Numbered from the stretch's first letter, positions 1-64,000 are shown. The stretch is DNA of 64,000 bases from an uncultured delta proteobacterium (GCA_963708295.1 CAVPSJ010000008.1:96001-160000), one strand, 5' to 3'. The notes: generated by a model not told the origin, from the sequence alone. Numbers and translations are program-made.

Positions 1-454
1 CATCCTCATCGCCACGGAGAGCGGTGAATTGGCCGGTGGCGCCGCATCCTGGGACGGCGTGAAGACCAACCGGAAGAGAGCCATCGAGGCGGGCGATATG
101 ATTGTCGTCCTCCAGTGCGTGCCGAAGCCCCTCAAGGAACTCCCGAACGTTCCCAAGATGATCGACTTTGCAAAGACCGACGAGCAGAAGAAGTTTGTCC
201 AGATCGTGATCCATGACGCAAACGACTACTCGAGGCCCTTTGCCGTCCCTCCGGGAACGCCGAAGGATCGTGTTGAGATTCTGCGCAAGGCCTTCCAGGA
301 GACGATGAAGGATAAGGAGTTCCTGGCTGAGATAGACAAAATGCAGTTGACCCTCGATCCGACGACCGGCGAAGAACTGACGGCCGCGGTGGCAGGCTCC
401 TCCAAGCTGGATCAGGCCACGCTGGCCAAGCTCAAAGATATCCTCTTCAAATAG
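1..454 (+). CDS. Tripartite tricarboxylate transporter substrate-binding protein (TctC/Bug family), C-terminal part
   Basis: RPFAVPPGTPKDRVEILRKAF...DKEF is a typical Bug/TctC C-terminus. Lies upstream of tctA; 5' end is outside the window. Confidence 0.85.
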   Translation, partial: ILIATESGELAGGAASWDGVKTNRKRAIEAGDMIVVLQCVPKPLKELPNVPKMIDFAKTDEQKKFVQIVIHDANDYSRPFAVPPGTPKDRVEILRKAFQETMKDKEFLAEIDKMQLTLDPTTGEELTAAVAGSSKLDQATLAKLKDILFK

Positions 455-505
455 GACAGGGACCGATAGGCGGCCGGCAAAACCCGTCGGCATGGGAGGC
501 AGGTC

Positions 506-2023
506 ATGTTAGAGACTGCGCAGTCGTTTCTTCTCGGTTTGACGCAGATCTTTACGGTGACGACCTTCGGGCTCATGCTCTTCGGTATCGCGATCGGTTT
601 TGCGGTCGGGATCCTGCCGGGACTGGGAGGACCGACGGCGATGGCACTGATGCTGCCCTTCGTCGTGAAGATGACCCCGGTCGAAGCCTTCGCGTTCCTG
701 CTCGGTATGGCCTGCGTCGTCAACACGACCGGAGACATCACGTCCGTGCTGTTCGGCATTCCGGGTGAGCCGACGACTGCCGCCACCATTGTGGACGGCC
801 ATCCGATGGCGAAAAAGGGCGAGGCCGGCCGCGCCCTCGGCGCAGTCCTGATGGCCGCGCTGATCGGCTCCATCTTCGGCGCCTTTATGCTTGCGATCGC
901 CGTTCCCATCGTGCGGCCCCTCGTGCTCTCCTTCGGATCACCCGAGTTCTTCATGCTCGCTCTTCTCGGCATCACGTTCGTGGCATCGCTGAGCGGCGCC
1001 GACGTCATCAAGGGTCTCTATCTCGGGAGGATTGGGCCTTTTTGTTGCGACGGTGGGCCTCGACCCTGTCTCCGGCATTCAGCGCTTCACCTTCGGCCAG
1101 ACGTTCCTGTGGGACGGCATCGGGCTGGTGCCGATCACCATCGGTTTTTTCGCGATCCCGGAGATCATCGATCTTGCGGTGACGGGTTCGAGCATCGCCG
1201 GCGGACGGACCGGAGCGCTGGGCGGGGTCAAGGAGGGCATCCGCGACGTATTCCGTCACATCTGGCTCGTTCTCCGCTGCGCGGCTATCGGCACGTTCTG
1301 CGCGATCATACCCGGCATGGGAGGCGCGACGACCCAGTGGCTTTCTTACGCCCACGCCGTCCAGAGCTCTCCCGACAAGGAGCGCTTCGGCAAAGGGGCC
1401 ATCGAAGGGGTGCTGGGTCCGGGGGCGTCCAACAACTCGACGCTCGGTGGCAGCCTGATCACGACCATCTCTTTCGGGATTCCGGCCAGCGTCTTCATGG
1501 CGATTCTCATCGGGGCCTTCATCATGCACGGCGTCGTCCCCGGCCCGGACATGCTCCGGCCGGAATCGCAGGGAGGACACCTCGGCCTCACTTACTCCTT
1601 CGTCTGGATCGTGGTCATCTCGAACCTCATCACCGTGGGCATGATCTTTCTCCTCCTGAAACAGATCGTCAAGGTGACGTACATACGCGGCAGCCTGCTC
1701 ATCCCCTTCATCCTGATGCTCATCTACCTCGGCGCCTTCGCCGAGAAGAATGCCTTCCCGGATCTGATTCTGGTCCTGATCTTCGGCGGACTGGGCTGGG
1801 TACTGGAAAAGCTCAAATGGCCGCGACCGCCCTTGATCCTCGGGCTGGTGCTCGGAGGACTGGCGGAGAGCAGGCTCTTTCTTTCCGTGGGCAATTATGG
1901 CTTGAGCTGGATCTGGCGTCCCATGGTCCTTGTGCTCATCGCGGTCACCCTGTTCGGCGCCCTTTACTCCGTTCTTAAAGGAAGGAAGGAGAAGAGAAGA
2001 CATCGGATGGTGGAAGCCGTTGA
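506..2023 (+). CDS. tctA: TTT permease TctA (frameshift near 1020; end approximate)
   Basis: GILPGLGG and GIPGEPTTAATIVDGHPMA motifs in the 506 frame; continues in the 1032 frame with IIPGMGG and NNSTLGG. Confidence 0.9.
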
Positions 2024-2546
2024 GAGTGGTTCAGGGGCCAGGGTGAGGGCAAAGGGCGACGATCAACAAGTGGTCAGCGATTTTTGCTCTTGGCCTCGTC
2101 GATCATCCTTGCCCTTGCGCTCTGGCAGAGCAGGAACTTCAACGTCCGGGCCGGACTCTTTCCCTGGGCGATCGGTTTCCCGCTCCTTGGACTTTTGCTC
2201 CTGCAATTCGTCCGAGAGCTCATGGGCAAAGCCGGTGTTCGGTCGCGGGGACGATACCGTCGAAGAGGAGGACCAGGGGGTGCCCGCTGATGTGGCGAAC
2301 CGCCGGACGAGAAACATGTTCGGCTGGATTATCGTCTACTTCCTGGCTATCTGGCTCCTCGGCTTCACCATAGGGGCCACCCTGTGCTGTTTCATCCAGC
2401 TCAAATTTGCATCCAAGGAGAAGTGGCTGATCACCCTGATCCTGACTGCGGGTCTTTGGGCCTTCGTCTACCTGTTGTTTGACCGCACGCTCCACGTGCC
2501 ATTCCCGGCGGGATATCTCTTTGAGGTACTGGGGATGGCGGAATAA
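2007..2546 (+). CDS. tctB: TTT small subunit TctB (two apparent indels)
   Basis: AGLFPWAIG in the 2084 frame; C-terminal LFDRTLHVPFPAG in the 1032 frame; four hydrophobic segments. Confidence 0.75.
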   Translation: MVEAVESGSGARVRAKGDDQQVVSDFCSWPRRSSLPLRSGRAGTSTSGPDSFPGRSVSRSLDFCSCNSSESSWAKPVFGRGDDTVEEEDQGVPADVANRRTRNMFGWIIVYFLAIWLLGFTIGATLCCFIQLKFASKEKWLITLILTAGLWAFVYLLFDRTLHVPFPAGYLFEVLGMAE

Positions 2547-2586
2547 GGGAGATAACTTTTTTGCCCAAGAATAGGAGGGCCCAAGA

Positions 2587-3580
2587 ATGTCGAAGCTCAG
2601 ACTGACACTCGCTTGCTGGAACTACGACCGGACCCGGGGCCTGGCCGATGGCTCTGTTCAGCCGGATGGCATTGATCTGACCTACTTGAATCTTCCGGTT
2701 GAAGAGACATTCTTCCGAATGCTGCGATACCGGGAGTTTGAAGTAGCGGAGATGTCCCTGTCCTCGTACACGGTCTCGCTGTTCCGGGAGGATCCGCCTT
2801 TTATCGCCATCCCGGTCTTTCCCGTCACGGTCCTTTCGCCACAATGCAATCTTTGTTTCGACAAAAAGCGGTGTACGGGAGCCGAAGGACCTGATTGGCA
2901 AGCGGGTGGGCAATCCCGAGTACCAGTTGACGGCGCAGGTGTGGATCCGTGGAATCCTCTCCGATGAATACGGTGTCGCACCCGCCTCTGTCGAGTACTG
3001 GACCGGAGGCGAAGAAGAACCCGGCCGTGAAGAGAAGATCGCTCTTGACTTGCCGCCGGAATTCAAGATCCGGCGGATCGGGCCGCATCAGACGCTCTCA
3101 CAGATGCTCGCCGACGGAGATCTGGACGCACTCTACGCCCCCCGGATCCCGTCGACTCTCGCATCGAGACCGAAGGACGTGCGCCGGCTCTTCGAAAATT
3201 ATGCGGAGGTCGAACACGCTTACTTTTCAAAAACGAGGATCTTTCCCATCATGCACGCTGTCGTCATTCGCCGAGACGTCTACCGCGCTTATCCATGGGT
3301 CGCCCAGTCGTTGTATAAAGCGTTTGCCGAATCCCAGCGCCTCATCTATAAAGACCTCGAAGAGACTGCGGCGCTCAAGGCCATGCTCCCTTGGCTCTCC
3401 GTGCACGTCGAAGAACTGAAGCGAACGATGGGGGCGGACTGGTGGCCCTACGGATTCGAATCCAACCGGCACGTGATCGAAACGTTTCTGCGCTACCACC
3501 ATGAGCAGGGGCTCTCCAAGCGAAGGCTTCAGCCCGAGGAGTTATTTGCCCCCGAAACGCTGGCAGCCTACAAAATCTGA
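2587..3580 (+). CDS. 4,5-dihydroxyphthalate decarboxylase-like protein (periplasmic-binding fold), frameshift near 2826
   Basis: LTLACWNYDRTRGL, EMSLSSY, AIPVFP, PEYQLTAQVWIRGIL, FPIMH, WPYG and HHEQGL motifs of the PhtC/OphC family. Confidence 0.85.
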
Positions 3581-3735
3581 AGGTTCTTCGCGTCCCAAGG
3601 CGCTATTCGCCCGCAAAACCTAAACGTTGCCGTTCCTGCGAGCTGGCATTACCTCCGGCGGTTCAGCCGAAATCACCCCGGAAAACTTGATGAAGATGGG
3701 GGCAAAGATGCTTTTTTTTCAGCTCCTCTCACGCT

Positions 3736-3764
3736 TGACATTGAAACCTAGGTTTGTTAAGAAC
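3736..3764 (+). promoter_or_regulatory. Putative sigma70 promoter with a palindrome in the spacer
   Basis: TTGACA-17 bp-TAAGAA, with AAACCTAGGTTT between the hexamers. Confidence 0.5.
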
Positions 3765-3819
3765 TCAATATTTGAGGCATTTTAAGAGCACACTTGAGGA
3801 AAGAAAAGGAGAAATTCTT

Positions 3820-5013
3820 ATGGAGGATCCAAAAGAGAGACTGACGACGAGTATTTCGACTGCCGAGCTTGAGCGGAGATGGAAAGCTGCACGAGAGATG
3901 ATGCGTGCAAAGAAGATTGATTTCTTGGTGATGAGGCAGGATGAAGAATTCCTGGGCGGTTATGTGAAGTGGTTTAGCGATTTTTCTGCCCGTCACAGCT
4001 ATCCGTTTACGGTCATCTTTCCCGTGGACGAGGAGATGACCTTTATCACCTGCGGAGGGTTTCCTCCGGCCGAGCCCGGGTTCCCTCCCCAGTGGGCCGT
4101 GCGTGGGGTAAAGAAGAGATTGGGAGCTCCTTACTTTGAGTCGGTTCACTACACCAGCACTTATGACGCAGAATTAGCCGTGGGAGTGTTGAAAGAGAAG
4201 AAGCAGGCAACGGTCGGATGGCTGGGAAAGTCGTATATCCCCATTACTTTTTATGAATATTTGAGAAAGCATCTGCCGGGGCGGAAGTTTGTGGACGCCA
4301 CGGATGAGATCGATCAGATCAAGGTCATTAAGAGCGCAGAGGAGATTGAGCTGATTAAAGGCACCGCGGCGCTTCAAGATGTGGCCATGGAGCACGTGCG
4401 AAAGTCCATCCGTCCGGGACGGAGAACTTTTGAGATGTTGGCGGAAGCCCAGTATTCCTGCGTGATGCAGGGGAGTGAACGCCAGCTGATCTTAGTCAAT
4501 TCCGGCCCTCCCGGGATGCCGGTCCCGTTTGTTTTCCGTCGTTTTCAAAACAGGGTCATCAGAGAGGGAGATCAGTTTTCAATCCTGCTCGAGGTGAATG
4601 GGCCTGGAGGTTTTTATACAGAATTAGGTCGTATTTTTTCGCTCGGAAAGCCTCCGCAAGCCTTGCAGGATGCGTATGGGGTCGCTCGCGAAGCTCAGGA
4701 AGTAACGCTTAAATTGTTAAAACCCGGGGCGAGCCCGAAAGATATCTCGGATGCCAATAATGATTTTCTGGAGAAGAGGGGATATTTGCCCGAGAAGCGA
4801 CTTTATGCGCACGGCCAGGGGTACGACCTGGTAGAGAGGCCCCTGATTCGGCATGACGAGCCGATGAAGATTCAAGCGGGGATGAATTTAACCATTCACC
4901 CGGGGGCGACGAATTCGACGGTATGGGCCACGGTTTGTGACAACTACCTGGTTACCGAGACAGGGGTGAGCCCGTGCCTTCATAAGACCCCGAAAGAAAT
5001 AATCGTAGTCTAG
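3820..5013 (+). CDS. M24 (creatinase/Xaa-Pro peptidase fold) family protein
   Basis: ELERRW N-domain, IKSAEEI, AHGQG and TIHPG motifs; AAAGGAG RBS before ATG 3820. Confidence 0.85.
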   Translation: MEDPKERLTTSISTAELERRWKAAREMMRAKKIDFLVMRQDEEFLGGYVKWFSDFSARHSYPFTVIFPVDEEMTFITCGGFPPAEPGFPPQWAVRGVKKRLGAPYFESVHYTSTYDAELAVGVLKEKKQATVGWLGKSYIPITFYEYLRKHLPGRKFVDATDEIDQIKVIKSAEEIELIKGTAALQDVAMEHVRKSIRPGRRTFEMLAEAQYSCVMQGSERQLILVNSGPPGMPVPFVFRRFQNRVIREGDQFSILLEVNGPGGFYTELGRIFSLGKPPQALQDAYGVAREAQEVTLKLLKPGASPKDISDANNDFLEKRGYLPEKRLYAHGQGYDLVERPLIRHDEPMKIQAGMNLTIHPGATNSTVWATVCDNYLVTETGVSPCLHKTPKEIIVV

Positions 5014-5169
5014 CAGGCCGCTGAAAAACGCCCATCTGCGGCGTCTCCCTCATCCTTCGTCGTTGCGGCGTACCGCGAAGTACGCCTCACTTCTCAGGAT
5101 TTCGGGCGCCTTGCATCTGGGCATTTTTGAGCAGCCTTCGAAAAGTGATTTTTTTCAGCAGGTTGGTAA
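5012..5169. mobile_element. MITE-like element, copy 1
   Basis: Inverted ends CAGGCCGCTGAAAAA / TTTTTGAGCAGCCT and TTTTTCAGCAGG; homologous to 21462-21672 and 53522-53701. Confidence 0.75.
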
Positions 5170-5190
5170 AATTACGGGAGGAGATCGCAC

Positions 5191-6123
5191 ATGAAATTGG
5201 TGATACTGGAACAGAGAGCCGAGGCATACAAGAAGGCGTTGAGCCCCAAGTTTCCTGAGGTGACCATTCACGCAGCCGCCCAGGAGGCTGAGGTTGGAAA
5301 ATTTATCGAGGAGACGGATGTTTTGTTGACGATACGCATTTCGGACGATCTCCTCAAGAAGGCCACAAAACTCAAATGGATTCATGCCCTCACGACGGGG
5401 GTCGACTATCTTGTCAATCTCCCTTCGCTGAGGAAAGAGGTTATCCTCACTTCTACCCGGGGTATTCACGGTCCCCAGGTTTCGGAAATGGCCTTCCTTC
5501 TGATGCTTGCTTTAAGCAGGAATTTTCCTGAAGTCGTTCGCAACCAGGATAAGGGCCTATGGGAGCGTTGGGCCGGAAAACTTCTTTGGAAGAAAAAGGT
5601 AGGAATCCTTGGGGTAGGAGTGATCGGGGAGGAGATTGCTCGGAAGTGTAAGGTCTTTGGGATGGAGGTCTTCGGGATCGATATCATCAAGAGAAAACTG
5701 GACTGCATCGATGCTTTCTATGGGCCTGAGGATATGGTCAAGGTGGCAAAAGAGGTGGACTATCTGGTAATCGTGGCTCCCAATACACCTGAGACGGAAA
5801 AGATCATAGACTCGAAAGTCCTTTCGGCCATGAAACCGACTGCCTTTTTGCTCAACCTGGGGAGAGGAGAACTCGTGGACGAGGAAGCATTGATTCGTGT
5901 CCTGAAGTCAGGGAAGATCGCCGGTGCAGGTCTGGATACCTACTGGAAGGAACCGCTGCCCAAAGAGCATCCGTTCTGGGGAATGAAGAATGTGATCGTC
6001 AGCCCCCACGTGGCGGGAATGAGCGATATCTACGTGGAACAGGCTCTGACGATTTTCGAAGAGAACCTTCGCCGGTTCATCAAAGGGGAAAAGCAAAACT
6101 TGCTTAATGTTGTGAAGGGGTAA
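5191..6123 (+). CDS. D-2-hydroxyacid dehydrogenase
   Basis: GVGVIG NAD-binding motif; NLGRG, EPLP and SPHVAG catalytic motifs. Confidence 0.93.
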   Translation: MKLVILEQRAEAYKKALSPKFPEVTIHAAAQEAEVGKFIEETDVLLTIRISDDLLKKATKLKWIHALTTGVDYLVNLPSLRKEVILTSTRGIHGPQVSEMAFLLMLALSRNFPEVVRNQDKGLWERWAGKLLWKKKVGILGVGVIGEEIARKCKVFGMEVFGIDIIKRKLDCIDAFYGPEDMVKVAKEVDYLVIVAPNTPETEKIIDSKVLSAMKPTAFLLNLGRGELVDEEALIRVLKSGKIAGAGLDTYWKEPLPKEHPFWGMKNVIVSPHVAGMSDIYVEQALTIFEENLRRFIKGEKQNLLNVVKG

Positions 6124-6140
6124 AGGGAGGGAGAGAAGAG

Positions 6141-6599
6141 TTGGTTGAGGAGAGGATTAAGGACGCGACAAAGATTCTGAATCTTCTAAGGTCCATGGCG
6201 GGCTACAAACCCCATTTTGAGATCCTCGGAAATTACCGTCTGATTGACGATGGCGTCCGACCCGAGGCGACCATTATGCTCCGGGCCAACGGGAAGGAGA
6301 TGCACGAGGCAGAGACAGGGGTGGGGCCGGTCGATGCCCTCGCGAAGGTGTTGAAGAAATCGTTGAAATCGATTTTCCCTGAGATTGATCAGGTGAAACT
6401 GATCGACTTCAGCTCCAGAATCTTCGACCCAGGGGCTGGAACCGCAGCAGGAGTGGAGGTCGAGATTTTGTTCAGCAACAGTCAGGACGCATGGAGAGTG
6501 AAGGCTTTTTCAGAGAATATTAATAAGGCCTCTTTTCTGGCGTTAGTGGATGGGTTTGAGTATGGAATCTATGTCTCAAGAGAGAAGAAGGACGGGTAA
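6141..6599 (+). CDS. Stand-alone 2-isopropylmalate/citramalate synthase regulatory domain protein
   Basis: EATIMLR, GVGPVDAL, VKLIDF and SENINKAS...ALVDGFEY match the LeuA allosteric domain. Confidence 0.8.
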   Translation: MVEERIKDATKILNLLRSMAGYKPHFEILGNYRLIDDGVRPEATIMLRANGKEMHEAETGVGPVDALAKVLKKSLKSIFPEIDQVKLIDFSSRIFDPGAGTAAGVEVEILFSNSQDAWRVKAFSENINKASFLALVDGFEYGIYVSREKKDG

Positions 6600-6602
6600 C
6601 GC

Positions 6603-6735
6603 AATTTCAAATGTCAAAATCCCTGCCTTCGCCGAAGCGGCTTCGCGCAGGCAGGCAAATGCCAAATTAGATCCAAAGCCCCCAAATGACAAGCAAACCA
6701 AATTTCTTGAACTTTAAACTTTGACATCTGGCATT
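6603..6735. repeat. CAAAT-unit palindromic repeat with an inserted CCTGCC...GGCAGG hairpin
   Basis: caaatgtcaaaa ... tttgacatctg; internal insert at 6622-6655. Confidence 0.6.
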
Positions 6736-6759
6736 CGGCCAAATAATCGGAGGAATAGG

Positions 6760-6936
6760 ATGGATCGTAAGAGCATAGAGGAGGCCATTAAGGAAAAGGC
6801 CAAGGATGGAAAACTTCCTTGTGCCGTGTGCTTCAAAATAGCTGAAGAATTTGGCATTTCGAATAAGGAAATGGGAAAGATCCTGAATGAGATGAAGGTT
6901 AAAATCGGCCACTGTCAGTTGGGCTGCTTTGAATGA
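6760..6936 (+). CDS. Small conserved Cys-rich protein (58 aa)
   Basis: GKLPCAVCFKIA...KIGHCQLGCF; GGAGG RBS upstream. Confidence 0.8.
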   Translation: MDRKSIEEAIKEKAKDGKLPCAVCFKIAEEFGISNKEMGKILNEMKVKIGHCQLGCFE

Positions 6937-6945
6937 TTTTTCTGC

Positions 6946-7035
6946 TTGACATGGGTAATCATTTGAATATAATGATCGGGACTTAGAATGAATAATTCAC
7001 TCAGAGCAAAAATAAAAGGAGGTGAATGGTTCATT
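6946..7035 (+). promoter_or_regulatory. sigma70 promoter of the cstA operon with candidate operator palindromes
   Basis: TTGACA-16 bp-TATAAT followed by ATGAATAATTCAC and GTGAATGGTTCAT. Confidence 0.6.
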
Positions 7036-7108
7036 ATTGAAGCGAAAAGGGTGGGGGGAATTCATTACTATCTCGTAGGTGATTTTATCACCACAAGGAG
7101 GTAACATT

Positions 7109-8794
7109 ATGAATTCAGTTGTTGTTTTGATCATCGGGTTTCTCGTTTTTTTCATCGGTTATCGTTTCTATTCGAAGTACGTTGATACGAAAATTGTTAA
7201 ATCTGACCCGAAGAGGGCCACTCCGGCCAAGATGTATATGGATGGAGTCGAATTCATGCCCACCAGCAAGAACATCCTCTTCGGCTACCAGTTCAAATCG
7301 ATTGCTGGCGCAGCCCCGGTGATCGGACCCATCCTTGCGATCCAATGGGGATGGCTCCCTTGTTTGTTATGGCTCTGCCTTGGCGCGTTGTTCATTGGAT
7401 GGGTTCATGATTACTCGAGCGCTGTCGTAGCCATGCGAAATGAAGGAGCTTCCTTCGGGGGGTTGAGTTACAAATTAATCTCGCCGAGAGCTCGGGTTAT
7501 TCTCCTCTCCTTTATCTATTTCTTTCTGCTTCTCATCGCCGGCGCCTTTGGAGCGATCGTTGTCAACGCAGCCACCGGGCAGAAAAGTGCTCCCATGGCC
7601 TGGCTCCTTCTCACCATCGGTGGCGTTCTTGCTGGACAGATGATCTATCGATGGAAGAAAGACATCGTTCTGACTACCATTATCTGTGTCGTTATTGCGT
7701 TGCTGGGGATCTATCTTGGAACAGTTGCTCCTTCTAACAGTATCCTTGGAAGTGCAATTGCCGGCGACAAATATGTATGGGGCATTGTTGCGCTTGTCTT
7801 CTGCTACTTCGCTGCGGTCTTACCGATCTGGAGATTTGCCCTTCCCATTAACTATGTCGCCTCCTATATCGTTTTCCTCGGTCTCTTATTCGGGATCATT
7901 GGAGTATTTGTCCTCCATCCCGATTTTACACTGCCTGCTTATACAGGTTTCAATATCAAAATCGGACCTCTCTGGCCGATCCTGTTTGTGACGATCGCTT
8001 GCGGAGCAATCTCTGGATGGCACAGTATCGTTTCCAGTTCGGGAACAGCCAGGCAATTAGAGTTCGAACCGGATGCCCGTCCAGTAGGGGGCGGTGTGAT
8101 GTTTGTGGAAATGATGCTGGGTTTGTTCGCCCTGGTCATTGCCGGAACGATTTTTGCTTCGCCTTCCGAATATTCAGCAGCGATAGTAAAAGGGCCCATT
8201 CCCGTATTCGCAGCGGGAGTGTCCAAATTCTTAGGTGCGTTGGGGATGCCTGCTGCAATAGGAAGTTCCTACGGCGCAGTCATGTTAATCATCCTGGCAG
8301 TCACCATCCTTCAACTGGTTATCCGGTTTATGCGAGTGGCCACATCAGAGATTTTGGGGGATATTAGCCCCATCTTTAAGAATGTCCATGTCGGAACCAC
8401 TATCGCCAGCGTTCTCACACTGCTCCTGATCTGGACAGGATGGTGGCAATATCTCTGGGTCCTTTTTGGAGGAGCCAACCAGTTGATGGCCTCCCTGGCT
8501 CTGATGCTGATGACCCTGTGGTTGATGTCGCAGGGGAAATCCTACAAATGGACCTTTTACCCGATGATTTTTATGTTTGTTACGACAATCGCCGCCCTGG
8601 TGGTTACCTCTTATAGACTTTTCACCGCTGTGTTTACAGGTGCGGTGAAGGGAGAGGCGTATGTCGGGAACATACTGATGGGCTTGGTTGGGATCTTCCT
8701 CATCATTGCTGCACTCATTCTGGGAGCGGAAGGATTAAAGGCTTTTGGTCGTTATAAGGCTGTAAGGGCGGAAGGAGCCCCTGCCAAAGCATGA
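7109..8794 (+). CDS. cstA: Carbon starvation protein A family transporter
   Basis: TPA..DGVEF, QFKSIAGAAPVIGP, IACGAISGWHS and LFGGANQL motifs; many TM helices. Confidence 0.95.
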   Translation: MNSVVVLIIGFLVFFIGYRFYSKYVDTKIVKSDPKRATPAKMYMDGVEFMPTSKNILFGYQFKSIAGAAPVIGPILAIQWGWLPCLLWLCLGALFIGWVHDYSSAVVAMRNEGASFGGLSYKLISPRARVILLSFIYFFLLLIAGAFGAIVVNAATGQKSAPMAWLLLTIGGVLAGQMIYRWKKDIVLTTIICVVIALLGIYLGTVAPSNSILGSAIAGDKYVWGIVALVFCYFAAVLPIWRFALPINYVASYIVFLGLLFGIIGVFVLHPDFTLPAYTGFNIKIGPLWPILFVTIACGAISGWHSIVSSSGTARQLEFEPDARPVGGGVMFVEMMLGLFALVIAGTIFASPSEYSAAIVKGPIPVFAAGVSKFLGALGMPAAIGSSYGAVMLIILAVTILQLVIRFMRVATSEILGDISPIFKNVHVGTTIASVLTLLLIWTGWWQYLWVLFGGANQLMASLALMLMTLWLMSQGKSYKWTFYPMIFMFVTTIAALVVTSYRLFTAVFTGAVKGEAYVGNILMGLVGIFLIIAALILGAEGLKAFGRYKAVRAEGAPAKA

Positions 8795-8842
8795 GTTTTA
8801 GGCCCCGGGAGTAGGAGGAGGCGACTCCCCAATTCCAAGTGA

Positions 8843-8942
8843 ATACCCTCCCGCTGGATGCCTGCCTGCCGGTAGGGCGGGTGAGGGTGGCTTTCAAATC
8901 CCCCCATCCCCCCTTTTTCTAAAGGGGGGTGAGGGGGGATTA
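8843..8942. repeat. REP-like palindromes (CCCTC...GAGGG with CCTGCC insert; ATCCCCC...GGGGGAT)
   Basis: AATCCCCCCATCCCCCCTTTTTCTAAAGGGGGGTGAGGGGGATT hairpin; related copy at 59879. Confidence 0.7.
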
Positions 8943-8968
8943 ATTTTTTCATAAGGAGAGATTTCTTT

Positions 8969-9241
8969 ATGGCAAAAGAGGAGAAGAAGAAAGGGGGGCT
9001 TCTGCAAGCGGTTAGAGAGTTTGTTTACGGGGTGGCGGCTCACGATTCAGCACGATTTGCTATGAAGACAAGGGCGAGCATGGAGCATCTCTTCATCCTC
9101 ATCACTATGGGAGATATGCTGGGTGTTCCAATCCTGCCACCTTACTACTCCCTGCGGCTATTACCTTATGTGGTTCCTCAGATCTCCACCTGGAAACGGA
9201 GGATGCTGAGGGAAAAAGATTTTACGGATGCGCTGGCCTAA
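8969..9241 (+). CDS. Small conserved protein of cstA-arsA operons (cory-CC-star-like)
   Basis: EHLFILITMGDMLGVPILPPYYSLRLLPY...WKRRM; located between cstA and arsA. Confidence 0.75.
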   Translation: MAKEEKKKGGLLQAVREFVYGVAAHDSARFAMKTRASMEHLFILITMGDMLGVPILPPYYSLRLLPYVVPQISTWKRRMLREKDFTDALA

Positions 9242-9247
9242 GAAGGC

Positions 9248-9378
9248 AAATTCGAGATTCGAAATCCGAAGCACGAAACAAATTCAAATTTCGAAATATC
9301 GAAGACGGTTTAGATCATTTGAATTCTAGCCGACTGAGTTTGTTTCGGGTTTCGAGATTCGATATTCGGATTTTTAGT
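9248..9378. repeat. CGAAATC-type short-unit palindromic repeat
   Basis: cgaaatccgaagcacgaaacaaattc ... gtttcgggtttcgagattcgatattcg; same family at 49195, 50675, 57478 and 57715. Confidence 0.75.
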
Positions 9379-9392
9379 TTTTAAAGAAAGGG

Positions 9393-10374
9393 GTGATTGA
9401 CATTCCATTAGCTGACATATTTGATAAATTTCCGGATCGACGATACATCATGTTTGGCGGAAAAGGAGGACTTGGGAAAACCACCTTTTCAGCAGCGACA
9501 GCCTATTATTTGGCCAAAAAAGGGAAAAAGGTCCTGGTCTTTTCTGTTGACCCGCAGGCCTCGCTTACCGATATCTTCAAAAAGGATATTTTCGGAAAGG
9601 GGCCCACGGAGATCATGCCCAACCTTTATGCCCAGGAGATCGATGCCGACCGCCGGGTAAAGGAATATCAACAGGAAATTCGGCGTAAGATTCTGGACAT
9701 GTACGGAATGGAAAAGATTCCCGGAGGAGATTGAGAGTTACATCCAGGCTGCGGCGGCCGAACCCGCCATGGAAGAAAGCGCCATTTTTGATGAGGTGGT
9801 GGATATTGTCATCAAGGGCGGCTACGACTACTATATTTATGACCTGGTTCCGTTGGGTCATGCCCTTTACTATCTCAGCATGGCCTCCGTCTACGATGCC
9901 TGGATCAGTAAGATTACGGGCCTCCGGGAGCAGATGCGAGAATATGATCAGGCGGCGGCGGTGATGAAGCGGGAGAAAGAGTTGGATGAAGATGCGATCT
10001 TGAACGAACTGCTGTACATTAAAGATCGTATCAACAAGTCCTCAAGCATCCTGACCGATAAGCAGAAGACAGCCTTCTTTTTTGTTTTGACGGCCGAGGA
10101 GATGATCATCAAGGACACTTTAAAAGCAGCGGAACTTTTTGCCAAATTTGATGTTCCCTTGAGCGGTTACATCATCAACCGGGTCTTGCCTGTCGGTTTG
10201 GCGAGCCAGAATATTCCAGAATATTTGAAAAACCGTCTGACCATGCAGGAACATTATCTGAAGGTGATTGATACGACCTTTGGAAAAGAGATTATGGCAT
10301 CCGTTCCTGAAATGGAGCGAGATGTGACCGGTCTACCCATGATCGAAAAGATGGCGAAGGCCATGTTTGGATGA
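9393..10374 (+). CDS. ArsA/Get3-family ATPase 1 (frameshift near 9730)
   Basis: GGKGGLGKTT P-loop, SVDPQASL, EIDA, DLVPLGHAL and IINRV motifs. Confidence 0.88.
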
Positions 10375-10428
10375 ATCGGCGGATCACTGAAAGTTGAACG
10401 CTTAAAACTGGATACAAGGAGCACTCAC

Positions 10429-11413
10429 GTGAATCAAATAACGACCAGCATGGAAAAATTCATGAGGGAGCACCCCCGGTTGAAGTATATCTTTTTTGGG
10501 GGGAAGGGAGGGGTCGGAAAAACCGTTATGGCGGGGGCAGCTGCGTTGTGGTCGGCCAAACAAGGAAGAAAGACACTGCTCGCCTCGACCAACCCGGTTC
10601 ATAGCCTTTCCACCCTGTTAGAAAAGGATGTCTTTGGAAAAGCGGCCGTCGTCTGCAACGAAGACAAGTGTTACGCCTTTGAAATTGACACGCGAGATAC
10701 GATCGAACGCTCAAAACAAGAAATCCGTGAAAAGATCAATTGGTTTCTCAAATTTGCGGACATCACGACGAAGGCAGAAGATTTTATCGAATCCGCCACC
10801 ATGAATCCTGCCTTTGAAGAGTCGGCTATGTTTGAAAATATGGTGGATCTCATGTTCAAGGATGAATATGATTTTTACGTCTTCGATACTGCTCCTACAG
10901 CGAATGCAAGACGCTTGCTCGGGATGTCGAAGGTCTATTCCCTCTGGGTGGAGAAGATGCTGAAGAGTCGGGAGGAAGCGAAATCGCTAAGAGAGATACT
11001 TTCCTTCTCGAAAAAAGAAAAAAAAGGATCCCCTCCTGGACTACCTCCTAAGTTTCAAGGATCGAATGTCCCATGCGAAAGACCTCCTGACCGATGAGGC
11101 CCTCACCGCTTTCTTTTTTGTCACCCTCCCCGAAAGCCTCCCGATCGCTGTCATCACCCGCTTCATCAACTGGTTCCACGAATTTGGCATTCCCGTCGGC
11201 GGTGTGGTCGTCAATGGAGTCATCCAGAAGGATCAAGTGGGAAAAGATGCTGCCGAGTTCGTCCGCAACCGAGTCCAGATGCAAGATGAACATATGGGAG
11301 AGATCTGGAAGATATTCGGAGACAGGGTGAGGGCAATCGTTCCCCTTTTTGAAACGGAGGTGAAGGGGGCGAAGATGCTAAATCGAACGGTTGAACATCT
11401 TTTTACGCCCTGA
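10429..11413 (+). CDS. ArsA/Get3-family ATPase 2 (frameshift in the A-run near 11020)
   Basis: GGKGGVGKT, STNPVHSL, DTAPTANA, VTLPESLP and VVVNGV motifs. Confidence 0.88.
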
Positions 11414-11606
11414 TCCCATCAGGATTTCGACCAAAAATAATTCCTCTTCCGCTCACACATTGCTGCCTTTCCTCATCAAAACCTCGGACTTTTTTGTTCA
11501 CATGCTGAACTATTTTCATATCTAAACGAATCTTCTAGCTCCGAGGTAACTGACTAATCCTTTGAAATCATAAGTAGTTTTCGATTCTTAGCCTATTTAT
11601 GAAAAT

Positions 11607-11622
11607 TGGCATAAGAATTGCT
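11607..11622 (+). promoter_or_regulatory. sigma54 (-24/-12) promoter
   Basis: TGGCAT-AAGAA-TTGCT, with an AT-rich IHF-like stretch upstream. Confidence 0.7.
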
Positions 11623-11664
11623 GAGTTATAAGATAGTGTTATTACTTTGCTTTTAGGAGGAATA

Positions 11665-12423
11665 ATGTTAGGTCTGCTCCAGTTATTGCTCGCCGTCATT
11701 GCGATCTACGGCGCCCTCAAATTCTCTGAAGATCTGAAACTTGTCGTTCCTCTGGGATGTCTGATCGCCATGTTTGTCGTGAGCAGAATTGAAAAAGGAA
11801 ATTCCGAAAAGAAGATCTCAAGGAAGAATTTCTTGCAATCAGAAATGGACAAGGTCTCGAAGAAGGAGTCTATGGCAATTAAAGATCAGGATTATTCGAC
11901 CGTTGAGTCACTTCTGTGGCCCAAAAGTGAACTGCTCTTAATCGATACCGTTCATTCCATCTTCAAGGACTTGGGGTTCAGGATTTCTACCGGGATTAAC
12001 TACCAATCCGTGGATCGCATCATGAAGATCCCGGAAACCCGGATGGTCTTTGGAGTACAGGTTCTGATCAGTGAAGGAGAAGTAGAGGGAAACCATCCCA
12101 AAATCAATCGGGCCTTACAGTTTGATAAAGAGAAGAGGGAGAATGAGAAATCCCTGATTATTGCGGCCACTCATATTCGTCTCCCCCTTTCTGAAATGGG
12201 CCAAGTGCCCCATCTCTCCAAAGAGCTGAGCCATTTCTTAAGTCGGCACAATATGAGTTTGATTACCACCCGCCACCTTTACGAACTTTGGCAGAAGGCC
12301 AGGGGGGGGGAGATTGATATTCTTGGTTTTTTTGAGCACGTCTATTCTCACTCCAATGGGGCCGCACTATTAAACGGGGCTGTAAATTCTCACTCACCCA
12401 TGTCGAACCTGCCCGTCCAGTAG
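11665..12423 (+). CDS. Hypothetical membrane-anchored protein (two N-terminal TM helices)
   Basis: AGGAGG RBS before ATG 11665; hydrophobic N-terminus followed by an alpha/beta domain. Confidence 0.7.
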   Translation: MLGLLQLLLAVIAIYGALKFSEDLKLVVPLGCLIAMFVVSRIEKGNSEKKISRKNFLQSEMDKVSKKESMAIKDQDYSTVESLLWPKSELLLIDTVHSIFKDLGFRISTGINYQSVDRIMKIPETRMVFGVQVLISEGEVEGNHPKINRALQFDKEKRENEKSLIIAATHIRLPLSEMGQVPHLSKELSHFLSRHNMSLITTRHLYELWQKARGGEIDILGFFEHVYSHSNGAALLNGAVNSHSPMSNLPVQ

Positions 12424-12433
12424 TAAACAAAAG

Positions 12434-12447
12434 GGGCCGAGAGGCCC
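12434..12447. terminator. GNRA-capped hairpin after the stop codon
   Basis: GGGCC-GAGA-GGCCC preceded by an A-run. Confidence 0.45.
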
Positions 12448-12595
12448 AGCGCCATTAAAATCCTCGATCTCCAATACTTCTCCTTACAGAATTTCTATTT
12501 TGTTGTGGTTTTATCGTTTCGCTTGAACCCTTAATCCCAAAAGCCTTGAACCCAAAAATTGTGAGATCTTTCGATTTATTCATCTCCTCGTTATA

Positions 12596-13360
12596 ATGGA
12601 AGTGATGAAAGTCAAAGAGATCTTCGCCAAGACCGTTCTGACCAAGACAGCCATCTCCGGTTTTGATTACTGTATCAACCCTTATGTCGGGTGTGGACAT
12701 GGTTGCCGGTACTGTTATGCCAGCTTCATGAAGCGTTTCACCGGTCATCTGGAGCCCTGGGGGGAGTTCATCGATGTGAAGGTCAATGCCCCTGTTCTGC
12801 TGAAGAAGCAGTTAAAGCGAGCGAAGCAAGGGTTGGTGGCCCTCAGTACGGTGACCGACCCCTATCAGCCGGTCGAGAAAAAATATCAACTGACTCGAAA
12901 ATGTTTAGAAGCCCTTCTGGAAGCTGAATTTTCTGTCAATCTCCTGACCCGGTCACCTCTTTGCATGAGAGATATTGATTTGTTGAAGCAGTTTGGAAAT
13001 ATTGAAGTAGGCTTCTCTATTGCGACTCATGATGAGGGGATCAAGAAGCTTTTTGAGCCCCATTCTCCTTCGATCGACTCCCGGGTGAAAGCTCTGCGAG
13101 CCCTCCATCGAGAAAAGATTCGGACTTACGCTTTTGTCGGTCCGATGCTTCCTTTGGACCCGAAGCCGCTTGTGGCGATGCTGGAAGGGGTGATTGATGA
13201 GGTTTTGATCGATCGAATGAATTACCCGAATAAGGTGAAAGCGATTTATCGCAAAGCCAAACTGGATCGGTATTTGGAAGAAAGCTATTTTCATCTGGTC
13301 GGAATCGAGTTGAAGGAGCGTTTTGAAGAAAAAGGAATTCCTGTTTCGATGATATTTTAG
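12596..13360 (+). CDS. Radical SAM protein, SplB-like (Rv2578c-type)
   Basis: INPYVGCGHGCRYCYA, STVTDPYQPVE and FEP..PS...R motifs. Confidence 0.9.
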   Translation: MEVMKVKEIFAKTVLTKTAISGFDYCINPYVGCGHGCRYCYASFMKRFTGHLEPWGEFIDVKVNAPVLLKKQLKRAKQGLVALSTVTDPYQPVEKKYQLTRKCLEALLEAEFSVNLLTRSPLCMRDIDLLKQFGNIEVGFSIATHDEGIKKLFEPHSPSIDSRVKALRALHREKIRTYAFVGPMLPLDPKPLVAMLEGVIDEVLIDRMNYPNKVKAIYRKAKLDRYLEESYFHLVGIELKERFEEKGIPVSMIF

Positions 13361-13361
13361 G

Positions 13362-13502
13362 AAAGTGACTAAAATTCAAAATGGGCGAAAGTGAACTAAA
13401 GTGACTAAAGTGAAAAGTGACTAAAGTTAAGAGATCGGAAAAACTTCAACTTCATTTGAATTCAACTCTAGGCATTTTAGGCACTTCTAACTTTAGGCAC
13501 TC
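13362..13502. repeat. AAAGTGACT / TTTAGGCACT tandem-inverted repeat
   Basis: Several aaagtgactaaag units, followed by complementary tttaggcact units. Confidence 0.7.
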
Positions 13503-13516
13503 AATGGAGGTATTCT

Positions 13517-14440
13517 ATGACCCTCGGTAGATTCGGATTGAGAAGAAGAGAATATGATTTTCCACCCTTCCGGCCGCCCAGCGAGGCGAACAGTCTCCTT
13601 CTGAGAGTGACCCGGGGATGTCCGTGGAACCGATGTACCTTCTGCTCAATGTACAAAGGGACGAAGTTCGAGATCAGACCCGTCGAGGAAGTCCTGGGAG
13701 ATATCGAATCCGCAAGAGATCTTTATGGGGATAGAGTCAGGACCGTTTTTATCGGAGACTCCAATAGCCTTGTGGTGAAAACCGAAATGCTGGTCAAAAT
13801 TATGAACGCCCTTCTTTCATCCTTCCCTCACGTCGAACGGGTGACCAGTTATGCCCGAGCCAAGACCATTGCCAAGAAACCCCTGGAGGATTTAATAAGA
13901 ATTCGGGAAGCGGGCTTAAACCGGCTTCACGTAGGTCTTGAAACCGGAGACCGTGATCTTCTCAAGGAGATTGCGAAGGGGGCGACCCCGGAAGAGATGG
14001 TCGAGGCGGGAAGAAAAGCGAAGGAAGCCGGGTTTGAATATTCTCTCTATGTCTTGCTGGGGATTGGCGGTGAGGAAAAATGGGAACAGCATGCCAAAGG
14101 GACGGCTGAGGTGTTAAATCAAATCGATCCCCATTTCATCCGTGTTCGAACCTTTATCCCCCAACCCAATTCTTCGGTTTATGATGCTATTACAGAAGGC
14201 CGTTTTCAACCGCCCCGGCCGGAAACGATACTAAAGGAAACAAAACTGCTTTTGGAGAAGCTTCAGGTGACTTCCCAGTTCTTAAGCGACCATATTTCTA
14301 ACCTTCTTCCCCTCCACGGAAAGCTTCCCGAAGATAAGGGGAAAATGATTCAGATGATCGAAGAGGTCCTCAAAGGGTTGAAAGAAAATGATGGGTTGAG
14401 AGAAGAGATGGAGATGAGAAGACACCTCACCAATCTGTAA
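13517..14440 (+). CDS. Radical SAM protein
   Basis: RPPSEANSLLLRVTRGCPWNRCTFC, GLETG and SDHISN motifs. Confidence 0.9.
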   Translation: MTLGRFGLRRREYDFPPFRPPSEANSLLLRVTRGCPWNRCTFCSMYKGTKFEIRPVEEVLGDIESARDLYGDRVRTVFIGDSNSLVVKTEMLVKIMNALLSSFPHVERVTSYARAKTIAKKPLEDLIRIREAGLNRLHVGLETGDRDLLKEIAKGATPEEMVEAGRKAKEAGFEYSLYVLLGIGGEEKWEQHAKGTAEVLNQIDPHFIRVRTFIPQPNSSVYDAITEGRFQPPRPETILKETKLLLEKLQVTSQFLSDHISNLLPLHGKLPEDKGKMIQMIEEVLKGLKENDGLREEMEMRRHLTNL

Positions 14441-14552
14441 TTAACACTTAGGGAACCCCGGCCCGGATGGCGGATACTTACCCTCCTCACCCATTGTTGC
14501 CAGTAATTCTGCCCAACCAGAGGGTTTTGATTTCACCTACAAAGCGTCGAAG

Positions 14553-15071
14553 TTAGTCTTTATCGAGATTGTTGATTTCTGATTGAAAGACAGTATGAGG
14601 AGCCGTTTCTGCCTTTTGGTTTCTGATATATTCTTGAACGACTTCAGCTGTAATTCCATCTGCGACACTAGCAATGTAATAGCCCGCTGCCCAAAACGTT
14701 CCCTCTTTCCAGATGTGTTGTTGAATAACGTCGAGGAATTCTTCCCTGATCTTTCTTGAGGATATACTTTTTAAAATCTGAACAATCCTCATAGGTGTGT
14801 CTGTAGGTCGTGCCTCAATCAACATATGAACGTGGTCAGGCATCACTTCATGAGCGATGATCTTGAACCCGTACTCATAGGCAATGTCGGCTAAGATGCG
14901 TTTTAACCGGACCGCCAAATTACCAATTAGAAAGCTTCGACGGTATTTTGTTATCCAGACAAGATGATATTTCAAGTTGTATCTTGAGTGCGAGCCTGAC
15001 CTCGTATTGTCTTGATAGAAATAATCCAAGACTGCTTTTAATGTCTCTTGTCGTTTTGTTTCTTCATACAT
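14553..15071 (-). mobile_element. tnpA: IS200/IS605 family transposase TnpA (Y1 HUH)
   Basis: YHLVWITKYRR, DHVH (HUH), FWAAGYY and EYIRNQ motifs; lower GC than neighbouring genes. Confidence 0.93.
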
Positions 15072-15476
15072 GTTCTTTTGCCTTTCAGGGGAGCTTTCGG
15101 AAGGGGTGTTTCAAATACTGATTATAGAAAGTAATCTAGAGCTTTCATAGCCAGCTGTCAATCAACGACTTCAGAAAGAAACATTGCATCTCTTCCCCTC
15201 GTTTGCCCAAGAAATGGGCAGTCAGACCGGCAACGGATTAACAGGAGATACCCCAAAGAATGAAGATTTCTTTTGAAAGTCATTGGATCGTTTCTTCTTC
15301 CACCCATGCAGACGAACTTCCCACAAAATGTTTCCTGAAGACTTCATCCCGAAATTAGCAGAGGTCTCTCGGAAAATAAGAGGAATCCCAATTATGAGAG
15401 ACAGGCCCTTCGGTCTAATAAAAAGGTGAAAGACAGGATGGAAAACTTAATCGCAATCCCCTGTCTCACTACTTGG

Positions 15477-15740
15477 CTAATTTAGCTTGTGGCAGATCAG
15501 GCATTGTTCCTTCGGTGGGTGTTTAGTAGGTAAAGGGATAGCCTGAGAGTTGTGGCAGGTTATGCAGCCTCTTTCAACCTCAATCCTGTCCCCGCCTTTC
15601 TTCATGGCCTCATGAAAGGCTCGGTGCTTCTTGTCAGCAGGTACTCGCTTGGCTTTTTCATGGCCAGTAATCATAATGAGCACAACGATCACGACCGCAA
15701 CAGCTGCAATTGTTAACAAGTCTCTCTTGGTCACCTTCAT
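15477..15740 (-). CDS. Small membrane-anchored diheme cytochrome c
   Basis: N-terminal TM; CITCH and CLICH heme motifs; HPPKEQ. Confidence 0.85.
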   Translation of the reverse strand: MKVTKRDLLTIAAVAVVIVVLIMITGHEKAKRVPADKKHRAFHEAMKKGGDRIEVERGCITCHNSQAIPLPTKHPPKEQCLICHKLN

Positions 15741-15896
15741 GAAATCACCCTGCTTTTACTGTCCAGCCTCAGAGAAACGGTTTTTTCAAATTCGATAGCT
15801 TGACCTCATCCTTTGGACAGACTCGTAGCGCAATTACACCTATCAATCCGTAAGGTGAGCTAATCTGAGCGTTGATGATTACCGATGGAAATAAAC

Positions 15897-15930
15897 AAAA
15901 AAGGGCAAGACCATTTCTAATCCTGCCCTT
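15897..15930 (-). terminator. Rho-independent terminator
   Basis: Minus strand AAGGGCAGG-loop-CTTGCCCTT-TTTTG, downstream of the DJ-1 gene. Confidence 0.6.
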
Positions 15931-16004
15931 GTGATGTTGTGATTGACACGGAACTCTTGCTTCAGATCATTTTTATGGGAATTTTAACTGAGCCTATAAT
16001 GTTT

Positions 16005-16694
16005 TCATTTAGGCCCAATTGCTGCAATGAATTTCTGTGTCAATTCGACAGTCCCATTTTGCAGGCCTAACGCTCTTTCCAACATGGGGCAAGCTCCAGA
16101 AGTGATGATTTTGCCATCCTGGACGACTCCCGTCCCACTATAAATTGCCCCTTCGAATCTTGGATCCGTTATCGACCGTGTTTTCGTCGTCTTAAGAGGA
16201 TCCCCGACGTAGGCGTATCTCTTTCCCTTCAAGAGGCCTGCTTCCGCCAAGATAATAGCCGAGTTTGCAGCAGCAGCAACAGGTTTCCCGTCTGCGAGAC
16301 ACTTCTTTGCTGCCTCCATTGCCAGAGGAGCCACTGGCGGGCCTGGAAACATCCCGACAGCCATGCACGGCATAATTATACCCGCATAGTCGTTCAATTT
16401 GATTTCTGATAGCCTCAAAACTTTTTCAATTTTTTGCGTAGGACCTATGCAGGGGTAGCCTGATGTGGTAGCGATGTCCACATCAAAGCCTGCATTTTTA
16501 AGAAGAAGGGTCATCACACCCACTTCCATTTTGATCATCAGGTCTGCATCTTGTGAGTATCCTTCACGAGGAATCATGAGAACTTTGCGAACGCTCTGTC
16601 CCAAGGCCTCCGTAGGCCCCATGATGGAATGTGATGAAAATGAAACTACCCCAATAACAAAAATTAGTGAAGCAAGGATGACAATTTTTCTCAT
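16005..16694 (-). CDS. Secreted DJ-1/PfpI family protein (atypical)
   Basis: Signal peptide; LKNAGFDVDIAT, GKPVAA, LAEAGLLKGKR and VVQDGKIITS motifs. Confidence 0.8.
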   Translation of the reverse strand: MRKIVILASLIFVIGVVSFSSHSIMGPTEALGQSVRKVLMIPREGYSQDADLMIKMEVGVMTLLLKNAGFDVDIATTSGYPCIGPTQKIEKVLRLSEIKLNDYAGIIMPCMAVGMFPGPPVAPLAMEAAKKCLADGKPVAAAANSAIILAEAGLLKGKRYAYVGDPLKTTKTRSITDPRFEGAIYSGTGVVQDGKIITSGACPMLERALGLQNGTVELTQKFIAAIGPK

Positions 16695-17110
16695 TTTCGT
16701 CCTCCTTCCGCATTACTGTTTTTTTATCATTAGGAGAGTATTCTGGAGTTTGCCCTTACAGGTTTCTGTCATTTTGAGTGCCTCCAAAGGGATAATCAAT
16801 TCCCTTGGAGGCTTCAACTCGGGACCTCTGAAAGTTCCTTTTCATAACTCTCTCCAAAAGGTTACGGTTAAGTTGAGAAGTTGGCTTTTAAAGGCGATGT
16901 AAGTTGGTAAGAAAGTACTAATTCTAATTGAAAAAGTCAACAAGAATTATCGATTACCACTTCAAAAGTTGTATGAGTGGAGGATTCCAGAAGATCACGA
17001 GTACAGGAAGTTATCCACGATGCGGCAGGGAATCGGATTACGCTGACGAACGAGTAGTATTCGTCCGCGAATCAGACAGGCTACCGAGGAAAGCAAATAA
17101 ACCCCTTAAC

Positions 17111-17401
17111 TTACGTGTCCCGATCTTCCCGGAGGAATTCCTGAGCCACGCCCTCGCGTGCAGGAAACTGCGGCGGTAATCGCATTGCCCTTCCTTTCCG
17201 CACCGGTCCAAGCAGACCTTGCTCCTCCATTTTCTTGATTCGCTCGGCCAGCGAGAAATGATCTTTCGGCACCGGCACAATTTTCCCCACCGGTTTACCC
17301 CGATCAGTAATAATAACTTCCTGAACTTGCGTCACCATTTTTAATAGCTTACTTAGATTGATTTTTGCCTCTCTAACGCCAACACTAATCATCTTCGTCA
17401 T
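17111..17401 (-). CDS. Phd/YefM antitoxin (orphan)
   Basis: VGVREAKINLSKLL...EVIITDRGKPVGKIVP. Confidence 0.9.
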   Translation of the reverse strand: MTKMISVGVREAKINLSKLLKMVTQVQEVIITDRGKPVGKIVPVPKDHFSLAERIKKMEEQGLLGPVRKGRAMRLPPQFPAREGVAQEFLREDRDT

Positions 17402-17413
17402 CCGTAATATAGT

Positions 17414-17485
17414 TCAAATAGTTCCGATCTCTTTGGGGATTTCCACCAGCATCTTCGTTCCGAATCTCACACATTTTCTAAGGAC
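17414..17485 (-). repeat. Diverged duplicate of the 3' end of the M20 peptidase gene
   Basis: Reads ...RFGTKMLVEIPKEIGTI* against RFGTKMLVEIIKEVAT* at 18226-18290. Confidence 0.85.
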
Positions 17486-17903
17486 TGACTATGTCTACTT
17501 CTTCTGCATCCCTAAAATGCTTTTTATCGAATGTATAGATTTTCTTAGCGCCTTTGACTTTTGCAAATTCAATGATCCAGCCATCGATCAGGTCAATTTT
17601 CTTGCTGTGATAGAGTTTCAGGGCTGCCTTTATCACCGGTTTGTCTTGGGTGTCAATCCCGGGTGTGTTAAGGATAGCCTCGACCAACCCCGTGATATCA
17701 TCCGCTGTCATTTTATAAAAACTCTCTAAAACCCAGACAAGCTCTGCAATGACAATTGAAGGAATCAATATCTTTATCTCCCCTTTTCGAGCGCTGTTCA
17801 AAAGGGAATCGACCGCTTTCGCCTTTTGCGGTTCGTCATCCGTCAAATAGCGAACAAGAAGATTCGTATCAATCACAACGTCTTCTTTGTTATTTTCTAA
17901 CAC
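17478..17903 (-). CDS. vapC: VapC PIN-domain toxin
   Basis: IDTNLLVR, ELVWVL, DLIDG and YTFDKK acidic PIN residues. Confidence 0.92.
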   Translation of the reverse strand: MLENNKEDVVIDTNLLVRYLTDDEPQKAKAVDSLLNSARKGEIKILIPSIVIAELVWVLESFYKMTADDITGLVEAILNTPGIDTQDKPVIKAALKLYHSKKIDLIDGWIIEFAKVKGAKKIYTFDKKHFRDAEEVDIVSP

Positions 17904-18144
17904 GGCCTAATTTATCCCCAAGATGTTTTTTTGCCACATTCCTCATGACATCAAAGTCTGCGGGTGCTCTTTTTCCTTTTAGGAATCCCTTGAATTCGCG
18001 AAGTGTTTTAGCCGTTCTTACGATGACCTTATCATCTTCTTTTTCAAAAACGACCACCGCTCCTGTATCGACCTTGAGAAGCCTTCTGACTTCCTTGGGC
18101 AATGTAATTTGGCCCTTTGATGTGATCTTAGCGGTTAATGCCAT
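17890..18144 (-). CDS. AbrB/MazE (VapB) antitoxin
   Basis: ITSKGQITLPKEVRRLL; overlaps vapC. Confidence 0.92.
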   Translation of the reverse strand: MALTAKITSKGQITLPKEVRRLLKVDTGAVVVFEKEDDKVIVRTAKTLREFKGFLKGKRAPADFDVMRNVAKKHLGDKLGRVRK

Positions 18145-18225
18145 CGGACAACTCCTTACAATAAATAAGTTCCTTACTTTTATACTATATCTTACCTACC
18201 CTCTTGTCAAGGGGAATTATAAAAA

Positions 18226-19551
18226 TCAGGTGGCAACTTCCTTAATGATTTCTACCAGCATCTTCGTTCCGAACCTCAGATTCTCTAAAGCGATCCGTTC
18301 GTCGTTGCCGTGGATGATCATCATTTCTTTCTCCGTTACCCGGAAGGGACAAAAATCATAGGTGATGATTCCTCTTTCCCTGAGCAGGCGGCTGTCCGTG
18401 GCTCCGGCAAGAAGATGAGGCACAACCGGACAGCCTGGGTCGGTCTTTGCGGCAAATCTTTGAATAGCCCGGAAGAGATCCGTATCGAAGGGCGAGGGAG
18501 GAAGAGAATGACTCTCCGAGATCACCTCCACCTCAATTTCGTCTCCCAATCTCTTCTTAATCTCTTTCAGGAAATCTTCTTTTGACGACCCCGGGATGAG
18601 GCGGCAATCGAGGGCCCCAGTGGATTCCGAAGGGATGACATTGACTTTGCTCCCGCCCTGAAGGATCGTGAGTGAAATCGTATTCCGTATCATGGCATTG
18701 TAGATCGGGTTAGAAGTTAGCCGTTTGGCAAAGGCAGTGTCCCTGAGGCCTTTCTCAATGTCCTCAAAAAATGGTTTTTGGTCAGGGGGCTGTTTCGGGG
18801 CCATCTTTGAAAAATATTCCTTCACCATGGGAAGAAGGTTGTAAGGGGTTTCCCATTTTGTAACCCTGCCCAGGGCCTGGACAAGTTTCACATTGGGATT
18901 ATCCGGCCGGGGCATTGAGCCATGGCCGGAGATTCCCCTGGTCTTCAACTGGAGCTGGAAAAGGACCTTCTGTCCGCTGGAGATTTCGTATCGATCCGCG
19001 CCACCCTGCTCGTTGAGAACGACATATCCTCCTTCGTTAAGGGCGTATTCGGCTTCTTTTAAGGAGGGAATGTTCTCAATGGCCCACTCGACCCCCCAAT
19101 TCCCTCCGGTCTCCTCGTCTGCCGTAGCAAAAAAGAGGATGTCTCTCTCCAAAGGAACTTTCTCCCGTTTCAGAATCAGGAGGGCCATCATCTCTACGAT
19201 GCCCATGGATTTATCGTCGAGGGCCCCGCGGCCATAAAGATATCCGTCCCGGATAACCCCTGCAAAAGGATCGACTGACCATCGCTCCTTTTCAACAGGA
19301 ACAACGTCCATATGGCTGAGAAGAAGGATGGGTTTTTTCTTCCCATTTCCCTTCAGGGTAGCCAGGAGATTGCCACGGCCCGGAGATGGTTCAAAGATCT
19401 GGCAGGGAATCGTTTCCGCATCGAGGATTTTCTTGAAAAATTTTACTCCCTCGATTTCATTTCCGGGAGGGTTAACTGTATCGATCCGAAGATATTCCTG
19501 AAGATGATGGATTCCTTCATCTAATAAGTGATCCCAGTCCATATTAAGCAT
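18226..19551 (-). CDS. M20/M25/M40 metallopeptidase
   Basis: SHMDVVP, GRGALDDK, DEETGG, GHGS, ATDSR and HGNDE motifs. Confidence 0.93.
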   Translation of the reverse strand: MLNMDWDHLLDEGIHHLQEYLRIDTVNPPGNEIEGVKFFKKILDAETIPCQIFEPSPGRGNLLATLKGNGKKKPILLLSHMDVVPVEKERWSVDPFAGVIRDGYLYGRGALDDKSMGIVEMMALLILKREKVPLERDILFFATADEETGGNWGVEWAIENIPSLKEAEYALNEGGYVVLNEQGGADRYEISSGQKVLFQLQLKTRGISGHGSMPRPDNPNVKLVQALGRVTKWETPYNLLPMVKEYFSKMAPKQPPDQKPFFEDIEKGLRDTAFAKRLTSNPIYNAMIRNTISLTILQGGSKVNVIPSESTGALDCRLIPGSSKEDFLKEIKKRLGDEIEVEVISESHSLPPSPFDTDLFRAIQRFAAKTDPGCPVVPHLLAGATDSRLLRERGIITYDFCPFRVTEKEMMIIHGNDERIALENLRFGTKMLVEIIKEVAT

Positions 19552-19670
19552 CCTTTCAGAAGGCAGTAGGCACAAAGCAGAAGGCAGAACGCGGTAGGCA
19601 CAAGTCAAACTAATAAAATCGTTTTGTTGTGTCTGTATAGTGCGTACTGCTTACTTCCTTCGGCTTCGCA

Positions 19671-21389
19671 TCAATCTTCCCCGAACAAAGGAACAAATTT
19701 AAACTGGTTGACATCGACCAGGCCCTTATCGGTCAGTTTCAATTCCGGAATGACCGGGAGCGATAAGAAGGAGAGGGTCATAAAAGGGTCGGGGATTTTA
19801 CAGCCCAAGTTTTTTGCTGCACGTTGGACAGCTTCTAGCTGGGTGTTGACCTCGGCAACGGAGGCTTCTGACATCAGCCCCGCGATGGGCAAGGGGAGAG
19901 AAGCCAACACTTTTCCATCCGAGACAGCCGCCAACCCGCCCTTCATGGTTTGAAGGACTTCTACGGCTTTCAACATATCCGCATCGTTCGTTCCTACCAG
20001 CACGATGTTATGGGAGTCGTGAGCCACTGACGAGCCAATGGCTCCCTTCTTTAAGCCAAAACCTTGAACAAAACCAATTCCGATATTCCCTGTGGCCTTG
20101 TGCCGCTCCACCACGGCGATCTTTAGGATGTCCTCTTTGACATTGGGATGGGCGACGCCGTCTTTCAAAGGAACCCTCTGCATTGCTTTTTTTGTAACGA
20201 TTTGTTCCGGTATCAGCTGGATAACCTTGACAAGAGACTGGACACTTCGGAGTAAAAGGGCATCCTTTTTGAAAGGCTTCACTCGAAAAGACCCTAAATG
20301 TTTGGGACCCTTTTTCCGTTGGATAGGGCGGGAGAGCATGTTTCCGTTTTCCGCCACCAATTTTCCATCCTTGAAGACTCTCTTTATTTGAAATCGTCCA
20401 AGATGATCGAAACTGATGATATCGGCCCGGTAACCCGGAGCAATCGCGCCGAGATCATCCAGCCTGAAATATTCGGCGGCATTCAGTGTTGCCATTTGGA
20501 TCGCAAGGATGGGGTCGAGTCCCCATCGAACGGCCTGTCTGACCATGGAATCAATATGGCCCTCTTCGAGAAGCTCTTTGGGATGGCGATCGTCCGTCAC
20601 AAAGAAGAAGCGTCTCGAATTCTTGGGGTGGACGAGGGGGATGAGACTTCTGAGATTTCTTGCCGTCGTTCCCTCTCTGATCATAATCCGCATCCCGTTT
20701 TTTAATTTCTCCTTGGCCTCTTTCGGAGTGGTGCATTCATGGTCGGATCGAATTCCTGCCGTGAGATAAGCATAAAGCTCCTTTCCCGAGAGTAGGGGGG
20801 CATGGCCGTCGATTCGCTTTCCCTCGGCCATGTCGATCTTCCTGAGGACTTCCGGATCCCTGAAAATGACGCCCGGGAAGTTCATCATTTCTGCCAATCC
20901 AATGGCCCAGGGTTCTTTGAGCAGGGGTTTCAAATCCGCTGCCTGGAGCGTGGCCCCGGATGTTTCCATATGAGTCGCAGGCACGCAGGATGGAACCATG
21001 ATGAAGACATTCAAAGGGATCCCTTTTGCCGACTCTGCCATGAAGTGAATACCCTCCCGGCCCAGGACATTGGCGATTTCATGGGGGTCGATGACGACAC
21101 TGGTCGTTCCATTCGGAAGGACAGATCGGGCGAACTCCGGGATGGTCACCATGCTCGATTCAATGTGGACATGGCCGTCGATTAAACCAGGGCAGAGGAA
21201 GTCGCCTTTCACATCGATGATCTCTCTGGCTCGATAATCCCCGAAACCGACGATCACCCCCCCGAAGACGGCCACATCTCTCTTTTCAATCTCACCCGAG
21301 AAGACATCTACCACCCTTCCGTTCTTGATCAGGAGATCAGCCATCCCATCTCCCGAGGCGACCCGGATTTTTGCTTTTAGCGATGCCAT
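19671..21389 (-). CDS. ade: Adenine deaminase
   Basis: DGHVHIESS, DPHEIANV, DGHAP, SDHEC, TDDRHP and SVAHDSHN motifs. Confidence 0.96.
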   Translation of the reverse strand: MASLKAKIRVASGDGMADLLIKNGRVVDVFSGEIEKRDVAVFGGVIVGFGDYRAREIIDVKGDFLCPGLIDGHVHIESSMVTIPEFARSVLPNGTTSVVIDPHEIANVLGREGIHFMAESAKGIPLNVFIMVPSCVPATHMETSGATLQAADLKPLLKEPWAIGLAEMMNFPGVIFRDPEVLRKIDMAEGKRIDGHAPLLSGKELYAYLTAGIRSDHECTTPKEAKEKLKNGMRIMIREGTTARNLRSLIPLVHPKNSRRFFFVTDDRHPKELLEEGHIDSMVRQAVRWGLDPILAIQMATLNAAEYFRLDDLGAIAPGYRADIISFDHLGRFQIKRVFKDGKLVAENGNMLSRPIQRKKGPKHLGSFRVKPFKKDALLLRSVQSLVKVIQLIPEQIVTKKAMQRVPLKDGVAHPNVKEDILKIAVVERHKATGNIGIGFVQGFGLKKGAIGSSVAHDSHNIVLVGTNDADMLKAVEVLQTMKGGLAAVSDGKVLASLPLPIAGLMSEASVAEVNTQLEAVQRAAKNLGCKIPDPFMTLSFLSLPVIPELKLTDKGLVDVNQFKFVPLFGED

Positions 21390-21461
21390 TTCGTACTCAT
21401 TCCTCCTTACCCATTTCATAGCAAATCTTTTATCTTCGATCAAGTCCATTCAGAAATTGGC

Positions 21462-21672
21462 GGGCTGCTGAAAAACGCTCATCTGCGGCGTCGCCCTCAT
21501 CTTTCGTCGTTGCAGCGTACATCCAAGTACGCCTCTCGCCGACTCACCAACCCGCCGGCGTGGCAAGAAGTCACTCCTTATTCGTCGTGACGTCACTCTC
21601 AGGATTTCGGGCTCCTTGTATCTGGGCATCTTTGAACAACCTGACAAAGATTACTTTTCAGCAAGCTGCTAG
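21462..21672. mobile_element. MITE-like element, copy 2, with an internal insert
   Basis: GGCTGCTGAAAAACGCTCATCTGCGGCG ... TTTGAACAACCTG ... TTTTCAGCAAGCTGCTAG. Confidence 0.75.
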
Positions 21673-21876
21673 AGGCTCCCTGTCGCTGACACTGTACCGC
21701 AATCATGATGAGGAATAGATACAGACGGGATCCCCTCCGACGCCTGCGCGGAACAAAGAACGAGCGGATGCTCATTGAAGCGAAGTGATCATCGTTGACA
21801 GACACGTTTTATGTAAGGTATGGTTGTTTAACCACACGTCGCGTTAGTTCGAATTGCGACGATCTGTCACGTAATT

Positions 21877-22542
21877 ATGCCTCCACTTCACGCGATCAAA
21901 GCTGTCGTCTTCGATTTCGACGGGACTCTCGTCGTCCTCAATATCGATTTCTCTTCGATGAAGGAGCGGGTCTTCGATTTGATGAGCCGCTATGGGATTA
22001 ATAATGAGATCATTCAGGAAAAGTATGTGCTGGAGATTATTGACGAGGTTTATGAAATGTTGTGGAGGAAAAGTCCTTCAGGGGCGGAGACATTCTACCA
22101 GCAGTCCCACGATATCTTGCATGAAATAGAAATGAGGGCTGCAGAAAAAGGGAGACTGATTCCGGAAGTGGTGGAAACATTAAAAGGGTTAAGAGAGAAG
22201 GGGGTCAAGGTAGGGATTGTTACACGGAACTGTGAGGAGGCCGTGCGGAAGATTTTCCCTAACATTAACGACTTTTGTGATGTTCTCGTTTCGAGAAACT
22301 CAGTCAAGAAGGTCAAACCCCATCCGGATCATTTGACGCATGTGATGAAGTCGTTGAAGATTTCAGGTGAAGAGGCGGTAATGGTTGGAGACCATAGGAT
22401 TGATATCGAGGCAGGGAAGAGGGTGGGCATGAGGACCGTTGGGGTATTGACCGGGAGGACGAAGCAGGAAGAGTTTGAGAAGGAAGGGGCGGACTATGTT
22501 TTGAGAGATGCCTCAGAGATCTATAAGTTAATGGAGGGTTGA
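21877..22542 (+). CDS. HAD-family hydrolase (phosphoglycolate phosphatase-like)
   Basis: [15 protein letters not shown] and VGD..ID motifs. Confidence 0.9.
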
Positions 22543-22546
22543 AAAC

Positions 22547-22924
22547 ATGAAAAAGGTGATCCAAACGGATAGGGCTCCCAAAGCCATTGGTCCCTACTCC
22601 CAGGCCATTCAAGCAGGAAATTTTGTATTTCTCTCCGGGCAGATACCTCTGGATGCAAGAACAGGGGAATTGGTGATGGGAGATATTCGACGACAGACTC
22701 AGCAGGTCTTGGAAAATATAAAAGGGATACTGGAATCTCAAAAGCTAGGAATGGAAAACGTGGTCAAAACGACTATTTTCTTAAAAGAAATCGGGAATTT
22801 TAATCAAGTGAATGAGGTCTACAGTACTTTTTTTCCATCCTCCCCGCCTGCAAGGTCAACCGTTGAAGTGGCGAGACTGCCAAAGGACGTTGAGATTGAG
22901 ATCGAAGCCATTGCTCTTATTTAA
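22547..22924 (+). CDS. ridA: RidA family enamine/imine deaminase
   Basis: [28 protein letters not shown] and EIEAIA motifs. Confidence 0.93.
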
Positions 22925-23403
22925 TTCCCGCCGCCCTGCCACGTCGCCGTCTTTTTTTCACCGTCCGGAGGGTTCACTTGAATATCGAAAGTCATGGATT
23001 CAGGGATCTTTTCCGGAAGAGAAAAACCAAAAGTCACTATCCGGCCGGCGCGAGGGGGCAAAGGGACGGAAATCATCGTCTCCTGCTGGCCTGGGGAAAA
23101 TTCAGTCCCGGAAACTCCTTCTGGGTATTTTATCTCTTTTGGAACCCAAACCAATTTGATCGAGTTGGGGGGAGCCGTTGCCTGCCGACTCTTGTTATAG
23201 ATTTCGATGTTGATTTCTAATATTTTAACAGGAGACGGCGTGGATGGAACTTCTCTTACCTGGAACCGTATTTCTCTCAATCTGATATCCGGACCGCTCT
23301 CTTCTACAGCCTTGATCTGGGAGAAGCCTGCCCCCGTGACCAGGCATTGAAAAAAAAAGAGAGCAGAAGAGTAAACGATGGCTTTCCTGATCCATTTGCA
23401 CAT
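22921..23403 (-). CDS. Hypothetical exported beta-rich protein
   Basis: Signal-peptide-like N-terminus; converges on ridA. Confidence 0.6.
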
Positions 23404-23548
23404 GTTATCACCTATGAAGGTTTGAACCACCCACGAAATAAGAGTCTTTCCTCAAACCAATTTACCACATTTAGACTCAAATGGGAAGGTTCTGAAGGAT
23501 AACGGCGATTGTATAGGTTTCAAAGGCGTATTATAATGATAAACTAAT

Positions 23549-24868
23549 ATGAAACCTATCCTTGCCATTGTCGGAAGACCGAACGTCGGGAAGTCTACCC
23601 TTTTTAATCGCATCGCCGGAGGGAAGAAGGCCATCGTTTGGGATGAGCCGGGCGTGACTCGGGATCGAAATTATGCCGATGTGGAGCGGGATGAGAGTTC
23701 GTTCACTTTGATTGACACGGGGGGATTTGAGCCGGTTTCAAAGGATCGGATCTTTATCCAGATGCGTGAGCAATGCCAGCTGGCCATGGACGAAGCAGAT
23801 GGGATCCTCTTCATGATGGACGGAAAGGAAGGCCTAACCCCTTCGGATAGGGAGATTGCAGATATTCTTAGAAAATTGAATAAACCGGTGTTTTACATCG
23901 TCAATAAGATTGACGGGCCAAAGCATGAGGAGAAGGCCCTTGAATTCTATGGGTTGGGTATGGACCCGATTTATTCGATTTCAGCAGAACATGGATATGG
24001 GGTGAATGACTTGATGGATGAGGTCATCAAGGCCCTCCCGGGTTCGACTGAGAAAAAATGGGATCAAGATATAACGAGGGTGGCCGTATTGGGACGGCCG
24101 AATGTTGGAAAATCTTCATTGGTTAACCGATTATTAGGATACAAGAGGGTGCTTGTGGATGAGGTTCCGGGCACCACGCGGGATGCCATTGATACCCTTT
24201 TTGAAAGGGACGGAAGGAGATACGTTCTCGTTGATACCGCCGGTATCCGGAGGAAGAGCCGGATTAGCCTGAGGCTGGAAAAGTACAGTATTGTGGAGGC
24301 CCTTCGAACCATTGATCGATCGGATGTTGCTCTTCTCTTATTGGATTCAAAAGAAGGTGTGACCGATCAGGATGCCCGTATCGGGGGGTTCGTCCACGAA
24401 AAGGGAAAAGGATGCATTCTCGTCGTGAACAAATGGGATTTGGTTGAAAAGGATTCTCAAACCATGGTCCGGTATGAAAGGGAGGTACGCGAGGGCCTCA
24501 AGTACCTCTCTTACGCCCCCATGCTTTTTATTTCTTCCTTGACCGGGCAAAGAGTTAAGAAAGTTCTGGACGCCGTAGACCATGTGTCAGGGCAGACGAA
24601 GAAGCGAATTTCGACTTCCCCGCTGAATAATCACTTTAGAAGATGGGTTGAAAAATTTCCTCCTCCCCTTTATAAAAACCGGAGTGTGAAGATGAACTAT
24701 ATCACTCAGGTTTCGACGGCTCCTCCCACCTTTGTGATCTATACCAATATTCCAGAGGGAATTCATTTTTCTTATGAACGTCATCTCCTCAACCAGATGA
24801 GAGAAGCCTTCGGTTTCGAAGGCGTTGCGGTTCGGCTCCTGTTTAGAAAGAAAGGGAAGGAAAAATAG
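23549..24868 (+). CDS. der: Ribosome biogenesis GTPase Der
   Basis: Two GRPNVGKS P-loops, DTGG and DTAG, NKID and NKWD. Confidence 0.98.
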   Translation: MKPILAIVGRPNVGKSTLFNRIAGGKKAIVWDEPGVTRDRNYADVERDESSFTLIDTGGFEPVSKDRIFIQMREQCQLAMDEADGILFMMDGKEGLTPSDREIADILRKLNKPVFYIVNKIDGPKHEEKALEFYGLGMDPIYSISAEHGYGVNDLMDEVIKALPGSTEKKWDQDITRVAVLGRPNVGKSSLVNRLLGYKRVLVDEVPGTTRDAIDTLFERDGRRYVLVDTAGIRRKSRISLRLEKYSIVEALRTIDRSDVALLLLDSKEGVTDQDARIGGFVHEKGKGCILVVNKWDLVEKDSQTMVRYEREVREGLKYLSYAPMLFISSLTGQRVKKVLDAVDHVSGQTKKRISTSPLNNHFRRWVEKFPPPLYKNRSVKMNYITQVSTAPPTFVIYTNIPEGIHFSYERHLLNQMREAFGFEGVAVRLLFRKKGKEK

Positions 24869-24869
24869 G

Positions 24870-26205
24870 ATGGCAAACAAAAGGAAGAAATATCTGATAG
24901 GCATGGTGATCATCATCCTTATTTTGGCCGGCGGAATCCTTTTGCGTCAATTGAGCGGCCAGAACGGATCGAATCAGAAATTTCGCTTGGCGAAGGTCGA
25001 AAGGGGAGAGGTCAGTCTGGCGGTGACCGCCACCGGGACGATCAATCCGGTCATTAATGTCTTAGTGGGGAGCCAGGTTTCGGGGACGATCAAAGCCCTC
25101 TATGCCGATTTTAATTCCCAAGTCAAGGAAGGGCAGGTGATTGCTCAGATCGACCCGGCCATCTTCCAGGCCCAGGTGGAGCAAGGAAGGGCAAATGTCC
25201 TGAACGCCCAGGCCAATCTCCTAAACGCCCAGGCCAATCTTGAAAACGCCAAAGCCAACTTCACAAAAGCAGACGTGGCCGTTTTGGATGCAGAGAGAAC
25301 CCTGGACCGGAACCGGATGCTCGTAGAAAAAAACGTCATCGCTCAGGCAACGATGGATACTGCCCAGACGAATTATGATACAGCGGTGGCCCAGAAGGAT
25401 GTGGCCAAAGCCCAGGTGGAATCGGCCAAGTCACAGATCGAATCCTTCAAGGCTCAGGTGGAACAGACAAAGGCCGCTTTAAGAGTGGCAGAGACCAATT
25501 TAAGATATGCGACGATTCGGTCTCCGGTCAATGGGACGGTCATTTCGAGGAATGTCGATGTCGGTCAAACCGTCGCAGCCAGTCTCCAGGCTCCCACTCT
25601 TTTTACCATTGCCAAAAACCTGGCCGAGATGCAGGTTGACTCTAACGTGAGTGAGGCAGATGTCGGCCGAATTGCCGTGGGGCAGGATGCGACCTTTACC
25701 GTGGATGCATACCCCGAGAGGATTTTTCGCGGAAAAGTCTCAGAGATTCGCAATGCTCCTATCATCGTTCAGAATGTGGTTACGTATGATGTCGTGGTTC
25801 TGGTGAGTAATAAGGACTTGAAGTTAAAACCGGGGATGACCGCCAACGTTTCCGTTATGATTGCCCATCGAGAGGGGGTACTAAAGATACCCAACGCTGC
25901 ACTCAGGTTTCGACCCGAGTCCGCAACGAAGGAAAGTGGAAAGGGTGGCCCGCCGCAGAAAACGGGTGAGCGGGTGAAAACCGGGAGAAGGGGATCAGGG
26001 AAGACCGGGGAGGGTGTGGGTCCTGTCCGCCGAGGGGAAACTGACCCCGGTCTCCATTACCGTCGGAATTACCGACGGTACTTCAAGTGAGGTGATTGGA
26101 GGGAATCTGCAGGAGGGTGGAGAGGTGATTGTTGAAGGGAACTCGAACAAGAAAGGTCAGAGCCAAAGTGGCAGTGTTCCTTTCATGCCCAGAATGCGAA
26201 AATAA
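24870..26205 (+). CDS. MacA-like efflux periplasmic adaptor (frameshift near 25985)
   Basis: VGSQVSGTI, IRSPVNGTV, GQTVAASLQAPTLF and LKPGMTA motifs. Confidence 0.9.
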
Positions 26206-26262
26206 GAATAGCACATGGCGCAGAGAGCATAGCGCATAGGGGACGGGGATATTGAGCAGCAC

Positions 26263-26375
26263 CAAATCCAAAATACCAATGACCGAAATCCAAAATTCTA
26301 AACAACCGTTTTGGGTGCGTTGGAAATTGGAGTTTGAAATTTTTACGGGATTTGCATTTGGAACTCGGAAATTTG
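26263..26375. repeat. CCAAAAT / TTGGAA palindromic short-unit repeat
   Basis: caaatccaaaataccaa ... ttggaaattggagtttg. Confidence 0.55.
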
Positions 26376-26405
26376 GGCCTTAGGGTCTTTGCGGTTTAGG
26401 AGAAT

Positions 26406-27131
26406 ATGGATTCAGTCATTCAAGTTCAGGATCTGGTAAAGGTCTATGACTTAGGAGAGGTGGAGGTGACTGCCCTTCGAGGAGTTTCCCTTCCGGTCGA
26501 TCGCGGTGAATTCGTGGCCATCATGGGGGCCTCGGGCTCCGGAAAATCGACCTTTATGAATATCTTAGGCTTTTTGGATCGACCCACGAGCGGTCAATAT
26601 CTTTTGGAAGGTATCAACGGTGAAAATCTTTCGAGAGATGAACTGGCAGACATCCGGAATCGAAAAATCGGCTTTGTTTTTCAGGGGTTTAATCTTTTAT
26701 CCCGGACATCCGCCTTGGAAAATGTTGAGCTGCCGCTGGTCTATGCAGGGACCCCGACCTACAAACGGAAGGAGATGGCGCAAAAGGCCCTCTCTGAAGT
26801 GGGCTTAGAGGGAAGGGAGCATCATCATTCGAGCCAACTCTCCGGAGGCGAACAGCAACGGGTGGCTATCGCCCGGGCTTTAGTCAACCAGCCCTCTATC
26901 ATTTTAGCCGACGAACCCACGGGGAATCTTGATTCAAAGACGAGTGATGAGATCATGGGTATCTTTCAACGCCTTAATCGGGAGATGGGGATTACCATTA
27001 TCATGATCACCCACGAGCCCGATATTGCTGCATTTGCAAAACGTAATATTCTCTTCAAAGATGGAAAGATTGTCGACGATCATAAGAATTTGGCCCCCAC
27101 CATCGCAGCAGGGGGTGGAGGTATGAAATGA
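26406..27131 (+). CDS. MacB-type ABC ATPase
   Basis: [23 protein letters not shown] and DEPTGNLD motifs. Confidence 0.95.
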
Positions 27132-28357
27132 CCCGTCTTCTTGCAGGTCTTCGGATTGCCCTGAGGGCGCTGATGGTCAATAAGATGCGTTCAGCCCTGA
27201 CGATGCTGGGGATCATCATCGGCGTGGGTGCGGTGATTGCTATGATTGCCGTGGGTTCAGGGGCCAAATCCAGAATCGCCGAGCAGATTGCCAGCATGGG
27301 ATCAAACATGCTGATCGTTATGTCAGGCAGCTCAACGAGCGGTGGATTTCGGTTCGGGAGTGGAACGGTGCCCACGCTGACCGTCGACGACGCCAAAGCG
27401 ATTGTATCAGAGATCCCTTCCGTGAAATATGTCGCCCCTTCCCTCCCAGGAGTGGCTCAGGTCGTTTACGGCAACCAGAACTGGTCTACCTCCATCAATG
27501 GGACAGCGCCGGAAATGCTCGACATCAGAGAATGGCCTGTGGGTTCGGGCCGCTCCTTTACCCAGCAGGATCTGGATGGAGCGACCAAGGTTTGTCTTTT
27601 GGGGACGACCGTGGTGGAAAATCTTTTTGGGGGGATCGATCCGGTTGGCCAGATTGTCCGTATTAAGAAGGTTCCTTTCACCGTGATCGGTGTCCTCGGC
27701 CATAAAGGCCAGACCTCCTTTGGACAGGATCAGGATGATACAATTTTTGTCCCCCTGACCACGGCTCAGAAAAGACTCTTCGGAATGCAATTCCCGGGCA
27801 TGGTCAGGACGATTACCGTCCAGGCCAGGGGACCGGACGTCATGGGGGAGGTCGAAGAGGGGATCAATTCCATCCTGCGACAGCGGCACCGGATCCAGCC
27901 AAGCCAGGATAATGATTTTAACGTCAGGAACCTCACCGAAATCATGTCCACTGCCCAAGAAACAGCCAGTGTTATGTCCTTGTTGTTGGGCGCCATTGCC
28001 TCCATCTCTCTCATGGTCGGAGGGATCGGGATTATGAATATCATGCTTGTTTCCGTAACGGAGAGAACCAGGGAGATCGGGATTCGCATGGCAGTGGGCG
28101 CAAAGGGGCGGGATATCCTCCTTCAATTCCTCATTGAATCCTTGGTACTCAGTTTGATTGGGGGAATCTTGGGAATTGCAATCGGGGTGGCGGGGACACT
28201 CATCCTATCCAGCTTAACGCAATGGCCGACCCTCTTCTCGATGCAAGCGATCCTTTTGGCCTTTCTCTTTTCCGGATCGGTAGGAGTATTTTTTGGATTC
28301 TACCCGGCCCGCAAAGCCTCTATGCTCAACCCCATCGAAGCCCTTCGCTACGAATAA
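27128..28357 (+). CDS. MacB-type ABC permease
   Basis: LTMLGIIIGV, GGIGIMNIMLVSVTERTREIG and PIEALRYE motifs. Confidence 0.95.
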   Translation: MTRLLAGLRIALRALMVNKMRSALTMLGIIIGVGAVIAMIAVGSGAKSRIAEQIASMGSNMLIVMSGSSTSGGFRFGSGTVPTLTVDDAKAIVSEIPSVKYVAPSLPGVAQVVYGNQNWSTSINGTAPEMLDIREWPVGSGRSFTQQDLDGATKVCLLGTTVVENLFGGIDPVGQIVRIKKVPFTVIGVLGHKGQTSFGQDQDDTIFVPLTTAQKRLFGMQFPGMVRTITVQARGPDVMGEVEEGINSILRQRHRIQPSQDNDFNVRNLTEIMSTAQETASVMSLLLGAIASISLMVGGIGIMNIMLVSVTERTREIGIRMAVGAKGRDILLQFLIESLVLSLIGGILGIAIGVAGTLILSSLTQWPTLFSMQAILLAFLFSGSVGVFFGFYPARKASMLNPIEALRYE

Positions 28358-28527
28358 GAGCACAGGCCAGAGGGCATAGCGCACAGCCCATAGCGTTAAA
28401 ACCTCTTCCGGTAATAACCCCTCATTGGCCATTCCGATAGGGATGCGAATTCGTCCCGAAGCGAATCAGAGTAGGCTTGGTCTTACACGTGTGGCCTTGC
28501 CCCGGTTCTGGCGGCTGAGGTGGAAAT

Positions 28528-29451
28528 TCATTTTATGGAATGATAACACTGAGTGATGGCTTCTTTCAGTTTCTGCCGGGCATTGGAAGGGGAGAGGGTG
28601 GGTCGAAAAGCAAAAACGCGTTGAGCCTTTCCAGTACTTAATTCCCAGGCGTCGGCTAAAAACGGGGCTCCCTTCCACTCTTTTGCAGAGATCACTTCGA
28701 GAGTAGAAGAGGAATTGGTTACCTCGATGATGATCCGGGCAACCTCCTCCCAGCTAAGAAAAAGGGTGGAGAGGTTGAATATTTCTCCAAAGGTCTTCGG
28801 CTTTTGTGAAGCAAGCAAGAGGGCGTTCCCGAGGTCATCCAGATGGAGGAAGCTTCCACCGGCGCCTCTGGGGACCATCAAAGGCTCCCCTGCTTGCCCA
28901 CGCTTGATCAGGTCACGAAGATGCCTCCCGCCAATCTCTTCGCCGTAGGACCACCGGAATCGGAAAATCGTCACAGGCAGTGCCTTGGTTTTAAAATAAG
29001 CCAACAAAAGCTTTTCTGCGGTCAGTTTGGCGATTCCGTAAAATGGTTTTCTCGCATCTTCGACCAAGCACGGATCTTCTTCGGTGATGGCAGATTTGGT
29101 GGGTTTGCCGTAGACGACTGCAGTGCTGGTGTAAAAGAAGTGAGAGATCTTTTCGGCCGCTGCCGCTTCTAGCAATAGGACATGCCCTTTGAGGTCGCTG
29201 GCCAAGAGCTCCATCGGGTCGTCAGAAAAGGACCAAGCCAGATGGACAATCACATCGGTCCCCTTGACGGCTCCACGGACGGCGGATGGGTCTTCTATCT
29301 CTCCTTTTATCAGTTCTAAATTTCTATGGTCCAACGATTGGAACTGATCAGCCTTTTTATCTAAAACCCTTATAGAATGTCCCTTGTCTAAGAGAAATCG
29401 GGTGAGGCCTTGTCCCACGGATCCAGCCCCACCCGTAATCAAGAATTTCAT
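28528..29451 (-). CDS. NAD-dependent epimerase/dehydratase (extended SDR)
   Basis: ITGGAGSVG, STAVVYG and YGIAK motifs. Confidence 0.9.
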   Translation of the reverse strand: MKFLITGGAGSVGQGLTRFLLDKGHSIRVLDKKADQFQSLDHRNLELIKGEIEDPSAVRGAVKGTDVIVHLAWSFSDDPMELLASDLKGHVLLLEAAAAEKISHFFYTSTAVVYGKPTKSAITEEDPCLVEDARKPFYGIAKLTAEKLLLAYFKTKALPVTIFRFRWSYGEEIGGRHLRDLIKRGQAGEPLMVPRGAGGSFLHLDDLGNALLLASQKPKTFGEIFNLSTLFLSWEEVARIIIEVTNSSSTLEVISAKEWKGAPFLADAWELSTGKAQRVFAFRPTLSPSNARQKLKEAITQCYHSIK

Positions 29452-29469
29452 GATGATGGTCCTGAGGAC

Positions 29470-30978
29470 TTAACTTTTAGTCGCCTTCTTAGCAGATTCC
29501 TTCTTTCTCCACTTGGAGATCGTTGGCCAGAAGAAGAGGAAGAGGGCGATCAACATTAACGGAAGCGCAATCGGAGGCCTGAAGAAGATCAGGGGATTGC
29601 CGTGACCCATGATGAGGGCTTGTCTCGCGGCTGACTCGGCCAGATTTCCAAGAACTAAGGCCAGCACCATCGGTGCCATGGGGTAGTCGAGTTTTTTGAA
29701 GAGATACCCAACGATACCGAAGATGATCATGTAGTAAATATCGATCATCCTGTTATTGACTGCAAAGGCGCCGATGGCGCAGACGTAGATGATGATGGGC
29801 ATCAGGATGCTGAATTTGATCCTGAGGATCGCTGCAAAGGCCGGAGCAAAGGCCAGGACAAGGATGAGACCCAGGAAATTGGCCACCCAGATGCTGCCGA
29901 TAAATCCCCAGACGAAATCGGCATGCTCCTTGAAAAGCATGGGTCCGGGTTGAAGCCCCATGATCATCAGGCCGCCCATGATGACGGCCATGGTCGGGGA
30001 ACCCGGAATACCAAGGGTAATCATGGGAAGTGTGGCGGCGGTTCCAGCGCCGTGACCGGCTGCCTCCGGTGCAATAATACCTGAAGAAGCCCCTTTACCA
30101 AATTGATCTTTATCGGCTGCTGAACTTTTGGCGAAGCCATAAGCCATGAAAGAGGCCGGTGTTGCCCCTCCTGGCTGGATGCCCAGCCAGCATCCGATCA
30201 GGGAACCCATGATGAGTATCCTTCGAAATCGTAAGAGATCCCTCAAACCATCCCAGATGTCTTTCAATGTTACCTTGGCCTTGACCCCCTCCATCTTGAG
30301 GCCTTCTTCAACGGTGAGGAAAATCTCCCCAAGCCCAAAGAGTCCGATGACAGCGACAATGAAGTGGAACCCTCCCATGAGAGGCACCGTGCCAAAGGTC
30401 ATGCGGAGTTTTCCGCTCACGATGTCCATCCCCACAGCCGCCAGAATGAATCCGAGGAAAATAGCGACCAGGGACTTTAAAGCGGATTTTCCACCCAATC
30501 GGGTCATGGCGCTGAAGGTGAGAACCATCACAGCAGCGGTTTCAGGAGGTCCAAACCTTAAGGCGAACTCCGCAATGATCGGAGCAAAAAAGGTAAGCAA
30601 AATGACGCCTATAATCGCCCCGACACCATGCGATAAGAAGGACAAGACCAGGGCCTTTCCTGCCCGTCCGCTCTTGGCCATAGGGTATCCGTCAAAAGTA
30701 ACCGCTACGGCCCAGGGTTCGCCGGGGATATTAAACAGGATGGAACAGATGCCTCCCCCATAAAGCGCCCCCCAGTAGATACATGCCAGCAGAATCACAG
30801 CCGACGTAGGACTCATGGCAAAGGTAATAGGGATCAGGATAGCAACTCCATTTGCTCCACCCAGACCCGGCAGGACCCCTACGATGATTCCTAAAATGAG
30901 ACCGACCATAGCGATCATAATATTGTAGGGCTGCACGGCAACGCTCAAACCCATGATCCAATTAGAAAAGATATCCAA
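29470..30978 (-). CDS. tctA: TTT permease TctA
   Basis: GVLPGLGG, NIPGEP, FDGYPMA and GIPGSPT motifs. Confidence 0.95.
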   Translation of the reverse strand: MDIFSNWIMGLSVAVQPYNIMIAMVGLILGIIVGVLPGLGGANGVAILIPITFAMSPTSAVILLACIYWGALYGGGICSILFNIPGEPWAVAVTFDGYPMAKSGRAGKALVLSFLSHGVGAIIGVILLTFFAPIIAEFALRFGPPETAAVMVLTFSAMTRLGGKSALKSLVAIFLGFILAAVGMDIVSGKLRMTFGTVPLMGGFHFIVAVIGLFGLGEIFLTVEEGLKMEGVKAKVTLKDIWDGLRDLLRFRRILIMGSLIGCWLGIQPGGATPASFMAYGFAKSSAADKDQFGKGASSGIIAPEAAGHGAGTAATLPMITLGIPGSPTMAVIMGGLMIMGLQPGPMLFKEHADFVWGFIGSIWVANFLGLILVLAFAPAFAAILRIKFSILMPIIIYVCAIGAFAVNNRMIDIYYMIIFGIVGYLFKKLDYPMAPMVLALVLGNLAESAARQALIMGHGNPLIFFRPPIALPLMLIALFLFFWPTISKWRKKESAKKATKS

Positions 30979-31002
30979 TGTCGTTCCTCCTTCCGGTTGG
31001 GA

Positions 31003-31489
31003 TTAAAAGGGCATAAGAGCCAAAATATTTTTTCCCCACACCCCTTCAGGCAGGGGAATTAAAAATATTTTGTCAAATAAGACATAGACGACCAGAGGCA
31101 CAAGAACACTCAAGAGGATCACTTTGCCCCAATGTATCCTCCCCACAACTCCCATATAGAATGCAAGATAGAGGACCGTGGCCAAATGGAGCCCGAGCAG
31201 TTCTGTCAATAGAACTACCCCGATGGCAGGAAGCAATACCCAGAGAATCTGAGCGGTACCTCCCTCCGGGACCAGGGGTTTTCCAGGCTCCTTCTTTCCT
31301 ATAAATCTTTATAGCCTTCAGCAGGATAAAGAAGGTGCTGATGACGATCCCCAAACCCATATAGAACGGGAAAAATCCTGATTCGGGACCACTCATTCCC
31401 CATCCAAAGCCCAGTCTCACGGCATCTCCAAGCGCCAGAAGCCCAACCACCATTAAACCCAACGCCACGACAATGTCGGCCTTTCGCAT
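31003..31489 (-). CDS. tctB: TctB (frameshift near 31280)
   Basis: GPESGFFPFY; C-terminal LIPLPEG. Confidence 0.85.
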
Positions 31490-31535
31490 CTTTCCTCCCT
31501 TTAAGACGCTCCTCAAAATTCAAACGTCATAGAAG

Positions 31536-31568
31536 GTAAGGGAACAGGAGATCCTCCCGTTCCCTTAC
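31536..31568. terminator. Strong hairpin between tctC and tctB
   Basis: GTAAGGGAAC-AGGAG-ATC-CTCC-CGTTCCCTTAC. Confidence 0.6.
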
Positions 31569-31588
31569 GAAGGCTTGTTTTTCCTCTA

Positions 31589-32573
31589 TTACTTGATCAA
31601 TCCTCCCTTGGTCATGAGGTCTTTATGAATGACTTCCTGCTCTCCGACCCATTTGGCATAATCAGGGCCTGAAAGGAACGCTGCCTTAAGACCCATGTCT
31701 GAGACGTATTTTTTCCATTCCGGGAGTTTCGGTGACTTTCTTCAAACAGTCCACATAGAAATCCTGCTGCTCTTTTGTGATGCCGGGGGCTGCAAAGATA
31801 CCACGAAGCATCAGATAGCTCATATCCACACCCGTAGCTTCCTTCATCGTCGGAATCTTATCCCACTCCGGAAGGGCAATGCGCGCGTGATCAATGGTCG
31901 CTAACGGTTTCAGTCTTCCCGCCTTCCAGTGGCTGACGGCTTCTGCAGGATTGTTGACTGTTGAATTGATGTGCTTGCCGACGAGCTCGACCGCCACATC
32001 TCCGCCACCCTTGAAGGGGACATAGGTAAACTTTACGCCAAAGGCCTGCTCCATCATGATGGTGATGATTTGGTCTTCCTGGGCTGTCCCTGTTCCACCC
32101 ATCATGAATTTTCCCGGTTCTTTTTTTACGGCATCGAGGTATTCTTTAACCGTCTTATAAGGGGCCTCCGCATTGACCCAGAGGACAAAATAGTCAAGGG
32201 CAAGGCGGGCAAGCGGTGTCATATCCTTCCAACTGAAAGGAACACCTGTTGCCAGAGGGGTTGTAAAGAGATTGGACAGGGTGATGATCACCGTATTGGG
32301 GTCACCCTTTTTCCCCTTGACATACATAAACCCTTCCGCCCCTGCACCTCCTGACTTATTAATCACGATCCAAGGTGTTGGGCAAAGCTTGTACTTCGAG
32401 ACAAGCGGGGAGATGAATCGAGCCATCTGGTCAGCCCCACCACCCGATCCCGCAGGGACGACGAACTCCACGGGCTTATTGGGCTGCCAGGCGTCTGCCG
32501 TTCCGATCATGCCGAAAAACATCATCAATGAACAAACCGCTACCCCCATCATTCTTAATGGCACTTTTTTCAT
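31589..32573 (-). CDS. tctC: TctC substrate-binding protein (frameshift near 31725)
   Basis: Signal peptide; PVEFVVPAGSGGGADQMAR and YVPFKGGG motifs. Confidence 0.9.
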
Positions 32574-32727
32574 GTCTTACCTCCTCTCAAGGGTTTTAGA
32601 AGACGAATCCAAGAATTCCTTTTTGACACTTCAACAGAGACCCCTGGAATCTTCCTTTTTCAATTCTTTTTTCGCACCCCATCCCTGAACCGTGTGAGGA
32701 TCAAGGATGGGTGGACCTTTTTTTCCG

Positions 32728-33763
<1,036 letters not shown>

Positions 33764-34958
33764 CTATATTTCTTCTTCAAAACCAACCCAGTAAACAAGC
33801 TGCTGGGTCTTCTTATCTTTGGCCATCTGCGTGAGGATTTTAGCCATGTAGTAGAAATCCTCGAGCATGATGACATCCCCACCCAAACCGGCCATAAAAG
33901 AGGTAACCAGTGGTCTTTTATCCAGATCGTAAAGAGAGGTCCTGACTTCATGAATCAGATTTCCACCTCTCGTTGCACCACCGTAAGAAGTGCTGCTCTC
34001 CACGCAACCCACTGCTTTCACCTGAGAGAGAGCCTCCGCAATTTGCTCGGTGGGCCAGGGACGAACCCATCTCGGCCTTACCATCCCTGCCTTTACTCCC
34101 TGGCTTCGGAGATGGTTGATTGCCGACTTGCAGGTATTGGCATGAGCCCCTTGGATGAAGAATGCGATTTCCGCATCCTCCATCTTATATTTCTCCAGAT
34201 AGGGGTCATAATTTCGTCCGAAAATGCGGTTGAAATCATCGATCGCTTTTTCGATTACTTTTGGAAGTTCCAAAAAGGTCATTGCCCTCTGCGCATCCAT
34301 CGGTGCACCCTGATCGGGCCGGATTTGCGGACCGTGCGATACCGGGCATTGAGGACTGAGAGGATGAGGAGCCTTATAGGGAGGTAAAAATTCTCTCACC
34401 TGGGCCATCTCAGGTAGAATGACCTTATCCGGAATATGGGAAAGGAAGTAACCATCCTGGCATACAAACTGGGGCAGCATGATCCGCGGGTCTTCTCCCA
34501 CGCGGTAATTGATCAAGGTATTATCAAAGACCTCCTGTGGGGTTGCGGCCCAGCCCATCAACCAACCCTGATCCCTTGCAGACATGGCATCGGTATGCTC
34601 CGAACCAAAATCACCCGGAGGATCGAGGGTTCGATCCGCAATGGCCATCTGGAAGAGGATAACGGCCGCCGGCTGCCGGGCTATAGACTTCAAACGCATA
34701 GGTGACACCCACTCCGGAACTTCCGGTATAGGCACGGGCGCCGGCTGCCGAAGCGCCAAGCGCCACGGAGACCTGGGCGTGCTCGCCTTCACCATGGATA
34801 AATTCTGCATCCAGTTCGCCGTTGGCGACCATTCTGGCAAGCTCCATCATGATCGCCGTATAGGGACGGATGGGGAACGAACAGATGACCTCTACTTCTG
34901 CAAATTTTGCTCCTTGTGCTGCTGCTGCGCAGCCGCTGAGCATTTTTTCTTGAGCCAT
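33764..34958 (-). CDS. oorA: Oxalate oxidoreductase alpha subunit, frameshift near 34660
   Basis: FPIRPY, GEGEHAQ, ADRTLDPPGDFG and GPQI match the OOR-specific residues (PFOR has YPITP). Confidence 0.85.
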
Positions 34959-34974
34959 AATTTTTCCTCCTTCA

Positions 34975-35304
34975 TTAGAAAGGTTTTTCGAGACGAACAA
35001 CCCCATCCTCAAAGTCAAGCTCTGGGGCAGCACTCAGGGCATCCGCCGGACATTCGTGGATGCAGATCTGACAGCCTTTGCAAAACTTCCAATTCCATTC
35101 CATCTTTTCTTCCTTTTCATTGAAAGACCAGCAGGAATCGGGACAGGCGATATAACAGGTAAAACAGCGGGTGCACTTCTCATGGTCAATCACGGGACGA
35201 ACAATCCGCCAGTTTGACGTGATGAAAAGCTCCTGCTGCTTGACCGGGGCGGGCGTGATCGCCCCAAAGGGAACTTCTCTGTCTTTTGGAACTTTTATAG
35301 GCAT
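34975..35304 (-). CDS. 2-oxoacid oxidoreductase delta (2x[4Fe-4S]) subunit
   Basis: WRIVRPVID, CTRCFTCYIACP and CKGCQICIHECP. Confidence 0.92.
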   Translation of the reverse strand: MPIKVPKDREVPFGAITPAPVKQQELFITSNWRIVRPVIDHEKCTRCFTCYIACPDSCWSFNEKEEKMEWNWKFCKGCQICIHECPADALSAAPELDFEDGVVRLEKPF

Positions 35305-35414
35305 AACCTTCTCCTTTCTATTAACTTCTTAATATAAGTGATTTATCATTCTGCATTCCGCATTCTGCAATCCGCACTCGGGATCAGCCTCCCCAGAAGT
35401 ACTCAGCCCGGGAT

Positions 35415-36023
35415 TTACGAAATTTTTGGAGTTTTCACTTCATTATAGCCACGATCCATGGCTGCAACGTCGCTCACAATCTTTGCCAGGTTCTCTTTTT
35501 TGGCCATACCCGTCACCCTCGCCATCGCTCCAAGGATGGGGGCGGCAATGCCGGCTCCAATTCCTGCCGTGTCAACCCCTCCTTCAGAACCGGAGAAGTC
35601 AACCGTCTTTATCCCGGAGATTCCATCGGCGTCCACCGTGGCAATGGCACCCAGCAGATCCGCATTCGGAATAAATTTGAGCATATAATCGATCGGCCGG
35701 TTCGTATTGATGATCAGGAGACCGCCTTCAGGCATCCCTTTGAGCACATTGATCCCTTTAACGATGGTGGGTTCAACGATCACCACCACATCCGGGTGAG
35801 CGTTCGTATAGAGATATTTCATCTCGATCTCTTCATCACTGATTCTCGCGTATTTCCGGGTCGTAACGAGCACACGATCGGGCAGGTCTTCGTAATTGTC
35901 AAAGGCCTGGACGAATTTGCCCTCCATCTTTGCAGCCTGGGCAAAGGCATTGGCGACGTCACGGGCCTCTTTGTCCATGACCACCCCTCGTGTCCAAACA
36001 GTTATTTCAGTCACTTTACCCAT
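35415..36023 (-). CDS. Oxalate oxidoreductase gamma-type subunit
   Basis: ITVWTRGVVMDKEARD, YEDLPDR and GIGAGIAAP, as recalled from the N-terminal part of the Moorella OOR delta chain. Confidence 0.85.
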   Translation of the reverse strand: MGKVTEITVWTRGVVMDKEARDVANAFAQAAKMEGKFVQAFDNYEDLPDRVLVTTRKYARISDEEIEMKYLYTNAHPDVVVIVEPTIVKGINVLKGMPEGGLLIINTNRPIDYMLKFIPNADLLGAIATVDADGISGIKTVDFSGSEGGVDTAGIGAGIAAPILGAMARVTGMAKKENLAKIVSDVAAMDRGYNEVKTPKIS

Positions 36024-36099
36024 AAACGAATACCTCCTTAAAGCAATGTTGATCAATTAAACTGATTTTCCTAAACCTTAACACCAGAACATAATCCGT

Positions 36100-36820
36100 T
36101 TAATGACGGCGATGACTTTTTCCCACCTCCTTTCTTTTTTTAAAGAGTATATCTTCCACCTCCTCCAAGTGCCGACGCATGGCCTGTCGACTGGCTGCAG
36201 GATTACGCCTCTTGATGGCAGCAAGGATCTCCTGATGGCCTTGAAGGGATTTCTGTTTTCTTTCCTCCGTTTGAAGGTACCTCTCACGGGTTTGTCTCAA
36301 GAAGGTCGAAAAGGGCAAGCAGAAGACGTTCCAAAACCCTGTTTCTTGCCATCCGGGCCAGACAATGATGAAAATCGGAATCGGTTTGAATCGGGTTCAT
36401 CCCGCGGCCGACTTCCTTTTCTTGTTCTTTGAGGATCTCCTCCAGCTCGTTGATTTCTTCGGGGGCTGCATTTTCTGAAGCCAGTTGAGCCACTTCGGGC
36501 TCGATGATTTTACGGAGGGAAAAGATATCGATCAGATCATCCTTTTCATGAAAGAGGGAGGTGGCCAAGGGTTGCACCAGGGCTTCTTCACTCGAGGCGA
36601 TGACGTAAGTTCCATTTCCCTGTCGTCTCTCCACAAGGTTCATCGTTTCAAGGGAAAAGATGGCCTCCCTGACAGAGGCGCGGGATACCTTGAAGGTTTC
36701 GACTAGTTCTCTTTCTGTCGGGAGCTGGTCGCCTCGCTTTAATTTCCCCTTCTCGATAAGATGATCGATCTGTCTTACGATATCCTCATAGGCTCGCTTT
36801 TTTCTCACTGCTTTCAACAT
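36100..36820 (-). CDS. FadR/GntR transcriptional regulator (frameshift near 36295)
   Basis: LPTERELVETFKVSRASVREA wHTH; DSDFH and HQEIL in the FCD domain. Confidence 0.9.
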
Positions 36821-38949
36821 GAGGAAACCCCTCCTTCTCCTGAACCTCTTTGAGCGCCTCTTCAAAATGAGAAGCAGTGACCAAAAGCTTCTTTGATTTG
36901 CTTTTCTCCGGGTCTTGGATCAACCCGCCGATGGCCATCATGGTTGCACTCCTGCAGATGAAGGCGATTTGAGAACCCGCCATCCCTTCCGTGCCTTTGG
37001 CCAATTCCGCCAGGTCGACGTCGTCGGCTAAGGGCCTCTCTTTCGTGTGGACCCGAAAGATCTCCAACCGCTCTTCCTCATCGGGGATGGGAAATTTAAG
37101 AATATAATCGAGCCGTCCGGCGCGCATTAAGGCGGGATCGAGCAAATCTTCACGATTCGTCGCCCCGAGCACGATGACCTGAGAAAGATCGCTCAGGTTA
37201 TCCAACTCGTTGAAAAACTGACTGGCCATGCGTTCAACCGCCCCGCCGTCACTTCCGTAACCGCGGGTGGTCACGAGGGCATCGATTTCATCGAAGAACA
37301 GGATGCAGGGGGCCGACTGTTTCGCCTTCTTAAAGATCTGATGGAGCGCCTTTTCTGATTCTCCAAGCCATTTCGAGAAAAGGATGGGACCGCTGATGGA
37401 GATGAAATTCAAGCCCGTTTCGCCCGCCAAAGCCTTTGCCATCAGCGTCTTCCCCGTGCCTGAGGGCCCGGAGAAAAGAACCCCTCTCGGGGGGCGCACG
37501 TTTCCTTCGTCAAAAAGCTCCGGGAATTTGTGAGGCCAGTCGACGATGGAGATAAGGGTTTCTCTGATTCGCTTCAATCCGCCGATGTGATGCCACTGGA
37601 CCTTAGACCTTTCGGTGTAGAATTCACGCGTGGCCGTGGGTTCAATCTCACGGAGGGCGGTTAAGAAATCCTCCATGGTGATCTGCAGATGATCCGGGTT
37701 GAGCAGCATGGCATCGAGATGATTTTCGCCCTCGAGAGAAAGATATCTCCTTAAAGCCACCATCCCCGCCTCTTTGCATAAGGCCTCGATGTCCGCTCCG
37801 ACAAAGGCATGGGTAATTTGCGAAAGACGGTCCAGATCGACATCCGGGGCCAGAGGCATACGGCGGCTGTGAATCCTGAGAATGGCCAGGCGGCCTTCGA
37901 CGTTGGGAACCGGAAGAGCGATCTCACGGTCGAAGCGACCCGGTCGTCTGAGAGCGGGGTCGATCATCTCCGGGATGTTGGTGGCGCCGATAACGATCAC
38001 CTGTCCGCGGGAGACCACCCCATCCATCAGGGCCAGGAGCTGGGCAACCACCCTTTTTTCGACATCCCCTAAAACCTCTGCGCGCTTTGGAGCAATGGCA
38101 TCGATTTCGTCGATAAAGATGATGCTGGGCGCATTGCGGGTTGCATCTTCAAAGATCTCCCGGAGGCGGGCTTCACTTTCGCCGTAGAATTTATGGATGA
38201 TTTCCGGTCCGTTGACACGGATAAAATGGAGCTTGGTTTCGCTGGCGATGGCGCGGGCAATCAAGGTTTTCCCCGTCCCGGGAGGACCGTAGAGAAGCAC
38301 CCCCTTGGGTGCTTCGACCCCCAGTTTTTCAAAGACTTCCGCGTAGCGCAAGGGGAGTTCGACCATCTCGCGAACGAGCCTTAATTCTCTTCTGAGTCCG
38401 CCCACATCCTCGTAAGAGACATGAGAAGGTGGCTTCGACGGGGAAATCCGGGTTTTTGATGAGGAATTTGGTTTTTGAGTTAATCAAGACCCCCCCGGAG
38501 GGGGAAGTCGCTTCGACCAGGAAAAAACGGTCTTTCCCCGTCAAAAAGGGAATATTGATTTTATCCCCAATCAGGACGGGTAATCCCTGGAGGATTTTTG
38601 GAAACTGCTCCAACTCGGTTCCTTCCGGGACGACGTTTGTTAAATCGAGAGGCGTGATAAGGACCGTGGCGGCGATTTTATAGGGGATTTTTTTTATTCT
38701 TACAATTTCCCCCAGGTTTACCTCGGCATTGCTGCGGGTGATCCCGTCGATCTGAATGATTTTTTTCCCGTAATACTCGGGGAAGGTTCCGGTGATCCTG
38801 GCGACGGTCTTTTTCTCCCCGCTCATCTCGATCAGATCGCCAAGGACGCCCCCTAATGCCTTGATATCCTCTGGATCAAGGCGCGCCAATCCCTTCCCGA
38901 CGTCTTCAGCCATTGTCTCGCTTACTCTTAGATCTATCGTCGCCGACAT
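36786..38949 (-). CDS. CDC48/p97-family AAA ATPase (frameshift near 38425)
   Basis: N-domain DVGKGLARLD/IDGITRSNA; two AAA modules GPPGTGKT and GPSGTGKT, each with DEID and RxGR. Confidence 0.92.
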
Positions 38950-39078
38950 TCAGGAAGCCTCTATCCAGGGAGCAGGAAATCGAACCCTTTCGCCGTGAAG
39001 GAAAACGTTCTTGTGTGGCCGGGATGTTGCCCCGCTGGGACGTTGGAGAGGAAACAATGAGCTCTACCTGCGGGGCTT

Positions 39079-39141
39079 CATTGGTTTAGTGATCAGACCA
39101 TTCAACAAGTCTTTTTATCCAAAAGTCTGTACTCTTGTCAA
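39079..39141 (-). promoter_or_regulatory. Promoter plus FadR-type operator upstream of cdc48-fadR-oor
   Basis: Minus strand TTGACA-17/18 bp-(A)TAAAA followed by AATGGTCTGATCACTAAACCAAT, resembling TGGTCnGACCA boxes of LldR/PdhR. Confidence 0.6.
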
Positions 39142-39356
39142 GACATTTTTTTGAGACTTTCCCGAATTTTCGGCTAGGGGGGGAGGAGATGATCGGTCTG
39201 TTTGCCCCGTTCGAGACTTGTCTCTACATGGGGTGAACGCGGGGTTGAATGTCCCGTGTGAGCCTTCGCGTTAGAATGGTGAAGACTTTCCCAACGGGGT
39301 TTATTTGTCTCCTTTTCTTGCTTTCTCCAAAAGAATTTCTGCACGAACAGGATGGG

Positions 39357-40238
39357 TTATTCCAGAGGAATATCAACAGGCACATTGCCTTCCCTGATCG
39401 GTGGAACGATGGGGGGTTGCCCCGTTTTCTTCAAAATCTGCCGCCCTTCTGCAGAGAGCATCAGTTTGATGAAGTGATTCGCTGAAGTGATATTCTTTGC
39501 AGTACATGGAATTGTAGCCACGTTCCGGATATTTTCACTCAGGTTTACCTTTGCAGGAAATGAAATGATATCCGTTTCATCGGCAACCGTCACCGCGGCT
39601 GACAGATAGACGATACCGGCATCGGCCTTACCGCTTTTAACCGCTTTCAAAACATCAGGAATAGTTTCTTCCTTTACGGCCCTGTCTATTATCCTTTGCG
39701 ACACATCCGGCTTGCCTTCGGCTGCCGCTGCTCTTTTGATAAATTCAATCGTCCGGTTAGTGGCCATGTCTTTTTCACCGGTTACCCGCGCAAGCTTTAC
39801 CTCGTCCTTGATCAAATCGGTCATTTGCTTCACACCAAGTGGGTTGCCTTTTTTCGTGATAATCACCAGTTCATTGGCCGAAAATACGACGTACCAGGAT
39901 GCGGCGTCCTTGCTGCCGACCTTCTTGCCGAACATATTCTTAACCACCGCCGGATCGGAAGGTGCGAAGACGTCGCAGACATCCCCTTTGAGGATTCGCT
40001 CGGCCAGCTCTCTGGACCGACCGGAGGTAAGATTCACGATGATGCCGGGGTTTTTCCCCTCAAACGCTCTTTTCATTTCGTTCATCGGGCCAGCCAATGA
40101 ATCAGCATGCCACACCTCTAAAGTCATTTTTTCCCCTCCCGCATTTTGGGCAGCCGCCGCAGTTTGGCAGTACCCGGCCAATGCTACCATCAATACCAGT
40201 AAACCCAGGGAACAGAGGACTTTCGAGAACGAAGACAT
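39357..40238 (-). CDS. ModA/WtpA-like oxyanion-binding periplasmic protein
   Basis: HADSL, SGRSRELA, DVFAPSD, NELVI and DAGIVY motifs; signal peptide. Confidence 0.8.
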   Translation of the reverse strand: MSSFSKVLCSLGLLVLMVALAGYCQTAAAAQNAGGEKMTLEVWHADSLAGPMNEMKRAFEGKNPGIIVNLTSGRSRELAERILKGDVCDVFAPSDPAVVKNMFGKKVGSKDAASWYVVFSANELVIITKKGNPLGVKQMTDLIKDEVKLARVTGEKDMATNRTIEFIKRAAAAEGKPDVSQRIIDRAVKEETIPDVLKAVKSGKADAGIVYLSAAVTVADETDIISFPAKVNLSENIRNVATIPCTAKNITSANHFIKLMLSAEGRQILKKTGQPPIVPPIREGNVPVDIPLE

Positions 40239-40298
40239 GAAGGAACCCTCCTTTGCTCGATGCGCGACAATCCAGGGTCTTCCCCGCTTGCCGAACGA

Positions 40299-41795
40299 CT
40301 AAAACAAGGCTCGGCGGACTCGGCCCCATGCAAGGGAAATCGCCGGCCAGAACAGCAGGAGGAGCCCGGCGGTCATAATCGCGCCGACAAGCCAGTTTGA
40401 AAAGAAAATACTCAATGCTCCCTGGGATCCCAATATGGCCTGGCGGAACGAAACTTCAGTCGGGTCTCCAAGCACTATGGCCAATATCAGAGGTGCCAAT
40501 GGATAATCCAGCTTTTTGAAGACATAACCGATAACGCCGAATGTCAGCATGACCCAGATGTTGAACATGGCATTGTTCACGGTGAAGGCGCCGATCGCAC
40601 ACACCACGACAATGACCGGGGCGATGATCGAAAAGGGGATGCGAAGGATCGCCGCGAATAGCGGCACGGTGGACAGAACGATGACCAGGCCGACGACGTT
40701 CGACAGATACATGCTGGCGATCAGGCCCCAGACAAAGTCCTTTTGCTCGATGAACAACAGCGGACCCGGCTGCAGCCCCCAGATCATCAGGCCGCCCAGC
40801 AGCACCGCTGCAGTGGCAGAGCCGGGGATGCCCAGCGCCATCATCGGCAGCAGCGCGGCGCAGCCGGACCCGTGGGCAGCAGTCTCGGGTGCAAGCACGC
40901 CTTCCAGTTCACCCTTGCCGAAATTGGCGCCATTTTTTGAAATGCGCTTAGCAAGGCCGTAGCTCATGAAGGATGCGGCTGTTGCACCGCCCGGTTTGAA
41001 ACCCATCCATGCACCGATGGCCATGCCTAAGAGCAGCGTCAGCCAGTACTTTGGTAGCTTTTTCCATGTTTGCCACACGACCTTCGGGTTGATCTTGGCG
41101 TGTACACCTTGGAATTTAAGACCCTCTTCCATGCTGACCAGGATTTCTCCGACGCCGAACAGGCCGATCACCACAACCAGGAAATCGACGCCCCGCAGCA
41201 GCTCGGACCAACCAAAGGTAAGGCGGAGCGTGCCGCTGACGTTATCCATGCCGATTTGGGCCACGCCAAAGCCGAGCATTAGGGAGGCGATGGTCTTGAA
41301 CGGGTCCTTGCCCGTGCCGATGAAACTGGCAAAGGTCAGAAAATAGACGGCAAAGAATTCCGGTGGACCGAATTTCAGCGCAAACTTTGCCACCAGCGGC
41401 GCAAGGAAGGTGATCATCAAAACGGAAAAAAGGGCGCCGAAGAACGATCCGGTGAAGGAGGCGGTGAGAGCTTCGCCGGCCCTGCCCTGCTGGGCCAGGG
41501 GGTAGCCGTCGAACGTGGTGGCCACCGAATGCGATTCACCGGGAATATTGAACAGGATCGAGGTAATGGCTCCTGCAAACAACGAGCCCCAATAGATACA
41601 CGATAACATGACGATTGCCGAGGTGGGAGACATAGTAAACGTGAGCGGCAGCAGGATGGCAACGCCGTTCGGCCCTCCCAAGCCCGGCAGCACGCCGACG
41701 ATTATTCCCAGTATAAGGCCGATCGCCATCATGCCGAGGTTATACCAGCTAAATATAAGCAAAAAACCATGGAATAGATTTGCCAGGTCCGCCAC
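40299..41795 (-). CDS. tctA: TTT permease TctA
   Basis: GVLPGLGG, NIPGE and GIPGSAT; close paralog of 29470-30978. Confidence 0.95.
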   Translation of the reverse strand: MADLANLFHGFLLIFSWYNLGMMAIGLILGIIVGVLPGLGGPNGVAILLPLTFTMSPTSAIVMLSCIYWGSLFAGAITSILFNIPGESHSVATTFDGYPLAQQGRAGEALTASFTGSFFGALFSVLMITFLAPLVAKFALKFGPPEFFAVYFLTFASFIGTGKDPFKTIASLMLGFGVAQIGMDNVSGTLRLTFGWSELLRGVDFLVVVIGLFGVGEILVSMEEGLKFQGVHAKINPKVVWQTWKKLPKYWLTLLLGMAIGAWMGFKPGGATAASFMSYGLAKRISKNGANFGKGELEGVLAPETAAHGSGCAALLPMMALGIPGSATAAVLLGGLMIWGLQPGPLLFIEQKDFVWGLIASMYLSNVVGLVIVLSTVPLFAAILRIPFSIIAPVIVVVCAIGAFTVNNAMFNIWVMLTFGVIGYVFKKLDYPLAPLILAIVLGDPTEVSFRQAILGSQGALSIFFSNWLVGAIMTAGLLLLFWPAISLAWGRVRRALF

Positions 41796-41961
41796 TTGAC
41801 AATCCTCCTAAACGGTAACGCTTTCAAAAATCGCATAGCGCATAGGGCCCTTCGATTTCACTCAGGGCAGGCGCCGCGCATGGCGTAAGAACTCAAAATA
41901 AAAGTTAAAAATTAAACCAGAGACTATTTCCATGATATCAGAGGGAATTGGTGAAAACCGC

Positions 41962-42477
41962 TTAATAACCGAACAGGGCTTCCAGCGGCCCCTTGGGCAG
42001 CGGAACCATGAACTGAATTTCAAACATCCAGAAAAGCATTATACTTATGCAGACGCTGACCAGGATGACTTTAAGCCAGCTGAACTTGGCCAGCGCCCGC
42101 ATGAAGCCCCCGATGAACACCGCGGAGGCGACATAGATGCCAATGAATTGGGTGACCAATACATAGAGAACAGCAGGTATCAGCACGTAAAGCACCATCT
42201 TGAAACGGTCCCAAGAAACGAAGAGTTCATGATTGCGGTGTTTGCCGAAAAGCGCCCTGAGTAAAATGACAACGCTTGAAATACTGATGATGGCCCCGGT
42301 GCGGAACGGAAAGTATCCAGCCTGAGGCCCTTCAGGGGCCCAACCCATCCCGATTCTCTGGCTGTCCATCATCATCACAACGCCGATGAGGAAGATGGCG
42401 ACTGCCACGATCACCTCCGCTGCCTGATAGGTCAACCGGACCGAACGAGGTCGTTCCTGCGTTTGTTTCTGTTCCAT
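41962..42477 (-). CDS. tctB: TctB
   Basis: GPQAGYFPF and VPLPKGP motifs. Confidence 0.9.
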   Translation of the reverse strand: MEQKQTQERPRSVRLTYQAAEVIVAVAIFLIGVVMMMDSQRIGMGWAPEGPQAGYFPFRTGAIISISSVVILLRALFGKHRNHELFVSWDRFKMVLYVLIPAVLYVLVTQFIGIYVASAVFIGGFMRALAKFSWLKVILVSVCISIMLFWMFEIQFMVPLPKGPLEALFGY

Positions 42478-42508
42478 GCACTACCTCCCCTGACGAACGG
42501 AGAAACAG

Positions 42509-42558
42509 AGCCGGTCCGGCGGATCGGGCTACAGTACCCGGACCCGCCGGAGCCGGCG
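42509..42558. terminator. GC-rich hairpin between tctC and tctB
   Basis: GCCGGTCCGGCGGATCGGG...CCCGGACCCGCCGGAGCCGGC. Confidence 0.55.
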
Positions 42559-42568
42559 TGATTCTGAG

Positions 42569-43582
42569 CTATTTCTTCGCTGCAAACCCGGCTTCGGTCA
42601 TCAGCTGTACGTGTTTTGCCATATCTTTTTTCAGGAAGTCGACAAACTCGTCTCCGGTGGCATAGTGCCGCGTGAGCGCCATGTTCTCGGTGTATTCTTG
42701 CCACTCCGGTTTTGAAACTACCTGTTTCAGCAGATCGGCGTAGAACGCGACCTGTTCCTTGGTGGTTCCGGGTGGCAGGAAGAAGGCGCGCAGCATCTGG
42801 TATTGCACATCGATTCCCTGCGACTTGCAGGTGGGGATGTCGGACCATGCTATGTCCGCAATCTTTTTCTTATAGTCCATGGGCTTATCGGAGAAAACGC
42901 ACAAGGGGCGCGCCGTGCCGGCCCGCCACTGAGCAACGTTCTCGCTGGGGTTGTTGACATTGGAATCGATGTGTTTACCGGCCAGTTGGGTGGAAGCCTC
43001 GCCTCCGCTTTTATAGGGGATATAGATTATTTTTTTCCCGACAACTTTTTCGAGTGCAACATTGATGATCTGGTCTTCTCGCTTCGAGCCGGTGCCGCCC
43101 ATCTTGAAGGACCCCTCCGACGCCGCTTTTATGGCGTTGACATAGTCCTTCGCCGTCTTGTAGGGCGAATCTGAATGGACCCACAGGATAAAATCATCCA
43201 AAGCGATCATTGCCACGGGGTTGAAGTTTTCCCAGCCGAGCGGCAGACCCTGCGCGATCGGCAGGGTATAGATGAGGGAGAACGCAACCAGGAGTTTGTG
43301 GGGATCAGCCTTGGCCTCTTTGACCTCCATGGCGCCCTCGGCGCCGCTCGCGCCGCCCTTATTGAAGATCATAACGGGCTGTTTGATCAATTTGTGCTTC
43401 AGAATGATGCCCTGGATTGTGCGCGCCATCTGATCTGACGCACCGCCCGCGCCGGCGGGAACAATGAACTCCACCGGCTTGGTGGGTTCCCAAGCGGCGG
43501 CGCCAGAGGGTACCGTCGCGGCACCTGCCAGGACTACCGCAGCCATCAGGATACTGTACGATAACCTTCTAATCTGTCTCAT
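42569..43582 (-). CDS. tctC: TctC substrate-binding protein
   Basis: WEPTKPVEFIVPAGAGG, MGGTGSKREDQI and YIPYKSGG motifs. Confidence 0.92.
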   Translation of the reverse strand: MRQIRRLSYSILMAAVVLAGAATVPSGAAAWEPTKPVEFIVPAGAGGASDQMARTIQGIILKHKLIKQPVMIFNKGGASGAEGAMEVKEAKADPHKLLVAFSLIYTLPIAQGLPLGWENFNPVAMIALDDFILWVHSDSPYKTAKDYVNAIKAASEGSFKMGGTGSKREDQIINVALEKVVGKKIIYIPYKSGGEASTQLAGKHIDSNVNNPSENVAQWRAGTARPLCVFSDKPMDYKKKIADIAWSDIPTCKSQGIDVQYQMLRAFFLPPGTTKEQVAFYADLLKQVVSKPEWQEYTENMALTRHYATGDEFVDFLKKDMAKHVQLMTEAGFAAKK

Positions 43583-43642
43583 CGTTTTTCCTCCTTCTTT
43601 TGGTTAGGTTCTTTTGGTGTATGAAACACCATCACTCCAATT

Positions 43643-44809
43643 TCAACGCGCGGCAAGGAAATCCATCGCCGCCATGACACCACCTTGTTTATAAGGCACG
43701 CCGGTCAGGGCAAACCCCATTTCCACCCCGCCCAGGGTCCCGATCAACATCAGGTCGTTGAAATCCCCCAGGTGGCCGATCCGAAAGACCCGATCCTTTA
43801 GTATTCCCAGACCGTTTCCCAGGGACATGTTGAACTTGTCAAGCACCGTCGCCCGGAATGCGTCCGCGCTGTGCCCCTCGGGCATCAGGACCGTCGTCAG
43901 GACCGGACTGTACTCTTCGGGGTTAAGACAGAGGATCGGAAGCTCCCAGGTCCGAACCGCCCGACGCGCGGCTTCGCCATGACGATGATGACGGTTGAAG
44001 ACGTTTTCGAGTTCTTCTTCCATCAGCATGCGGAGGGATTCCCTGAGGCCGTAGAGCAGATTGGTCGCCGGAGAGCTCGGGAAAAAGCCGTCCTTGTTGG
44101 CCGTGAACATCTCATCCCAGGACCAGTAGGATTTGATGAGACGGGCTTTTTTCGAAGCGGCAAGGGCCTTGGCGCTGACCGCGTTGAACCCGAGGCCGGG
44201 AGGAAGCATGAGCCCCTTCTGCGAGCAGCCGACTGTGACGTCTACCCCCCATTCGTCGTGGCGGTAGTCGATGGAGCCGAGGGAGGAGATCGTATCGATC
44301 ATGAAGAGCGCCGGATGGCCGGCCCGGTCAATGGCCTGACGCACCTCGGCGATTCGGCTCGTGACGCCAGTGGATGTTTCATTATGAACGACGGCAACCG
44401 CCTTAAAGGAGTGTTTTCGATCTTCGGTTAATTTCGATTCGACCACAGCGGGATCGACACCATGGCGCCAGTCCCCGGAAACGAAGTCAACCTCCAGCCC
44501 CAGGCGGATCGCCATATTCTTCCAGAGGGTGGCAAAGTGCCCCGTTTCGAACATCAGTACCTTGTCCCCGGGCGAGAGGGTGTTGACCAGGCTCGCCTCC
44601 CACGCGCCGGTTCCTGACGAGGCGAAGATCATGACGGGACCGGCCGTTTTGAACACGCCTTTGAGACCTTCAAACACCTCGCCGGCCAGCGCCTTGAACT
44701 CGGGTCCGCGGTGATCGATGGTCGGTTTGGCCATGGCCCGCAGGACCCGTTCAGGCACGTTCGTTGGCCCCGGAATCTGCAGGAAATGACGTCCACTCGG
44801 ATCTGACAT
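43643..44809 (-). CDS. Serine/alanine-glyoxylate aminotransferase (class V PLP)
   Basis: GRHFLQIPGPTNVP, HNETSTG, DTISS, SQKGLMLPPG and FRIGHLG motifs. Confidence 0.92.
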   Translation of the reverse strand: MSDPSGRHFLQIPGPTNVPERVLRAMAKPTIDHRGPEFKALAGEVFEGLKGVFKTAGPVMIFASSGTGAWEASLVNTLSPGDKVLMFETGHFATLWKNMAIRLGLEVDFVSGDWRHGVDPAVVESKLTEDRKHSFKAVAVVHNETSTGVTSRIAEVRQAIDRAGHPALFMIDTISSLGSIDYRHDEWGVDVTVGCSQKGLMLPPGLGFNAVSAKALAASKKARLIKSYWSWDEMFTANKDGFFPSSPATNLLYGLRESLRMLMEEELENVFNRHHRHGEAARRAVRTWELPILCLNPEEYSPVLTTVLMPEGHSADAFRATVLDKFNMSLGNGLGILKDRVFRIGHLGDFNDLMLIGTLGGVEMGFALTGVPYKQGGVMAAMDFLAAR

Positions 44810-44879
44810 CTCTATTCCTCCGCCTGTCTTGATAGTCTCTAAGTGGCAAAAAAAAGGGTAAGAGCTCGCTTCAGGGTCG

Positions 44880-44913
44880 GTTGTTTATACAAGAAAGAGA
44901 AATTGCATGTCAA
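44880..44913 (-). promoter_or_regulatory. sigma70 promoter of the aminotransferase-TTT operon
   Basis: Minus strand TTGACA-18 bp-TATAAA overlapping TTGTATAAACAA. Confidence 0.55.
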
Positions 44914-45101
44914 GAGAAAAGACCGCAAGATAGTAACCCTCAGAAGGTGAGAAAATCCCCGAACGGTAAGCCCGCCGGTCGAAAAGTGGATATCCCATCG
45001 GAGCTGCAATGACCGATCACAGAGGGTTCTGTGCCCGTCGTCCGTGGCGACCGGTCGCGGAACTTCCGCGTAGTCCCCTGATCTCCTCCCGCCCCGCTTT
45101 T

Positions 45102-45769
45102 TCACACGCCTTCTGCGACGTCCTTCCTGCCGGCCTTTTCTCCTTTCCGGATATTCTCAAGAAGCAATTCCGCCCGGACCGGATTGAAAACCCCGCACTC
45201 GCAGCACCTGGCCATGACCGTTGCAGCTTTTTTCGGCGTCAGTCTACGCAACTTGACATAGTCGATCATCTTCCTGATCAGGTTGAATGAAACCATGCCA
45301 TGGCCGCACATCGGAGTTAAATTCCAAGATTTCCCTTTCAGGCAAGCGGTCCGTTGCCCCCCAGAAACCGAGGGAATGCTCGACGCTGTGCCGCTGGATA
45401 CCGGCCTTCCGGCAGCACTCCTGCACCTCCTCCAGGAGTCCGCTGACGTTGATGGAGATTCCCAGGTCGGCCGCGATCAGTTCCTCCACCACCTTTTGGA
45501 GGCGTATCGAGGTCAGTGAAGACGGCGGCTGCCCCTGCGCCATCTTCCTGGTTGGCGATCAATTTCTCGATTTCAATGTCGTCCTGATGGATATTCCCCT
45601 GTTTGCCGTCCCCCATATTCACGGGGTGATATTTGAGGCAGATTCGCATGAATTCCCGAAGCTTCGGGGCAGACCCTTCACGGGTGATTCCCTTTGCCGT
45701 ATGGGCGAAGATGACGTAATCGTTTCTTAAGCTTTCCGCAGACCCTTGACGATGAAGGGTGTTGGTCAT
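45102..45769 (-). CDS. Uncharacterised Cys-motif protein B, copy 2 (two indels)
   Basis: MTNTLHRQG, ISINVSGL, HSVEHSLGFWG, MCGHG and CCECGVFN; paralog of 50873-51520. Confidence 0.8.
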
Positions 45770-45781
45770 GGGTTACCCTCC

Positions 45782-46582
45782 TTAAATAAGGGGCGGCCCA
45801 ATCCGATATTTGTTTTTCCGTTTGCCGAAAGTCGGTATCCGGCATTTCTTCACCCACTCCACATGGGGAATCGATCCATCTGGAAGGGCCCTAGATGCCG
45901 CCCCCACGCTGATCACCGTATCGATTTCTTTCTGGACATTTTCCAATGCCCGGAGAAACTCAGGTATCCGGTCGAGTCTCGTCTTAATTTCGATGATGGC
46001 GGAGAGGACCTTCTCGTTCAGAATCTCTTCTTTCATTTTCCCGGTTTCCGTATCGACCATCAGCTGGGTGACGGGGTTTTCCTTTTCGAAGTGGGGTTTG
46101 AGCTTGCGAGAGCCATGGCCACTTTCTCGATGTCTCGAGAAGAAAGCTCCGGTTCCGGGTCTTCCCATTTCGACGACAAGCCCCACGTCTCCCTGCGGAG
46201 CCTTCCGGTGACGTCGTTGCGTTTTGATCTCGTCTGTTCCGCGCCCCATGACCCCTGTGCCCGGATGAACCGTCGTAGGATCGCTGAAGACGGCCCGGAG
46301 ACTCCTCGGCCATTCGAGTTGGGGAAGGGTGAGGGCGCCTGTCGGACAGACATCGACCTCGGCAAGATAGTTAAGTCGAAAGAGGGAGAGCACTCTCCGG
46401 ATTCCCCGGACAAACCAGGGCGAATATCCTTCACTCCGGCATACCCGGTGGCAGGTATTGCATTCCACGCACTCCTCCTGATTGACAACGGACTTGCCGT
46501 CTTCATCCAGATAGATCACGCCCATGGTGCAGACTGCGTGACAGTTCCCGCAGCCCACGCATTTCTTCTTATCGATCTCCAT
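45782..46582 (-). CDS. Uncharacterised ferredoxin-domain protein A, copy 2
   Basis: CVGCGNC..VC, CVECNTC..VC, VCP, GRGTDEIKT, EMGRPG, ENPVT and LSAIIE; paralog of 51517-52293. Confidence 0.85.
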   Translation of the reverse strand: MEIDKKKCVGCGNCHAVCTMGVIYLDEDGKSVVNQEECVECNTCHRVCRSEGYSPWFVRGIRRVLSLFRLNYLAEVDVCPTGALTLPQLEWPRSLRAVFSDPTTVHPGTGVMGRGTDEIKTQRRHRKAPQGDVGLVVEMGRPGTGAFFSRHRESGHGSRKLKPHFEKENPVTQLMVDTETGKMKEEILNEKVLSAIIEIKTRLDRIPEFLRALENVQKEIDTVISVGAASRALPDGSIPHVEWVKKCRIPTFGKRKNKYRIGPPLI

Positions 46583-46609
46583 GAGTTTTCCTTACTTCAG
46601 AATAAACGT

Positions 46610-46826
46610 TTCACCGCAGAGCCGCCGAGGGCGCAAAGAAAGAATTTTTTGTTTGTCGGGAGATACCGACAAACAAAAAGGCTTCTTTTTTTCTGTGATA
46701 TGAGTGCCAAGGGCATAAAATGGTCGATCTTATTCCCCAAGCGAAAGAGTTTCTGCTCCAATCGTCGTCTCCCGATTGGGGCAGAATAAAACTTCCCTCT
46801 GCGATCTCTGCGGCTCTGCGGTGGAA
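46610..46826. repeat. CACCGCAGAG...CTCTGCGGTG long palindromic repeat
   Basis: Complementary arms plus an internal TTTTTGTTTGTCGG/CCGACAAACAAAAA hairpin. Confidence 0.7.
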
Positions 46827-46878
46827 ACTGGTCATGGACTTAAGCCGCAATCGATTCTACCGTTCTTAGGCGGCAGGA

Positions 46879-48606
46879 TTACTTCTTCCAGGCGTATCCG
46901 GAAAGTCGATGTCCGGTCTCTATCCCGAGATCCTTAATCATGAGCGAAGCCTTTGCCCTGGCTTCCATTTTTTTATCCATGGGAATATGAAGCCCGGCGC
47001 CGAACCTCTCGCTGCACAATTGAGATAAGGTGCCCAGTGTCTTTGGGCTTCCAGTAATTGGAAGGGCAGGCCAGAAGTAGACCGGGATGCCCATTGCCAA
47101 CATGGCCATGGCTTCGGTTACCTCAGAACTTCTGTTGGCTTCCGCAAAACAGGCAAAGATCGGGTAATTTTTAAGGTCCTTTTTCCCGGCCGCTGCGATG
47201 CTCAAAAGGAAATCAGTGATCCCGCCATTCTCACTGCTTCCAAGGTCGATCACCGGAGGAATGTTTTTGCCGAGGGATGGAAGCAGTTCGGACAGCCCTT
47301 TCCCGGTTTCTTTCCCGTTCTTATCGGGATTCAGGAACCCGTACTTGGCAAGGGCGATGCTCGCTTCTCCTCCGGACAAGCAGAGAATGTCTTTCCTTAA
47401 GAGCTCTTCAACAATTGTAGCAATCTCTCTGTCCTGGGTGAACTTCACATTGCCGCTTCCCGAGAAGATCGCTATCCCTTTAATGCTCTTTCTTGTCAGA
47501 GCATCCAGGATCTTCTTCACGTTCAGATCGTCGGATGAAAAGCCCAACTGGGCAGATTCCCTGCTTTCAGGAATATCTCTCGACAAGACCTTTCGGAATT
47601 GAAAGGACTTCTTTGCCTTCTCAATAATTTCTCTGGCCATGGCATCGGGCTTCTGCTGCGGGTTCAGGCCTTCTGCCGGAACGATGGGGATCTCCCATTC
47701 CTTCGCGATCGCTGCGAGAGAGGGATTAACGAATTGGTCTCCGGCCACAATCAGGTCAACGGCACCGGTCATGAGGGGGATCTCCTGGGAACCGTAATTT
47801 GTCGCCGCGCCGAGCGAATAGGGCGGAAGCAAGGGATCCGTACAGACACCCAGAACGTTCACTTTCGCCTTCTTCGCTGCCTCAACGATTTTATACTTGA
47901 GAACGGGAGAGAAGTACCCGTACAGAAGGATGTTGGGCGCCCCCTTTTGCAGGATCCCGAGATTAACCTCCACCTTCGTGGGCGTCGAATCACCGAAGAC
48001 TGACTTTTTCAGCTTTCCGTGAATCCTCTGGGCCAGACAGGCCAGAAGTGAGACCCTGAAAGCCCAGAGAAGGATTTCTTCCACACCTGCGATTCCTCCC
48101 TCCAGCTTTCCGGAGGCTTTTAAGAGATCCTTGTTCAATCCTCTGGGAGAGACTCCCATCTCCTCCCAAAGGCGGATCAAAGCCCTTGGAAAATCTTTCT
48201 TCACCCCGTTTCCTCCATTCGCAAGGAGGTCCACTGTTTCTTTGAGAATCAGATCCGTTTCACCTTTCTTCTTCGGTTTGATTCCGCCGGACTCAACCCC
48301 TTCCTTAAAGCCGCTGACCTGGTCGAGGACGGCCATTGCCCCTTTCATGACAAGCCTTAACAGGGCCTGACTTGCCAGTATGTCTTTATCCTTGCCACAC
48401 ACTCCTGTCTTATTCGAATCCCGGAAGGGATGGCTGATACAGGGACCCTGGAGGCAGTCCCGGCAGCTCAACCCGGCTTCACAAAATCCGCATTCCGGAA
48501 GCTGACCTTCGAGACGGTCCCAGACCAGGGAAATCTCCCTGTCTGCGGCCTTTGGCAAGAAAGCTTCAATGGCGCTGTCAGCGGTCTTTTTCTGGATGAA
48601 CTCCAT
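46879..48606 (-). CDS. CooS/HCP (prismane) family protein retaining D/B cluster Cys but lacking most C-cluster ligands
   Basis: VWDR...CGFCEAGLSCRDCLQGPC...GVCG and QEIPLMTGAVD; the C-cluster positions are substituted. Confidence 0.88.
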   Translation of the reverse strand: MEFIQKKTADSAIEAFLPKAADREISLVWDRLEGQLPECGFCEAGLSCRDCLQGPCISHPFRDSNKTGVCGKDKDILASQALLRLVMKGAMAVLDQVSGFKEGVESGGIKPKKKGETDLILKETVDLLANGGNGVKKDFPRALIRLWEEMGVSPRGLNKDLLKASGKLEGGIAGVEEILLWAFRVSLLACLAQRIHGKLKKSVFGDSTPTKVEVNLGILQKGAPNILLYGYFSPVLKYKIVEAAKKAKVNVLGVCTDPLLPPYSLGAATNYGSQEIPLMTGAVDLIVAGDQFVNPSLAAIAKEWEIPIVPAEGLNPQQKPDAMAREIIEKAKKSFQFRKVLSRDIPESRESAQLGFSSDDLNVKKILDALTRKSIKGIAIFSGSGNVKFTQDREIATIVEELLRKDILCLSGGEASIALAKYGFLNPDKNGKETGKGLSELLPSLGKNIPPVIDLGSSENGGITDFLLSIAAAGKKDLKNYPIFACFAEANRSSEVTEAMAMLAMGIPVYFWPALPITGSPKTLGTLSQLCSERFGAGLHIPMDKKMEARAKASLMIKDLGIETGHRLSGYAWKK

Positions 48607-48671
48607 GGTATCTCCTTTCGTCTATAAGTCGTACCCGGTAATTTTCAGGGTTTCTTCAGGTTTGCCTGTTT

Positions 48672-49148
48672 TCATCCTTTCACGGAACTAATGGGCTCAA
48701 AGGCCTTCTTCCGATAATCCTTCCGGTCTTCCAGCTGGATGGCCTTGGTCGGGCAGACCTCTGCGCAGATCGGATAGCCCATATTCCGGCAGCGGTCGCA
48801 TTTGATTGCCACTTTCATGGAAGACGAGGGATTGATAATGCCGAAGGGGCAGACCATGACGCACATCCAGCAGGCAATGCAGGTCGGCTCATGGACAAAG
48901 ACCAGTCCCGTCTCCGGGTCCCGGCGCATCGTCCCATTGGGACAGGCCTCGATACAGGGCGGATTTTCACAGTGCCGGCACTGGAGAGCGAAGTTTTTCC
49001 CCTCCACATGGACACGGGGCACCGGCTGCGGTTGCTCCTGGATCGCCCCATAGAGCTCTTTAGACAGGGACCCGATTTCTGTCCCGCACCAAAGCTCGCA
49101 CTGATGGCATCCTGTGCATTTATTCTTGTCCACCATTAGAAGTTTCAC
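48672..49148 (-). CDS. CooF/HydN-like 4x[4Fe-4S] electron-transfer protein
   Basis: CTGCHQCELWC, CRHCENPPC..ACP, CIACWMCVMVCP and KCDRC..C..VCP. Confidence 0.9.
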   Translation of the reverse strand: MKLLMVDKNKCTGCHQCELWCGTEIGSLSKELYGAIQEQPQPVPRVHVEGKNFALQCRHCENPPCIEACPNGTMRRDPETGLVFVHEPTCIACWMCVMVCPFGIINPSSSMKVAIKCDRCRNMGYPICAEVCPTKAIQLEDRKDYRKKAFEPISSVKG

Positions 49149-49194
49149 AATATCACCCTCCGTAGCTAATTTATCTAATAATGAATTGGTCTTC

Positions 49195-49330
49195 GAAAAT
49201 TCGAAATCCGAATATCGAAATCCGAAACAAATTCAAAACCCAAATATCCCAATGATCCAAACACGGTGATCTTGTTCTTGATTCTTATGAATTTGGTTTG
49301 TTTCGAATTTCGGATTTCGATATTCGAGTT
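49195..49330. repeat. CGAAATC palindromic repeat
   Basis: cgaaatccgaatatcgaaatccgaaacaaa ... tttcggatttcgatattcg. Confidence 0.75.
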
Positions 49331-49341
49331 TCATCATGTCC

Positions 49342-50649
49342 TTAGAGTCCCGTGTCCATGATCTCCTTGTATTCCGGTTCCATGAACCGGGTTGCATTCC
49401 TCCGGATCAGAGGAAGGAGATCTATAAAATTGAGACTGGGGCTCATCAACTTCGGGATGAATTCCGAGACATCGACCCTCTTCTTCAGGAGAATGGAGAA
49501 GAGACCCGCTTTCTGGGTCTGTCCGACCAGGATCGCCCCTATGATCCGGCCATTCTTCAAGATGAGTTTCCGGTACGTATCCTTCGTTCTCTTCCGGACC
49601 TCCTGAAATTGATCGCCGGGAGCGCACTCCGTGCAGACATCCGCATGGGTAACCCCCATGGAGATCGCAGGGATTCCAATGAAGTTTCCAATGGAGTTCC
49701 GCCGGTAGGAACCTTCGTAGGAAGTCTTCTTTCCGGCCATATTCAAACCGGCGATTCCCCCCTGTTCGAAGGCGCAAACCCAGATGGCATTGATGAAGTT
49801 GGCGTCCCGGGCGATATCGAAGGTTTCTACGACATCACCCGCCGCATAGATATCCGGGGAACTGGTCATCATCTCGCTGTCCACCTTGATGCCCCCGAGA
49901 GACCCGATCTCGATTCCCGCGTTCCGGGCAAGCTCGACAGCAGGCTTGATGCCAACGGAGAGAACGACCATGTCGCATTCGATTTCTCTCGAATCCGTCA
50001 CCACGCTCCGGACACGGCCATTCCCCGTAAACTGGACGGCCTTCTCTCCGGTGATCACTTCGATGCCAAGCTCCTCGACCCTTTTTTGAACGATGGATGC
50101 CGCCTCTTCGTCGAAGACCGTGGGCAAGACGTGGCCCAGCATTTCGAGGAGGGCGACCTTGATTCCCCTTCTCCTGAAGCTGATGCTCGATTCCACGCCG
50201 ATGCTTCCGGCTCCGATCACCACAGCCTTTTTTCCCGGAAAACGATAAATCCTTTCTGCGTCTTCCATGGTCTTCAGAGTGGAAATTCCCTCCTTATCGA
50301 CACCCGGAATGGGCGGGACAATGGGTTTTCCACCTGTTGCGATAAGAAGTTTGTCGAAAGAATAGTGGTTCCCGTCTCCGGTTCGGATCGATTTGGAGGC
50401 GGGGATCACTTCTTCCACCCGCGTTCCCAGATGAGGCGTCACATGGTTCACTTCGAAAAAGTCGGCTGTTCTGAAATTCAGCAGAGGCTTTGAAAGCTCC
50501 TCTGCCACGTAGTACGGGAGAAGTACCCTTGAAAAGAGGGGAGTGGCCTCATCGCTGAACAGGTCGATGGCTGAAGTCCGGTCAATGGATCGAATGGCCT
50601 CCACAGCGCTGATGGCCGCGGCGCTCCCTCCAATAATTACATATCGCAT
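49342..50649 (-). CDS. FAD-dependent NAD(P)H oxidoreductase (CODH-associated FNOR/NirB-like)
   Basis: IIGGSAAA, LIATGG, GAGSIG and YAAGDV motifs; extra CTEC near the C-terminus. Confidence 0.9.
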   Translation of the reverse strand: MRYVIIGGSAAAISAVEAIRSIDRTSAIDLFSDEATPLFSRVLLPYYVAEELSKPLLNFRTADFFEVNHVTPHLGTRVEEVIPASKSIRTGDGNHYSFDKLLIATGGKPIVPPIPGVDKEGISTLKTMEDAERIYRFPGKKAVVIGAGSIGVESSISFRRRGIKVALLEMLGHVLPTVFDEEAASIVQKRVEELGIEVITGEKAVQFTGNGRVRSVVTDSREIECDMVVLSVGIKPAVELARNAGIEIGSLGGIKVDSEMMTSSPDIYAAGDVVETFDIARDANFINAIWVCAFEQGGIAGLNMAGKKTSYEGSYRRNSIGNFIGIPAISMGVTHADVCTECAPGDQFQEVRKRTKDTYRKLILKNGRIIGAILVGQTQKAGLFSILLKKRVDVSEFIPKLMSPSLNFIDLLPLIRRNATRFMEPEYKEIMDTGL

Positions 50650-50674
50650 CGTTTTCTCCTTCCGATGAATTAGA

Positions 50675-50860
50675 GAAAATTCGAAATTCGAATATCGAAA
50701 TCCGAAACAAATCCAAAATCCAGAATTAAGTCCTTAAGAAGTTTCATCCGTAATGGTCATTGATGTTTCGAGCATTCGAGATTGTTTCGAGTTTCGAAAT
50801 TTGTGCTTCGGATTTAAGACGTTCTTGCTTCGAAAGATATCAGATCTTCGTGCTTCGAAG
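50675..50860. repeat. CGAAATC palindromic repeat
   Basis: Same units as 49195-49330. Confidence 0.7.
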
Positions 50861-50872
50861 TCTGCATGTCAT

Positions 50873-51520
50873 TTAGTACAGGCTATGGACCATATATAAA
50901 GGAAGCAATTTACGGAACATTTCTTTTCCCCGGGTCAGGTTATAGTTGCCGCAGGTGCAGCCTCTTGCCAATTCGAAACAGGCATCTTCTACTGTCCTCC
51001 GGCCCCGTTTTACATCCCGGACCATTTTGCGCACCAGGTCAGCAGCGATCATGGCGTGGCCGCACATGGTCACGGTTTCGAGAATCTGAAAATCAGGCAT
51101 CTTCTCGGTCTGCCCCCAGGTGCCAAGGGAATACTCCAGGGAGTGAATTCTTCCCATTCCTGCCTCGTCCATGCACTGCTGGACAACATCTGTCACGCCC
51201 GAAATGATGACCGAGATACCGGGCCGGTTCTCTTTCAAATCCTTCAGCAGGGAAACGATCTTTTCCCGGTTGTCGAAGGTGCACTGGACGATCGTTCCAT
51301 CCGTCACCCGGCTCAGAATATCGTCCATGGTGGTGTTGTAGATGTTTCCGGTCTTCATGTCGCCCAGATTGATGGGGCCATGCTTGTAACAGATGCTTAA
51401 GAACTTCCGCGTGTTTGGCGCTGAGCCCTTTTTGTTTACGCCCGTAGCCGGGCAGCCCAGGACCACGAAGTCCTCTTTCAGGCTCTCCCGATCACCCCTT
51501 CGATGCAGGCTGTGTGTCAT
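50873..51520 (-). CDS. Uncharacterised Cys-motif protein B, copy 1
   Basis: MTHSLHRRG, GISVIISG, HSLEYSLGTWG, TMCGHA and CTCGNYN; start overlaps the stop of A1. Confidence 0.85.
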   Translation of the reverse strand: MTHSLHRRGDRESLKEDFVVLGCPATGVNKKGSAPNTRKFLSICYKHGPINLGDMKTGNIYNTTMDDILSRVTDGTIVQCTFDNREKIVSLLKDLKENRPGISVIISGVTDVVQQCMDEAGMGRIHSLEYSLGTWGQTEKMPDFQILETVTMCGHAMIAADLVRKMVRDVKRGRRTVEDACFELARGCTCGNYNLTRGKEMFRKLLPLYMVHSLY

Positions 51521-52293
51521 GATCTCTCTCCTTCTATCTCATCAGCATAGAACTTGAATGCCGGCAATCCCAAGCCCAGGTTGTTTTTGCTATTGATGGA
51601 GTACCAGAGTCCCTCCTTTTCCAGAACCGGGACGATGGGGATTTCGCCCTCCGGCGGGACCTTTGTAATCACCTCGACCGTGAGGACGGAATCAATCTCC
51701 TTTGCCACCTTCTTCAGGACTCTCAATGCCTCCGGAAGTTTCTCCAGCTTGCATTTTCCTTCGATGATGGCTGAAGTTGCCTTTTCACCCAGGACCTCAT
51801 CCCGGAGCTTTCCTGTGCTCTTGTCCGACATGAAATGGGTGACAGGGTTCTCCATGGCCAGTTGGTATCCCAGGTCCGCAGCCATCAAAGCCATCGCCAC
51901 CTTTTCGACATCCCTGAAATAAGCTCCCACGCCGGGTCTTCCCAATTCAACACCCACGCCGACTTCGCCTGGGAGAAAAGTTCCTTTCACGTCGTTTGTC
52001 TTCATCTCCTCTGTTCCGCGGCCCGGCACCTGGGACCCTGCGAATTCGATGAAGGGGTTGCTCAGGATCCCGCGAACCTCCCTCGGCCACACCTCGTCTT
52101 GCTGGTAGAGGGCTTTCACAGGACAGACATCCGCCCTGAGACATTCGCCGCAATCGGTGCACCCGTCCTGATCGATCTCGATGTAAACCCGGCCATGGAT
52201 GGTATCGTGGCGCTTAAAGGTCTGAATCCTGCCCATCGGACAATAGGGGAAACATCTCTTGCAGGCGATACATTTATCGGGGTCTGCTTTCAT
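51517..52293 (-). CDS. Uncharacterised ferredoxin-domain protein A, copy 1
   Basis: CIACKRC..YCP, CTDCGEC...VCP, GRGTEEMKTNDV, ELGRPG and ENPVT. Confidence 0.88.
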   Translation of the reverse strand: MKADPDKCIACKRCFPYCPMGRIQTFKRHDTIHGRVYIEIDQDGCTDCGECLRADVCPVKALYQQDEVWPREVRGILSNPFIEFAGSQVPGRGTEEMKTNDVKGTFLPGEVGVGVELGRPGVGAYFRDVEKVAMALMAADLGYQLAMENPVTHFMSDKSTGKLRDEVLGEKATSAIIEGKCKLEKLPEALRVLKKVAKEIDSVLTVEVITKVPPEGEIPIVPVLEKEGLWYSINSKNNLGLGLPAFKFYADEIEGERS

Positions 52294-52310
52294 CGTACCT
52301 CCTCAAATCC

Positions 52311-52994
52311 TCATTGCTGCTCAAACATCGCTTTGAGCGCGTCCTCTTTGGCTTCACGGATGTGATCCCGCATCACCCGTTCACAAAGGTCCGGGTCCCT
52401 CAATCGCAAGGCCATCATGACTTTCCGGTGACCCTCCAGAGCCCTCTGCGCCCCCTCCAGATAGTGAAGGGTATCTTTCCGGTATCGCAACACATACCTT
52501 CGAATGTTTACAATCATGTCGTACAGCCGGCGCTTGTGGCCGACCAGGTTGTGCAGGGCGTCATGGAATTCCGTATTCCATTGGAATATCTCGTCGATTT
52601 TTTGCCGCTTCAGAGCGTCTTCGGCGTTTTCAATGAAACCGTTCAACTGTTTAAGGGTTTCTTCTGAGATCGATTCAGAAACGAGTCTCAGCGTGTAGCC
52701 CTCCAGGATGGCGCGGATATCGAACAATTCTTCCATCTCCTCTTTCGAATCCCTGGGGATAATAAATCCTCTTGTCTCAAGAGGCTGAATCAGCCCTTCC
52801 AGTTCCAGCTTATGAAGAGCTTCCCTCACCGGTGTACGGCTGACGCCAAGTTCTTCCGCCAGGTATTCCTCAGTGAGTCTACGGCCGGGATCGAAGGCGC
52901 CGGAGAGAATATTCGTTTTCAGATATTCGTACGTCTTCTTTCTTGCGGGAATGGAATTCTTTTTCGTGATCTGTGAAGAGGCCTGGTTGCTCAA
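52311..52994 (-). CDS. GntR-family regulator (FCD domain)
   Basis: LAEELGVSRTPVREAL, NTEFH and EGH motifs. Confidence 0.93.
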   Translation of the reverse strand: MSNQASSQITKKNSIPARKKTYEYLKTNILSGAFDPGRRLTEEYLAEELGVSRTPVREALHKLELEGLIQPLETRGFIIPRDSKEEMEELFDIRAILEGYTLRLVSESISEETLKQLNGFIENAEDALKRQKIDEIFQWNTEFHDALHNLVGHKRRLYDMIVNIRRYVLRYRKDTLHYLEGAQRALEGHRKVMMALRLRDPDLCERVMRDHIREAKEDALKAMFEQQ

Positions 52995-53192
52995 TATTGT
53001 ATCCAGAATTGGATTTGTCAGAAGAGTAAGGATTGTTTAATATGAATTGAAAATAATGTCAAGAAAAAAATGAAGCAGCTAATTACACTTGAAAATCAAA
53101 TTGTTATGGTGTTATTATATTTTCTGTTTCTGGCAGAGAATTGGGGCGACTGAGCTACAAACCGTCATATCCAGGAAATTTTGGATACAATA
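52995..53192. promoter_or_regulatory. Divergent promoter region with inverted candidate GntR operators
   Basis: TATTGTATCCAGAATT at about 52996 and AATTTTGGATACAATA at about 53177. Confidence 0.6.
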
Positions 53193-53278
53193 CTCTCGGA
53201 AAGGAAGAAGCGGGTCCTTGACGGATACAGGCGGATTGGATTATTAACTTCAAATCAACGCTGAGAGGAAATCAACAG

Positions 53279-53521
53279 ATGGCATTCAGAGTAATGGTCG
53301 ACGAAAAAAAATGTACAGGATGCGAGGAGTGCGTGGAAGTCTGCACAGTTGGTGTATTTGAGATAAGAGAGAATAGGTGCGTCCCCGTAGGCAATGAAAA
53401 GTGTCTCGGTTGCGAAATCTGCGTTACGGTTTGCGAAAGACAAGCGATCACGGTCGAAGAGGTAAAGGTGAAGCTTTCCGATACGGCCAAGTCCCTGTTC
53501 AAGGATATCCCGTTCGATTAA
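53279..53521 (+). CDS. 2[4Fe-4S] ferredoxin
   Basis: CTGCEECVEVC and CLGCEICVTVC. Confidence 0.93.
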   Translation: MAFRVMVDEKKCTGCEECVEVCTVGVFEIRENRCVPVGNEKCLGCEICVTVCERQAITVEEVKVKLSDTAKSLFKDIPFD

Positions 53522-53701
53522 CAGGCTGATGAAAAATACCCATCTGCAGCGTTCCCCGGTCGCCTTACCGTCTCGGCGACATTGAAATAAGTCGCTCCTT
53601 ATTCATCGCGACGCCACCCTCATTCCTCAGAATTTCGGATGCCTTGCATCTGCCTGTCTGCCGAAGCCTCGGCGCAGGCAGGGGCATTTTTGATCAGCCT
53701 G
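53522..53701. mobile_element. MITE-like element, copy 3, with nested inserts
   Basis: CAGGCTGATGAAAAA ... TTTTTGATCAGCCTG; starts immediately after the ferredoxin stop codon. Confidence 0.75.
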
Positions 53702-53829
53702 GGAAAGCAAATTTCTCTGGCTTCAGCCTCCTCATCCGGATACGATATAGACGAATTATACAACCCAAACGGAGGCCCATCAAAGAGGGTGTGAAACGGA
53801 TGAGAATTGAATGACGAGAGGGACTTTAT

Positions 53830-54243
53830 TCACCTATGACATGGACCAGTATCTTTCTTTCTCTCTTCTTGTTGTCGAAATCGATGAAGACGATTTGCTG
53901 CCAGGTTCCCGAGAGCCAATTTCCCGTCGATCAGGGGGATCGTGAGTGACGGCTTCATCAAGGCCGCCCGTACATGGGAGAAACCATTGCCGTCTCCCCA
54001 GCGGCGGTCATGTTCATATGGGATATCGGATGGAGCGATCTCTTCAATCGCTTTTTGTAAATCTCTGAGCACCCCCGATTCATATTCAATGGTTGTCACG
54101 GAGCCTGTCGATCCGGGGCAGAATACGGTGACCAACCCGTTTTTGATTCCAGAACGGTCTGTCACGGCATCCACATCCTGGGTGATGTCCAGGATATCGG
54201 TGAAACCCTTTGTACGAAGACTAATTATTCCCGAATGAGTCAT
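53830..54243 (-). CDS. yjbQ: YjbQ/UPF0047 family protein (indel near the C-terminus)
   Basis: DITQDV, GSVTTIE, YEHD and NGFSHVRAAL motifs. Confidence 0.85.
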   Translation of the reverse strand: MTHSGIISLRTKGFTDILDITQDVDAVTDRSGIKNGLVTVFCPGSTGSVTTIEYESGVLRDLQKAIEEIAPSDIPYEHDRRWGDGNGFSHVRAALMKPSLTIPLIDGKLALGNLAANRLHRFRQQEERKKDTGPCHR

Positions 54244-54369
54244 TTGTCCCTCCGCTTCTGCGTCCCTTCCCGCGAGGAGAGGGGAGTGTACGTATCCACC
54301 TCCACCTCAATCCTTTCCCGTCAGAGATCGTGTCGTTTGCGAAAATACGGCGTTCGGAAAAAGGGGGAC

Positions 54370-55134
54370 CTACTTGCTCTGGATTCTCTGAAGCACCTTC
54401 TTCCAGCTTTCGGTTTCAAGAAAGCTGCCCGAAGCATTGTCTAAGAGCTTTAGGAATACCGGGTAAGGCATGGCCAGGGTGAGAATTTCCTTCTCAAGCA
54501 TGGGTCTTGCAGAAACGTCGAACATTCCCAGGATCGCGTGGGGCTGCTCTTTTCCAGCTTCCTTCAAAGGATAGGTGAGAATCGTTCCACATCCGGACCC
54601 GAAGGGTGCAGAGACAGCGTCCGTGCGCTCCAGGGCATAGTTCGTCAATGTAAAAAGCCCTGAGAGAATATCCGGCGTTCCGAAAAAGACAACGACTTCC
54701 GGCACTGTATCCTTCTGAAACTGGTCGATCGGCTTGAAGACACAGTAGGCTGCCGGTGCTCTTCTCGGTATCAGTCTGGTGAAATATTCCTTGGCCCGTT
54801 CCGGTGTTTTGATGTATCGTTCGCCCTCCATTTCACCCGGGATCCCGCAGGAGAGAAAATATTCGATCTTGGGCCTTGGGGATGTAAAAAATCCCATATA
54901 GTAAGCCCCTCCAGGGCATCCAAAGTGTTCCTTGTCAAAATAGACGGTTGTCCCGTTCTTTCGGGCGCTCTGAAGCAGCCCCATCATACACCCGGATATT
55001 CCCTCTTTTGGCGTGAGTCCTTCAGGCTGATCGTTCGTGTAGTAAATTCCGAAGGGGGATTCCTTCAGCCCGAGAATTTCTTGAAATTGCTTCCATGTCT
55101 TTTCGGGGAGTAGATTCATTGTATTAACCTCCAT
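54370..55134 (-). CDS. DUF169-like protein
   Basis: GCPGGAYYMG, GERYIKTPE, PFGSGC and GMFDVSAR motifs. Confidence 0.8.
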   Translation of the reverse strand: MEVNTMNLLPEKTWKQFQEILGLKESPFGIYYTNDQPEGLTPKEGISGCMMGLLQSARKNGTTVYFDKEHFGCPGGAYYMGFFTSPRPKIEYFLSCGIPGEMEGERYIKTPERAKEYFTRLIPRRAPAAYCVFKPIDQFQKDTVPEVVVFFGTPDILSGLFTLTNYALERTDAVSAPFGSGCGTILTYPLKEAGKEQPHAILGMFDVSARPMLEKEILTLAMPYPVFLKLLDNASGSFLETESWKKVLQRIQSK

Positions 55135-55394
55135 TTAGCTTTGTCCTTTCTTCTTAAAATACCCGAAGCTTCGGCCCAAAGTCAACACGTATTGACCTTT
55201 TACCATCTTCACTTCGGGCCGGAAGTGGGGGTTGGAAAACGCAAAGTTGATGTTCCGGTGGTTGCTGAAAAGCATTACAAGCTGGTAAATCCGGACGAAC
55301 TGACGGAAGAAGAATTGAAGGCTTACCGCAAGCGCCCTTCCGATTAAATTACTGCACTCCGAAGCTTCCCCATCGACAAGCAAAGTCCGCTCTG

Positions 55395-55592
55395 TCACCG
55401 CACAGTAGTTGTCCGAGGAGAAGTTGCCGAAACAACAACACTCAAGAAGTGCGGGTCCACGTCAAGCTTCAGGGCGTCCGCGAAGGACTCCATGACTGTT
55501 CCGAAGGCAAACAGCGACTCGACTTGACGCGTTACGCGATCTTTGTCAACACCCGTCTCGATAAGCAGTTTTACGGTCAGTTCATACTGCAT
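55395..55592 (-). CDS. Small hypothetical protein (65 aa)
   Basis: G-rich RBS then MQYELTVKLLIETG; no family recognised. Confidence 0.45.
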   Translation of the reverse strand: MQYELTVKLLIETGVDKDRVTRQVESLFAFGTVMESFADALKLDVDPHFLSVVVSATSPRTTTVR

Positions 55593-55675
55593 GTTGGTAC
55601 CCCCCCCTGTGTGAAAATGGATTGGCGTGGATGCCATGCGATGATATCGACAAAGCATTTTCTGGTCAAAGAACT

Positions 55676-56823
55676 TCATAAATCCGCCTTTTCCATACGT
55701 TTAAGGAAGCTGGGTTTCTTGTCATGTTGTTCGCGCAGGCGGGCGATATGTCCAAGAAATTTCTCCATCTTTTTTTTCCTGACAGCTACGTCGCGAAGAT
55801 CGACGAGGAAGCGGACTGCCTGGTCATATCTCCCCGGCTGCTTTGTTGCGATAAGTCGGTCCACCTGGAGCCAAGTCTCCATTTCTCTGCTGGAAAGCCC
55901 TTCAAGGTATTTTTCGCGGCGAGCAGCTGCTTCAGCTTCACGGTGAGCTTTCTCTTGAGCGGCTTTTTCTGCCTCAGCCCTCCGGCGGTTATCCCGGAAT
56001 TCTTCTCCCAAACGGAGAAGCTCTCCGACAGTCCGTTTCCGGGGTTTCGGAATTGAAGGCATGACCATGTCCTTCTTCTGTTTCAAATACCGCCCGATGA
56101 TCTCTGCTCCGAGATGTAACTCTTCACCCAGTGAAAAGCGAACGAGGAGGGCATCCTTTTCTTGGGGTGGTAACTTGCCTACCCAGGCCAGAAGATCTTC
56201 CTGACTCGGACGCACTAGATGGATGGGTTGACTCACTCGAGCAGCCGCTTGCAGAAGATCCAGGTCGATTCGAAGAAAATCGGTAAAGCTCCTAAGAGAA
56301 CCACTTAGCCCTTCCAGACCATCCGGAACAGCGGGTTCTTCCTTTTCTTCATCCAATTCACCGTTCTGGACCGAGAGAAGCCATGCCAGATAGAGGCAAC
56401 GGTGGTCCCCTAGGGCCAGCTCCGAGCGGACCGGAATGATGGATGAGAGCCAGTTTTCCCCTTCCTCCCATTCTCCAGTCGGCTCTTCCTCGGATACAAA
56501 GCTGAGAATGACCTTGTCACCCTTTTCCCTCGCGGATGCAAGATTAGTACAACAGTAGGTCCGGACGATTTCAACTGGGAGAAGGGATGATGGTAGGCGA
56601 AGCTTAAGGACCCGGGTGCCCCAGTTGGCAAGATACAGGAAAGCATCGAAATATTTCTCCATCCACAGCTCAGGGTTCCCTTAAAGTTTCCCCACGAGTA
56701 GTCGTTGATGAAACTCGTTGACGTGATACGTGCCCTGGTCGAGTATGAACGCAATTCACCCCGTTCTTTTGCGGTCAACGGTCGGTCGATGGCCTGAAAT
56801 TCGTAGTATTGATATTCGCTCAT
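55676..56823 (-). CDS. Conserved hypothetical protein (MSEYQYYEF family), frameshift near 56670
   Basis: MSEYQYYEFQAIDRPL, YFDAFLYLANWG, GDHRCLYLAWL and YDQAV..L.DL motifs. Confidence 0.8.
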
Positions 56824-56976
56824 CCTTCTTCCTGTTAGCGGAGGATGAAAATCTGTTGCTCCCGCAGGGCCAGATCCGCTACAGATGGAATATCAAAATT
56901 CTTCTCCAAGGACATCTCCTTGGCTAGTCTTCTTAACCATTCGTCAAATATTGAATGTTTGTTGTCAGGGATTCTT

Positions 56977-57468
56977 TTATTCCTGGGCGCATTCGGAGGG
57001 GTCGCCCTTTAATTTGGACAAAGCATGGGGAAGGGCAGGGAGAATCACGCTGAGGTTCTCTCTTACGCTCTTAGGACTTCCCGGCAAATTCACAATCAGG
57101 CTCGAACCTCGAATTCCCACGATGGCTCTGGAGATCATGGCGTGAGGGGTCTTCTTGAGGCTTTCGGCTCTCATGGCCTCGGCAAAACCAGGGACCTCTT
57201 TCTCAATCACCTTCGATGTTGCATCCGGCGTGACATCCCGTGGACTCAGCCCCGTTCCTCCTGTGGTCAGAATTAAATCTGCCTTCAAATGATCGGCACT
57301 CTTCTCAAGTGATTTGATGATCTCATCCATCTCGTCCGGTATAATTTCGTAGTGGATCACTTCAGCAGGAAGGCCCTTCACCATCTCTTGGATGAGAGGA
57401 CCGCTCGAGTCTTCCCGTTCCCCTTTGGAACCGCGGTCACTGATCGTTAGAATAACTACCTTGAACAT
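56977..57468 (-). CDS. mog: Molybdopterin adenylyltransferase MogA/MoaB
   Basis: TISDR, TTGGTG..PRDVTP, SRA and NLPGSP motifs. Confidence 0.92.
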   Translation of the reverse strand: MFKVVILTISDRGSKGEREDSSGPLIQEMVKGLPAEVIHYEIIPDEMDEIIKSLEKSADHLKADLILTTGGTGLSPRDVTPDATSKVIEKEVPGFAEAMRAESLKKTPHAMISRAIVGIRGSSLIVNLPGSPKSVRENLSVILPALPHALSKLKGDPSECAQE

Positions 57469-57477
57469 ATTCAACCC

Positions 57478-57775
57478 TCAAATACGAAATCCGAATATCG
57501 GGCGAAGCGTCCGCCTCGGACCAATCCGAAACAAATTCGAATGGCCTAAACTCAAAACAAGGCCATACACAACGTAATAAAATGCAGTGAAGAGCGTCAT
57601 TCCCGCCCCGATTTCCATCGGGATAAACTCGGCGGGAATCTAGCAGAGAACACTGGATTCCGGGTCAAGCCCGGAATGACAAAAAGAATAAGATTTCTAT
57701 CGTCATGTTTGGAAGATTTGAATTTAGGATTTTGATATTGTTTCGTATTTCGAATTTCGTGCTTCGGATTTTTCG
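57478..57775. repeat. CGAAATC repeat arms enclosing a GTCATTCC...GGAATGAC REP-like palindrome
   Basis: gtcattcccgcc...gggaatc...ggattcc...ggaatgac at 57596-57680, between cgaaatccga arms. Confidence 0.7.
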
Positions 57776-58215
57776 ATTATAATTTCGTCTCCAACTCCTA
57801 CTTCTCCTTCAGTGACCACCTCGGCAAAAATGCCTTCTTTGGGCATCACACAATCGCCTGCCTGGTAGTAGATGGCGCAGCGGGTATGGCATTCTTTTCC
57901 TATTTGGGTGACCCGCACCAGAACAGTCTCTCCGATGCGGATTTGCGTTCCTATCGGAAGATGGACAAGATCAACCCCTTCGGTGGTGATATTTTCCGCA
58001 AAATCGCCATACCCGACCTTTAACCCTTTGGCCCTCATCTTCTCAATCGACTCGTTTGCCAATAGACTGACCTGCCGGTGCCACGGGCCGCCATGGGCAT
58101 CGTCTTTCAATCCAAAGTCTTTCACGAGAAGACACGATTTGATATTCGTCTTTTTCGTTCCCTTTTTCTCACTGATGTTGACTGCGAGGACCTTTCCTCT
58201 TTGAGACCTATCCAT
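57724..58215 (-). CDS. MOSC domain protein
   Basis: DAHGG.WHRQVSLL, GDFAEN and QIGKECH..C......CVMPKEGIF motifs. Confidence 0.92.
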   Translation of the reverse strand: MDRSQRGKVLAVNISEKKGTKKTNIKSCLLVKDFGLKDDAHGGPWHRQVSLLANESIEKMRAKGLKVGYGDFAENITTEGVDLVHLPIGTQIRIGETVLVRVTQIGKECHTRCAIYYQAGDCVMPKEGIFAEVVTEGEVGVGDEIIIEKSEARNSKYETISKS

Positions 58216-58263
58216 TTGATCTCCCTTTGAGCTTTCAGCCTTCAGCTTTCAGCTCCTGCTTCG

Positions 58264-58728
58264 TTACGTTCCACTCTTTCCTCCCGTCTTTTTGACGAGG
58301 TGAATATCCGATATCACCATCCCCCGATCGATAGCTTTGCACATGTCATAGATGGTGAGGCCGGCAGCGGCCACAGCCACGAATCCCTCCATCTCTACAC
58401 CCGTCTGAGCTTTAATCCTGACTTTTGCCTCTATCTCAATCCGGCTCTCCTTTTCAAAAGGGAAAAAATTGATCTCCACATGAGACAAGTTAAGCGGATG
58501 GCACATGGGAATGATTTCCGAGGTCTTTTTTGCCGCCATGATCCCAGCCACTTTGGCCACCGCCAAAACATCTCCCTTTGCAATCTTGCCGGACATAATA
58601 CTCTTAAAAGTCTTTTGGCTCATGGAGACAGATCCTCGAACCTCGGCCTCCCTCAAGGTCTCTCTCTTTTTGCTGACATCGACCATTCTTGCACGACCTG
58701 TTTTGTCGAAGTGGGTCAGTTTTGTCAT
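58264..58728 (-). CDS. moaC: Cyclic pyranopterin monophosphate synthase
   Basis: LTHFD, MVDVS, PMCHP, TGVEME and YDMCKA motifs. Confidence 0.96.
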   Translation of the reverse strand: MTKLTHFDKTGRARMVDVSKKRETLREAEVRGSVSMSQKTFKSIMSGKIAKGDVLAVAKVAGIMAAKKTSEIIPMCHPLNLSHVEINFFPFEKESRIEIEAKVRIKAQTGVEMEGFVAVAAAGLTIYDMCKAIDRGMVISDIHLVKKTGGKSGT

Positions 58729-58747
58729 TCTATCCTCTCTGAGGACT

Positions 58748-58843
58748 TAGTCATTAAGTCATTAGGTTATTGAGTAATTACCAAAGATTCCCTTGAGTTT
58801 CTCTATCAATGAATGACCTAATTACTCAGTGACTCAATGACCG
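58748..58843. repeat. GTCATT / AATGAC octamer palindromic repeat
   Basis: gtcattaagtcattaggttattgagtaatt ... aatgacctaattactcagtgactcaatgac. Confidence 0.65.
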
Positions 58844-58851
58844 TCCCAAAA

Positions 58852-59835
58852 TTATCCTCCGATCGCTGACATATTCCTCTGGCATTTCTTGAACTGGTGG
58901 CTGTTAATTTGGTGTCTTTCCGGTTTTGATTGAAGGGCCACAAGAAGCCGCTTCCTCAGATCTCGATCGCTTCCACCCTTTCTCAAGATTTCCTTGATAT
59001 CAATCTCATCATCCGAGAAAAGGCAGGTTCTGATCTTTCCGTCCGGGGTCAGCCGAAGCCGGTTGCAATCTCCGCAGAAGTGGCTGCTCACAGGTCCGAT
59101 CAATCCGATTTCTCCAAGGGCCCCTTCAAATCGAAACCGTTTCGCTGGACCATCCCATCGATCCGTTGGAATGGGAATCAGGTTTCCGACCCTTTCGAGA
59201 TAGGTTTTTATCTGAGGGATGGTGAGGAGGTCACTTTCCCTCCACTCCTTCCCGTTGCCCGATGGCATGTACTCGATATAACGGACGGTGAGGGGGAGGC
59301 GGAAAGTCAGCCGGGCAAAGGATTCAATCTCATCGTCATTTAATCCCCGAATAGCGACCATGTTGATTTTGATCGGGGACAACCCGACTCTGATGGTTTC
59401 TTCGATTCCGGCCCATACCTTTTCATAATCATCCCTTCGAGTAATCTGACAGAACCTTTCTTTATTCAGGGAATCCAGGCTGATATTTACCCTTTTCAGG
59501 CCAGCCTCCTTGAGACCTTGAGCATACTCCTTTAGGAGAATGCCATTGGTGGTAAGACTTAAATCCTGAATCTCCGCGATCTCCGAGATATGGGCGATGA
59601 AATCGACGATTCCTTTTCTCACAAGCGGTTCCCCGCCCGTGAGTCTGACCTTGGAGATCCCTTCTTCGGCAAAGATTCGGATGACTCTCAATAGCTCTTC
59701 GTACGTGAGGATTTCCCTGTGGGGAATAAGAGGAATTCCCTCCTCGGGCATACAGTAAGTACACCGCAAGTTGCAGCGGTCTGTTATTGAAATCCGGAGG
59801 TAATTTATCTTTCGTCTAAAAGGGTCAAGAAGCAT
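58852..59835 (-). CDS. moaA: GTP 3',8-cyclase
   Basis: YLRISITDRCNLRCTYC, FCGDCNRLR..C and C-terminal IGG. Confidence 0.97.
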   Translation of the reverse strand: MLLDPFRRKINYLRISITDRCNLRCTYCMPEEGIPLIPHREILTYEELLRVIRIFAEEGISKVRLTGGEPLVRKGIVDFIAHISEIAEIQDLSLTTNGILLKEYAQGLKEAGLKRVNISLDSLNKERFCQITRRDDYEKVWAGIEETIRVGLSPIKINMVAIRGLNDDEIESFARLTFRLPLTVRYIEYMPSGNGKEWRESDLLTIPQIKTYLERVGNLIPIPTDRWDGPAKRFRFEGALGEIGLIGPVSSHFCGDCNRLRLTPDGKIRTCLFSDDEIDIKEILRKGGSDRDLRKRLLVALQSKPERHQINSHQFKKCQRNMSAIGG

Positions 59836-59878
59836 AACTCATCTCAAATTTCAGATTTAGCAAATTTACAATTTCACG

Positions 59879-59930
59879 TCCCCCTCACCCCCGCCCTCTC
59901 CCCTTGGGGAGAGGGGAAGGGGGAGGGGAA
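59879..59930. repeat. CCCCTCACCC...GGGAGAGGG REP-like palindrome
   Basis: C-rich/G-rich hairpin; related to 8896-8942. Confidence 0.65.
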
Positions 59931-59984
59931 ATAAAATGGCCAATACCCGTGTTTGAGATATTGGCCATCAAAAATCCGTTGTCC

Positions 59985-60086
59985 ATCTCCTTTCCAAACG
60001 CGGGAGGTATAACCGTTTCCAATCATACCCTGACGGCCGTCCTCCTTATCCCAAAAATTTCGGACTTAGGAAAACGGCTCGGAGAT
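59985..60086 (-). ncRNA. Moco (molybdenum cofactor) riboswitch
   Basis: Minus strand CUCCGAGC...CCUAAG...CAGGGUA...GAAA...CCUCCC...UGGAAAGGAG matches the Moco RNA motif consensus, upstream of moaA. Confidence 0.85.
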
Positions 60087-60194
60087 CAAATCTAATTTAT
60101 TCTTAATTGATTTATGGAGAAAAGTCAACCCGCGAAATGGTAACTTTTGGAATTCAAAGCTTTTTGGCACGATGAAATCCGAGTTCGTTTTGCC

Positions 60195-60224
60195 TTGACA
60201 ACTTTTTGTGCCCTTTATATTATC
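60195..60224 (+). promoter_or_regulatory. sigma70 promoter of the ABC operon
   Basis: TTGACA-17 bp-TATTAT. Confidence 0.6.
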
Positions 60225-60269
60225 TGTTGGGAGTTTGTTAAATTGAATAAGCGAAGAGGAGGAAATGGG

Positions 60270-61393
60270 ATGAAACGGATCGTTGTTGTATTGACTGCAT
60301 TGTTGATGGGGTTTCTCTGCTTCGGAGGGATGTCCTTTGGGCAGGCGATCGAGAATGAGTTTTACCTCATTACGCCGGTTTCCAAGGATGTCCACGACCC
60401 GGCCTTAAAGGCCTTTGCCGCTTATGTCAAGAAGAAGTATAACGTCGACGTGAAAACCAGCGCCATTCCCCAGGGAACACCCGTCGCCTATGGCCAGATT
60501 GTGGAGTGGAGGGGAAAACCCCAGGCCGATGTCTTCTGGGGAGGAGAGGGAACGCTTTTTGATAGTCTGGCAGATCAGGGACTTCTGGACCAGGTTCAGA
60601 TCCCCAAGCAGATGTGGGATGAGATTCCGGCGACCATTGGAAAGCCCATCGGACTTCCCTTGAAGGATGACAAGAAATTCTGGGTTGGAACGACTCTGGA
60701 GCCCTACGGACTCATCTATCAGCCGAAGTTGCTCCAGCGTCTGGGGGTCACGATTAAAGACTGGGATGACCTGCTCAACCCGAAACTGAAGGGACAGATT
60801 GCTCAATGCACGCCTGACCGGTCGAGTTCAAGCCATGCGTCCTATGAAGTCATCCTTGCCATGTACGGATGGGAAAAAGGATGGGATTGGCTGAAAAAAC
60901 TGGCGACCAACACGGGTATTTTCACGGCCCGTTCCCGTGACGTTCCCAACGTGGTGTCCAAAGGGGAGTTTGCGGTTGGGTTTGCCGTGCCGAGTTATAT
61001 GGCCTTTGCTGAGGTTTTGGGAGGATACGATGTCAAGTTTGTCTACCCGACGAACGCCTATGTCACCCCAGAGCCGATGGCGGTCCTGAAGGGAGCGCCG
61101 CATCCAAAGCAGGTCATGCCTTCATCGAGTTTCTCCTGACCGAGGAAGGGCAGAAGATCTTTATGGAGAGGGGACTTTATCCCATCACGCCAAAGTATAA
61201 GGTTCAGGGTCCTCCCGGTTCCAATGCAGAAAAAGCGGTCCAGTTTACAATGGAATCCGATCCTTCTACGACATTCAAGGTCGGAAACGTATATGACGAA
61301 AAGGTCGCCGGGCCCAAGAAGAGGATCGAGGAAGTCAACTCCTATTTCCGGAAAGAGATTGCCGAAAAACATAAGGATCTGATAAAGAAATAG
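60270..61393 (+). CDS. ABC substrate-binding protein, Fe3+/AfuA-like (frameshifts near 61115 and 61250)
   Basis: Signal peptide; PQADVFWGG, WDDLLNPKLKG, PDRSSS and LKGAPHP motifs. Confidence 0.85.
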
Positions 61394-61554
61394 CAGTCTC
61401 AGTGTCAGGCCACGGTCAGGTAAGGAGAGAATGCAAATCCCCTCATCCCTCGGCTTGCCGAGCGGGAAGGATGGGGGGATTTGAGCTATCTTAGATGAGT
61501 GGTCAGGGCATGGGTGAGCCGCAAGTGGCGACTTTGGACTGACAGGACCAATCT

Positions 61555-62637
61555 ATGAACATAAAACTCGAGGACGTTGTCAAGAGGTTTGGCACGCTGG
61601 AAGCGGTGAGCCACGTTTCCCTGGATATCAAGGATGGTGAGCTTTTTACTCTCCTCGGCCCCTCGGGCTGCGGAAAGACGACCCTCCTTCGCCTCGTCGG
61701 CGGCTTTCATAAACCGGATCAAGGAAAGATTTACTTTCGGGGACAGGGAAGTGTCTGCTCTGGCTCCCTATGAGAGAAACATAGGGATGGTTTTTCAGAA
61801 CTATGCCCTCTGGCCTCACATGACCATTGCAAACAACGTTGCCTACGGTCTCAAGCTCAAGAAAATAGCGAGCTTCAGAGATCGCCGGGAAGGTCTCCCG
61901 GACTCTGAAACTGGTCAACCTGACAGGGCTCGAAACCCGATATCCCGGGCAACTTTCGGGTGGGCAGCAACAGCGGGTCGCCCTGGCCAGGGCTCTGGTT
62001 CTCAATCCCGACGTTCTGCTTCTCGATGAGCCTTTGAGCAACCTCGACGCAAAGATCCGCATCCAGGTGCGGGCAGAAATCCGCAAACTTCAGAAGGAGC
62101 TTGGGATTACAACCATCTATGTGACCCACGATCAGGAGGAGGCTCTGACCCTTTCGGACCGAATTGCCGTCATCAATCTCGGCAAATTGCAGCAGATTGG
62201 CTCCCCGAGAGACCTCTATGAGAGACCGGAGAACCCATTCGTGGCAGACTTTATCGGGATCAACAACCTGATCCCCGGAGAGATCCAGGAGATGAATCCC
62301 ACTGAACGCTGGATGAAAGTAGAAACAAAGGTTGGCGCTTTGCTCTGTGACTACCGCGAGACGGTTCAAGCCAGGGGATAAATGCATGGTCAGTGTCCGT
62401 CCGGAGACGGCATCGATCGGTACCTCACAGGAGGTCCAGAAGGAGTTTAATCGGATTGCCGGCAATGTCAGTTTTGCCTATTACATCGGGAATACGATCC
62501 GTTATGACGTGGAAATTGATAGCGCGCTGCTCTTCAAGGTGGATGTTGAGAACCCGTGGGAACACCAGGTCTTTTCCATCGGAGATAAGGTCTGTATCCA
62601 TTTTCCGATAAAGATGACCCTCGGGATCCCGGCCTGA
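61555..62637 (+). CDS. ABC ATPase PotA/FbpC type (several indels)
   Basis: [24 protein letters not shown] and VTHDQEEA motifs. Confidence 0.88.
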
Positions 62638-62718
62638 TGAGAAGAACCTTCTCACGCAGACGCTGGAGAGAGAATCGAGAATCTCCGCGACCTTCAGCGG
62701 TGAATGGGAAATTTGTAC

Positions 62719-64000
62719 ATGAAATCAGAGAACGATTTGACGATCGCGATGCCTCAGGTACGCGTCTGGCCCCGGGTGAAGATCGGCGGGTTTGCGGGTT
62801 ATGCAGCGATCTGGGCCTTCTTTGGTCTTTTTCTGATTTATCCCCTGATTCGCCTGTTCTATGATGCCTTCACGACCGATAGGGGCACACTCACCCTGAT
62901 CAATTTCTACGATTTTTTTACGGATTCTTTTTATCTTCACTGTCTCGTCAATTCCCTTCTGCTCGGGGCAGGAACAGTCATTACCACGTCGATCCTCGGC
63001 ATCTTCATCGCGTTTCTTCTCCTTCGCTACGAGTTTCCCGGGAGGAACCTTTTTTCCTTTCTGACCATCATTCCTATGATCATGCCCCCCCTGGTTGGAG
63101 TCATGGGATTCGTTTTCATCCTGGGCAGGGCCGGTACGGTCAACGTCCTTTTAATGGATTACCTCGGATTTGACAAAACCCGTCAATTTCATGTACGGCG
63201 TTCATGGGGTCCTGCTTGTGGAAACGCTTCACCTCTTTCCTCTGATGACCCTGAGCATCGTCGATGCCATGGGAAAGATTTCACCCTCCCTCGACGAAGC
63301 CGCAGAGAGCGTGGGGTCGCGGGGGCTCCGGAAGTTCTGGGATATCACCTTTCCCCTTGACCACCCCTGGATATGTTTCTGGCGCCCTCCTCGTATTCAT
63401 CTGGACCTTCGCCGACTTTGCCACTCCGCTGGTCGTCGGGATTGATAACCTGCTGGCCTCCCAGGCCTACCTCAACATCGTCCAGTTTGTGGACCGAAGG
63501 CTCTTCAAGATGGGCATCGTCATTTCAGCCATCATGGTGATTCTGGCCATCGTATTTTTGACTCATTGCTAAAGAAATACGTGTCGATCAAGGACTACAG
63601 CTCTCTCTCGTATTCGGTCATCGAACGAAAAAAGATCTCCCCCTGGGCCGAGGTGGGGGTGATCGCATTTCTGGTGATGACCCTGATCTTTGCCTTTATT
63701 CCTTATCTGGGTATTGCGCTCGACTCTTTTGGCAGGGGTTGGGCTCTCACACCCATTCCGGTGAAATATACTCTTCAGTACTTCGAAAGAGTTTCCATCG
63801 AAACGCCTAAATTTATATTGAACAGCCTTCTTTATGCAACGATCTCCGTCTTCATCTGCATCGCCGTTGGTGTTCCCGTGGCCTGGGTGATGGCGCGGAC
63901 CAAGGTCCCGGGGACGAGACCTCTTGGATTCACTGACGACGCTCATCCTGGCTCTTCCGGGAACCGGAATCGGGATCGCCTACATGAGGGCTTTCAGAGA
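62719..64000 (+). CDS. ABC permease FbpB type (indels; runs off the window)
   Basis: MPPLVG, SLDEAAESVG and FADFATP motifs. Confidence 0.85.

Follow-up and report, generated by a model that had tools for sequence, protein, structure and literature searches.

An oxalate oxidoreductase-type gene cluster with an adjoining tripartite tricarboxylate transporter in an uncultured delta proteobacterium

Gene order and interrupted reading frames

The window (the whole 64,000-nucleotide stretch of DNA that was analysed) belongs to an organism whose closest named relatives are Thermodesulfobacteriota/Syntrophales MAGs, in agreement with the original prediction of a non-Firmicute host. Genes for the gamma, delta, alpha and beta subunits of an oxalate:ferredoxin oxidoreductase (OOR)-type enzyme are followed by tctC-tctB-tctA of a tripartite tricarboxylate transporter (TTT) and by an extended SDR, all on the minus strand (Table 1). 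The original prediction had placed all of these genes correctly, and its gene list holds as far as it goes. It overlooked the frameshifts described below as well as two genes directly 5' of the OOR genes, which encode a GntR/FCD regulator and a Cdc48-type AAA ATPase and are members of the conserved cluster.

Table 1. Genes of the cluster, with positions counted in the window
Gene product	Position	Strand	Assigned by	State of frame
Cdc48/VAT-type double-ring AAA+ ATPase, first gene of the cluster	38949..36786	-	Pfam, TIGR01243	extra base ~38431
GntR-family regulator with FCD ligand domain	36820..~36100	-	Pfam	extra base ~36298-36301
OOR gamma (domain III), 202 aa as assembled	36023..35415	-	NF045790, 5c4i_B	extra base 35431
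OOR delta (domain V, two [4Fe-4S] motifs), 109 aa	35304..34975	-	NF045790, 5c4i_B	intact
OOR alpha (domains I-II)	34958..33764	-	NF045791	extra base ~34649-34655
OOR beta (domain VI; TPP and proximal-cluster site)	33733..32728	-	NF045792	extra base 33249
TctC-type periplasmic binding protein, signal peptide	32573..~31589	-	Pfam TctC	extra base ~31721-31725
TctB small membrane subunit	~31489..~31003	-	Pfam TctB (weak)	extra base ~31286-31289
TctA large membrane subunit, 502 aa	30978..29470	-	Pfam TctA	intact
Extended SDR (NAD-dependent epimerase/dehydratase family), 307 aa	29451..28528	-	Pfam Epimerase	intact

In the ATPase, the Pfam domains CDC48_N and CDC48_2 were found on the N-terminal piece and two AAA domains with a lid on the C-terminal piece. 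Its ortholog in a related genome (G003) is a single frame of 720 aa that scored 821.6 bits on TIGR01243 (cut-off 802.65) and is thus of the Cdc48/VAT type, and of 60 scorable loci, 53 have a Cdc48-type ATPase gene upstream of OOR. The regulator matched GntR with 75.4 bits and FCD with 58.3 bits (profile positions 1-80 of 125 only), and its G003 ortholog measures 245 aa. The SDR matched Epimerase with 112.6 bits, its best PDB match reached just 67.4 bits and it matched no NCBIfam equivalog at the cut-off of the model; such an SDR follows the transporter in 28 of the 50 loci with at least 5 kb downstream. All three proteins may have roles in the cluster.

One extra base is present in each of seven of the ten genes (those for the ATPase, GntR, the gamma tail, alpha, beta, TctC and TctB), defined relative to every relative compared (for the ATPase, G003, G011 and G008; for tctB, L025, L098, L040, L029 and L032). 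As a result of a single extra base, alpha and beta each appear as two overlapping ORFs. In gamma only the last few residues are altered, and the corrected tail (QKFRKSRAEYFWGG) agrees with that of G003. Every one of the seven events adds a single base (+1), neither deletions nor nonsense codons were found, and the reading frames 3' of every insertion are open to full length (65 residues in GntR, to 36100, 43 in tctC and 93 in tctB).

Were these insertions real, the locus would hold a true OOR/TTT module that is dead in this strain and decaying as a unit, a reading that we regard as unlikely. It draws on the density of breaks, which is some 6 to 25 times higher here than elsewhere: seven fall within 10.5 kb, whereas the remaining 53 kb of the window has a handful and 100 kb sampled from the genome at least three. 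Moreover, rpoB and rpoC are intact, and overlapping ORF pairs on the same strand, counted crudely over the whole genome (8.6 per 100 kb), are just modestly more frequent than in the loci of relatives (6.1-6.5). However, decay is at odds with a set of breaks consisting solely of +1 insertions with open frames downstream, and with the substitutions specific to the window, which over 1704 codons comprise 20 synonymous and 7 non-synonymous changes. The resulting ratio of 0.35 is as in five intact relatives (0.26-0.58), which indicates that selection acted up to the very tip of the window lineage. Genes that are presumably needed are split in other parts of the genome as well, for example one for a ThDP enzyme (three pieces, C5:132596-134220) and a CobT-like one. 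In short-read contigs from four wetland runs the extra bases were mostly absent, these contigs deriving from relatives that are 90-99% alike and may not stem from this strain; at site 34655 in run X2, a deletion was seen in none of 98.1 depth. The seven insertions are most likely consensus or sequencing errors, and the organism therefore probably has a working cluster. Annotation of the assembly as it stands would give pseudogene or fragment calls, though the breaks are probably artefacts.

Family and subunits of the enzyme

For all four enzyme pieces, the top matches were OOR equivalog models (NCBIfam). The two alpha pieces of the window scored 165.3 bits (profile positions 1-102) and 400.0 bits (102-394) on NF045791, compared with 88.5 and 193.0 bits for the next-best family. 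Each piece is below the equivalog cut-off of 500 bits because of the frameshift; the intact same-genus ortholog scored 581.1 bits. Across 41 related genomes, alpha scores were 564-607 bits in 13 genomes and at most 320 bits for every other match, and the two window pieces, which total about 565 bits, are inside the upper group. The beta pieces scored 300.8 and 257.3 bits on NF045792. An intact ortholog of beta reached 566.5 bits, missing the cut-off of 590 by 23.5, with OOR clearly nearest (next family 327.7 bits). On NF045790 (cut-off 230), gamma scored 245.5 bits over profile positions 12-204 of 316, the gamma part of the intact same-genus ortholog 243.9 bits, and delta 105.5 bits over positions 227-316.

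In a PDB search, the scores against Moorella OOR were 514.8 bits for alpha, 506.9 for beta, 205.1 for gamma and 103.7 for delta (alpha being represented by an intact same-genus ortholog and beta by the G003 ortholog, against 5C4I), whereas the next structure, a PFOR, gave 205.3, 264.7, 50.4 and 65.8 bits. Gamma aligns to residues 13-205 and delta to residues 226-315 of 5c4i_B. The OOR identity given in the original prediction is supported by the equivalog scores and by the full-length alignment to the Moorella chains 5c4i_A, B and C. It is also in line with the alpha tree, which separates the OOR clade from the OFOR paralogs of this genome with an SH-aLRT of 100%.

All of the predicted motifs were located by coordinate: PIRP (as FPIRP, 34874..34863), DRTLDPPGDFG (34636..34604) and GPQI (34333..34322) in alpha, and YANTG (33283..33269) in beta, which also carries GDGG. 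Delta contains two CxxCxxCxxxCP motifs (35175..35140 and 35082..35047). The oxalate-specific features described in a section of PMC5020499, namely YPIRP with Arg31 (for the Thr of YPITP), Arg109 and the Asp116 plug loop, are represented in the window alpha by FPIRP and IADRTLDPPGDFG. Both (Y/F)PIRPYT and DPPGDFG were present in 71 of 71 full-length relative alphas; in this genome, the remaining three OFOR alphas carry YPITPQT instead and no DPPGDFG loop.

Compared with the OOR of Moorella thermoacetica (PDB 5C4I, 5EXD and 5EXE; NF045790-92), alpha and beta align full length. The YPIRP-type Arg, DRTLDPPGDFG, GPQI and a further stretch of 29 letters are conserved, and the three [4Fe-4S] sites and the gene order (domain III, V, I-II, VI) are held in common. 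The main difference is that domains III and V occupy two genes here, yielding four subunits, whereas the third Moorella subunit ('delta', about 315 aa) is described in a section of PMC5020499 as a fusion of III and V in an (alpha-beta-delta)2 enzyme, as the original prediction had said. Gamma ends at a TAA and is followed by a 110-nt spacer and by delta with its own Shine-Dalgarno/ribosome-binding site (AAAGGAGAAGG). The split is real and is the rule for related loci, 73 of the 74 scorable ones having separate genes and the single fused case being a Bacillota MAG. The original prediction had missed that the architecture is common and no peculiarity of this genome. Hosts of the four-subunit form are Thermodesulfobacteriota and other Gram-negative anaerobes, whereas Moorella is a Bacillota acetogen. 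The function assigned here is carried over from a single characterised enzyme, to which identity is about two-thirds.

The alpha/beta/gamma/delta polypeptides and the cofactor set are also those of four-subunit PorABCD/VorABCD-type OFORs (e.g., PDB 9bt4), but similarity to these is far lower (205 bits for alpha, 265 for beta), and they carry YPITP with Thr, like the three paralogs of this genome. PorABCD/VorABCD-type OFORs use CoA.

The assignment to the OOR type is well supported by these comparisons, and the enzyme is predicted to use oxalate independently of CoA. It is improbable that it is instead an OOR relative whose substrate is some other small molecule (glyoxylate, oxamate or another 2-oxoacid), perhaps together with CoA. 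Such a substrate would be compatible with the slight shortfall of beta from its equivalog cut-off and with the conserved SDR and AAA ATPase, which hint at chemistry beyond simple oxalate splitting, and just one family member has ever been assayed. However, the residue blocks named for oxalate binding are invariant or nearly so in 71 sequences, the alignment to Moorella alpha and beta is free of gaps with identical active-site stretches, and the gene that alternates with the transporter in related loci is an oxalate/formate-antiporter equivalog.

The adjoining transporter

TctA matched its Pfam profile with 461.7 bits over positions 1-423 of 423 and is 97% identical to the G008 ortholog. TctC scored 93.9 bits and has 85% identity to the intact L098 ortholog, and its frame after the insertion matches the C-terminus of orthologs. 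The TctB score of 20.1 bits (below the cut-off of 29.1) was obtained on the piece before the frameshift. The tctC-tctB-tctA order is kept in relatives and the TTT set of three components is complete; with TctCBA systems in general it shares this layout, a TctA of full length and a signal peptide on TctC.

Among 69 scorable loci, the gene after beta was a TTT gene in 24 (21 co-directional, 3 convergent), an MFS gene in 35 and neither in 10. TTT and MFS thus take turns in this position over 59 loci, and the alpha tree requires a minimum of 10 switches between them. The oxalate/formate antiporter (OxlT) equivalog TIGR04259 (cut-off 335 bits) was the best match of all 13 MFS proteins tested and was above the cut-off in 10. 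One such MFS (370.9 bits) occupies, in the same-genus genome, the slot held here by tctCBA. The window contains no OxlT, no protein of the genome exceeded 187 bits on TIGR04259, and neither Oxc nor Frc was found above cut-off in this genome. OxlT presumably serves the same physiological step as the TTT here, oxalate entry, but is a single-component exchanger of an unrelated family, whereas the TTT is a binding-protein-dependent secondary transporter.

Of 41 related genomes, four contained a TctC ortholog of at least 85% identity; each of these also bears OOR, with tctC adjoining it. Cluster-linked TctC proteins are 65-85% identical across phyla, compared with 43% identity to the second TctC of the window, and are conserved as strongly as the enzyme subunits. 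When compared with solved TTT binding proteins (BugD, Bug27 and terephthalate- and adipate-binding proteins; 2f5x, 2qpq, 8hka, 5oei, 4x9t), they form their own tightly conserved group, the best match being the uncharacterised 4x9t with just 125.4 bits. A literature search for oxalate with tripartite tricarboxylate transporter or TctC returned incidental mention only and no oxalate ligand of a TTT; as a TTT ligand, oxalate would be new for the family.

OOR makes no formate, and antiporter homologs in sister loci are therefore by themselves no proof that either transporter carries oxalate. The TTT may be a mere neighbour that imports another carboxylate while oxalate enters by another route, which we consider rather unlikely, though less so than decay of the cluster. 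TTT binding proteins are diverse, with none known to bind oxalate, the nearest solved one is uncharacterised, and three loci have the TTT genes convergent with OOR. A mere neighbour would not, however, be expected to swap repeatedly with an OxlT-family MFS in one slot, to have its TctC confined to OOR-bearing genomes beside OOR, or to keep TctC as conserved as the enzyme, and an OxlT-type gene above cut-off is absent from this genome. With regard to the claim that a TTT replaces OxlT, the slot swap and the missing OxlT favour the TTT as oxalate importer, with oxalate as the predicted ligand of TctC, but this comparative evidence falls short of proof.

Proposed route and distribution

Taken as a whole, the cluster is probably an anaerobic oxalate-oxidation module, with a four-subunit OOR, oxalate import by TctCBA, insertions that are errors and a cluster that is likely working. 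In this scheme, TctC would most likely capture oxalate in the periplasm and TctAB would carry it across the membrane, a step that an OxlT-family MFS would perform in sister genomes. The four-subunit ThDP/[4Fe-4S] OOR would then split oxalate into two CO2 without coenzyme A, and the two low-potential electrons would pass to ferredoxin. The Arg of (Y/F)PIRP and the DRTLDPPGDFG loop would be the oxalate-binding and plug elements, as in the Moorella enzyme.

OOR-type cluster loci numbered 162, of which 80 were examined, and fall in at least seven named lineages of uncultured anaerobes. Hosts include Syntrophales, Desulfomonilaceae, Nitrospirota, Methylomirabilota, Anaeromyxobacter, Deferrimicrobia and Betaproteobacteria from wetlands, soils and groundwater. 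Four subunits are the usual form of the cluster, which travels with either of two unrelated transporters. We suggest, tentatively, that a portable module (Cdc48-type unfoldase, GntR sensor, four-subunit OOR, a swappable OxlT or TTT and often an SDR) may provide a CoA-free, ferredoxin-reducing oxalate route in many uncultured anaerobes, and that TctC may be the first oxalate-specific TTT binding protein.

Among the acids of plants, fungi and root exudates, oxalate is a major one, and what becomes of it under anaerobic conditions in soils and wetlands is usually discussed via the oxalyl-CoA decarboxylase route. To our knowledge, a single acetogen is the only organism whose OOR has been characterised. 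Surveys of oxalate-degrading organisms omit OOR for lack of information, as is explicit in PMC8062136. If the proposed route is correct, it would permit high-affinity oxalate scavenging where an oxalate/formate exchanger is pointless because no formate is made. The data also provide a candidate new substrate of the TTT family that can be put to the test, and a set of genes to mark anaerobic oxalate turnover in metagenomes.

Gene cluster and enzyme type

Ten genes were found on the minus strand, each from gamma through tctA being preceded by a GGAGG-type ribosome-binding site (see the table below). The original prediction had read an oxalate oxidoreductase (OOR) operon followed by tripartite tricarboxylate transporter (TTT) genes tctCBA and a short-chain dehydrogenase (SDR); this gene order was confirmed, and the motifs that it quoted (PIRP, DRTLDPPGDFG, GPQI and YANTG) were all located where it had placed them. 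Between 28300 and 39300, 10 promoter-like sites (8.4 expected from shuffles) and 19 terminator-like sites (14.3 expected) were counted; because these counts were near the shuffle expectation, the scan was uninformative on co-transcription of tctCBA with the enzyme genes. In the RNA runs, the share of sampled words present did not exceed 0.05.

Features of the window and of one locus elsewhere in the genome
Feature	Position (window unless stated)	Strand	Extra base	Remarks
Whole cluster	28528-38949	minus		ten genes, in the order below
Cdc48-type AAA ATPase	36786-38949	minus	38431	Cdc48/VAT-type, double AAA
GntR/FCD regulator		minus	36298-36301
gamma		minus	35431	break in tail
delta		minus		unbroken
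alpha		minus	34649-34655
beta		minus	33249
tctC		minus	31721-31725
tctB		minus	31286-31289
tctA		minus		unbroken
Extended SDR		minus		unbroken; epimerase/dehydratase family
Second TTT system with flanks	39357-44884	minus
SBP_bac_11 binding protein	39357-40298			after second TTT system
Second TctA	40299-41807	minus
Second TctB	41962-42480	minus
Second TctC	42569-43603	minus
Class-V aminotransferase	43643-44884			before second TTT system
TctA-TctB frame	993-2546			TctA profile 152-423, then TctB 56-137
ArsA/Get3-type ATPase genes	9378-11413			ArsA_ATPase profile 2-90 / 93-303 and 2-169 / 178-303
Putative dispersed repeats	about 57478-57711, 53518-53628, 50673-50816, 49196-49333, 39235-39310			intergenic
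Formate-dehydrogenase-like molybdopterin enzyme	G000:C4 about 536922-539650 (locus L121 16922-19650)			four ORFs

NCBIfam OOR equivalogs were by far the best matches for all enzyme pieces. In G003, a genome of the same genus with unbroken OOR genes, alpha scored 581.1 bits (cut-off 500), the gamma part 243.9 bits (cut-off 230) and beta 566.5 bits, slightly below its cut-off of 590. Among solved structures, the chains of Moorella thermoacetica OOR outscored PFOR for alpha (514.8 vs 205.3 bits), beta (506.9 vs 264.7 bits), gamma (205.1 vs 50.4 bits) and delta (103.7 vs 65.8 bits), and alpha and beta aligned with the Moorella enzyme without gaps and with identical active-site stretches. PMC5020499 describes that enzyme as (abc)2, with domains III-V in the third subunit and no requirement for CoA, and gives Arg31 of YPIRP, Arg109 and Asp116 as its oxalate-specific features.

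Alpha scores across 41 related genomes were bimodal, with 13 genomes at 564-607 bits and all else at or below 320; the two alpha pieces of the window summed to about 565 bits. Scanning one genome for each species yielded 162 loci with an alpha relative, of which the best 80 were kept for comparison. Among these, all 71 full-length alphas of other loci carried [YF]PIRPYT, and DPPGDFG was invariant in the same 71. The three other 2-oxoacid:ferredoxin oxidoreductase (OFOR) alphas of the window's genome have YPITPQT and no DPPGDFG loop, and in the alpha tree, in which the Bacillota MAG locus L105 represented the fused form in place of the Moorella sequence, the OOR-type clade was set apart from these paralogs by a long branch (100% SH-aLRT). 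Equivalog scores, structure matches, motif conservation and this phylogeny thus support the predicted assignment to the OOR type.

The separation of gamma and ferredoxin (delta) genes was also borne out. On the fused Moorella subunit, gamma corresponds to residues 13-205 and delta to residues 226-315; in the window, gamma ends in a stop codon, a 110-nt spacer follows, and delta has a ribosome-binding site of its own. In G003, whose gamma is free of the extra base seen towards the end of the gene in the window, a gamma stop is likewise followed by an independent delta start. Among the best 80 of the 162 loci, 73 of 74 scorable ones were split, counting as split several high-GC loci in which gamma and delta overlap or share one frame with a single stop; the one fused locus was the Bacillota MAG. 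A fused gene broken by a frameshift was ruled out, since in relatives that lack the insertion at 35431 gamma likewise ends in a stop and delta has a separate start. In 12 loci (L046, L056, L067, L068, L072, L078, L082, L083, L086, L087, L091 and L092), gamma and delta were in frame, one stop apart, which may have arisen by chance, the spacers being short and GC-rich.

Extra bases in the cluster genes

Seven cluster genes each carried one extra base, called against three to five relatives. Past each break the shifted frame was open to a full-length, ortholog-like end. Of the changes unique to the window lineage over 1704 codons, 20 were synonymous and 7 non-synonymous; each of five intact relatives had more unique changes, and the window's ratio of 0.35 lay within the range of these five (0.26-0.58). 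Both observations speak against real, very recent decay of the cluster, the alternative to errors in the consensus. Decay would agree with the density of the breaks (7 per 10.5 kb), which was clearly above that of the rest of the genome, where rpoB and rpoC were whole.

Split genes were nevertheless present elsewhere. Both ArsA/Get3-type ATPase genes appeared as two overlapping ORFs and, given their split profile coverage, are probably also frameshifted in the assembly. In a 100-kb sample of the genome, a CobT-like gene was split, as was a formate-dehydrogenase-like gene, one junction of which is an in-frame stop compatible with selenocysteine, while two others look like frameshifts; a ThDP enzyme elsewhere was in three pieces. 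Overlapping same-strand ORF pairs, a barely discriminating proxy for frameshifts, occurred at 8.6 per 100 kb in the genome vs 6.1-6.5 in the relatives' loci. When the 19.9 kb beyond the cluster were searched as DNA against five same-genus genomes, matches were patchy (64-87% identity), and the stretch was therefore unusable for indel counts.

In short-read-derived contigs from four wetland metagenome runs (90-99% alike, and not necessarily of this strain), the covered sites were mostly without the extra base. Depth without it was 8.69/8.69, 34.5/38.4 and 8.28/8.28 at 33249, 185/185 and 153.4/153.4 at 36301, and 0/98.1 at 34655 in run X2. We consider it rather probable that the breaks are consensus errors, concentrated in a stretch common to co-occurring relatives.

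Several short intergenic stretches of the window (50-140 nt) look like dispersed repeats: in five same-genus genomes, each matched dozens of places spread over many contigs, with identities of 72-96%.

Distribution and the transporter slot

The cluster is conserved and widespread. By record titles, the best 80 of the 162 loci came from Thermodesulfobacteriota (Syntrophales, Syntrophorhabdales, Desulfomonilaceae and Syntrophobacter), Nitrospirota, Methylomirabilota, Myxococcota including Anaeromyxobacter, Betaproteobacteria, Deferrimicrobiaceae and one Bacillota MAG. A search of literature listings returned no published description of OOR-type clusters in these lineages, and "oxalate oxidoreductase" stood in the title of none of the 34 papers that contain the term. 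Where enough upstream sequence was present (60 of the best 80 loci), gamma was preceded by both the Cdc48-type ATPase and GntR in 50, by the ATPase alone in three, by GntR alone in one and by neither in six. The ATPase was thus a conserved first gene (53/60 loci) in several phyla, including the sole Bacillota locus. The SDR, with GxxGxxG and YxxxK signatures in its translation, accompanied the cluster in 28/50 loci of the best 80; its matches in PDB, NCBIfam and the ESM Atlas were all generic relatives of the epimerase/dehydratase kind.

The slot after beta was scorable in 69 of the best 80 loci. It held a co-directional TTT system, as in the window, in 21, a convergent one in three, an MFS transporter in 35, a second, distant OFOR in six and something else in four. 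All 13 MFS proteins tested (of the 35) matched the oxalate/formate antiporter equivalog best, 10 of them above cut-off, and one of these 10 occupied the exact slot of tctCBA in the window's own genus. Mapping the transporter type (TTT or MFS) onto the alpha tree required at least 10 changes, of which 6-9 were forced by well-supported branches alone. The second OFOR sets (delta-alpha-beta, 27-37% identical) lay directly 3' of OOR beta with no transporter there (Betaproteobacteria-type loci L066, L076, L079, L080, L093 and L104).

Candidate route for oxalate entry

Cluster-linked TctC proteins were 65-85% identical across phyla. Orthologs at ≥ 85% identity were present in four of the 41 related genomes (the window's own, G008, G019 and G024), all with OOR and with the TctC gene adjoining it, and were absent from all 27 genomes that lack OOR; these genomes are kin and the counts are descriptive only. 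The second, unrelated TTT system of the window lies 10 kb off, and its TctC shares 43% identity with that linked to OOR; in G008 the ortholog of this second TctC lies on a different contig. In a further single open frame, TctA profile positions came before TctB ones, which is unusual for a TTT system.

In the window's genome (91% complete), no OxlT (best 187, cut-off 335), oxalyl-CoA decarboxylase (367.7, cut-off 739.4) or formyl-CoA transferase (203.2, cut-off 504.2) scored above cut-off. The AlphaFold2 model of TctC (14-row alignment) was poor (mean pLDDT 51.3, pTM 0.45), and the literature search returned no paper linking oxalate with TTT proteins beyond incidental mention.

Because of the alternation in the slot, the conservation of TctC and its confinement to OOR genomes, and the absence of OxlT and both CoA-dependent enzymes above cut-off, the TTT system is the best candidate for oxalate entry, with oxalate a plausible ligand. 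OOR makes no formate, and an exchanger would therefore lack an export substrate. A binding-protein-dependent importer would suit oxalate scavenging and fit the chemistry of OOR.
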